From: Nitrosospira multiformis ATCC 25196
GTDB lineage: Bacteria > Pseudomonadota > Gammaproteobacteria > Burkholderiales > Nitrosomonadaceae
DNA length: 32,000 nt
Assembly: GCF_000196355.1 (NCBI RefSeq)
Contig: NC_007614.1
Coordinates: forward strand, 2,520,001 to 2,552,000
Reading direction: 5' to 3'
Translations under genes and position numbers: made by a program
Part shown: piece by piece, positions 1 to 32,000 of the stretch
Layout of the letters: each line of letters opens with the position of its first letter
Numbering within the stretch: position 1 is the stretch's first letter
The notes under the pieces: model-generated
Told to the model about the DNA's origin: nothing
What the model saw: only the letters and a program-made list of their open reading frames with translations
Database searches by the model: none

Positions 1-842
1 CTGAGACGAAGGATGCCATCATCGAGTTCGCCACGCCCGCTGAAACGATGACCCTGGGCAGCGAAATAGAGCGGCTGCCAGAACACTTCTCCTTGCGGCC
101 ACTGCGCATCCGCCTGCCACTCCCATAACCGGGGGTTCTGCGAGGGAATCTGTCCTGGCGTGCGCCTGGCCTTTGCATCGAGGATAACACTGATATTCTC
201 ACCCGCATGCAAACCGCTGACATCACTGAAGGCCACGCCCTCCACCGCCAGATGGGCATCGATGTCAGCAAGTCCCTCAAGGTCAGCCCGCAGCTTCGCT
301 TTACCATTGATTTTCCCTTTCGTGGATGAAGGCAGGACGGCATTCTCACTGACCGGCAGCAACTGTACGAACTGCGCGACCTCCCCGTTAGCCGCGGCAA
401 GCGTACCTTCCCAACCTGCTCTTCCCGTGCGAAGCGACAGCTTCCACCCCCCGCCTGTCTTGCCTGCGCTGTTTCTGATTCTCACATCCAGGATTTTTAC
501 GTCGGGAGTTCTGCCTGGAACAGACAAACGAAATGACACGGGCAGTGGCGCGGACTCCGACAACCTCAGCGCACCGCTATCACAGTTGATCTCCTCTCTG
601 CTGGTGCGAAATCGATCACAAGAAAAATGCAGGTTATGCCAGGTCTTTCCCTGTATCGCCACCTCGGACAGCTTCATCCTCAGCGAGGACGCCGGAGGAG
701 CGCCAGCGAGGGTGATCCGGATCCCCTTGATATTGGAAAAGGGGCCGCGGATATCCTCTGCAGAAAAGGTAAGAGACGCAGCCTGCGCGGATACCACTGC
801 GGGGAAGAACGCTGTCAGTATCCTGATGAGGAATTTTGTCAT
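1..842 (-). CDS. 5' part of a large exported protein of unknown function, running off the left edge (AsmA/YhdP/YdbH-like is only a guess)
   Basis: Hand translation of the minus strand from ATG (complement of 840-842) stays open for ~280 codons to position 1: MTKFLIRILTAFFPAVVSAQAASLTFSAEDIRGPFSNIKGIRITLAGAPPASSLRMKLSEVAIQGKTWHNLHF... The N-terminus looks like a signal peptide. It is absent from the track because it has no stop inside the window. The + ORF 160..936 is its low-complexity antisense shadow. Confidence 0.6.
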   Translation of the reverse strand, partial: MTKFLIRILTAFFPAVVSAQAASLTFSAEDIRGPFSNIKGIRITLAGAPPASSLRMKLSEVAIQGKTWHNLHFSCDRFRTSREEINCDSGALRLSESAPLPVSFRLSVPGRTPDVKILDVRIRNSAGKTGGGWKLSLRTGRAGWEGTLAAANGEVAQFVQLLPVSENAVLPSSTKGKINGKAKLRADLEGLADIDAHLAVEGVAFSDVSGLHAGENISVILDAKARRTPGQIPSQNPRLWEWQADAQWPQGEVFWQPLYFAAQGHRFSGRGELDDGILRL

Positions 843-1090
843 TTGCAGACCAGGCACAAGCTGTGCTGGTTGGGATTGCAGGATGAATGGAGTGAAGCGT
901 AGCCCATCTAATTCCGGTGATGGGCTGCGGCTTTAGCCTGCACCCTTCTATTCCTTCTATTATAGGGAGATGACGAGGGAAGCCCGATATGTCCCCCTGC
1001 CATTGGCCATGTTGGGATTCGTGCCTAACCCCAGTCTATTGCTGCTCTCCTGCTATAGTCTCCGACCCGTCTATCCCCTGAAACCAGTAA

Positions 1091-1978
1091 TCACGCAGGG
1101 AAAACACCGGTGGAAAGGTAACGATCCCCTCGGTCGCAAACGATCGAGACGATCGTTGCATTTTCTGTTTCCGCAGAAACCTTGAGCGCCGCGGCGAGCG
1201 CGCCGCCCGACGAAATTCCGGCAAAGATCCCCTCTTCGGACGCAAGTCGCCGCGTCATTTCTTCGGCTTCCTTCTGGGAAACCAGCATGATGCGGTCTAC
1301 CCGGCTCGAGTCATAGATTTTTGGCAAATAGGCTTCAGGCCATTTGCGGATACCGGGAATCTGGGCGCCTTCTTCCGGCTGTACACCAATGATCCGGACC
1401 TCGGGTTTCTTCTCCTTGAAGTAGCGGGAGCAACCCATGATCGTTCCGGTCGTGCCCATGCTGCTCACCAGATGAGTAATTTTTCCTTCGGTATCCCGCC
1501 AGATTTCGGGAGCAGTACCTTCGTAATGGGCGCGTGGGTTATCGGGACTGGAAAACTGGTCGAGGATGATTCCCCGCCCCTCGTCGCGCATGCGCTCGGC
1601 CACGTCGCGCGCTTCTTCCATGCTGCCCTCTCTGGAAGTCAGTATGATTTCCGCTCCGTACGCCTTCATCGATTGCCGGCGCTCCACGCTGAGATGTTCG
1701 GGCATCACCAGCACCATGCGGTAACCCATGATTGCCGCCGCCATGGCGAGCGCGATGCCGGTGTTGCCGCTGGTGGCCTCTATCAACGTATCGCCTGGCT
1801 TGATTTCCCCGCGCTCCTGCGCACGCGTAATCATCGACAAAGCGGGACGGTCTTTTACCGAACCCGCCGGATTGTTGCCTTCCAGTTTCAGGAGGACAGT
1901 GTTGGTAGTATTTCCTGGCAGGCGTTTGAGCTTGACCAGAGGCGTATTGCCGACAAAATCTTCTATGGTTTTGAACAT
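1091..1978 (-). CDS. cysM: Cysteine synthase B (O-acetylserine sulfhydrylase, PLP-dependent)
   Basis: 295 aa. N-terminus FVGNTPLVKLKRL, PLP-lysine motif GSVKDRPA, and the TSGNTGIALA and GTTGTIMG loops typical of the CysK/CysM family. Length and the short C-terminus fit CysM. Confidence 0.93.
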   Translation of the reverse strand: MFKTIEDFVGNTPLVKLKRLPGNTTNTVLLKLEGNNPAGSVKDRPALSMITRAQERGEIKPGDTLIEATSGNTGIALAMAAAIMGYRMVLVMPEHLSVERRQSMKAYGAEIILTSREGSMEEARDVAERMRDEGRGIILDQFSSPDNPRAHYEGTAPEIWRDTEGKITHLVSSMGTTGTIMGCSRYFKEKKPEVRIIGVQPEEGAQIPGIRKWPEAYLPKIYDSSRVDRIMLVSQKEAEEMTRRLASEEGIFAGISSGGALAAALKVSAETENATIVSIVCDRGDRYLSTGVFPA

Positions 1979-2141
1979 GACCTGTCCGACTTGTGAAACG
2001 TCACAACGAATTCCCGCAGTAGCCGGAGTGGCGCGTAGTGATCGTAGGAGATGAGATGAAAGCGTAACTTAGCGATAGTAGATGGGTGCGGTCAAGCCTT
2101 TACCCATTCCGCATTCTGCGGCACCAACCGGTATGCGAGGA

Positions 2142-2444
2142 TTATTCCCTGGCAGCAGGCTTGTGCTCCTTCCTGCCCGCCGTGCCGCCGCCGACAGTGA
2201 TATCCTTGCGTAGCTTCTGAACCGTGGCAGGACCAATGCCGCTTACGTTCTGCAAATCGTCCACGGACTTGAAAGACCCCTTCTTCTTGCGATAGTCGAT
2301 GATCGCCTTGGCTTTGGCCGGGCCGATTCCCTGAAGACTTTCCAGTTCGGCCTGGCTAGCGGTATTGATATTGACAGCCGCGAATGTCGCTCCGCTAAAT
2401 ACGAACAGCGTGACAAGAAGTAGAAACAACTTTTTCATAATCAT
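2142..2444 (-). CDS. comEA: ComEA-family helix-hairpin-helix DNA-binding/uptake protein, exported
   Basis: 100 aa with a signal peptide (MKKLFLLLVTLFVFSGATFA). The motifs VNINTASQAELESLQGIGPAKAKAIIDYR and LQNVSGIGPATVQKL form the tandem HhH pattern of ComEA. The start could be ATG 2444 or 2438. Confidence 0.85.
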   Translation of the reverse strand: MIMKKLFLLLVTLFVFSGATFAAVNINTASQAELESLQGIGPAKAKAIIDYRKKKGSFKSVDDLQNVSGIGPATVQKLRKDITVGGGTAGRKEHKPAARE

Positions 2445-2597
2445 CCATTAAGGTATGAGTTAAGGCTAAAGCGGGGTCATTGATAAATGCGCCGATGAAA
2501 GAAAGAGCGATATAGCTTCGTAAATATAACGTAACTGCTCGCTAAGTGGTAAGGCAAACGTTCCCTGAGAACATGGCGAGGAAGGTCGGTACTGTCC

Positions 2598-3554
2598 TTA
2601 AAACATCTCAACAGTGTATACCCATAGCCGATTGATGCCCGAACTCGTCTCTCGAGCATAAGTTACACATTCGGGAAGGATTAAGCTGACACGACTACGC
2701 GCACGTCCTTCGAGGATCCAGAAAATCGTAAATCCCAAAACTTGCACCTTTGTTGCAAGCGGTGACAGATATATATTTGCTCCTACTTCCTTACGATCAA
2801 TATCTCGTACAATCTCTTGGATCACCGCTGCAGTTGCAAAAGGATCATTTGCCGGAGCAAATCGTCTATTTGTCCTCCAATCATTGGATAACGCCACCTC
2901 ACCGCTTTCAGCGGCGCGTATCACGCTTTGTTGATACATATCAGGACTGAGCGAGGGAAATGCAAATATTGGGAACACAACAGCGTTGTCATGCGTGCTT
3001 GCTACTTCGTTGACTAGTCTATTGTCAAATCCTACCCCGAGCAGGAGATAATCTCGGCTTGTTGACGAGTTGCTACCTGCCATTCCACGTACGGGACGGA
3101 CTGTTCCGCTTGTAGTCGTGGTGAAATGGGTATCCTCATGCTTCATGTAATATTGTGGTTCTGAATACACTGCTTGAAATTCTCGAAGACCCAAATAAGC
3201 CAACTTAACTATTAAAAATGCTAGAACGTGCCGCATAAAGCCGGTAACATCAATGCATAGAGTCTTGTTTGTAAGGTCCCCCATTGCTGAAATCAATGAA
3301 TTTACTTGCCCAACCTCATCTAAATTGAGGGGACGTACAACCTCCCCACCGGATGGCTCCTCCAGTGGCAAATACCCATACTCAGGATGAATAAGCCAAA
3401 TTTTCTTATTCGCCCGAATTTGGTCAAAAACAACTCGGACACGATCACTTGAGTTAAATGCAGAAACGAAGATGTCAAAGAATGGTATTTCGTTTACGAT
3501 CCGGGTAGCGGAAACTGAACGTCGATAAAAACAAGCATAATCCATCCTGTTCAA
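2598..3554 (-). CDS. Unknown alpha/beta protein, last gene of the island operon; possible CARF-like Rossmannoid sensor domain at the N-terminus
   Basis: 318 aa with alternating hydrophobic-strand/helix pattern: FDIFVSAF, KIWLIHP, TLCIDVTGF, YLLLGVGF, AVVFPIFAF, NIYLSPLATK, VSLILPE. DVTGFMR (aa 102-108) fits the [DN]x[ST]xxx[RK] signature. The start is uncertain: TTG 3554 overlaps the upstream TGA (3551-3553), or ATG 3545. I recognise no catalytic motif. Confidence 0.72.
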   Translation of the reverse strand: MNRMDYACFYRRSVSATRIVNEIPFFDIFVSAFNSSDRVRVVFDQIRANKKIWLIHPEYGYLPLEEPSGGEVVRPLNLDEVGQVNSLISAMGDLTNKTLCIDVTGFMRHVLAFLIVKLAYLGLREFQAVYSEPQYYMKHEDTHFTTTTSGTVRPVRGMAGSNSSTSRDYLLLGVGFDNRLVNEVASTHDNAVVFPIFAFPSLSPDMYQQSVIRAAESGEVALSNDWRTNRRFAPANDPFATAAVIQEIVRDIDRKEVGANIYLSPLATKVQVLGFTIFWILEGRARSRVSLILPECVTYARETSSGINRLWVYTVEMF

Positions 3555-5566
3555 AACAATTCCGTTTGCCCAACTAGAGCTCGTGACTTGGAGAACGGGT
3601 TGTTCCAGCGGTACTCAAGCGCGCCTAATAGCATATCAAACTCCCTGCGACCATCTGGTTTAAAGATTGCATTTACTAATTCTCGTGACAGCGAAACATC
3701 TCCTCGACGCGCAATCGGCAGGCCCCATCTTGGGGCAAGTATAGGATTAATCTGTATCTTGCGATTGAGGGCTTGGCTATTTCTAGCAGGACGACCTTCA
3801 CTCAGTTCAAATAGAAATGATGAGTTTAATGCTGCGCGAAGGATAGTTCGAGCGGGCTCAGTAAGATATGAATCAGCAAAACTCACTACGGCCGGTGACA
3901 CTTCGGGAACATTCAGGGAATATCGTGCTGTACGAAGTAACTGAGCCAGCCTAGCTATGGACTCACGAACCACTTCCGTTTCGGTGCCGAGTATTACATC
4001 CTGCTCAAACACAAACCGGGCCGCTTCTAAAGCTGCCTCCGTTTGCCGATTGACAGATAACGGGCTACCTTTGATGAAATCTTCATTCCTGAATGCCGCA
4101 ATTGCATATGCGCGTTCTAGAATGATCAGGAGATTCCGAGGATTTCCGCAAGACATTCTCACAAAAGTGTCAAAACCAGCGTACGGAACACCGCGTGAAC
4201 GTTTGTAGTCTCTACACAGTTGTGCTACTAGATCTTGAGCGTAATGACCGTACGCTATCGTATACGAATCCTTTTTGCCGGCGACTCCGTCAAGAAACCT
4301 AACTGCTGACTCGCGGATCTCATTGGCAACGTCGCGTGCATCTGAAGGCCTAGAAGCTTTCTTACAGAAGCAAAGTATATTCAGCTTCTGGATTAATAGT
4401 GGAAATCCTTCCACCAAAGCTGTGAGTACGGCTGATACATTAAGATTGCCTCTGTCGTCGTTTTGACGCCATAAGGACAAAACGGTTTCAAAGGCTTGCA
4501 GATGAGTTTCTTGACCTTCTGTAATGAAGGACTTTAAGAAGGATTGATAGGCATTCCCCGATTCGACTTCAGCGAAGTGACGACTGGGATCAAAATCTCC
4601 CATTGAGCTACCGAGATCGTTCTCGGACAAGCCGACAGACGTTAATCTTTTGTAGACAAACTTTCTTGCAAACTCAGGATAACCTTTGAACGCTCTCAGT
4701 ATGTCGTCAAGATGTACAGTTTTGAACTCAGAACCTTCTCGATTCTCTTCACCGTCTGCCATAGTCGCATGGGTCTTCATGGCATAGAGTCTGCCACCCA
4801 CTCTAAAAGTAACACGTCCCTCCGCGTACCGAATGAAGCTATTTACGACTTGCTGCTGCTGCTTAGAGAAATTCTCTATCTCATCAAGAAGATAGATTAA
4901 TGAAAGTCCGCGGAGACGCGGATGCCAAACCTCGATACATTTCCGCAAATTTAAACATAGAGCACCAACCGAAAAGGGAATCCGTAGCTCCAGTGTTCCA
5001 ATAAATGCAGCATTGTTTACTCTTTCATCAATGTCAACTCGGATTCGTTGCACCCATGACTGAAACTTATCAACCGTTTGTAATGCCAGAACCTCTGGAT
5101 CTGAAACCACACGGCAAATTTCCTGCATAAAAGCTTTGTCGTCGAAAGATTCGTTTTTTGCAGATTGCCTAACATCAAGTATTGCATCTAAAACACTTTC
5201 GACTATTCGTAACTCTAAGTATGTAGCGAAAGCTTGCCGCCACTTTGCTGGCGTATCGCTGATCAACTCGAAGCGGGAGGCGTCAAGGCCGTTTGCACGA
5301 AGAAAAATGGCAAGAAACTTTTCCCTATTCAAAATCTCGATTCCATTTTGCTGTGGATTGCGGAGTCGAGTTGCTTTATAGGAGTAATAACGCAATATAT
5401 GTGTCTTACCAGAACCCTTGCCCCCTAGAATCAGTTTTGATAGTTGAGATTTAGGCTCGATGATTTGATTCATCGCCGCAGAACCTATTTCAACCCAGAG
5501 CGTATTGATCTGATCGTCTGTGTAGTCGGACGCCTTTAGCAATGCAAATGGATTTCCCTGTTTCAT
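3551..5566 (-). CDS. P-loop NTPase, 671 aa (AAA/ORC-Cdc6-like or STAND-like guess) with a long helical C-terminal region
   Basis: Walker A is GGKGSGKTH (aa 48-56, nt 5399-5425, verified by reverse translation). Walker B is LIYLLDEIEN (aa 223-232). The N-terminus begins NPFALLKA. About 400 aa of mostly helical sequence follow. ATG at 5566. Confidence 0.85.
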   Translation of the reverse strand: MKQGNPFALLKASDYTDDQINTLWVEIGSAAMNQIIEPKSQLSKLILGGKGSGKTHILRYYSYKATRLRNPQQNGIEILNREKFLAIFLRANGLDASRFELISDTPAKWRQAFATYLELRIVESVLDAILDVRQSAKNESFDDKAFMQEICRVVSDPEVLALQTVDKFQSWVQRIRVDIDERVNNAAFIGTLELRIPFSVGALCLNLRKCIEVWHPRLRGLSLIYLLDEIENFSKQQQQVVNSFIRYAEGRVTFRVGGRLYAMKTHATMADGEENREGSEFKTVHLDDILRAFKGYPEFARKFVYKRLTSVGLSENDLGSSMGDFDPSRHFAEVESGNAYQSFLKSFITEGQETHLQAFETVLSLWRQNDDRGNLNVSAVLTALVEGFPLLIQKLNILCFCKKASRPSDARDVANEIRESAVRFLDGVAGKKDSYTIAYGHYAQDLVAQLCRDYKRSRGVPYAGFDTFVRMSCGNPRNLLIILERAYAIAAFRNEDFIKGSPLSVNRQTEAALEAARFVFEQDVILGTETEVVRESIARLAQLLRTARYSLNVPEVSPAVVSFADSYLTEPARTILRAALNSSFLFELSEGRPARNSQALNRKIQINPILAPRWGLPIARRGDVSLSRELVNAIFKPDGRREFDMLLGALEYRWNNPFSKSRALVGQTELF

Positions 5567-5578
5567 CCTCGCCCTAAA

Positions 5579-6535
5579 TTAGTCATAGAACTTCTCATAC
5601 CGGACAAATACCGGATGCCAAGGAATGTTCTCGCCGTTATACCAAAAAATAGGCGGCGCATTGTCAGGAGTATTATGGCTGAATGCCAACAGCAATTGCC
5701 CATGCCTGTAGCCTGTAGGCCATTTGCGGTTCAGTTCCTTTCCATACCCTACCGCGATTTTTTTTAGTTGTTCTAACTTAAACCATGCTGGAGCGCTTCG
5801 GAAATAACGTGAATCTGAGGAAAAAGCCTTATATGAGTTATCTAGTTCGAATAGACAACTCACATGTGAGCCGAATAAAGCAGGCGAAGCCAATTTGGTC
5901 AATCCCGTTGTTGTTCCAAACAGGGAAATGAATCGCATTTCTACATTAGGACTTCCCTTTCGAATTAGGTTGAGATAAGGTTCCAAATACTCGGCCACCT
6001 GCGTACCGGAGCCAACGAGATCATCAAAAAAAACAAATCTCGTGACAGTAGGATCCTTTTGCCGATAACCCTGCTGATTGTTATCTCTGCATGGCTCAAA
6101 GGCGCTAGTGAAATCTGCGAAGAGATCTTTCTGTAGATTATTCACCTGCCGGAAGTAATACAATAAATGTGCTCCACTCTCGGCTGGGTTACCTATGCCA
6201 ACAAAACGAGTGGCCCGGAGCTCGGAGTGATACTGCTGGCGTACAAGCAAAAAATCCTTTGTTCCATTGAGATTACGGCGTATCCGCTGCAACATTGGCG
6301 ATTCAAAGTGATCTCGATAAATTGAGCGGAGCATTTCGCGAATTAGCCTCTTGTTAAAATACATGTACCTGCTCAATAAAAAAAGTACATACCGCTTCTC
6401 TTCGTCTCCGCTCTCGAAAGAGCCTTTAAAGTTACTGAGCCACATCTCAATATCAGCCCAATGAACTTCTCTTTCCCAGGCTTCCTGAACAAGGACTCGA
6501 ATTTTGTCCTCTAGCAGTGACATCTCGTCAAGCAC
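5579..6535 (-). CDS. Phosphoribosyltransferase-like (PRTase-fold) protein with an N-terminal helical extension
   Basis: 318 aa. FVFFDDLVGSGTQ (aa 167-179, nt 5999-6037, verified) matches the PRPP-binding loop pattern of type I PRTases: hydrophobic strand, two acidic residues, then a small/Thr-Gly-rich loop. GTG start at 6535 is preceded by GAGGGAG 6 nt upstream; an alternative ATG lies at 6523. Confidence 0.78.
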   Translation of the reverse strand: MLDEMSLLEDKIRVLVQEAWEREVHWADIEMWLSNFKGSFESGDEEKRYVLFLLSRYMYFNKRLIREMLRSIYRDHFESPMLQRIRRNLNGTKDFLLVRQQYHSELRATRFVGIGNPAESGAHLLYYFRQVNNLQKDLFADFTSAFEPCRDNNQQGYRQKDPTVTRFVFFDDLVGSGTQVAEYLEPYLNLIRKGSPNVEMRFISLFGTTTGLTKLASPALFGSHVSCLFELDNSYKAFSSDSRYFRSAPAWFKLEQLKKIAVGYGKELNRKWPTGYRHGQLLLAFSHNTPDNAPPIFWYNGENIPWHPVFVRYEKFYD

Positions 6536-6537
6536 GT

Positions 6538-7941
6538 TTAGCTCCCTCTATACAAACTCTTCGTGAAAACGAGAACACTTTCCCGTGAAATAATAGAAGC
6601 AGTCTTGTTTCTCTTTGTCATCAAGCCACGGGATTTTATGTGATCAATCAAATGCAGGGTTATCTCAAATCGAAGATCAGTTAACACTTCCTTCAAGTAT
6701 TCATCATTCCTCAAGGTTTCACCACAGACCTGATTATTTCCTACTACTACAATGATTGTTCCTCCGTCTTTGGTTACGCGCGCGACTTCCACCATTGCTT
6801 GCCGCAACTCTATCAAGTACGTCCTGGTTATTCGTTCCCTTGTTCTATTTTTTTGCCCAACCCGATCTAAAAGATTCTCGAAAGAACTTGAAAGACTTCC
6901 ATTCGATATTTGCCAAGATGCCGGCACATGCTCTCTCCCAATAGAGATACGTTCGAGATGTTTTAGTGTGTCTGGAGATGCATAGCCCAACCAGTTCAAT
7001 GAAAGACTGCTGGCACGAACATATTTTTGCGCACTTCCATAAGGCGGCGACGTAATCACCAAATCCACGCAATTGTCTTGAAGCTTTGTGCCTGAGACAG
7101 ACTCTCTGAGATCACGAGCATCACTACCGACGATTTTGGTTCGTGCCCGGCAACCGTTAGCAGCTCGATTAGTCTGCTGGATTCGTTGGATATTTGTGTC
7201 TACAGTTTTTTGGAACTCTGCAATCACGTTAACGTCTTGAAGCCATTCCAAGCGTTCGGAAATTATTTTAGAAGCTACGTTTCCAAGACTAGGTTTTATC
7301 CGTAGTCGCACTGGCACTGAAATGCGTGGATCAGCAAAACTGAGACGGCGTGCGGTCACTGATAAGCAAAGCTCAAAAAATTCCCGCTCGATATTTCTCG
7401 GCAATTCCCTAATTGCCCTCACAAGCTTTTCGAGGGCAATTTTAATTCTCGGCGAATACCAGAGATGATCGTTTATAACATGTATCGTTGGGGCGGTTCG
7501 AAAAGACTTTGCCCTACAACATATGCTCTTAGCAAGTTGTACCAAGACCGTCTCATTAAATGTAGTTGTCTTAACTTTAGCGATCAACAGTGCCAAGGGA
7601 TTTGCATCTGCTATTAGCGGTGTATGGCCAGCAAGAAACGCTTCAAGAGCGACTGTTCCCGATCCGCAAAATGGATCCAAAACCATCGCCTCCTTTCCAA
7701 CCAATGAACTACAACGTAAAAAAAAGTTGGCTATGTGTGGTAAAAGTTTCGCTGGGTACGGATGAAGTAGGTGAGAGTATTGGTCTCCAATCTTTACCCA
7801 ATCGACAAGCGAGCGAAAATCAACTTCAACCGGCTCGCCGGTAGTAATATATGCCGTTTTGAGCAGATTTAGCATTTCCGAAGTGTCTATCTTTTCTGGC
7901 ATCCTTTGAGAATACACTTCTTCTAATCCAGATAGATTCAC
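6538..7941 (-). CDS. DNA methyltransferase (amino-MTase, N4-cytosine or N6-adenine), motif order I then IV with a ~200-aa insert
   Basis: 467 aa. AdoMet motif I is VLDPFCGSGTVALEA (FCGSGT = aa 91-96, nt 7654-7671). Catalytic motif IV is ITSPPYG (SPPY = aa 298-301, nt 7039-7050, verified). RVTKDGGTIIVVVGN lies downstream. GTG start at 7941; the next in-frame ATG is at 7902. Confidence 0.88.
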   Translation of the reverse strand: MNLSGLEEVYSQRMPEKIDTSEMLNLLKTAYITTGEPVEVDFRSLVDWVKIGDQYSHLLHPYPAKLLPHIANFFLRCSSLVGKEAMVLDPFCGSGTVALEAFLAGHTPLIADANPLALLIAKVKTTTFNETVLVQLAKSICCRAKSFRTAPTIHVINDHLWYSPRIKIALEKLVRAIRELPRNIEREFFELCLSVTARRLSFADPRISVPVRLRIKPSLGNVASKIISERLEWLQDVNVIAEFQKTVDTNIQRIQQTNRAANGCRARTKIVGSDARDLRESVSGTKLQDNCVDLVITSPPYGSAQKYVRASSLSLNWLGYASPDTLKHLERISIGREHVPASWQISNGSLSSSFENLLDRVGQKNRTRERITRTYLIELRQAMVEVARVTKDGGTIIVVVGNNQVCGETLRNDEYLKEVLTDLRFEITLHLIDHIKSRGLMTKRNKTASIISRESVLVFTKSLYRGS

Positions 7942-7952
7942 AAATCTATCTG
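7929..7952. promoter_or_regulatory. Perfect 10-bp inverted repeat (CAGATAGATT-caca-AATCTATCTG) centred on the methyltransferase GTG start codon
   Basis: Read directly. Arms are 7929-7938 and 7943-7952, with spacer 7939-7942. The GTG start is the complement of 7939-7941. It could be a dimeric-protein operator or an mRNA hairpin occluding the start. Confidence 0.55.
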
Positions 7953-8184
7953 CCCATCAAATCCAACAATAAAGCCACCAAGAGAAGATCTCATTAACGA
8001 CTGGCATCAATAAGCTTCTCTTCTTAAAACTTCTTAATGGATGTACCAGAAAGCAGGGCATTGATAGTATTGGAATTGAACTTCCCGGATGGGAGACGGA
8101 TGTATTTATTAGGTCTTGAATTTTTCAGTTCTTTCACTCGTTTAGGCCGGAATAGCTTTTTCAAAGACCACGACTAGGAGAAAG

Positions 8185-8349
8185 ATGCATTGTGTTTTCA
8201 TCAACTTTTGCCCCAGATTGTTAGATTTTCATCCATCAAAACTGGTTAAGCTATGCAAAAAGTTCAATGCTTGTGTTCCGATCCAAACTCGCTGCACAAA
8301 TAATGTTTTTAGACGTATAAATACCTTTCTAAACCAAGACAGCAAGTAA
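8185..8349 (+). CDS. Candidate small Cys-rich basic protein (54 aa), below the track cut-off
   Basis: ATG 8185 is preceded by AGGAG (8176-8180, 4-nt spacer). Sequence: MHCVFINFCPRLLDFHPSKLVKLCKKFNACVPIQTRCTNNVFRRINTFLNQDSK, with TAA at 8347-8349. It ends 5 nt before the bidirectional terminator hairpin. No family recognised. Confidence 0.3.
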   Translation: MHCVFINFCPRLLDFHPSKLVKLCKKFNACVPIQTRCTNNVFRRINTFLNQDSK

Positions 8350-8354
8350 AAATT

Positions 8355-8387
8355 AAAACGGCGTAGGACTTGGGCCTACGCCGTTTT
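8355..8387. terminator. Bidirectional rho-independent terminator just downstream of ssb
   Basis: AAAACGGCGTAGG (8355-8367) and CCTACGCCGTTTT (8375-8387) form a 13-bp perfect stem with a 7-nt loop. A/T runs on both sides give a U-tract on either strand. It lies 22 nt after the ssb stop. Confidence 0.8.
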
Positions 8388-8409
8388 ATGATCGATTTAA
8401 TTAAGCTGT

Positions 8410-8868
8410 TCAGAACGGAATATCATCATCCATATCATCAAACCCGGTGCTGCTTCTGGCAGGCGCCCTGCCGCCGGATGAACTCGGCGCGAATCCGCCC
8501 TCTTCCCTCTCCGGAGCTTCATAGCTGGCTCCGCCGGGTTTGCTGCCAAGCATTTTCATATCGGTGGCGATGACATCGGTGGTATAGCGTTCGACACCCG
8601 ACTTGTCGGTCCATTTGCGCGTTTCGAGTCGTCCTTCGACATAGACGGAGCGTCCTTTCTTGAGGTATTCGCCTGCGATCTCAGCCAGCTTGCGGTAGAA
8701 GGTGACGCGATGCCACTCGGTTTTTTCCTGCTTTTCGCCGTTCTTGTCTTTCCAGGTCTCGGTGGTTGCCACGGTGATGTTCGTCACCGCGTCACCGTTC
8801 GGCATATAGCGCGTCTCGGGATCCTTGCCGAGGTTGCCGATGAGTATGACTTTGTTGACTGATGCCAT
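8410..8868 (-). CDS. ssb: Single-stranded DNA-binding protein
   Basis: 152 aa with an OB-fold N-terminus ([34 protein letters not shown]...WHRV), a Gly/Pro/Ser-rich linker and the acidic tail DDMDDDIPF. Confidence 0.97.
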
Positions 8869-10254
8869 TTATGCTTCCCCTCCAAGTAATTGAGCAACGC
8901 CCTGCTCATCAAAACCACGCATATCTACTTTCAGGTAAGCCACCCCTTCGCTCGCAAGCACCAGCGCCTCATGCACACCGGGCAGCGCCGCCAGTTGCCG
9001 CGAAAGCCCGTGGGCGGTGCCGGTATCCATTACCTGCACGTGGTACATCCTGGTACGAACAGCTGCGGGCGCCTTCATGGTAACGGCAAATATCAGCCAC
9101 AACATGAGAAGCGCCCCGCAGAATGCAAACAGTGCGGTACTTCCGTAATGCTGATAGAGATAGCCCCCGGCGCTGGCACCAATAAACGTACCCAGGAACT
9201 GGACACTGCTATAGACCCCGATGGCGGTGCCTTTTGCCCCTACGGGAGCGATCTTGGAAATGAGCGAAGGCAGCGTCGCTTCCAGCAGATTGAAGGCGGT
9301 GAAGAATACCAGCAGCGCACCCGCAGTGCCCCATATCGAATCGAATGTATAGGCCAGCAGGATCTGGCTTACCAGCAGCACAGCGACGGATATGACAAAC
9401 ACTTGCTTTAGCTTTGCCTTCTTTTCGCTATAGATGATCACTGGAATGATCAGCAGCATGGAAATGACCAGCGCGGGAAAATAGATTTGCCAGTGATGAT
9501 CCGCTGCCAGCCCTGCCTGCCGCAGCGATAGCGGTACCACCAGCCATAGGGCCATCAGTACGGCGTGCAATGCGAAGACACCAAAATCGAGGCGCAACAG
9601 TTCCGGATTTCGGAGGACATTAAAAATTCCCCCTGCGGACGCTTCCGTATCCGAATGGAACCGCCTGTCTGTCGGGTTGGGAACCACCCGCGAAACTACG
9701 ATCATCGCCAGCAGCACCAGCACCCCTGTCATGAAGAAAATTCCGGGCACGCCAATCATGCGGTTGAGCGACGGCGCAATGACCAGAGACAGCGCGAAGG
9801 TAGTTCCTATCGTCATGCCGATCGCCGCCATTGCCTTGGTGCGGTGTTCTTCGCGTGTGAGATCCGCGGCAAGCGCCATCACAGCCGCCGAAATCGCCCC
9901 TGCTCCCTGGATGACACGGCCAGCGATTACCCAGTAAATATCCGTTGCTGCGGCTGCGACAAAACTGCCCAGGGCGAACAGGAGCAGGCCGCCATAAATC
10001 ACCGGTTTGCGGCCGAAGCGATCAGACAGCCAGCCGAACGGAACCTGCAATATCGCCTGCGTCAACCCGTACGCGCCCAGTGCAATCCCGACCAGCGTGT
10101 AATTGTCGCCTCCCGGCAGATGTTCGGCGTAAAACGCGAATACCGGGAGAATGATGAACATTCCCAGCATGCGGAGGCCGTAAATACTCGCCAGGCCCGC
10201 GATCGCGCGTATCTCTGGGGGTGACAGTTTCTCGGAAGACGATGAGGGGGACAT
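8869..10254 (-). CDS. MFS transporter with a C-terminal ~60-aa ferredoxin-like (degenerate HMA-like) extension
   Basis: 461 aa with about 12 hydrophobic segments and the MFS loop motif [11 protein letters not shown]. The stop TAA 8869-8871 abuts the ssb ATG (TAAATG), and a GGAGG for ssb lies inside its 3' end. Confidence 0.9.
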
Positions 10255-10262
10255 GAATCAGA

Positions 10263-10296
10263 TTGGGAAAACGCGGAAACTTGAGTATATTAACAG
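10263..10296 (+). promoter_or_regulatory. Candidate uvrA promoter (TTGGGA-17 nt-TATATT) overlapped by a degenerate LexA/SOS-box-like site TTGAGTATATTAACAG
   Basis: -35 at 10263-10268 and -10 at 10286-10291. The 16-mer at 10281-10296 matches CTGT-N8-ACAG at 6 of 8 conserved positions. It lies ~70 nt upstream of the uvrA ATG, in the uvrA/ssb-operon divergent region where E. coli has an SOS box. Confidence 0.3.
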
Positions 10297-10366
10297 GTTT
10301 GGCCGGTTCTCAGGTAGCCTTGCCTCGGTGGACGAGCAGGCGCCGGACCGTCAGCGAAAGGAGTCA

Positions 10367-13201
10367 ATGGAACTCATCAAGATCCGCGGTGCGCGCACGC
10401 ACAACCTCAAAAACATCAACCTCGACTTGCCGCGCAACAAGCTTGTCGTCATTACGGGCCTGTCCGGCTCGGGCAAGTCTTCGCTGGCGTTCGACACGCT
10501 CTATGCGGAAGGCCAACGGCGTTATGTGGAATCGCTCTCAGCGTACGCCCGCCAGTTCCTGCAATTGATGGAAAAACCGGATGTCGATCTGATTGAAGGA
10601 TTATCGCCCGCCATAGCCATAGAGCAGAAGGCGACTTCCCATAACCCGCGTTCGACTGTCGGCACTGTCACTGAAATACATGATTACCTGCGCCTGCTTT
10701 TCGCACGGGTAGGAGATCCGCAGTGCCCCGATCATGGCATCACGCTGACTGTGCAGAGCGTTTCCCAGATGGTCGATCATGTGCTGCGACTGCCGCCGGA
10801 TACCCGGCTGATGATACTTGCTCCACTGGTAGTGGGGCGCAAGGGCGAGCAGGTGGAGTTGATCGATGAACTGCGCGCGCAGGGCTTCATCCGGCTGCGG
10901 ATCGACGGGAAAGTATACGAAATCGACGCCCTGCCCAAGCTGCAAAAAAACCAGAAGCATACGATCGAGGTGGTAATCGACAGGCTCAAGGTTTCACCGG
11001 ATTCGAAGCAGCGGTTGGCGGAATCATTCGAAACCGCCCTGCGCCACGCCGAGGGGCGCGCACTGGCGGTAGAGATGGATTCCGGGGCAGAGCATCTTTT
11101 TTCAGCCAGGTTCAGTTGCCCGATATGCAGCTATTCGCTGCCCGAACTCGAACCCCGTCTGTTTTCGTTCAACAACCCCATGGGCGCCTGCCCCAAATGC
11201 GATGGCCTGGGCAGAATCACCTTCTTCGATCCCAAACGGATCGTCGCGTTTCCGCATCTGTCACTGGCGGCCGGCGCCATCAAGGGATGGGACAGGCGCA
11301 ACCAGTTTTATCATCAATTACTGGCGAGCCTGGCCAGTCATTACGATTTTGATCTGGAAATACCTTTCGAGCAATTGAACAGCCATATTCAGGATCTCAT
11401 CCTGAATGGATCCGGCAATGAAAAAATCACGTTTTCGTATCTGAACGAAAACGGATCGAGAAATTATCGCAAGCATACGTTCGAGGGAATCCTTCCCAAC
11501 CTGGAACGGCGCTACAAGGAAACCGATTCAGTTACCGTACGCGAGGAACTGGCGAAATACCTGAATTCCCAGCTCTGCCCTGAATGTGCCGGAACCCGCT
11601 TGCGGCGGGAAGCTCGCCATGTGCATGTAGGCGGCATGGCAATATATGAAATCAACGCTTTGCCGCTGAAAGAAGCAAAGGTTTTTTTCGACCAGGTGAC
11701 GCTGACCGGGCATAAGCTTGCCATTGCAGAGAAGATCATCAAGGAAATCTCAAGCCGTATATCATTTCTCAACAATGTCGGACTGGACTACCTGTCGCTG
11801 GATCGCTCCGCCGATACCTTGTCCGGAGGGGAATCCCAGCGCATCCGGCTTGCCAGCCAGATCGGATCAGGTCTCACCGGTGTGATGTATGTGCTCGATG
11901 AGCCTTCCATCGGCCTGCACCAGCGGGACAACAGCCGCCTGCTGAAAACCCTCAAGAATCTGCGCGATCTCGGCAACAGCGTGATCGTGGTGGAACACGA
12001 TCAGGATGCAATACTGACCGCCGATCACGTGATAGACATGGGTCCGGGAGCCGGTGAGCATGGTGGAGCCATTATCGCTCAGGGTACGCCGGAAGCTATC
12101 CAGCGCGACGCCGGTTCCCTTACCGGAAAATACCTTTCGGGCGAATTGACCATAAGCACGCCCGAAAAACGCACCGAACCGAAAAATGACCGCTGGCTGC
12201 GGATTGAAGGCGCATCCGGAAACAACCTGAAAAACGTCACCCTGAACCTGCCCGTGGGATTGTTCGTTTGCGTTACCGGTGTATCCGGCTCGGGTAAATC
12301 CACTCTCATCAACGAAACGCTCTATCAAGCCGCTGCCCGGCATCTTTATGGCAGCGCAACAGAACCCGCTCCCTATCAGAATCTGGAAGGACTGGCGTTT
12401 TTCGACAAAGTGATCAGCGTGGACCAAAGCCCCATCGGACGCACGCCACGCTCGAATCCAGCCACTTATACCGGCTTGTTCACTCCGATCCGGGAGTTAT
12501 TTGCGGGTGTGCCGCAGGCGCGGGAACGCGGCTATGGACCGGGGCGGTTTTCGTTCAATGTGAAGGGGGGGCGTTGCGAAGCCTGCCAGGGTGACGGCAT
12601 GATCAAGGTGGAAATGCACTTTCTCCCCGATATCTATGTATCGTGCGATGTCTGCCACGGCAAGCGCTACAACCGCGAAACGCTGGAGATTCAATACAAG
12701 GGAAAAAACATTCATGAAATCCTGCAGATGACGGTAGAGCAGGCGCATGAATTTTTCAGTCCCGTACCCGTGGTGGCGCGCAAGCTCCAGACCTTGCTGG
12801 ATGTCGGCCTGGGTTACATCAGCCTGGGCCAATCGGCAACGACGCTTTCAGGCGGCGAAGCGCAACGGGTGAAACTGTCGCTGGAGCTCTCCAAACGGGA
12901 TACCGGACGTACGCTCTACATTCTGGATGAACCCACCACCGGGCTTCATTTCCAGGATATCGACCTCCTGCTCAAAGTGTTGCATCGATTGCGCGACCAT
13001 GGCAATACAGTGGTCGTGATCGAACACAACCTGGATGTGATCAAGACTGCGGACTGGATTATCGATCTCGGCCCCGAAGGCGGCGAAGGGGGCGGTGAAA
13101 TCATCGCACAGGGTCCGCCGGAGGAAATAGCAGCGAATGAAAGAAGCTTTACCGGGCATCACCTCAGGGGCATGCTGGAGAATCTTCACGCGACCGCCTG
13201 A
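10367..13201 (+). CDS. uvrA: Excinuclease ABC subunit A
   Basis: [44 protein letters not shown]..., two ABC modules ([14 protein letters not shown] signatures) and zinc-finger Cys clusters. I chose ATG 10367 with AAGGAG at 10358-10363. The track's 10253 start adds 38 non-conserved residues and overlaps the divergent gene. Confidence 0.97.
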
Positions 13202-13226
13202 ATGCATTGAGAGATCGAGGCGCGTG

Positions 13227-14582
13227 ATGAATGCTCGGGCACTCCTGCTCAACAGCTTCGAGGCCGCGCTCGCCGCAGCCGATCCGTTGCGTGTCGTATC
13301 CCCGCATCTTGCTTCCGTATCATCGTGCGCGCTTGCAGTCAAACAGCATGAAGGCTGCATTAGGGACCATATCAGGGGCCATGTCGAGGGACGAGCCCTG
13401 GTGGTAGGTGCAGGCAAGGCTGCGGCGGCAATGGCGCAGGCTGTGGAAACCCATTGGCCTCAAGAGATGCCTTTGAGCGGAATCGTACTCACCCGCTATG
13501 GTCACGGCCTGCCCCTCGAGCGAATCCGGTTGATAGAAGCAGGCCATCCGCTGCCCGACGAAAGCGGGGAGCAAGGGGCTCGTGCCATTCTGGCGGAAAT
13601 AGAAAAACTGGGAGCTGGCGATTTCCTGCTGTGCTTGCTGAGTGGGGGCGGCTCCAGTCTTCTGTCGGTACCGGTAACCGGCATATCGCTCAATGATCTC
13701 CGCGATGTCACTACCCAACTGCTGCGCAGCGGTGCAGCCATCCAGGAAATCAATACTGTACGAAAGCATCTCTCTGCGACAGCGGGCGGGCGATTGGCGG
13801 CTTTGAGCCGTGCGCCGGTATTGGCGCTGATCATTTCCGATGTGACAGGAGACGATCCGACCCATATTGCTTCCGGCCCCTGCGCACCTGATCCCACGAC
13901 GTTCTCCGATGCGCTCGCCATACTCGAACACTATAAAATCAATGCCTCGGCAGCCGTGACGGAAACGTTGCGTGCAGGAGTGGAAGGCAGGCTCAGGGAG
14001 ACGCCCAAACCAGGGGAGGCCGTTTTCGATCAAGTGGAAAACCGGGTGATTGCAACAGCGCATGCTTCACTCGTGGCAGCTGCAGAATATTTTTGTGCCC
14101 AAGGAATTCCAGCTGTAGTGCTGGGAGATTCCGTTACCGGGGAAGCACGCGAGGTGGCGAAGGTCTTCGCCGCGATGGCGAAGGAAGTGCGGCAATATGG
14201 GCGGCCGTGGAAGCGGCCGGTAGCCCTGATCTCAGGAGGCGAAACGACAGTCACATTGCGGGAAAATGAACAAGGATATAAGAAGGAGGGACGGGGGGGC
14301 CGCAATACCACGTTCCTGCTGTCGCTCGCTATCGAGCTGAACGGTGCCGCAAACATCTATGCGCTCGCATGCGATACCGATGGCATAGACGGTACTGAAA
14401 ACAATGCAGGCGCGCTCATCACCCCGGACTCCCTCAGGCGTGCCACCGATCAGCGCATGAACCCTTCATCCTTGCTGACCTGTAATAATGCCTATGCCTT
14501 CTTTGAAGCACTGGGCGATCTGGTCACGACCGGCCCGACCCGAACCAACGTCAACGACTACCGCGTCATACTGATTTTGTAA
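13227..14582 (+). CDS. MOFRL-family glycerate 2-kinase / hydroxypyruvate reductase-like protein
   Basis: VVGAGKAAAAMAQAVE, LLSGGGSSLL, ALISGGETTVTL and GRGGRNTTFLLSLA are the DUF4147+MOFRL patterns. ATG 13227 follows GAGG and avoids overlapping uvrA. Confidence 0.85.
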   Translation: MNARALLLNSFEAALAAADPLRVVSPHLASVSSCALAVKQHEGCIRDHIRGHVEGRALVVGAGKAAAAMAQAVETHWPQEMPLSGIVLTRYGHGLPLERIRLIEAGHPLPDESGEQGARAILAEIEKLGAGDFLLCLLSGGGSSLLSVPVTGISLNDLRDVTTQLLRSGAAIQEINTVRKHLSATAGGRLAALSRAPVLALIISDVTGDDPTHIASGPCAPDPTTFSDALAILEHYKINASAAVTETLRAGVEGRLRETPKPGEAVFDQVENRVIATAHASLVAAAEYFCAQGIPAVVLGDSVTGEAREVAKVFAAMAKEVRQYGRPWKRPVALISGGETTVTLRENEQGYKKEGRGGRNTTFLLSLAIELNGAANIYALACDTDGIDGTENNAGALITPDSLRRATDQRMNPSSLLTCNNAYAFFEALGDLVTTGPTRTNVNDYRVILIL

Positions 14583-14672
14583 ATCTTCGGCAGGAGGTCC
14601 GCATCCCTAGATGGCGCCGGAACCTCCTTTCGGCTTGATGATACCTATTGCGGAATCTTTCGCTGCTTGCAA

Positions 14673-14717
14673 ATGTCACAAAATCGCAATACTGTTTACA
14701 TATCATCGAAATATAAG
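14673..14717 (+). promoter_or_regulatory. Candidate Pho box plus -10 (TATAAG) upstream of phoB
   Basis: 11-bp-phased half-sites: TGTCACAAAAT (14674), CGCAATACTGT (14685, weak) and TTACATATCAT (14696). They resemble E. coli CTGTCAT/CTTACAT half-sites. TATAAG lies at 14712-14717, with no -35. Confidence 0.35.
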
Positions 14718-14764
14718 AAAAAATCAAAAACGGAGAAGATTCTGACGACAGAAGGAATGATCTA

Positions 14765-15469
14765 ATGGCAGCAACGATACTGGTGGTGGAAGATGAACCC
14801 GCGATCCAGGAGCTGATCTCATATAGTCTTCGGCAGGCCAAGCATACGGTTTCCTCGACAAAAAACGCAGAGGAAGCCATGAAAATCATCAATCATACGC
14901 TACCCGACCTGGTGCTCCTGGATTGGATGCTGCCCGGGATGAGTGGCGCCGATTTTGCCCGCATGCTGCGGCGCGCTGCCCGCACAAAGGATATTCCCAT
15001 TATTATGCTCACCGCCCGTGCGGACGAGAGCGACAAGGTGACCGGCCTGGAAAGCGGCGCCGACGATTACATTACCAAGCCTTTTTCGCCCCGGGAACTG
15101 CTGGCGAGAATCAAGGCCGTGCTACGGCGGCGCGCTCCCGAAGCCGCCGACGATGTTGTGGAGATCGGTGGACTGCGCCTGGATTCGGCCACCCATCGCG
15201 TCACTGCGAATGAGATTGAAGTCGTGCTCGGGCCCACCGAATTCCGCTTGCTGCACTATCTCATGACTCATTCCGAACGGGTACATAGCCGTTCCCAATT
15301 GCTCGATCAGGTATGGGGCGATCATGTATTTGTCGAGGACCGTACCGTGGATGTGCATATCCGCCGCCTGCGCAAGGCCCTCGAAAACGTCGACAAGGAT
15401 GGACTGGTGCAGACAGTGCGGGGCTCCGGCTATCGCCTTTCGGCAGGTCAAGCAGTGAACGCGGGATGA
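14765..15469 (+). CDS. phoB: Phosphate regulon response regulator (OmpR/PhoB family)
   Basis: Receiver domain (ILVVEDEPAI, DLVLLDWMLPGMSG, KPF) plus a winged-helix output (TEFRLLHYLM, VDVHIRRLRKAL, VRGSGYRL). It is followed by phoR. Confidence 0.92.
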   Translation: MAATILVVEDEPAIQELISYSLRQAKHTVSSTKNAEEAMKIINHTLPDLVLLDWMLPGMSGADFARMLRRAARTKDIPIIMLTARADESDKVTGLESGADDYITKPFSPRELLARIKAVLRRRAPEAADDVVEIGGLRLDSATHRVTANEIEVVLGPTEFRLLHYLMTHSERVHSRSQLLDQVWGDHVFVEDRTVDVHIRRLRKALENVDKDGLVQTVRGSGYRLSAGQAVNAG

Positions 15470-15509
15470 AAGCGGGAATGATCTGTTGTAATCGTTCCAA
15501 CTGACGTTC

Positions 15510-16811
15510 GTGTCCGGTTTCTGGGGGCATTTTGCCAATCTCGTACTGATTGCCGTTGTAAGCGGAGTACTGATGACTGTGTCCGGCGCAGCCGCGGCGC
15601 TGACATTTTATGTCGTTGTTCTGTTCCTGCTGGTCCTGCGCCACTCGCACAATCTGAAGCGCCTGGACCGCTGGCTTCGTAGTGAAGAAGCTGTGCTACC
15701 CGACAGCTCCGGCAGATGGGGAGATGTATTCGCGCGCCTGGCCCGGCTCATGCGCGATCAAAAACAAACCCACCAAAACCTCAGTTCCGCTCTGGAGCGC
15801 CTGCGGAGCGCCACCTCAGCCATGCCCGAGGGAGTGGTCATCCTCGATGAAATGGACCGCATCGAATGGTGCAATCCAGTGGCCGAAAAACATCTGGGCA
15901 TCAATGCCAGTCTCGATACCGGGCAGCATATCACGCATCTGATGCGTCAAACCCAGTTCGCGGAATATCTTGCCGCGCGGAATTACAAGGAACCCCTGGT
16001 GATCAAACAACCGCGGCAGCACGAGTTGACGCTCTCGCTGCAGTTCGTTCCTTATGGCGACAAGCAGAAACTGCTCCTCAGCCGTGATATAACCAAGCTT
16101 GAAAGAATCCAGACCATGCGCCGCGATTTTGTCGCCAACGTCTCGCATGAACTGCGCACGCCTTTGACCGTCATCGGTGGGTTTCTCGAAACGCTGTCGG
16201 ACGATAATCAACCCGATCCCGATACCCGCAAATGGGCATTGGAATTGATGAGCGAGCAGACGCGACGCATGCAAAGCCTGGTGGAGGATCTGTTGACTCT
16301 GTCGAGGCTCGAGAATACGGAAAACCAGGTGCGCGAGGAGCACGTCAACATACCGGAAATGTTGCGAACGCTGTATGAGGAAGCGAAATCCCTGAGTGGA
16401 GGACACCATCGCATCACGCTCGAGCTCGATACAACCACAAAACTCCTGGGCAACCTGTTTGACCTGCGCAGCGCCTTCATCAATCTGATCAGCAATGCCA
16501 TACGCTATACTCCTGATGGAGGGAATATAACGCTGCGCTGGGCAATTCAGGACGGGAAAGGTGTATTTTCGGTGCAGGACACGGGGATAGGGATTGAACC
16601 CGAACATATCTCGCGCCTGACGGAGCGTTTTTATCGCGTCGACCGTGGCCGATCGCGTGAAACCGGAGGCACCGGCCTCGGTCTTGCCATTGTCAAGCAC
16701 GTGCTCAGCGGTCACCAGGCGAAGCTGGAAATTACCAGCGAACCGGGCAAAGGCAGTCGCTTCAGCGCAGTGTTTCCGGCTACCCGGCTTCTGATACAGC
16801 AAGGTGAGTAA
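15510..16811 (+). CDS. phoR: Phosphate regulon sensor histidine kinase
   Basis: Two N-terminal TM helices, a PAS-like region, the H-box FVANVSHELRTPLT, and N/G boxes (LISNAIRYTP, DTGIGI, GGTGLGLAIVKH). GTG start at 15510. Confidence 0.92.
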   Translation: MSGFWGHFANLVLIAVVSGVLMTVSGAAAALTFYVVVLFLLVLRHSHNLKRLDRWLRSEEAVLPDSSGRWGDVFARLARLMRDQKQTHQNLSSALERLRSATSAMPEGVVILDEMDRIEWCNPVAEKHLGINASLDTGQHITHLMRQTQFAEYLAARNYKEPLVIKQPRQHELTLSLQFVPYGDKQKLLLSRDITKLERIQTMRRDFVANVSHELRTPLTVIGGFLETLSDDNQPDPDTRKWALELMSEQTRRMQSLVEDLLTLSRLENTENQVREEHVNIPEMLRTLYEEAKSLSGGHHRITLELDTTTKLLGNLFDLRSAFINLISNAIRYTPDGGNITLRWAIQDGKGVFSVQDTGIGIEPEHISRLTERFYRVDRGRSRETGGTGLGLAIVKHVLSGHQAKLEITSEPGKGSRFSAVFPATRLLIQQGE

Positions 16812-16933
16812 ATAGTAGCCTGCTGCGCGCGGTATAATCGGCTGAATACCATTTCCCCGGAAAGCGGATAACGGATGCAACGAGCAGTGGAACAAACAGA
16901 TCCCGCCGCGGACAATATATCCCTATCCATCGC

Positions 16934-17533
16934 ATGAAGAGACGTACCGTTCCTATGTCCAGAACCCGGCCTGAACATCCCGACCTTACCGAGACCACCG
17001 TCAGCAGTCAGAAGGTTTTTGAAGGCGACCTCCTGCATGTCTATCAGGACCATGCACGCCTCCCAGACGGCAAAGTGAAAATACGCGAGTACATCGCCCA
17101 CCCTGGCGCGGTGGTCATTATCCCATTGCTCGACAATGGCGAACTGGTGCTGGAACGTCAGTTCCGCTACCCGCTGCATCGGGATTTTTACGAATTGCCC
17201 GCTGGAAAAATCGACTCCGGGGAGGATCCACTTGCATGCGCGCAACGGGAACTGCTGGAAGAAACCGGTTATACAGCGAAAAGCTGGCGTTATATCACTA
17301 CCCTGCATCCCTGCATCGGTTACTCGAATGAAAAACTGATCTACTATCTCGCACAGGAACTCACCTTTGAGGGGGCAAACCTCGATGATGGAGAATACCT
17401 GGAGATATTTACCCTGCCGCCGGCAGAAGCACTGGAATGGATAAAGGAAGGAAAAATTACCGACAATAAATCGGTGTCAGGTTTGTTCTGGGCGGAGAAG
17501 ATATTGAGAGGCGAGTGGGCAGTAAAGGAATAG
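16934..17533 (+). CDS. NUDIX hydrolase, ADP-ribose pyrophosphatase-like
   Basis: Nudix box GKIDSGEDPLACAQRELLEETGY. The N-terminal beta region (VFEGDLLHVYQDHARLPDGK) is as in NudF. The start could instead be the Met at 16955. Confidence 0.85.
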   Translation: MKRRTVPMSRTRPEHPDLTETTVSSQKVFEGDLLHVYQDHARLPDGKVKIREYIAHPGAVVIIPLLDNGELVLERQFRYPLHRDFYELPAGKIDSGEDPLACAQRELLEETGYTAKSWRYITTLHPCIGYSNEKLIYYLAQELTFEGANLDDGEYLEIFTLPPAEALEWIKEGKITDNKSVSGLFWAEKILRGEWAVKE

Positions 17534-17612
17534 AAGAGAAAAGTAGCAGAGATTGTACAAATCAGGTGGTTCGGCTGCCCAAAGCTTTTGGCCTAAAAAA
17601 CTTCGCCTGTCC

Positions 17613-18245
17613 CTATTGATCTGCGCGTGATCGCAGTCGCTGGGGCGTACAAAGTTTATTGAGCAGGGTAATGGCAGAGAACGTGTTGCTCCCACCGCGG
17701 CCTTTTCCTGCCTGGTCATGCACTCTGCTTATTTCCAGAGTATCTCCCTGTACCTGCGCACTTACAGTGTAGGCATCGAAACCGAAATCTTTACCGAAGT
17801 CGATCCAGTCGATGGGTAGAATAAACTCCGCTCCGTTGACTATACGCCTGGCATTCAAACCAGCAGGCAGATTACTCTCTTGTGGCGCTTTCAATACCTG
17901 GGGCAGGACAGTCTTATCGGACTGAAGCTCCGTTTCATACACCAGAACCTTATCGCCATTTTCTTTATTTATCGGAATGAGGAAAACATAGACTTTTCCA
18001 TGCAGTATACGCAGCAGCAAGTGATCCGCAACTTCCCCCTGCCCTCTTTCTCCCCTGGTCTTCGCCTGAAATACCAGATGATCATCCGGAGAAATATCGG
18101 TGGTCACAGATAGAATATCGAGCTCGGGAGACAACCCTTTGTCCATGAAAGATACGATCGTACGGGGATCGGCATCGATCTGCATGGCGGATGCAGTGAG
18201 AGAGAAGACCATCAGCAGTGGGAGCAGTACATTTGAGCGACTCAT
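17613..18245 (-). CDS. Exported hypothetical protein, translationally coupled to the SCO1-like gene
   Basis: 210 aa with signal peptide MSRSNVLLPLLMVFSLTASA. Its ATG overlaps the upstream TGA (ATGA at 18242-18245). No motif recognised. Confidence 0.6.
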   Translation of the reverse strand: MSRSNVLLPLLMVFSLTASAMQIDADPRTIVSFMDKGLSPELDILSVTTDISPDDHLVFQAKTRGERGQGEVADHLLLRILHGKVYVFLIPINKENGDKVLVYETELQSDKTVLPQVLKAPQESNLPAGLNARRIVNGAEFILPIDWIDFGKDFGFDAYTVSAQVQGDTLEISRVHDQAGKGRGGSNTFSAITLLNKLCTPQRLRSRADQ

Positions 18246-18856
18246 GATTCAAACAATGTCCTGTTCTTGCGAAATAAATCTTCTATATCGGTGGCGTCCG
18301 TCAATGCATCGAATATCACCCTGATATTTCCGGCGGGATCGATCAGAAACGCAGTAGTGCTATGATCCACCTGATAATTCTGCATGTTCCCGGCATTTTT
18401 CGTATAGAAGGCGGTTTCCACACTGAAAGCGGCCTTGAAGCGCTCCAGTTCCCCACCCTCGAGCCGCAAATAACCAAGGTCGGTTCCGAAGGCCTTGATG
18501 TACTGTGACAGCGTTGCGTCGGTGTCCCGGTCCGGATCTATTGTTACAAAGAGTCCACTGAGCCTGATCCGTTCGGCGGCGCCAGCTTTGACCAGCATGG
18601 AGAGATTGGCGAGCGACGCCGGACAGACATCCTTGCAGTGGGCAAACCCGAAAACGATCAATTGCCACCTCCCGGGATCTTTGCCCGCATGGACCTGATT
18701 CAACCGGACGGCAGCCTCGGGAAGCAAGGGTATCGGGCGGCGCAGGAGAACTGTAGTCGCCTCGCTTCCGGCACTCGCTGCCAGAAGCAAGATTGCCAGC
18801 ATGGCGCTGAAGTATTTCCGGTATATTCCCGAGCGGATTTTGCTGATGTTTTTCAT
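18242..18856 (-). CDS. SCO1/SenC-family thioredoxin-fold copper chaperone, exported
   Basis: FGFAHCKDVCPASL (CxxxC), a conserved DPxRD (IDPDRD) and a downstream VDHSTTAFLIDPAG with the His ligand. I place the start at ATG 18856; the track's 18862 is a TTG two codons upstream. Confidence 0.85.
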   Translation of the reverse strand: MKNISKIRSGIYRKYFSAMLAILLLAASAGSEATTVLLRRPIPLLPEAAVRLNQVHAGKDPGRWQLIVFGFAHCKDVCPASLANLSMLVKAGAAERIRLSGLFVTIDPDRDTDATLSQYIKAFGTDLGYLRLEGGELERFKAAFSVETAFYTKNAGNMQNYQVDHSTTAFLIDPAGNIRVIFDALTDATDIEDLFRKNRTLFES

Positions 18857-18967
18857 AGTCAAGTCAATGGATTCTTGGTTGGCTTCCGAACAGGGTCCAC
18901 CCTGTTCAATTTCCGGGAAGATCCCCGAAGGAGAAGATGGGCCGGAATACGAAATAAAGGACTGCGG
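18794..18967. repeat. Copy A of a ~175-bp duplicated module: ~110 nt leader plus the first ~21 codons of the SCO1-like gene
   Basis: Aligned by eye to 20232-20411 at roughly 80-85% identity, with divergence concentrated in a ~30-nt central patch. Copy A alone contains a perfect hairpin, GAACAGGG-tcca-CCCTGTTC, at 18888-18907. Confidence 0.8.
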
Positions 18968-19019
18968 TAAATGTCGTTATTCAGCCCATTAGCGGACATG
19001 CATGACGGTGAAGTTGAAT

Positions 19020-20294
19020 TCACATTTGCAGCTGGAATGCCAGTTTAAAAACATCGACCTTGTCACCTGTTACATCCGGCGCATAGTTGATGCCTTTGGT
19101 GCGAAGATCACCGTGCTGGTAGTACGCTGAAATACGGGCGTTGAAGCCGCTGATGACATAATTCACCCCAGCCTCGATTTCTTCCCGTTTGCTGCTGTTG
19201 TCAGGCTGAACTCTGGTAAATCTCCCATAAGGCTGAAATTGCCCGATCCCTACCTTGACGGGAAGCAGGTAGAGCCCGGTGACACCCCATGATTTTCCGT
19301 CGAATATGCAGAAGCAGTCCGGATCGGCAAAGGCCAGCGGCGAGTAATTGGCATAGAATTGCTTGTAATCACCGTTGACGGTAACTACACCCATATTTTT
19401 TGGCAGGACCTTTTCAAACAGGACATCGCCGACGAGACCCAGGAAATCGCTGGGATGCGCAAACGATCCGGCACCATCCTTTTGATATGAAGTACCGGCC
19501 GCGAGCGCCAGAATGTCGCCAGCCTGGCCGAAGTAGGTATTACGGGTGTAATAACCCGGATTCGGCTCGGGGTTCAGGAAATTGTAGGTAAGACGCCCGG
19601 CCCATGCCACACTATCCCCCTGATTGGGTCCCATGCGCGCTGCCGTGGATGACTGCAAGCCCCTGTACACGCCGAGCGCGTAGCCCAAGGTGCCTTTGAT
19701 GAAGCCGGGCTCGACGCTCCCCCAGAAGGTCCCACCGTCATCATGTCCATACCGGCCTGCGCCGAGGCTGCCGAATTTAGTACTGAATCCTTGGGGGAAG
19801 AACGGCGTTTTGATGGCATCGTGTGTCGCGTGATAAAAAGGGGCACTCAATTCGCCCCGCTCCGTGGGCACCAGCATGCGCCCACCCCAGAAATTGACAA
19901 AGCGGTTGATCTCGACCTTTCCGATTGCGGCCAGAACGTTGTAGGACATCCTGGGGGTATCCTCGGGATGGGTGTTATTGCAGAAAGTACATTCGGTGTA
20001 GCTTTCGAATTTGACATACTTGTGGATCTGTCCGTTGAGATAGACACGGGCATTGTCGATGCTGAAACCGCTCTGGAAATTACCGGTATCCCTGTTTTCG
20101 ACCCATACGCCCGAACCACGGAAACCGATGCCGAGAGTAAACCACTTGGTGTCATCGATAACCCACTTGGGACCATCCGCAATATGACCATTCATCGCGA
20201 ATGCCTCGGGCAGCAAAAACAGAAAACTTAATGCCAGCATAGTGCTGAAGTATTTCCGGTATATCCCCGAGCGGATTTTGCTGATGTATTTCAT
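19020..20294 (-). CDS. Putative outer-membrane beta-barrel porin-like protein
   Basis: 424 aa with a signal peptide ending PEAFA. It is rich in Gly/Tyr/Asn alternating amphipathic stretches, with a C-terminal beta-strand (VDVFKLAFQLQM). The family was not identified. Confidence 0.55.
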   Translation of the reverse strand: MKYISKIRSGIYRKYFSTMLALSFLFLLPEAFAMNGHIADGPKWVIDDTKWFTLGIGFRGSGVWVENRDTGNFQSGFSIDNARVYLNGQIHKYVKFESYTECTFCNNTHPEDTPRMSYNVLAAIGKVEINRFVNFWGGRMLVPTERGELSAPFYHATHDAIKTPFFPQGFSTKFGSLGAGRYGHDDGGTFWGSVEPGFIKGTLGYALGVYRGLQSSTAARMGPNQGDSVAWAGRLTYNFLNPEPNPGYYTRNTYFGQAGDILALAAGTSYQKDGAGSFAHPSDFLGLVGDVLFEKVLPKNMGVVTVNGDYKQFYANYSPLAFADPDCFCIFDGKSWGVTGLYLLPVKVGIGQFQPYGRFTRVQPDNSSKREEIEAGVNYVISGFNARISAYYQHGDLRTKGINYAPDVTGDKVDVFKLAFQLQM

Positions 20295-20411
20295 AGTCGA
20301 GTCAATGAATTCTTCTGGGTGATTTCCGGAAGCGGCCCACCCTGTTCAATCTCCGGAAAGAATCCCGAAGGAGAAGATGGGCCGGAATGCGAAGGTATAA
20401 AGGAAAGGCGG
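20232..20411. repeat. Copy B of the duplicated leader plus 5'-coding module, at the porin-like gene
   Basis: See copy A. The encoded N-termini are MKYISKIRSGIYRKYFSTMLA (B) and MKNISKIRSGIYRKYFSAMLA (A). Copy B ends 12 nt from the stop of the upstream beta-propeller gene. Confidence 0.8.
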
Positions 20412-20422
20412 AATTGCCGGGA

Positions 20423-21928
20423 TCAGCGCAGCCCGCCTGCGGCAAATATGCCGTGCGGCTTGACAAGACCGTCACGTGGCCCCCATACCTTGGTGACGGT
20501 ATCCGTTTCCGTATCGATCTTCAGCACATATCCGGAAACCCAGCTTGCCACCAGCAAATAGCGATTATCCGGGGTTGGACTGATGGTATGCGCCACGGAG
20601 TATCCACTCGGGAGTTCGTAACCGGGCCGCAGCCTCTTGATGAACTGGGGGTTTTTACGATCGGTCAGGTCGAATACCGAGATGTAGCCGTCATTGCCGA
20701 ATGTAAAATCGAGAGTATCTTCCTCCGCGATGTAGAGTTTGCCATTCACCACGGCAATGTCGGATGCAGAACGGAGAACCCCTCGCTTACCGACTTGATT
20801 GGTAGGCCAGAGTATCTGTTTCGCGGTTCCTTCGTGGGTATCAAGCAGCCATACGCTGGGTGGAATGATGTAACTCGTGGTCGAGGGCGTCAGGGAGGTT
20901 TTGTCGAATTGCATCGTTGCGGTAACGGCATACCGCTCGTCCAGCCAGTATACGAAATGGGTAAAAGCCGCATGCATCGTCTCGTTGCCCAGCATGATCT
21001 GGCCGACAGCCTGCAATTCGCCTGTTTCCCTGTTCGGCTTGTATACATCGATTACACTGTTATCGAAAAAGTAACCTGTGCCAAGACCAATGGTGCCCGA
21101 TTTATTGAAGTTAACCCCATGGGTTTGCTCAGTGTAACCAGGGATGACAATCGGATCAAAACTCACAAACTGGTTGGTTTTGTGGTTGATGACCCGCACC
21201 CTGTCCGATGTAAATTCCGTAAAGTAGAGAAAATCGGAGTACGGCAACAGGGTCGGACCGTGAATCTGCGTTCCCCTGCCTATGAGCCAGTTGGGAACGG
21301 CCTGGACCTGGTTGACCGGCTTGACAAACGGTAATTCCGAAGGCCTGTTGGGAGAGTCTGCTGCAAGTACTGCCTCGACCGTCAGTGAGGCGTAGCGGGT
21401 ATCCCAGTTGATTTCGTTCACACCCAGGGCGATGATGTAGGAAGGGTGATCCGGCGTATTGTCGGAGGTGATATAAATCTTTTTCCCCTCGGGCATTACC
21501 ACCGTGTGCTGCAGGGGAACATTTCCAGGCCAGCCAGGAAGCGTGGTGGGATCCAGGATGATCAACTTGTCGTTTTCATAGTTGAAGAGATAGACCATCC
21601 CGTTGTGGTAGTCGATCGCCGTCGCGATGGGCTGGATATGCTCGTTATAAACATTCGGATATTGGTCGAGTGGAAGGGACTGAGGAGGTACTTGCCCCTT
21701 GTTCGCGTAATTATCATCGCCCGCATACACCTTGCCATCCGCGTCACGCAGGCTGTCGATTCTCGTGCGTATCTTGCCGGCGTTTGCCGTCGGAGCAGCG
21801 GTGCTTGATGAAGTGTTTTCTTTTAAGAAGGAGGGATTATCTGCGGCATGAATTGCACTTGCAGATAGTGTCAGCATGTATAAGCCCGCCTGTAAGAACA
21901 GACGGGAATTCTTCTTGATTAAAGTCAT
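20423..21928 (-). CDS. Exported beta-propeller protein (YVTN/NosZ-N-terminal-like guess), possible copper enzyme
   Basis: I chose ATG 21928 (MTLIKKNSRLFLQAGLYMLTLSASAIHA/AD signal peptide, AAGGGGA upstream) over the track's 22063. Repeated blade-like segments: KIYITSDN, FLYFTEFTSDRVRVIN, KLYIAEED, GYISVFDL, RYLLVASWVSGYVLKID. His residues recur near blade starts. Confidence 0.7.
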   Translation of the reverse strand: MTLIKKNSRLFLQAGLYMLTLSASAIHAADNPSFLKENTSSSTAAPTANAGKIRTRIDSLRDADGKVYAGDDNYANKGQVPPQSLPLDQYPNVYNEHIQPIATAIDYHNGMVYLFNYENDKLIILDPTTLPGWPGNVPLQHTVVMPEGKKIYITSDNTPDHPSYIIALGVNEINWDTRYASLTVEAVLAADSPNRPSELPFVKPVNQVQAVPNWLIGRGTQIHGPTLLPYSDFLYFTEFTSDRVRVINHKTNQFVSFDPIVIPGYTEQTHGVNFNKSGTIGLGTGYFFDNSVIDVYKPNRETGELQAVGQIMLGNETMHAAFTHFVYWLDERYAVTATMQFDKTSLTPSTTSYIIPPSVWLLDTHEGTAKQILWPTNQVGKRGVLRSASDIAVVNGKLYIAEEDTLDFTFGNDGYISVFDLTDRKNPQFIKRLRPGYELPSGYSVAHTISPTPDNRYLLVASWVSGYVLKIDTETDTVTKVWGPRDGLVKPHGIFAAGGLR

Positions 21929-22608
21929 TTCAGATTCCCCTTGTATGCTTTGAATGAATAAATCCAACGCACTGGAAGAAATTTCCATCAGGGAGCCGGG
22001 ATGCCAAAAACAGCTTCTTTCGGTTTGATACCGATCACTGACAGAATGAGGTATTTCCACCAAGCTTCTTTTTCTTGGATTATGAAAGCGCAGTGCCCGA
22101 GTCCCTCGTCACCAGGAAGCGACTTCGATACAACTACGGTCCGAAAGGTTAGCACCGCCGCGCTGGATTCAAACCGGGGAATAAGAAGGGGAAGATCCCG
22201 CTAATTGCTGGGTATGAGCTTGTATGAAGCGATGAAGAGGTGTATTGCTGTCCGGAATAAAATGAGGAGCAATCTCGAGAACTTCATGGGCAAAAGACAG
22301 CCCGTTTTGCGAGGACAGAATCTTCTGGGAAAAACCTTGATCGTCATTTCCGCAAAAGCGGAAATCCATTGGTTTGTCATTACATTAAAAAGATCTGAAG
22401 ACACACTTTTGCGGGGATGACGACACCTTGATGAATCCGGTGCAGAATTCATCACGCCGGTGTTCCCGCATATGCAAATGGTTTTATGAGAACTGCCCGA
22501 TTTGGGAAACCGGACAGGAACGCTGTCTATTGCAGCACAGGGGAAAGGATATCAGTCAATGCGGGAAGCCACACTGACTCTGTGGCTTATATGCGCTCGA
22601 ACATGCAC

Positions 22609-23715
22609 TCATTCCGCAAAAAATTCCCGGACCTTGTCCATCCAGGATTTTGCGCGCGGGCTGTGGCGAGAACCGTCTTCCTGATTGATGGCTTCCAGCT
22701 CCTGCAACAGTTCTTTCTGTCGAGGGGTAAGCTTGACTGGCGTCTCCACCACGACATGACACAAGAGGTCGCCCGGATTATTGCTGCGCACACCCTTGAT
22801 ACCTTTGCCGCGCAACCGGAAGATTTTTCCGCTTTGTGTTTCCGCCGGTATCCGGATTTTTGCATGCCCTTCCAGCGTGGGAATTTCGATCTCACCCCCC
22901 AGCGCTGCGGTCGTGAAACTGACGGGCATTTCGCAGTGCAGATCGTTGTGGTCGCGTTGGAAGACCGAATGAGGCGTCAGGTGAATGACAACATACAAAT
23001 CTCCCGGAGGGCCGCTGTTGACACCCGCTTCGCCTTCTCCCGACAAGCGGATGCGATCGCCTTCATCCACACCCGCGGGAATTTTTACGGATAACGTTTT
23101 ATGGTGTTTGACACGACCGGAACCGCCACAAGTATTGCAGGGGCTGGAAATGAATTTGCCGCTGCCATGACACTTGGGGCACGTCTGCTGGATCGAGAAG
23201 AATCCCTGTTGCATCCTCACCTGTCCATGGCCATTGCAGGTAGGACAAGTGGTGGGTGAGGTGCCAGGTTTTGCGCCGCTGCCATGGCAGGTGCCACAGG
23301 CATCCATGGTAGGAATGCGAATCTTCGTTTCGGTTCCGCGCGCCGCCTGTTCCAGTGAAATTTCCAGGTTATAGCGCAAATCCGCTCCGCGGTAGACATT
23401 GGCTTGGGCGCTACGTCCTCCGAAAAGATCACCGAATATATCGCCGAATGCGTCAGCGAATCCCTGGGCGCCACCGCCGCCCATGCTGGCATCCACTCCG
23501 GCATGGCCATGCTGGTCATACGCTGCCCGCTTCCGGGGGTCCGAAAGGACCTCGTAGGCCTCTTTTGCCTCCTTGAAGTGTTCCTCTGCTTTCGGGCTAT
23601 CCGGATTGCGATCCGGATGATATTTCATCGCCAGCCTGCGATATGCCTTTTTTATTTCATCCTCGCTGCTGTCGCGATTAATGCCCAGCACTTCGTAGTA
23701 GTCGCGTTTGCTCAT
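22609..23715 (-). CDS. dnaJ: Chaperone DnaJ (Hsp40)
   Basis: J-domain [33 protein letters not shown], a G/F region and four CxxCxGxG zinc repeats. Start at ATG 23715; the track's longer 23829 start adds a non-J-domain extension. Confidence 0.97.
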
Positions 23716-23799
23716 ATAGTTTTCTTGAAAATTCGGCCGCACGGAGAGTAGCGCACCAGCTTGAGCCAGCCTCCTCTCCGGGACGCCAAAACGCAGGAT

Positions 23800-23827
23800 G
23801 CGGAAAGGAATGAGGCGCCTTTTCCGC
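23800..23827 (-). terminator. dnaK-dnaJ intercistronic hairpin (attenuator or partial terminator)
   Basis: GCGGAAAGG (23800-23808) pairs with CCTTTTCCGC (23818-23827) with one bulge and a 9-nt loop. On the coding strand it is followed by ...GCGTTTTGG. Confidence 0.4.
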
Positions 23828-23886
23828 ACCGCTGCGCTTAGAATGTCTTGATGCTTTTTTGACTGCTGCTTTTGCTGCTTGCAGAT

Positions 23887-25821
23887 TTACTTCTTGTTTT
23901 TTACTTCCTCGAACTCCGCATCGACAACTTCTCCTTCGACAGGTTTTTCAGTCCCGCCGCTCTGGCCGGAAGGTTCCTCACCGGGACCGGCCTGTGGACC
24001 CTGCCCCTGTGAATACATCTTTTCCGCCAATTTATGCGAAGCCTCGGCCAATGCCTGGGTTTTGGCCTCGATGGTTTCCTTGTCGCCGGACTTCAACGCA
24101 TCTTCCGCCTCTTTCAGTGCCGACTCTATCTTCGATTTTTCCTCATCGGCCAGTTTATCCCCATGCTCCTTCATGGTTTTCTGCACAGAGTGGATCATCG
24201 CATCGCACTGGTTGCGCGCCGTGACCAGTTCCATCGCCTTATGGTCTTCCTCGGCATGGGCTTCGGCATCCTTGACCATGCGCTGCACTTCCTCTTCCGA
24301 CAGACCGGAACTTGCCTGAATCTTGATCTTGCTTTCCTTGCCTGTCGCCTTGTCTTTGGCCGACACATGCAGTATGCCATTCGAGTCGATATCGAATGTC
24401 ACCTCGATTTGCGGCATGCCGCGCGGAGCCGGCGGGATATCGGCCAGGTTGAACTGGCCCAGGCTCTTGTTGCCGGATGCCATCTCGCGTTCGCCTTGCA
24501 GCACGTGAATGGTTACGGCAGTCTGATTGTCATCCGCGGTGGAAAATACCTGATTCGCCTTTGTCGGAATAGTCGTGTTCTTCTGGATCAGCTTGGTCAT
24601 CACGCCGCCCAGCGTTTCGATACCGAGCGACAACGGCGTCACATCCAGCAGCAGCACATCCTTCACCGCGCCCTGCAGCACGCCGCCCTGGATCGCCGCG
24701 CCCACGGCCACTGCCTCGTCAGGGTTCACATCCTTGCGGGGCTCCTTGGCGAAAATTTCCTTGACCTTTTCCTGTACCTTGGGCATGCGGGTCTGCCCCC
24801 CCACCAGGATAACGTCGTCGATATCGGAAATCTTTATACCCGCATCCTTGATGGCGATACGGCAAGGCTCCACCGTGCGCGTGATCAAATCTTCCACCAG
24901 GCTTTCCAGCTTGGCGCGGGTGATTCTTACCGCGAGATGCTTCGGGCCGCTGGCATCCGCCGTGATGTACGGCAGATTGACCTCGGTTTGCTGGCTGGAA
25001 GAGAGTTCGATCTTGGCTTTTTCCGCGGAATCCTTTAACCGCTGCAAAGCAAGCATATCCTTCTTGAGATCGATACCGTTTTCCTTTTTGAACTCATCCA
25101 CCAGATACTCGATGATGCGGGCGTCGAAATCCTCGCCGCCCAGGAAGGTGTCGCCATTGGTCGCCAGCACTTCAAACTGATGCTCGCCTTCGACTTCTGC
25201 AATTTCGATAATGGAAATATCGAATGTTCCGCCGCCCAGATCGTACACGGCGATCTTGCGGTCCCCTTCCTTTTTATCCATTCCGAAAGCAAGCGCGGCT
25301 GCGGTCGGCTCGTTGATGATACGCTTGACTTCGAGTCCGGCGATGCGGCCTGCGTCTTTTGTGGCCTGCCGCTGGGAATCGTTGAAATAAGCCGGTACGG
25401 TAATGACGGCTTCGGTCACGGGCTCACCCAGATAATCCTCCGCCGTCTTTTTCATCTTCATGAGCACTTGTGCCGACACTTCGGGGGGCGCGACTTTCTT
25501 GCCGCGCACCTCAATCCATGCATCGTTGTTGTCGGCTTTGATGATGGTGTAAGGCACCATCTTGATGTCCCTTTGCACCATCTCCTCGTTAAAGCGCCGC
25601 CCGATCAGACGTTTCACCGCGAACAAGGTATTTTTCGGATTGGTGACGGCCTGTCGCTTGGCAGAGGCGCCCACCAGAATCTCGCCATCTTCCGTATAGG
25701 CGACGATGGAAGGCGTGGTGCGCGCCCCCTCGGAGTTTTCTATCACCTTGGGCTTGCCGCTTTCCATGACGGCAACACATGAGTTAGTGGTCCCCAGGTC
25801 GATTCCGATAATTTTTCCCAT
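23887..25821 (-). CDS. dnaK: Chaperone DnaK (Hsp70)
   Basis: [28 protein letters not shown] and [13 protein letters not shown] are canonical Hsp70 signatures. 644 aa. Confidence 0.99.
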
Positions 25822-25881
25822 AATTGATCCTTGTATTAGTTAATTCTCGATATCCGTTGAATAATTCGCTTGTTACCGCTG

Positions 25882-25909
25882 AAGTGGGGATAAAGATCGC
25901 GATTTCAAG
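25882..25909 (-). promoter_or_regulatory. Sigma-32 (heat-shock) promoter for dnaK
   Basis: The minus strand reads CTTGAAA (25909-25903), 13 nt, then CCCCACTT (25889-25882). This is a near-perfect match to CTTGAAA-N13-14-CCCCATnT. The -35 overlaps the grpE stop. Confidence 0.8.
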
Positions 25910-26486
25910 ACTCTTTTCCCTTCGAAACCGAAACCAGCGCCGGCCGGATAACCCGATCATTCAGCACATAGCCTTTCTGCATAACCTGCACGACTGTGTT
26001 GTGCGGAAGCTCGGACTCCACCATGCACATGGCCTGGTGCAAATGCGGATCGAATTTTTCACCCTGGGGACTGAGCTGCTTGATATTGAACTTGGCGAAA
26101 GTCGCAGTGAGCTGCTTGAGCGTCAATTCCATGCCGCTTTTGAAATTCTCGACTGTTGCATTCTCCACCGCCAACGCAGCTTCCAGGCTGTCCATGACCG
26201 AGAGCAGTTCAGTGGAAAAATTTTCAATAGCGTATTTGTGCGCGTTGGTGACGTCCATCTGGGCGCGCTTTCTTATGTTCTCGCCTTCAGCCTTGGCGCG
26301 AAGCCATGCATCATAATGTTCCGCTGCATCGAGTTCGGCTTTTTTCAATAACTGCTCCAGGCTGGGCATGGCTTCGCCCTCCTGCTCGGGCGTCCTGGCC
26401 TTGTTTTCCCCGGTTTCCTGTACACTGCTTTCGCTTGTTACGGTCAGCTCGGGCTGGTCTGGTTGAGGTCGGTTTTCTTCTGTCAT
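25905..26486 (-). CDS. grpE: Nucleotide exchange factor GrpE
   Basis: 193 aa with an acidic N-terminus, a long helix ([15 protein letters not shown]) and a C-terminal beta domain ([16 protein letters not shown]). Confidence 0.95.
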
Positions 26487-26515
26487 GGCTTTCTCCTGAT
26501 TTTCTATCCCTAAAC

Positions 26516-26543
26516 ATATCGGGATGGTTTCTCGAATTTCAAG
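26516..26543 (-). promoter_or_regulatory. Sigma-32 (heat-shock) promoter for grpE
   Basis: The minus strand reads CTTGAAA (26543-26537), 13 nt, then CCCGATAT (26523-26516), ~30 nt upstream of the grpE ATG. Confidence 0.75.
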
Positions 26544-26608
26544 CCCAAAATTTTCAGGGCTCCATAATGTGAGGGGACAGCTTGATAGAAAAGGAAAGGA
26601 CGCGAGAA

Positions 26609-28012
<1,404 letters not shown>

Positions 28013-28099
28013 TTAACACAGGTAGGCTTCGGCCCCGTTATGCCATGCAGTGCGGAAAGCCGATATAATGCGCGCTGACCACTCTCTTCAAGATTCGCC

Positions 28100-28708
28100 A
28101 TGAAGCTCATTGGATCTCTTACCAGCCCCTACGTACGCAAGGCACGCATTGTTCTCGCCGAAAAGCACGTTGGTTATACCTTCGAACTGGATGTCCCCTG
28201 GAACGATGATAGCCAGGTACCCGACTACAATCCGCTCGGCAAGGTGCCGGTGCTGATCATGGATGACGGGACGAGCGTGTTCGATTCACGCGTGATCGTC
28301 GAGTATCTCGACAGTGTCAATCCCGTATCGCGCCTGATCCCGGACGGCAATCGGCGGCGCATCGCGGTAAAACGCTGGGAAGCGCTAGCGGACGGTATCT
28401 GTGACGCCGCTGCCGCCATTTTCCTGGAGCGCAAGCGCAGCAAGACGCAGCAAAGCGGACAGTGGATTTCCCGCCAGCAGAAAAAGGTTGAGGGAGGCCT
28501 GGAAGCGGCGGCAAGGGAACTGGGTGACAGAAAATGGTGCGATGGAAATGCTTATTCGCTGGCTGACATCGCACTGGGCTGCGCGCTGGGCTATCTCGCC
28601 TTCCGGTTTCCGGAGATCAAGTGGCGGGAGAATTTTCCCAATCTGGCGGAGCTTTCCGACCGTCTGGAAAAACGGCCCGCGTTCATGGAAACCGCGCCAC
28701 AGGATTGA
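28100..28708 (+). CDS. Glutathione S-transferase family protein
   Basis: 202 aa. The thioredoxin-like N-domain carries SPYVRKARIVL and GKVPVLIMDDGTSVFDSRVIVEYL; a helical C-domain follows. Confidence 0.85.
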   Translation: MKLIGSLTSPYVRKARIVLAEKHVGYTFELDVPWNDDSQVPDYNPLGKVPVLIMDDGTSVFDSRVIVEYLDSVNPVSRLIPDGNRRRIAVKRWEALADGICDAAAAIFLERKRSKTQQSGQWISRQQKKVEGGLEAAARELGDRKWCDGNAYSLADIALGCALGYLAFRFPEIKWRENFPNLAELSDRLEKRPAFMETAPQD

Positions 28709-28726
28709 CAGCAGTATTGCCCTGAT

Positions 28727-28759
28727 GGCCCATATCGGTGGAAAAATGGATATAGGGCC
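28727..28759 (+). terminator. Possible terminator hairpin after the GST gene
   Basis: GGCCCATATC (28727-28736) pairs with GATATAGGGCC (28749-28759): a 10-bp stem with one bulge and a 12-nt loop. The T-rich tail is weak (TGCTAACACTTGTTTTG). Confidence 0.3.
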
Positions 28760-28979
28760 TGCTAACACTTGTTTTGCACTGCAGATTCCACAGCTATATA
28801 GATATAGGCGGTAGTCTGAAGGGGGAAGCGGAAACCACAATCCATTACAGAATTCGATGGATTGCTGCTCCACTCATCCTACCCCTACCACCTCTGCTCC
28901 ATTATCCTGCCTTTATGCAGGCAGATTCCCCAAGTCAGCATGTGTCTCCCTCCACTGGCCGTTTTATCTGCTTTCCCTC

Positions 28980-30071
28980 TCAATCATCCTGGGTAGCGGC
29001 AATTACCCCTCCCCCCAGGCACACCTTGCTTTCGTACACCACCACTGACTGCCCGGGCGCCACGGCCCACTGCGGTTGGGCGAACTCGATTTTGCATTTA
29101 TTGCAATCAAGGTAAGTGATCGAACAGGGAGCGTCCGATTGGCGATAACGGATTTTGGCCGCGTACACCCAGTTGCAGCGAGGCATCTTGCCGCTCACCC
29201 ATGTCAAGTCGGTTGCAGCAAGCGCGGGCCTGAGCAGGTCGGGATGATCGTGCCCCTGTACTACCGTCAGGACGTTCCGCTTCACGTCCTTTTCCGACAC
29301 AAACCAGGGTTCGCCGTCGCCCCCCCTCGTTCCTCCAATGCCCAATCCCTGTCGTTGCCCGATAGTGTAATACATAAGGCCGGCATGCCTGCCCATGACG
29401 TCTCCGGAAGGCGTGCGGATTTCGCCTGGGTCGTTCGGCAAATAGCGGTTGAGAAATTCCCGAAAAGGCCGTTCACCGATAAAACAGATGCCGGTGCTGT
29501 CCTTCTTGGAGAAATTGGGCAGCCCGTGGTCTTTCGCGATGCTTCGCACATCGCGCTTATAAAGATGCCCGATGGGAAACAGTGCCCTGGACAACTGCGC
29601 CTGGTTGAGCCGGTAGAGAAAATAACTCTGGTCCTTCGTTCCATCCTCACCCTTGAGCAACTGGAATACACCATCCGTATTGCGCACCTGGGCATAATGT
29701 CCTGTCGCAATATAATCCGCGCCCAGCCCCGCCGCATGGTCCAGAAACGCCTTGAACTTTATCTCCGCGTTGCATAGCACATCCGGATTGGGGGTCCGGC
29801 CTGCCTTGTATTCGGCAAGAAAATGGCTGAATACCCGCTCCTTATATTCGGCGGAGAAATTCACAGCTTCAAGGGGAATTCCAATGACATCCGCCACTGA
29901 TGCCGCATCTATCAAATCCTGCCGGGATGAGCAGTATTCATCCGTGTCGTCATCTTCCCAGTTCTTCATGAAGAGGCCGATCACTTCATACCCCTGCTGT
30001 TTCAACAACAAGGCGGCGACAGAGGAATCCACGCCGCCGGACATTCCGACAACTACGCGCGCCTTGCTCAT
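28980..30071 (-). CDS. mnmA: tRNA-specific 2-thiouridylase
   Basis: PP-loop [30 protein letters not shown]. 363 aa. Confidence 0.97.
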
Positions 30072-30072
30072 T

Positions 30073-30519
30073 TCAAGCCAGATGAGTAAGGATGTCGAGC
30101 GGACACCCTTTCCCTGCCAGATGGTCTTCGATGCATTTCATGACGAGGGGGCTACGGTGGCAATAGGTCATGCTGCGGATTTCATCGATGTCGAACCAGT
30201 CAGCGCGTACGATGCCTGCGTCCAGGTCGCGGCCGGGATCATGGCCGCTCACTGAACCGGAAAAAGCAAAGCGTATGAATGTTGTATCTTCCGCCGGGGA
30301 ATGCCAGTGATAAATGCCGAGTACGGATTGGGGGACGAACATGTAGCCCGTCTCTTCCAGAGTTTCCCGTATCGCGCCATGGATGATTGACTCCCCCGGC
30401 TCCAGATGACCCGCCGGCTGATTAAATAACAAGCCGCTGCTGGTTTGCTCTTCCACCAGAAGATATTGCCCGTCTTTCTCCACCACTGCTGCCACCGTTA
30501 CATTGGGTTTCCAGATCAT
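30073..30519 (-). CDS. NUDIX hydrolase (NudJ-like position upstream of mnmA)
   Basis: Nudix box [23 protein letters not shown]. The stop lies 1 nt before the mnmA ATG (TGAAATG). The same nudJ-mnmA-...-purB neighbourhood exists in E. coli. Confidence 0.85.
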
Positions 30520-30785
30520 GATTTCATTATTTCAACCGTTTTAATTATTAAATAGCGGAACGTGGATACAACCGGACACGGGGCCCGAAATGTCATACTC
30601 CTATTATAAGGGAAGCCGTCCCGCCGCTGCGGTCTGTAACGCTTTCACGAGATATCGGGAAACCCGGGGGGCAAAAGCAAGCGCTTCTATCCGAAACGCG
30701 GTTAAAATATATGAATTTTTTGCCGATCCGGTTCCGGCTTGTTCCGGATTATGGAACCAAGCCCTGCTCAACAAATGGAGATAGC

Positions 30786-32000
30786 ATGTATCAGCACATC
30801 AGCATACCAGCGGAAGGCTCGAAGATCAGCGTAAATGCGGATTATTCCCTGAATGTGCCGGACAACCCGGTCATACCCTATATAGAAGGCGACGGAATCG
30901 GGGTGGATATTACTCCGGTAATGAGGAAAGTGGTGGATTCCGCCGTAGAAAAGGCTTATGAAGGCAAACGCAGGATTTCCTGGATGGAAATCTATGCCGG
31001 AGAGAAATCGACGCGTATTTACGGCGAAAATGTCTGGTTACCCGAGGAAACCCTGCAGGCGGCGAAAGAGTATGTGGTTTCGATCAAGGGTCCGTTGACC
31101 ACACCGGTGGGAGGCGGCATCCGCTCCATCAATGTGGCTTTGCGCCAGGAGCTGGATTTGTATGTATGCCTTCGTCCTGTTCGCTATTTTCAGGGGGTAC
31201 CTAGCCCCTTGAAAAATCCGGAGAAAACCGACATGGTCATTTTTCGCGAGAATTCGGAGGACATCTACGCCGGTATTGAATGGGAAGCCGGGTCGGAAGG
31301 CGCTAAAAAAGTTATCGATTTTCTGATGAACGACATGAGCGTCACCAAGATACGCTTTCCCCAAACCGCAGGGATCGGCGTAAAGCCGGTATCCCGCGAA
31401 GGTACCGAGAGGCTGGTACGCAAGGCAATTCAATATGCGATAGATAACGGACGGCGCTCGGTAACCCTGGTGCATAAAGGCAACATCATGAAATTTACCG
31501 AAGGTGCGTTCAAGAACTGGGGCTATCAGCTTGCAGCAAAAGAGTTTGGAGCAAGCCTGCTCGACGGCGGACCATGGATGAAGCTGCCTGAGGATAAAGG
31601 CGGTATAGTGATCAAGGATGTGATCGCGGACGCTTTTCTTCAGCAGATTCTGCTGCGGCCGGAGGAATACGATGTCATCGCCACGTTGAATCTGAACGGC
31701 GATTATGTTTCCGATGCTTTGGCTGCGCAGGTAGGCGGCATCGGGATCGCCCCCGGCGCAAACATGAGCGACTCGATAGCCATTTTCGAGGCAACCCATG
31801 GAACCGCTCCCAAGTATGCCGGCAAGGACCAGGTCAATCCAGGCTCCATCATTCTGTCCGCGGAGATGATGCTGAGGCATATGGGCTGGGCAGAAGCTGC
31901 TGATCTCATCACGCAGTCGATGGAAAAAACCATTCAGGATAAAACCGTAACTTATGACTTCGCCCGCCTGATGGCCGGTGCGCAAAAAGTCTCCTGTTCA
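30786..32000 (+). CDS. icd: NADP-dependent isocitrate dehydrogenase, 3' end beyond the window
   Basis: Hand translation from ATG 30786 (GGAGA 6 nt upstream): [44 protein letters not shown]...[34 protein letters not shown]...[25 protein letters not shown]. The frame is open for 405 codons to the edge. It is not in the track because no stop lies in the window. Confidence 0.96.

Follow-up and report, generated by a model that had tools for sequence, protein, structure and literature searches.

Described systems related to the locus

The closest described relatives of the locus reported here are the predicted PRTase-CE/ORC-CDC6-like/CARF6 conflict systems (CE stands for conflict effector), the protein families of which have already been catalogued by comparative genomics as predicted immune components. 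We presume the source papers of these families to be Nicastro et al. 2023 NAR and Makarova et al. 2020 NAR. As a named system the cassette is absent from PADLOC 2.0, and no experimental characterisation of it was found in the literature. Single parts of it recall other systems. BREX joins a methylase to an ATPase scaffold of the ORC/Cdc6 clade, PRTase toxins or effectors have been documented in retrons and in ShosTA, PRTases of the Ter system are predicted to make a signalling nucleotide, and PUA-Calcineurin-CE-HAD is triggered by Dam-derived m6-dAMP.

The window analysed here, the whole stretch of 32,000 nucleotides from Nitrosospira multiformis ATCC 25196 (NC_007614.1), contains a low-GC island between comEA and ssb. 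The original prediction regarded the four genes of this island as a candidate for an undescribed methylation-linked conflict system. Profile searches, which it had proposed as a check, contradict the first part of this claim: PRTase and ATPase fall full-length into curated Pfam families with consecutive accessions (PF24390 and PF24389), and the last protein matches the CARF6 model of PADLOC. All three core proteins match the curated models full-length and far above threshold, every relative examined shows this gene order and coupling, and nothing essential differs from the predicted systems when the comparison is made by family models.

The island and its operon

GC content of the island ranges from 0.418 to 0.478 in 500-nt windows between positions 2501 and 8500, while both flanks lie at 0.52–0.60, in agreement with the AT-richness originally estimated by eye. 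The right-hand edge is formed by the terminator of ssb, an inverted repeat (I8) with 100% complementarity (Table 1). The island has neither direct repeats at its flanks nor a tRNA or integrase from which an attachment site could be defined. The four-gene operon is horizontally acquired. The leader upstream of the methylase presumably promotes and regulates transcription of the operon; it contains short ORFs only (54 aa at most, all without support), no match to the sigma-70 consensus on the minus strand and no Rfam family.

Table 1. Coordinates of the features of the island (positions in the window)
Feature	Position	Strand	Description
Spacer between CARF stop codon and comEA start codon	2445..2597	.	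153 nt; left-hand island edge
CARF6-family protein	2598..3554	-	318 aa (315 aa from ATG at 3545); predicted nucleotide-ligand sensor/regulator
ORC/Cdc6-like AAA+ ATPase	3551..5566	-	671 aa; predicted sensor, switch or scaffold
PRTase-CE protein	5579..6535	-	318 aa; predicted effector
DNA amino-methyltransferase	6538..7941	-	467 aa; circularly permuted enzyme of N6_N4 type; opens the operon
Non-coding leader upstream of methylase	7942..8353	-	412 nt, AT-rich
Intrinsic terminator of ssb	8354..8388	-	perfect 14-bp stem, 7-nt loop, T-run; right-hand island edge

The order of the operon is DNA methylase, PRTase-CE, ORC/Cdc6-like ATPase and CARF protein, and all three junctions, read directly, are of the tight operon type claimed for them. 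The methylase and PRTase genes meet at ...AGC TAA ac GTG, with GAGGGAG upstream of the GTG, the PRTase and ATPase genes at ...GAC TAA tttagggcgagg ATG (gap of 12 nt), and the ATPase gene ends in ...TTT TGA, where the TGA is overlapped by the TTG start of the CARF gene. An alternative start of the latter, an ATG 9 nt downstream of the TTG, is used in the NCBI annotation. The motifs quoted beforehand for methylase, PRPP loop and Walker A/B were all found in the translations (VLDPFCGSGT, ITSPPYGSAQKY, RFVFFDDLVGSGTQ, LGGKGSGKTH and IYLLDEIENF). Their residues are invariant or nearly so in 20–40 homologues, namely D89, F91, G93, G95, S298, P299, P300 and Y301 in the methylase, D171, D172 and G177 in the PRTase, and K54, D228 and E229 in the ATPase. 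Catalytic residues are conserved in this way in all four proteins, the CARF protein included. Searches of Pfam, PADLOC and NCBIfam matched none of the four to a nuclease, helicase, integrase or transposase family, as had been noticed from the sequence.

The four proteins

The methylase carries motif I (DPFCGSGT) at residues 89–96 and motif IV (TSPPY) at residues 297–301. Its variable target-recognition region, around residues 120–290, is the least conserved part of the protein, with identities in 30-residue windows of 0.25–0.34 (residues 121–180 and 211–270) against 0.57–0.62 in the catalytic blocks. Matches were obtained to Pfam N6_N4_Mtase (2.1e-11) and UPF0020 (2e-11) and, collinear over the full length, to PADLOC MTase_II PDLC03322 (1.4e-39). 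Profile search of the PDB recovered TTHA0409 (6.5e-13), an N4-cytosine MTase (5e-8), M.RsrI and M.PvuII, with segments matching these relatives in permuted order.

The PRTase-CE protein consists of an N-terminal helical region of about 110 residues followed by a phosphoribosyltransferase core, in which the ribose-5-phosphate loop (VFFDDLVGSGTQ) is intact. It matches Pfam PRTase-CE at 2.5e-65 (221 bits, cut-off 27; profile positions 1–253 of 253) and the PRTase_III-A models of PADLOC, built for retron type III-A effectors, at 1e-29. The family, which comprises 265 clusters at 50% identity when taken at E<=1e-30, also includes the PRTase+wHTH protein that adjoins the reverse transcriptase of type III-A retrons, and is further found fused in toxin-like contexts. 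These memberships suggest that the protein is an effector, which would target nucleotides.

The ATPase carries Walker A (GKGSGKTH) and Walker B (DEIEN). Its strand 2 is separated from Walker B by a helical insert that is long and variable (around residues 91–214), and its C-terminal region (around residues 540–626) is basic and conserved. The protein covers the whole Pfam ORC-CDC6-like profile (3.4e-132, positions 1–571 of 571) and is named 'ORC-CDC6 family AAA ATPase' by NCBI and UniRef. Its AF2 model (pLDDT 76.8) gave weak Foldseek matches (best E 3e-4, TM <=0.31), among them RdrA of RADAR as the top one (TM about 0.2), archaeal Cdc6/Orc1 (prob 0.98), RFC and ORC, and profile search of the PDB returned no sequence relative. 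The predicted ORC/Cdc6 identity is based on the Pfam model, the structural matches being weak.

The last protein had been put down as an unknown Rossmannoid; it is in fact a CARF protein of tandem type, built of two CARF-like alpha/beta lobes (around residues 10–155 and 165–318) and has no fused effector domain. It matches PADLOC PDLC01914 'CARF6--CARF_CARF_CARF' at 4.6e-142 (positions 2–310 of 311), and no Pfam or NCBIfam model. In its AF2 model (pLDDT 90.3, pTM 0.91) all Foldseek matches with prob >=0.97 are CARF domains (Cam1, Csm6, Can2, Card1), and the signature [DN]x[ST]xxx[RK] occurs in the form D102-x-T104-G-F-M-R108, directly behind strand 99–102. Fold and signature thus confirm the identity independently of the PADLOC model. 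With it, the proposed logic of the cassette moves from 'methylation plus large NTPase' in the direction of nucleotide-ligand sensing, coupled with a nucleotide-targeting effector.

Comparison with other systems

With the effectors of type III CRISPR-Cas cOA signalling (Csm6, Csx1, Can1/2, Card1, Cam1) the cassette shares the CARF fold, its signature motif and a design in which a ligand sensor would govern an output that arrests growth. However, the CARF protein of the cassette is a tandem pseudo-dimer without fused effector, and a methylase and an AAA+ ATPase belong to the cassette. No Cas10 or other cyclase, cas gene or CRISPR array was found either in the window or in the surroundings of 36 other loci.

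Likeness to type 1 BREX lies in the pairing of a methylase with an AAA+ ATPase of the ORC/Cdc6 clade, without nuclease, and in methylation-linked discrimination. Yet PglZ, BrxL, BrxA and BrxB are missing, the methylase differs from PglX, the ATPase, with half the size of BrxC, fails to match the BrxC model, and the cassette has a PRTase and a CARF protein. The earlier view that the locus is neither BREX, DISARM nor a type I-III R-M system is supported, since PADLOC gave no matches to PglZ, BrxC, BrxL, Drm or REase models.

One Pfam family includes both the PRTase of the cassette and the effector of type III-A retrons, and these retrons and ShosTA (PRTase toxin with a DprA-like protein) likewise combine a PRTase effector with a Rossmann-type nucleotide-binding partner. 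The partners in the cassette are different ones, and it has no reverse transcriptase, msr/msd RNA or wHTH fusion. RADAR (RdrA AAA+ ring with RdrB adenosine deaminase) resembles it in joining an AAA+ ATPase to an enzyme of free nucleotides, but the cassette lacks a deaminase and has a methylase and a CARF protein. PUA-Calcineurin-CE-HAD shares a conflict effector aimed at nucleotide pools, control by a small-nucleotide sensor and the involvement of DNA methylation; its sensor and effector folds are unrelated, and it uses the Dam methylase of the host whereas the cassette carries its own.

Co-inheritance and mobile carriage

An ATPase-anchored genome scan found methylase, PRTase, ATPase and CARF genes with identical order and orientation in all 39 loci that are not interrupted by a contig end, far beyond chance, with ATPase identity as low as 25%. 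These loci come from at least seven phyla, namely Pseudomonadota (alpha, beta, gamma), Campylobacterota, Acidobacteriota, Bacteroidota, Verrucomicrobiota, Spirochaetota and Armatimonadota. Scans anchored on the CARF or PRTase protein brought back the same records, and the junctions in relatives overlap or are a few nucleotides apart. Co-occurrence across genomes had been named beforehand as a test, and its outcome supports the view that the four genes are one functional unit. An orphan methylase beside unrelated cargo, earlier offered as an alternative on the strength of adjacency only, is refuted by the same collinearity, coupled junctions and agreement of anchors, and we give it practically no credence.

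Comparison of sister subfamilies reveals that PRTase, ATPase and CARF protein form a triad, which is the conserved core. An unrelated gamma-class N6_Mtase is present at the 3' end of the triad in Moraxella and Acinetobacter and at its 5' end in Klebsiella, and some variants (L063, L066) have no recognisable methylase. Methylation is therefore not essential to the core mechanism and is an exchangeable module, so that the methylase does not define the system as first proposed. In the Nitrosospira subtype, the triad invariably comes with a permuted N6_N4 amino-methyltransferase of its own, encoded first.

Some cassettes are prophage cargo adjoining lysis/terminase or tail genes, the one of B. vietnamiensis lies in an integrase-bounded island, and cassettes or relatives are borne by rhizobial, Moraxella, Burkholderia and 128 Klebsiella plasmids (the latter in sister subfamilies), often conjugative ones and beside replication genes. 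Neighbouring genes include type I REases, DRT, MkoC, SoFic, DarTG-like and PDC-S02 as well as integrases, transposases and Tn7 genes. Defence genes make up only about 6% of immediate neighbours, and many flanks are housekeeping genes. thyX or dUTPase genes adjoin some cassettes.

Such carriage, decayed copies on rhizobial plasmids and a methylase-plus-toxic-effector logic reminiscent of selfish R-M systems would also suit an addiction module that stabilises mobile elements through post-segregational killing of the R-M kind and acts against phage secondarily or not at all. We consider this improbable, as many copies lie in chromosomes, flanked by housekeeping genes and with no mobility genes nearby, the Nitrosospira window being an example; besides, addiction is compatible with defence. 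Less probable still is a DNA hypermodification pathway, another of the original alternatives, in which methylase and PRTase-like transferase would both act on DNA and immunity would play no part. Presence of both enzymes and the thyX or dUTPase neighbours fit it, but known modification pathways leave no place for a CARF sensor or an AAA+ switch, the PRTase comes from the family of a retron effector, the methylase is exchangeable or absent and the cassette contains no glycosylase or transglycosylase-type DNA enzyme.

Proposed working

Carriage by prophages, plasmids and integrase islands, together with a PRTase homologous to the effectors of type III-A retrons, makes a conflict or defence role the best reading, and this part of the original prediction stands. 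We favour, as reasonably probable with its working included, a self-contained, horizontally mobile immune cassette for inter-genomic conflict made of the PRTase-CE/AAA+ ATPase/tandem-CARF triad and its own methylase. The methylase would mark the host genome at a sequence motif. The ATPase may be an ATP-dependent sensor, switch or scaffold, probably facing DNA, and the CARF protein would bind a small nucleotide-derived ligand and gate the complex. PRTase-CE would be the output enzyme, acting on nucleotides bearing ribose-5-phosphate, most likely by cleaving or exchanging the N-glycosidic bond; the nucleotide pool would be depleted or corrupted and replication of phage or plasmid arrested, in a manner resembling abortive infection.

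The weakest link of this model is the CARF protein, since neither the cassette nor the window nor the neighbours encode a Cas10, CD-NTase or other cyclase. To our knowledge, all characterised CARF ligands are cyclic or linear oligoadenylates. One possible ligand source, to which we assign a low probability, is the methylated DNA of the host. The methylase would load host DNA with a modified base as a source of danger signal and not for self-protection: a phage degrading the chromosome would release methylated mononucleotides, sensed by the tandem CARF protein, which would switch on PRTase-CE with the ATPase as scaffold. This would account for a CARF sensor without cyclase and for a methylase kept despite the lack of a nuclease, it has a direct precedent in PUA-Calcineurin-CE-HAD, and the asymmetric tandem pocket of the model could fit a non-symmetric small ligand. 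However, oligoadenylates are the ligands known for CARF domains, triad variants without methylase exist, and a fast-evolving target-recognition region is more typical of discrimination between self and non-self motifs.

PRTases are classically nucleotide-synthesising, so PRTase-CE could instead make a signal rather than destroy nucleotides. It would then produce a phosphoribosyl-derived nucleotide messenger from PRPP, with the CARF protein as receptor; ATPase and methylase would form the output and, much as in BREX, keep unmethylated DNA from replicating. The intact PRPP loop, the prediction for the Ter PRTases, the ligand source thus provided for the CARF protein and the ability of BREX to work without a nuclease are all in line with such a scheme. 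We nevertheless hold it to be unlikely, because Pfam curators class PRTase-CE as a conflict effector, no other possible effector is left in the cassette where the methylase is missing, and the family provides the terminal effector of type III-A retrons.

A low-GC island of four coupled genes

The GC content between comEA and ssb is 0.42-0.48, as compared with 0.52-0.60 on either side, which confirms the drop described in the original prediction; the copy in the window is a low-GC insertion. Its four minus-strand genes encode a methylase (protein 1), a PRTase-CE protein (protein 2), an ORC/Cdc6-like ATPase (protein 3) and a CARF protein (protein 4). The operon-type junctions claimed earlier are all present: the first pair of genes is separated by 2 nt, with a GAGGGAG Shine-Dalgarno, the next pair by 12 nt, and in the last pair a TTG start overlaps a TGA stop. 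Every sequence motif that had been quoted is there as well. No nuclease had been recognised by the first reading, and domain searches of the island likewise returned no nuclease domain.

The terminator of ssb, a perfect 14-bp hairpin, marks the right edge of the island, and 412 nt of AT-rich non-coding DNA lie between it and the first cassette gene. A promoter scan and an Rfam scan of this leader gave no match, and no direct repeats, tRNA, integrase or Rfam element were found flanking the island. Assemblies with an identical SSB protein, sought as an empty-site comparison, are all of the same strain and all carry the island. The nr entry for the ATPase gene (P0001, 640 aa) starts 31 codons too late: from N5, P6 and F7 onward the residues are invariant in the homologues, and for the same strain a different assembly annotates the product at 671 aa.

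Coordinates and gene layout of the features discussed (L-numbers are homologous loci in other genomes or plasmids)
Feature	Record	Coordinates	Strand	Description
comEA	window	2142-2444	minus	left neighbour of the island
CARF ORF (protein 4)	window	2598-3554	minus	318 aa
ATPase ORF (protein 3)	window	3551-5566	minus	671 aa
PRTase ORF (protein 2)	window	5579-6535	minus	318 aa
Methylase ORF (protein 1)	window	6538-7941	minus	467 aa
ssb terminator	window	8354-8388		perfect 14-bp hairpin; right island edge
ssb	window	8410-8868	minus	right neighbour of the island
MFS transporter ORF	window	8869-10254	minus	divergent from uvrA
Longest uvrA ORF	window	10253-13201	plus	begins 2 nt inside the MFS transporter ORF
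thyX	L049 (S. meliloti pCpl)	4715-5626		dTMP-pathway gene
thyX	L036	8541-9554		dTMP-pathway gene
dUTPase	L061 (Moraxella)	4231-4896		dTMP-pathway gene
dUTPase	L067 (Acinetobacter)	4401-5039		dTMP-pathway gene
Variant cassette	L061 (Moraxella)			dUTPase, triad, then gamma-class N6_Mtase at 3' end
Variant cassette	L067 (Acinetobacter)			dUTPase, triad, then gamma-class N6_Mtase at 3' end
Variant cassette	L065 (Klebsiella IncF plasmids)	2801-7873		gamma-class N6_Mtase at 5' end, then triad
Variant cassette	L063, L066 (Burkholderia/Paraburkholderia plasmids)			triad without recognisable methylase; adjoining DarTG-like or YhcG/PDC-S02 genes
Long PRTase-CE protein	L064 (B. mycoides plasmid p507)	4857-6440		527 aa
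Three genes after CARF	L001 (Burkholderia/Paraburkholderia)	13048-15672		co-oriented, closely downstream
Three genes after CARF	L041 (Burkholderia/Paraburkholderia)	13054-15675		co-oriented, closely downstream
Three genes after CARF	L044 (Burkholderia/Paraburkholderia)	12976-14617		co-oriented, closely downstream

The four genes form one unit across genomes

A scan with the ATPase alignment, using one genome per species, yielded 39 loci spread over alpha-, beta- and gamma-proteobacteria, Arcobacteraceae, Holophagaceae, three Bacteroidota lineages, Verrucomicrobiota, Spirochaetia and Chthonomonas. All loci that are not truncated by the end of a contig (39/39) have the order methylase-PRTase-ATPase-CARF on a single strand, with tight or overlapping junctions even at 25% ATPase identity. 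Reciprocal anchoring retrieves the same records: the four IMG/VR contigs found with the ATPase are found again when the CARF protein or the PRTase is the anchor, and the ATPase and CARF protein match the same eight plasmids in PLSDB. The four genes are therefore one co-occurring unit, as had been proposed, and the alternative of an orphan methylase beside unrelated cargo is refuted by the collinear loci together with the reciprocal anchoring. No conserved fifth gene was found around the cassette.

The region of the methylase between motifs I and IV and the helical insert of the ATPase (aa 121-180) are the fastest-evolving parts, and their residual divergences are correlated (r=0.38). Residues 481-510 of the ATPase likewise co-vary with residues 151-180 of the CARF protein (r=0.43) and with residues 31-60 of the PRTase (r=0.40). 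These correlations would be compatible with physical contacts between the cassette proteins, but they are only suggestive, because the best inter-protein pairs (r = 0.37-0.43, Mantel p 5e-5 to 4.5e-4) come from 1,170 comparisons in which residual phylogenetic structure persists.

Protein 4 is a CARF protein

Protein 4, which the original prediction had left as an unknown Rossmannoid, has no match in Pfam or NCBIfam. It is nevertheless not unknown, as it matches the PADLOC model PDLC01914 (CARF6--CARF_CARF_CARF) at 4.6e-142 over positions 2-310 of 311. The AF2 model of the protein is confident (pLDDT 90.3, pTM 0.91), and all its Foldseek matches with a probability of at least 0.97 (0.97-1.00) are CARF domains, namely those of Cam1, Csm6 (three species), Can2 and Card1, with TM scores normalised to the target of up to 0.53. 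The CARF signature [DN]x[ST]xxx[RK] is found as D102-x-T104-G-F-M-R108 directly after core strand 4 (residues 99-102); D102, T104 and G105 do not vary among the homologues, and conservation of R108 is at least 90%. The model consists of two lobes of like topology, the C-terminal one with its own conserved PLxTKxQ loop, which suggests a tandem, pseudo-dimeric CARF. This assignment rests on the model topology and the PADLOC architecture label, because an hhalign comparison of the two halves of the protein gives only E=0.03.

The PRTase, the ATPase and the methylase

The PRTase matches the Pfam family PF24390 (PRTase-CE) over its entire profile (positions 1-253 of 253) at 2.5e-65 and 221.3 bits, the gathering score being 27. 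Its acidic pair and glycine-rich ribose-5-phosphate (PRPP) loop read V-F-F-D171-D172-L-V-G-S-G177-T-Q, where D171, D172 and G177 are invariant in the family. CE is the abbreviation used by the Aravind group for conflict effector, and in retrons and ShosTA it is PRTase proteins that serve as the toxic or effector components. The same Pfam family includes a PRTase+wHTH protein that adjoins a type III-A retron reverse transcriptase (L062). The PADLOC label PRTase_III-A refers to this retron type, the neighbouring reverse transcriptase matching RT_III-A at 2e-140, and implies no link of the PRTase to CRISPR. Among the best 150 of 2,609 matches no PRTase-CE protein is fused to a sensor; all of them are standalone.

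A longer PRTase-CE protein is encoded on the B. mycoides plasmid p507, where about 240 extra C-terminal residues follow the domain and the gene adjoins one of the SMI1/KNR4 family. Members of this family are often the immunity proteins of polymorphic toxins. This context hints at a toxin-type use of the PRTase-CE domain.

The ATPase covers the whole of Pfam PF24389 (ORC-CDC6-like; positions 1-571 of 571) at 3.4e-132 and 442.5 bits against a gathering score of 27. Walker A (G49-G51-G53-K54-T55) and Walker B (D228-E229) are invariant in the homologues. In the AF2 model, which is of moderate confidence (pLDDT 76.8), helices spanning residues 91-214 separate strand 84-90 from the Walker B strand 222-228; the C-terminal half is helical, and no winged helix can be made out in it. 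Foldseek matches are weak but coherent, comprising RdrA of RADAR, archaeal Cdc6/Orc1, RFC and ORC.

Protein 1 belongs to the Pfam N6_N4 family of DNA amino-methyltransferases, and it is collinear with PADLOC MTase_II (PDLC03322, 1.4e-39). Its segments are in permuted order, with motif I at aa 89-96, then a variable region and TSPPY at aa 297-301; DPFCGSGT (motif I, FxGxG) and TSPPY (motif IV, [DNS]PP[YF]) are invariant in the homologues. The SPPY motif hints at N4-cytosine as the target base, although it is not decisive. Against the PDB, the methylase family profile finds the solved N4C/N6A DNA methylases TTHA0409, N4CMT, M.RsrI, M.PvuII and M.MboIIA, and the PRTase, CARF and ATPase family profiles find no solved relative among the PDB sequences. 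The catalytic and ligand residues are intact in all four proteins across the family, which shows that each activity is under selection.

A triad core with an exchangeable methylase

The PRTase also matches six more distant plasmid loci, and these and their relatives carry a triad of PRTase-CE, ORC/Cdc6-like ATPase and CARF6 protein with differing fourth components. All three triad families in these variant loci were confirmed by Pfam and PADLOC, and the triad is collinear, on the same strand and joined by coupled junctions in L061, L063 and L065-L067 (see table for the layouts). The gamma-class methylases of the variants have no detectable similarity to the methylase family of the window. Since the methylase that accompanies the triad can be an unrelated enzyme or be missing altogether, methylation is a module that recurs but can be exchanged, much like that of R-M-like systems, and the triad is the machine.

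PLSDB has the CARF6 subfamily of the Klebsiella variant on 128 Klebsiella plasmids, the majority conjugative; overall its search matched 146 plasmid records, 129 of which are conjugative. Cassettes of this type also occur in four E. coli transconjugants. Wherever annotation was checked, for example in these transconjugants, the three partner proteins are called hypothetical protein. With variants on prophages as well as on so many Klebsiella plasmids, the system is not exotic.

Two of the variant records deserve comment. On the K. pneumoniae IncFIB/IncFII plasmid NZ_CP070089.1 (L065) the methylase-led triad adjoins repA, and the intact 665-aa ATPase ORF of this type is absent from the PLSDB gene table. 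The Acinetobacter record (L067, CAKLQF020000018.1) is named Acinetobacter phage MD-2021a; the housekeeping genes efp, cstA and tdcB surround its cassette, with a tRNA-Val adjoining, and it looks like a bacterial chromosomal contig, not a phage genome.

Mobility and gene neighbourhood

Three of the IMG/VR contigs are genuine prophages, where the cassette adjoins either endolysin, terminase and portal genes or tail genes, and the B. vietnamiensis copy is inside an integrase-bounded island. Plasmid copies are common and some are decayed. In the Rhizobium plasmids NZ_CP140809.1, NZ_CP018229.1 and NZ_CP140849.1 the ATPase gene is matched in 2-3 pieces, spanning 3.7 kb in one of these records, which suggests frameshifts or an insertion and hence decaying copies of the cassette.

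Neighbours of the cassette include type I restriction subunits, MkoC, a type IV REase, DRT reverse transcriptases and SoFic, as well as Tn7-like genes, integrases, transposases and many housekeeping genes; because of the latter, the enrichment of defence genes is modest. In independent lineages the cassette directly adjoins dTMP-pathway genes that share its strand. A thyX gene lies upstream, overlapping the methylase start, in one locus and downstream of the CARF gene in another, and a dUTPase_2 gene is immediately upstream of the PRTase in the Moraxella/Acinetobacter subtype. This recurrence is a hint that deoxyuridine or thymidine nucleotides are involved, and they may be the pool touched by the effector.

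In three Burkholderia/Paraburkholderia loci, three further genes follow the CARF gene. They encode proteins of about 290, 240 and 351 aa, the last with a PurM-like AIRS/AIRS_C domain, and could be a lineage-specific accessory module or a neighbouring system.

Relation to known systems

The cassette was tested for the defining components of BREX, DISARM, MADS, type I-III restriction-modification, retrons and type III CRISPR modules, and it lacks those of each. None of the four proteins has a PADLOC match to PglZ, BrxC or BrxL of BREX, and the best 25 of 47 PADLOC matches of the methylase are 24 MTase_II models and mad2, with no PglX; matches to DrmA, DrmB or DrmC of DISARM are likewise lacking. 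Similarity to MADS (mad1-mad8) is limited to partial, weak matches of the methylase core to mad2 (1.3e-6) and of the ATPase P-loop to mad8 (0.0027). Unlike type II restriction-modification, the island has no cognate restriction endonuclease, and unlike a type III-A retron it has no reverse transcriptase and, by Rfam, no msr/msd RNA, the PRTase being homologous only (PRTase_III-A, 1e-29). The window cassette has no Cas10 or other cyclase and no cas genes, and there is no CRISPR array in the window. Cas10, Csm and Cmr were also not found among 182 genes neighbouring cassettes.

The original prediction of a candidate undescribed system was right in that the feature is real; the word undescribed does not stand, since the families are already curated in Pfam and PADLOC. 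The cassette is a typical member of a computationally catalogued kind: its two Pfam families are numbered consecutively and bear names of conflict systems, a set of CARF6 HMMs exists, and NCBI and UniRef protein names are derived from these models. The CARF6 HMM set fits the CARF protein of the triad in every subtype. PADLOC 2.0 holds no system model for the cassette, and its ATPase matches only the P-loop fragment of mad8. The papers most likely to define the system are reportedly Nicastro 2023, Makarova 2020 and Burroughs 2015, which are said to draw the full four-gene cassette. A full-text literature search, outside which these likely defining papers fall, returned no description of a CARF, PRTase, ORC-like ATPase and methylase system and no experimental work on the cassette; Makarova 2014 and the 2026 BREX survey are silent on such a system. 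The value of the N. multiformis ATCC 25196 copy is that of a clean, compact and intact example in a cultured organism, not of a new discovery.

A possible mechanism

Mobility, neighbours and the precedent of PRTase effectors make a conflict system the best-supported reading of the cassette. In such a system the methylase would mark self DNA, and the ORC/Cdc6-like ATPase would act as an ATP-driven sensor, switch or scaffold, as BrxC does in BREX and RdrA in RADAR. The CARF protein would be a small-ligand sensor gating the complex, and PRTase-CE, as the output enzyme, would act on nucleotides that bear ribose-5-phosphate.

Almost all present understanding of CARF domains is of receptors for cyclic oligoadenylates made by Cas10. 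Domain searches and inspection of neighbour genes found no cyclase in or near any cassette examined, and the CARF ligand is thus the weak point of the mechanism. One candidate is a danger signal derived from the methylome, for which the sensing of m6-dAMP by PUA-Calcineurin-CE-HAD is a precedent; the other is a messenger made by the PRTase itself, as foreshadowed by the predicted signal-making PRTases of the Ter system. In its specific form, a cyclase-independent CARF pathway that senses either methylated mononucleotides, freed from the mark of its own methylase as a phage degrades host DNA, or a new phosphoribosyl-derived PRTase messenger, this proposal is in our judgement unlikely. If true, either version would establish a CARF ligand of a new class and couple an epigenetic mark to nucleotide-pool immunity in a new way.

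The mechanism is experimentally attractive. A major CARF clade, CARF6, is locked in an operon that is independent of CRISPR and lacks a cyclase, together with a PRTase effector, an ORC-like ATPase and, in most cases, a methylase. Knowledge of its ligand and of the PRTase substrate would put to the test a reach of CARF signalling beyond cyclic oligoadenylates. It would also define how PRTase-type effectors act, which is relevant to type III-A retrons and ShosTA, and would give plasmids of clinical importance an added role in defence or addiction.

Other features of the window

The MFS transporter ORF and the longest uvrA ORF to the right of ssb overlap divergently. Because the conserved UvrA N-terminus begins 38 codons into that ORF, the true uvrA start is probably near 10367. 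Three more GC dips (0.47-0.48), far shorter than the island, are located at 17501-18000, 22001-22500 and 30501-31000.

Follow-up and report, generated by a model that had tools for sequence, protein, structure and literature searches.

A mobile four-gene cassette in Nitrosospira multiformis with a PRTase-CE family phosphoribosyltransferase-like protein as its predicted immune output enzyme

The PRTase-CE family of phosphoribosyltransferase-like (PRTase) proteins, in which CE stands for conflict effector, was reportedly named by the Aravind group in Nicastro et al. 2023 (NAR 51:11479), the abstract of which is said to predict that these proteins degrade nucleotides at the glycosidic bond. Among the PRTases of defence systems, that of the type III-A retron Retron-Eco11 is needed for defence, a catalytic-site mutant serving as the inactive control, and activation of the system lowers PRPP by about 50%, a modest fall (PMC12746101). 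ShosT binds PRPP, perturbs purine metabolism, and loses its toxicity in a DD>AA mutant (PMC11961720), and none of the defence PRTases has a known base substrate (PMC12746101, PMC11961720). A comparable set of partner proteins is found in BREX, which combines the PglX methylase, the ORC/Cdc6-type ATPase BrxC, and the phosphatase-fold enzyme PglZ with no restriction endonuclease (PMC12839542). Finally, PUA-Calcineurin-CE-HAD is a nucleotide-depleting defence of the "CE" type that is triggered by m6-dAMP from degraded methylated host DNA (bioRxiv 10.64898/2026.01.15.699771).

The locus compared with these systems here lies in a window of 32,000 nucleotides from N. multiformis ATCC 25196 (contig NC_007614.1, positions 2,520,001 to 2,552,000). 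Its PRTase is encoded by gene 2 of a four-gene cassette of 5.4 kb, in the order DNA methylase, PRTase-CE, ORC/CDC6-like AAA+ ATPase, and CARF6 (Table 1). The genes are separated by junctions of 2 to 12 nt or overlap, and the CARF6 gene either overlaps the stop codon of the ATPase gene or directly adjoins it. A sequence-only reading of this DNA had placed gene 2 in a methyltransferase/ATPase operon within DNA of foreign composition. Both genes do flank the PRTase, and the island that carries the cassette has a GC content of 44.3% against 56.0% in the left and 56.4% in the right flank. About 150 bp past the cassette, outside the island and in DNA of native GC content, there is a comEA-like competence gene. 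We found no integrase, tRNA, or convincing flanking direct repeats at the island edges, and no Rfam match in the window.

Table 1. Positions in the window of the island, the four cassette genes, and their motifs
Feature	Position	Strand	Extent	Remarks	Basis
Low-GC island carrying the cassette	2470..8353			between comEA-like gene (2142-2444) and ssb terminator hairpin (8354-8388)	
Gene 1, DNA methyltransferase, N6/N4 type	6538..7941	-	467 aa as listed	true start perhaps a few codons downstream	
Gene 1 motif I, DPFCGSGT	7654-7677	-			motif search
Gene 1 motif IV, SPPY	7039-7050	-			motif search
Gene 2, PRTase-CE family phosphoribosyltransferase-like protein	5579..6535	-	318 aa	GTG start	Pfam PF24390, PADLOC, AlphaFold2, Foldseek
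Gene 2 conserved loop GIGNPAESGAHLLYYFRQVN	6140..6199	-	aa 113-132	predicted PPi-loop region	translation, conservation, model
Gene 2 PRPP-binding motif FVFFDDLVGSGTQ	5999..6037	-	aa 167-179	catalytic acidic pair D171-D172	translation, conservation, hhalign
Gene 2 family-specific C-terminal motif G275-x14-P290-D-N-x-P294 (GYRHGQLLLAFSHNTPDNAP)	5654..5713	-			translation, conservation
Gene 3, ORC/CDC6-like AAA+ ATPase	3551..5566	-	671 aa		Pfam PF24389 ORC-CDC6-like
Gene 3 Walker A, GGKGSGKTH	5399-5425	-			motif search
Gene 3 Walker B, LLDEIEN	4871-4891	-			motif search
Gene 4, "CARF6" two-lobed CARF-like sensor	2598..3554	-	318 aa from TTG	NCBI: 315 aa from ATG at 3545	
Gene 4 CARF signature D-x-T-x-x-x-R (DVTGFMR)	3231-3251	-			motif search, compared with PMC4012209

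The product of gene 2 is 100% identical to N. multiformis ATCC 25196 protein SAMN05216403_106104 and already bears the label "PRTase-CE" in UniRef. It matches the full length of the Pfam PRTase-CE model PF24390 (residues 29 to 312, profile positions 1 to 253 of 253) with an E value of 2.5e-65 and 221.3 bits, the gathering cut-off being 27; by sequence comparison this is far beyond chance. The PADLOC retron model PRTase_III-A also matches the protein, at 1e-29, and the match to the NCBIfam PRTase-like antiphage model DS32_1 is weak and partial (24.8 bits against a cut-off of 250). Its AlphaFold2 model (pLDDT 82.9) has the PRTase fold, as the sequence-only reading had proposed: all Foldseek matches in the PDB at an E value of 1e-3 or below are type I PRTases, headed by XGPRT (5xtk, E 1e-5), OPRT, UPRT, and APRT. 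Identity to these solved PRTases is only 9 to 18%, and a sequence-profile search of the PDB retrieved no PRTase. Gene 2 is thus predicted to encode a very divergent phosphoribosyltransferase, a member of the already catalogued PRTase-CE family.

The PRPP-binding-loop pattern that had been noticed at residues 167 to 179 is present there and is conserved across phyla. Among 33 homologues from several phyla, identity reaches at least 97% at F169, D171, D172, and Q179 and at least 85% at G175, S176, and G177; D171, D172, and G175-S176-G177 are also invariant in a plasmid-borne divergent variant and in a homologue linked to a retron. An hhalign comparison placed FVFFDDLVGSGTQ in register with the PRPP motif of Escherichia coli Gpt, FIVIDDLVDTGGT, in a weak alignment (E 0.0018 over 43 columns). 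The helical N-terminal extension that had likewise been claimed appears in the model as five helices over residues 4 to 107, followed by the first core strand (residues 109 to 113). The loop GIGNPAESGAHLLYYFRQVN comes straight after this strand, and at least 97% of the 33 homologues share its residues GNP, ESG, H123, FRQ, and N132; the loop probably corresponds to the PPi loop of PRTases.

Toward the C terminus, gene 2 reads G275-x14-P290-D-N-A-P, the counterpart of the "Gx14PNNxP" motif of retron PRTase-like effectors (PMC12746101), and continues into a conserved tail with W298, W306, P308, and R312. This tail, which the sequence-only reading had called unlike that of salvage enzymes, is highly conserved among homologues (SHNTPDN...W...WxP..R..K), and model confidence is low in this region, with pLDDT below 50 for residues 289 to 292 and 304 to 318. 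Judged from the conserved positions, the N- and C-terminal parts are defining features of PRTase-CE (PF24390) that are common to the type III-A retron effectors.

These retron effectors are homologous to gene 2 and share with it the N-terminal WLxNF, the DD-GSG PRPP loop, and Gx14P(D/N)NxP. The chemistry of gene 2 is likely the same as theirs, with PRPP depletion and abortive infection. The setting is different. A Bacillus plasmid homologue has PRTase-CE fused to wHTH-PRTase_assc and lies beside a reverse transcriptase, whereas the protein of gene 2 stops at residue 318 and has no match to wHTH-PRTase_assc, and neither a reverse transcriptase (RVT_1) nor an msr/msd RNA was found in the island (open reading frames, Pfam, Rfam). 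Retron effectors are controlled by a complex of reverse transcriptase and msDNA; in the cassette, we propose that control would fall to the AAA+ ATPase, the CARF protein, and the methylase. ShosTA and PsyrTA (RqlHI) resemble the cassette in using a defence PRTase, the acidic pair of which is needed for ShosT toxicity (PMC11961720). These systems, however, have an N-terminal hydrolase/pyrophosphatase domain and a DprA-like antitoxin, and gene 2 has neither, its N terminus being helical.

The three partner proteins were assigned in the same way. Gene 1 matches N6_N4_Mtase (2.1e-11) and UPF0020 (2e-11) in Pfam, the PADLOC model MTase_II over nearly its full length (1.4e-39), and the DNA methyltransferase PHROG 18146 (6.2e-36), and its motifs I and IV are each at least 97% conserved in 31 homologues. 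SPPY is a variant of motif IV that is common among N4-cytosine methyltransferases and is not diagnostic. Gene 3 matches PF24389 over residues 5 to 626 (3.4e-132, 442 bits), and 18 divergent homologues all retain its residues G48, G51, G53, T55, D228, E229, E231, and N232. At the level of families there is thus no difference from the described PRTase-CE and ORC/CDC6-like proteins, gene 2 being a member of PF24390 and its neighbour a member of PF24389.

Gene 4 has no match in Pfam and aligns almost end to end with the PADLOC CARF6 model PDLC01914 (4.6e-142, residues 4 to 317, profile positions 2 to 310 of 311). Its AlphaFold2 model (pLDDT 88.3) consists of two Rossmann-like lobes, for which Foldseek returned weak matches to the CARF domains of Cam1, Csm6, Can2, and Card1 (E 3e-3 to 4e-2) and a weak match across the full length to the SAVED domain of Cap4. 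CARF domains are recognized by a Rossmann-like fold with a serine or threonine ending strand 1 and the signature [DN]x[ST]xxx[RK] after strand 4 (PMC4012209). In gene 4 (315-aa numbering), S28 ends the strand formed by residues 23 to 29 and D99-V-T101-G-F-M-R105 follows the strand formed by residues 96 to 99, both being invariant in 25 sequences. Profile, signature, and model together point to a CARF-type protein of the CARF6 clade and a candidate nucleotide sensor. Sequence-profile searches of the PDB with the gene 3 ATPase and with CARF6 gave nothing useful.

The cassette is a fixed, horizontally mobile four-gene unit. A scan of one genome per species for 185,579 species yielded 33 PRTase loci, and in 29 of these the methylase, PRTase, ATPase, and CARF6 genes follow one another in this order on one strand, in Beta- and Gammaproteobacteria, Actinobacteria, Bacteroidota, and Spirochaetia. 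The same order recurs in 68 of 80 metagenome loci that were collected via the ATPase down to 30% identity, all 12 incomplete ones being cut by contig ends. Overall, the four-gene order is present in 97 of the 113 related loci, which come from at least four phyla, and contig ends truncate 14 of the remaining 16. The four proteins diverge in a correlated manner (rho 0.72 to 0.93), and no fifth conserved gene was found. In all 27 loci tested, the GC content of the cassette is lower than that of its flanks. Some cassettes lie on plasmids, and the places where the unit occurs include Pseudomonas, Burkholderia, Acinetobacter, Moraxella, and rhizobial plasmids. In Burkholderia gladioli, the cassette adjoins P2-like prophage tail and lysis genes, and on a Moraxella plasmid it adjoins a NACHT ATPase. 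We found no homologues among 50,697 phage records, nor in E. coli genomes by DNA search. With its fixed cassette, low-GC islands, plasmids, and prophage genes, the neighbourhood of PRTase-CE is of the conflict or immune type.

Departures from the standard composition were observed. A divergent variant on a Moraxella plasmid keeps PRTase-CE, ATPase, and CARF6 and has an unrelated N6 methylase in place of the usual one. Its PRTase is directly preceded by an additional gene for a nucleotide pyrophosphatase of the dUTPase_2 type, an addition that fits a nucleotide-directed output. One Arthrobacter locus has the triad of PRTase, ATPase, and CARF6 without an adjacent methylase.

Set beside multigene defence systems, the cassette resembles several of them in part. 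Gene 1 has motifs I (FxGxG) and IV ((S/D/N)PP(Y/F)) of type II restriction-modification, whereas no cognate restriction endonuclease, nor any other nuclease family, was detected in the four cassette proteins with Pfam, PADLOC, NCBIfam, and PHROGs, gene 3 being judged from sequence profiles only. BREX is analogous in composition, and its PglZ, like the PRTase of the cassette, is an enzyme other than a nuclease, with a fold whose usual substrates are small phosphorylated metabolites. It has at least six genes against the four found here, however, and the cassette contains a PRTase in the place of PglZ together with a CARF protein that BREX lacks; no PADLOC BREX model matched any of the four proteins. 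In its CARF6 profile, its CARF signature, and the resemblance of its model to CARF and Cap4 SAVED domains, gene 4 is like the sensors of type III CRISPR ancillary proteins and CBASS Cap4. These systems differ in that a Cas10 or CD-NTase-type cyclase, a CRISPR array, cas genes, and a sensor-fused effector are absent here, Pfam and PADLOC giving no match to either type of cyclase among the four genes of the island. PUA-Calcineurin-CE-HAD provides a precedent, by analogy only, for combining a methylome, a nucleotide sensor, and an effector acting on the nucleotide pool; its folds (PUA, calcineurin, HAD) are unrelated, and it relies on the host Dam methylase, whereas the cassette has a methylase of its own.

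We consider it reasonably probable that PRTase-CE is the output enzyme of a mobile four-gene immune cassette and would act by collapsing the nucleotide supply. No toxic domain was detected in the methylase, ATPase, or CARF6 (Pfam, PADLOC, and NCBIfam, plus the model of gene 4), no extra enzymatic domain was found in gene 4, and sequence profiles detected no nuclease domain in the ATPase, so that no candidate for the output enzyme is left but the PRTase. We infer a defence role in which the PRTase serves as effector and not as signal maker, and we picture its substrate, what would trigger it, and the parts played by the methylase and CARF6 as follows. The methylase would mark the DNA of the host itself, and the AAA+ ATPase and the two-lobed CARF6 would form a sensing and switching module that recognizes invasion from DNA lacking the mark, from a nucleotide-type ligand that CARF6 binds, or from both. 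Once activated, PRTase-CE would make the nucleotide supply collapse through its intact PRPP/ribose-5-phosphate site, either by consuming PRPP or by running a glycosidic-bond reaction on nucleotides, and phage replication would be halted by growth arrest or abortive infection. An anti-phage system acting on nucleotide supply is thus the most likely reading predicted from the comparative data, and of the three roles that the sequence-only reading had listed (nucleotide depletion, synthesis of a signal, and action on nucleic acid), we favour the attack on the nucleotide/PRPP supply. None of the 80 metagenome loci pairs a relative of the ATPase with another effector; since the PRTase is never replaced within this ATPase clade down to 30% identity, an argument from effector swapping is unavailable. 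In the full-text-searchable literature, which does not cover the papers defining PRTase-CE and classifying CARF proteins, we found no description or experimental test of the four-gene cassette.

The logic of the methylase is puzzling in this scheme, because a diffusible nucleotide-depleting output alone cannot spare methylated self DNA. A CARF sensor in a system without a cyclase is also unexplained by a simple model with the PRTase as effector, and would make sense if the PRTase were the source of the ligand. We therefore weighed a scenario in which PRTase-CE depletes nothing: the ATPase would sense invasion, the PRTase would combine PRPP with a base or another nucleophile into a small nucleotide-like messenger, and CARF6 would bind this messenger and act through the ATPase on DNA or replication. 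CARF and SAVED domains do sense nucleotide messengers (PMC4012209), and production of signalling nucleotides has been proposed for the PRTases of the Ter system (PMC7824862). As the cassette has no cyclase, the PRTase is its only enzyme able to make a ligand, and the invariant D-x-T-x3-R signature and strand-1-end serine suggest that the ligand pocket of CARF6 is maintained. Against this, CARF6 consists of its two lobes only, with no effector domain downstream, and the ATPase has no detected nuclease domain. Moreover, the PRTase family acts in retrons as a terminal toxin with no CARF partner, and the variant with the added dUTPase_2 resembles an effector pair. We regard synthesis of a signal by the PRTase as unlikely, while giving it some weight.

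A further scenario, which we find more doubtful still, keeps the PRTase as effector and derives the alarm from the methylome, making the cassette a counterpart of restriction-modification that has no nuclease and senses its own methyl mark in small molecules, not on DNA. The dedicated methylase would write the mark into host DNA, and a phage degrading the chromosome would release methylated mononucleotides. These might be bound by the two-lobed CARF6, which together with the AAA+ ATPase would switch on the PRTase to drain PRPP or nucleotides. Such an alarm is compatible with all observations made here and has its precedent in PUA-Calcineurin-CE-HAD. If it were true, CARF6 would be the first CARF protein with a ligand not made by a cyclase.

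We think it improbable that the PRTase-like protein works on nucleic acid itself, excising, exchanging, or adding a base or phosphoribose on DNA or RNA, be it as a "restriction" arm against unmethylated DNA or in a hypermodification carried out with the methylase and ATPase. The composition of the cassette, like that of restriction-modification with no recognizable nuclease, would suit such a role, and a surface for binding polymers could be built from the large, conserved helical region at the N terminus and the Trp-rich tail at the C terminus. According to PMC5512222, PRTase proteins of the ComFC type take part in DNA uptake, and classic PRTases are able to bind single-stranded nucleic acid. 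However, the PRPP/5'-phosphate-binding loop is conserved in full, as it is in small-molecule enzymes, Pfam detected no DNA-binding domain in the PRTase, and the dUTPase_2 added in the Moraxella variant points to free nucleotides. The relatives that have been studied affect PRPP or purine metabolism and not DNA directly (PMC12746101, PMC11961720).

That gene 2 is an ordinary purine/pyrimidine salvage or ComFC-type PRTase placed beside a methylase by chance, for which its type I fold, its PRPP motif, and the nearby comEA-like gene might speak, is effectively refuted: the protein matches neither Pribosyltran nor any apt, hpt, gpt, pyrE, upp, or comFC model in Pfam and NCBIfam at an E value of 1 or below, its identity to solved PRTases is very low, the same three partner genes accompany it in low-GC islands across phyla, the scan of one genome for each species gave so few loci, and comEA lies in native-GC DNA beyond the island. 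The view of the sequence-only reading that gene 2 is atypical and no salvage or biosynthetic enzyme, which it had tied to the search for such orthologues, therefore stands.

Gene 2 is a new example of a computationally predicted kind of protein, the PRTase-CE family being already present in Pfam and PADLOC, and should be annotated as a PRTase-CE immune-effector candidate and not as a nucleotide-salvage enzyme. If the defence role is true, the cassette would be a restriction-modification-like system that lacks a nuclease and has as its weapon a phosphoribosyltransferase directed against pools of PRPP or nucleotides, and it would provide a third regulatory setting for a PRTase-CE toxin, after retrons and toxin-antitoxin pairs. 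For the CARF field, it would pose the question of the ligand of a CARF/SAVED-like sensor in a cyclase-free system. Being compact, with its four genes in 5.4 kb, and self-contained, the cassette is easy to clone and test.

The assignment to the named family PF24390, the CARF-type fourth gene, and the fixed mobile four-gene unit go beyond the sequence-only reading. Two other systems were considered and set aside: Ophion (OpnC), which also has a defence PRTase, is a different system, and membership in MADS was rejected, the PADLOC matches to mad2 (1.3e-6) and mad8 (2.7e-3) being too weak and partial. Beside some Burkholderiaceae cassettes lies a ThiL/SelD-like three-gene module, which we place outside the core.

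Our data place the protein under study, encoded by the second gene of the cassette, in PRTase-CE, a name in which the Aravind group uses 'CE' for 'conflict effector' (bioRxiv 10.64898/2026.01.15.699771). Pfam PF24390 'PRTase-CE' matched it end to end (E 2.5e-65), all testable features of the family were found in it, and its UniRef label is already PRTase-CE; the product has 100% identity with SAMN05216403_106104, a hypothetical protein of Nitrosospira multiformis ATCC 25196. The sequence-only reading had proposed a PRPP-binding loop in a protein atypical for a metabolic PRTase. The loop motif, FVFFDDLVGSGTQ, lies at exactly aa 167-179, and the atypical character was borne out, as none of the housekeeping PRTase models of Pfam and NCBIfam matched. 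A search of PDB sequences with a profile of 25 homologues found no PRTase. Foldseek, which that reading had suggested for seeking the nearest PRTase clade, returned at E <= 1e-3 type I PRTases only (XGPRT, OPRT, UPRT and APRT; identity 9-18%, best E 1e-5), and by hhalign the PRPP motif of E. coli Gpt and the DD-GSG motif fall in register, in a weak alignment (E 0.0018). A housekeeping PRTase role is effectively excluded. The family is moderately large: of 1.84 billion cluster representatives, 2614 match at E <= 1e-3, and 268 do so at E <= 1e-30. Genomes rarely carry the close subfamily, for which a scan of 185,579 species, one genome each, found 33 loci.

Both termini had been flagged as unusual. 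The helical N-terminal extension is present in the AlphaFold2 model (pLDDT 82.9) as five predicted helices in the first 107 residues, before the first core strand, and the C-terminal segment SHNTPDN...W...WxP..R..K, modeled with low confidence, is among the best conserved of the family. Homologues from several phyla share three blocks, namely GNPxESGxHLLYxFRQxN after the first core strand, FxDDxxGSGxQ, and Gx14P(D/N)NxP with a Trp-rich tail after it. Gx14PNNxP is a reported hallmark of retron PRTase-like effectors (PMC12746101), and the window protein carries it as G275-x14-PDNAP. PADLOC models of type III-A retron PRTases match the protein at 1e-29, and by sequence comparison it is homologous to these effectors. 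Given the PF24390 match, the conserved blocks and the retron motif, the termini described as atypical are therefore the signature of a known immune-type PRTase family. The window locus itself was ruled out as a retron, having no RT, ncRNA or wHTH. On plasmid p1 (526 kb) of Bacillus sp. PGP15 (locus positions 5677-8306), PRTase-CE is fused to wHTH-PRTase_assc and adjoins a reverse transcriptase; that locus is type III-A retron-like.

The expectation of foreign-composition DNA held, since the island has a GC content of 44.3% against 56% on either side, and so did that of a methyltransferase and an ATPase as operon partners, as closely packed genes on the same strand.

Features of the window, with strand in brackets
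Feature	Position	Strand	Remark
Cassette island	~2470-8353		5.9 kb
CARF6 protein	2598-3554	(-)	318 aa
ATPase	3551-5566	(-)	671 aa
PRTase-like protein	5579-6535	(-)	318-aa ORF, start codon GTG
Methyltransferase	6538-7941	(-)	467 aa
Intergenic stretch 5' of methylase gene	7942-8353		~410 bp, AT-rich
Terminator hairpin of ssb	8354-8388
Long ORF	19020-20294	(-)	424 aa
Long ORF	20423-22063	(-)	546 aa
Overlapping ORF	20387-21334	(+)	315 aa

The methyltransferase/PRTase spacer is 2 nt long, the 12-nt PRTase/ATPase spacer carries a Shine-Dalgarno-like GCGAGG, and the CARF6 start codon overlaps or abuts the ATPase stop codon. Native housekeeping genes flank the island, with cysK/cysM-like and comEA-like genes on one side and ssb, an MFS transporter and uvrA on the other; the remaining window genes (phoB/phoR, NUDIX, SCO1, dnaJ, dnaK, purB) are also housekeeping. 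Searches at the island found no integrase or flanking repeats, and searches for tRNA and Rfam matches were negative. The stretch upstream of the methylase gene holds no notable ORF and no strong sigma-70 consensus match, and no gene for a C-protein-like HTH regulator is present at the cassette. Farther along, the 424-aa and 546-aa ORFs lie in a local GC dip (0.49-0.52) and match nothing in Pfam at E <= 1e-5; the longer one overlaps the opposite-strand 315-aa ORF, so one of these two is probably spurious.

The four genes form a single unit. Related loci were sampled through PRTase relatives in genomes and through ATPase relatives (30-55% identity) in metagenomes. Order and strand were kept in complete form at 29 of the 33 genome loci (two others are cut by contig ends, one is degraded and one lacks the methylase) and at 68 of the 80 metagenome loci, the other 12 all being cut by contig ends. 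No alternative effector replaced the PRTase among the 80 metagenome loci, and no conserved fifth gene was found across the related loci. The divergence of the four proteins is correlated (rho 0.72-0.93), and at 27 of 27 loci the cassette falls 6 to 21 points short of its flanks in GC. Represented among the genome loci are Beta- and Gammaproteobacteria, Actinobacteria, Bacteroidota and Spirochaetia. Plasmid-borne cassettes occur in Moraxella, Sinorhizobium, Rhizobium and Bradyrhizobium; neither 50,697 phage records nor, by DNA search, E. coli genomes contained the cassette.

Judging from its matches to PADLOC MTase_II (1.4e-39), a PHROG DNA methyltransferase family (6e-36) and Pfam N6_N4_Mtase, gene 1 encodes a DNA methyltransferase, with motif I DPFCGSGT and motif IV SPPY conserved. 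SPPY is the form more usual in N4-cytosine enzymes. The product of gene 3 falls in Pfam PF24389 'ORC-CDC6-like' (E 3.4e-132) and, as the residues of both Walker motifs (A and B) are invariant, is likely to be an active AAA+ ATPase. Pfam gave no match for gene 4, and the PADLOC 'CARF6' profile matched it from end to end (E 4.6e-142); its model (pLDDT 88.3) consists of two Rossmann-like lobes with no other domain. In Foldseek it matched the CARF domains of Cam1, Csm6, Can2 and Card1 weakly but consistently, and the Cap4 SAVED domain over the whole length. The first lobe contains both CARF hallmarks (PMC4012209): strand 1 ends in a serine, and D-x-T-x3-R follows strand 4. Both are invariant in 25 homologues. 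In genes 1, 3 and 4, searches with Pfam, PADLOC, NCBIfam and PHROGs turned up neither a nuclease nor any other toxic domain.

As identities of the window locus, ShosTA, BREX and MADS were each rejected, as were type II R-M, for which the nuclease was not found, and a CRISPR/CBASS signaling locus, for which there is no cyclase. Three of the four gene families are already catalogued (Pfam PF24389 and PF24390, PADLOC CARF6), and with the existing UniRef label the window protein thus belongs to a known, computationally predicted kind. The searchable literature yielded no experimental work on the cassette. The value of the finding lies not in a new kind but in a compact, well-delimited candidate for defence that combines its parts in an unusual way.

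Typical of defence are the repeated horizontal transfer, the fixed co-evolving operon, the methylase, the NTPase switch, the CARF sensor and the homology to a proven abortive-infection toxin. Retron-Eco11 defence requires all three components, the PRTase effector included, the toxicity and metabolomics assays used a catalytic-site mutant as inactive control, and activation lowers PRPP by about half (PMC12746101); ShosT binds PRPP and requires an acidic pair for toxicity (PMC11961720). On these grounds we favor, with somewhat better than even confidence, a scenario in which PRTase-CE would be the output enzyme, directed against the supply of PRPP or nucleotides, with the ATPase and CARF6 as its sensor and switch and the methylase as the self-marking component. 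Three rival readings retain weight because CARF6 occurs without a cyclase, a diffusible effect stands against a methyl mark on DNA, and one locus lacks the methylase. That the PRTase makes a signal for CARF6 seems unlikely. We give still less credence to a different wiring of the favored scenario, in which, on the model of the PUA-Cal-HAD system (bioRxiv 10.64898/2026.01.15.699771), the breakdown of host DNA would release methylated mononucleotides for CARF6 to read. Action of the PRTase on nucleic acid itself is very improbable.

Two variants bear on the organization of the cassette. In Arthrobacter sp. Leaf337 (locus positions 9971-17406), the sole intact locus lacking the methylase, none was detected within ~3.5 kb on either side, and after the triad of PRTase-CE, ATPase and CARF6 comes a gene for a 1107-aa PLDc_2-ResIII-Helicase_C-DUF3427 protein. 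The strongly divergent variant on Moraxella osloensis plasmid p4 (NZ_CP024184.1; locus positions 5231-10754) has an extra gene, a dUTPase_2-type nucleotide pyrophosphatase (PF08761), directly upstream of the PRTase, then the ORC-CDC6-like ATPase, a CARF6-like gene and, at the 3' end, an unrelated N6_Mtase; the whole set is closely preceded by a gene for a NACHT ATPase. Here the methylase module has been exchanged and has changed place, and a second enzyme directed at nucleotides is added; this addition fits the favored nucleotide-directed output. We infer, purely as a possibility, that NTP pyrophosphohydrolysis could supply NMP and PPi for a reverse PRTase reaction.

At a Burkholderia gladioli locus (CP002599.1; locus positions 1-8242), the cassette adjoins P2-like prophage tape-measure, gpU, gpX, gpD tail and lysis genes, and beyond these lie a Dam-like D12 methylase and then an IS element. 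Such regions of P2-like phages are known to hold defence genes. The cassette is directly followed there (locus positions 14013-16634) by three co-directional genes for proteins of 287 aa, 233 aa and 351 aa, the last ThiL/SelD-like with an AIRS domain. This trio, without a PADLOC match, recurs at two further loci (L002, L038) and more distantly at L008, and a Rhizobacter MAG has an AIRS homologue (41% identity) near the cassette on its upstream side; it may be an accessory module or a passenger of a neighboring island. In an uncultured Actinomycetota MAG (locus positions 8963-13675), all four genes match in fragments only (tblastn), and this looks like a decaying, pseudogenised copy. Finally, five loci from Pseudomonas, Flavobacterium and Bacteroidales (L013, L025, L029-L031) have an ORF just upstream of the cassette that by eye is ThyA-like (thymidylate-synthase-like), which may reflect a common insertion site or coincidence.
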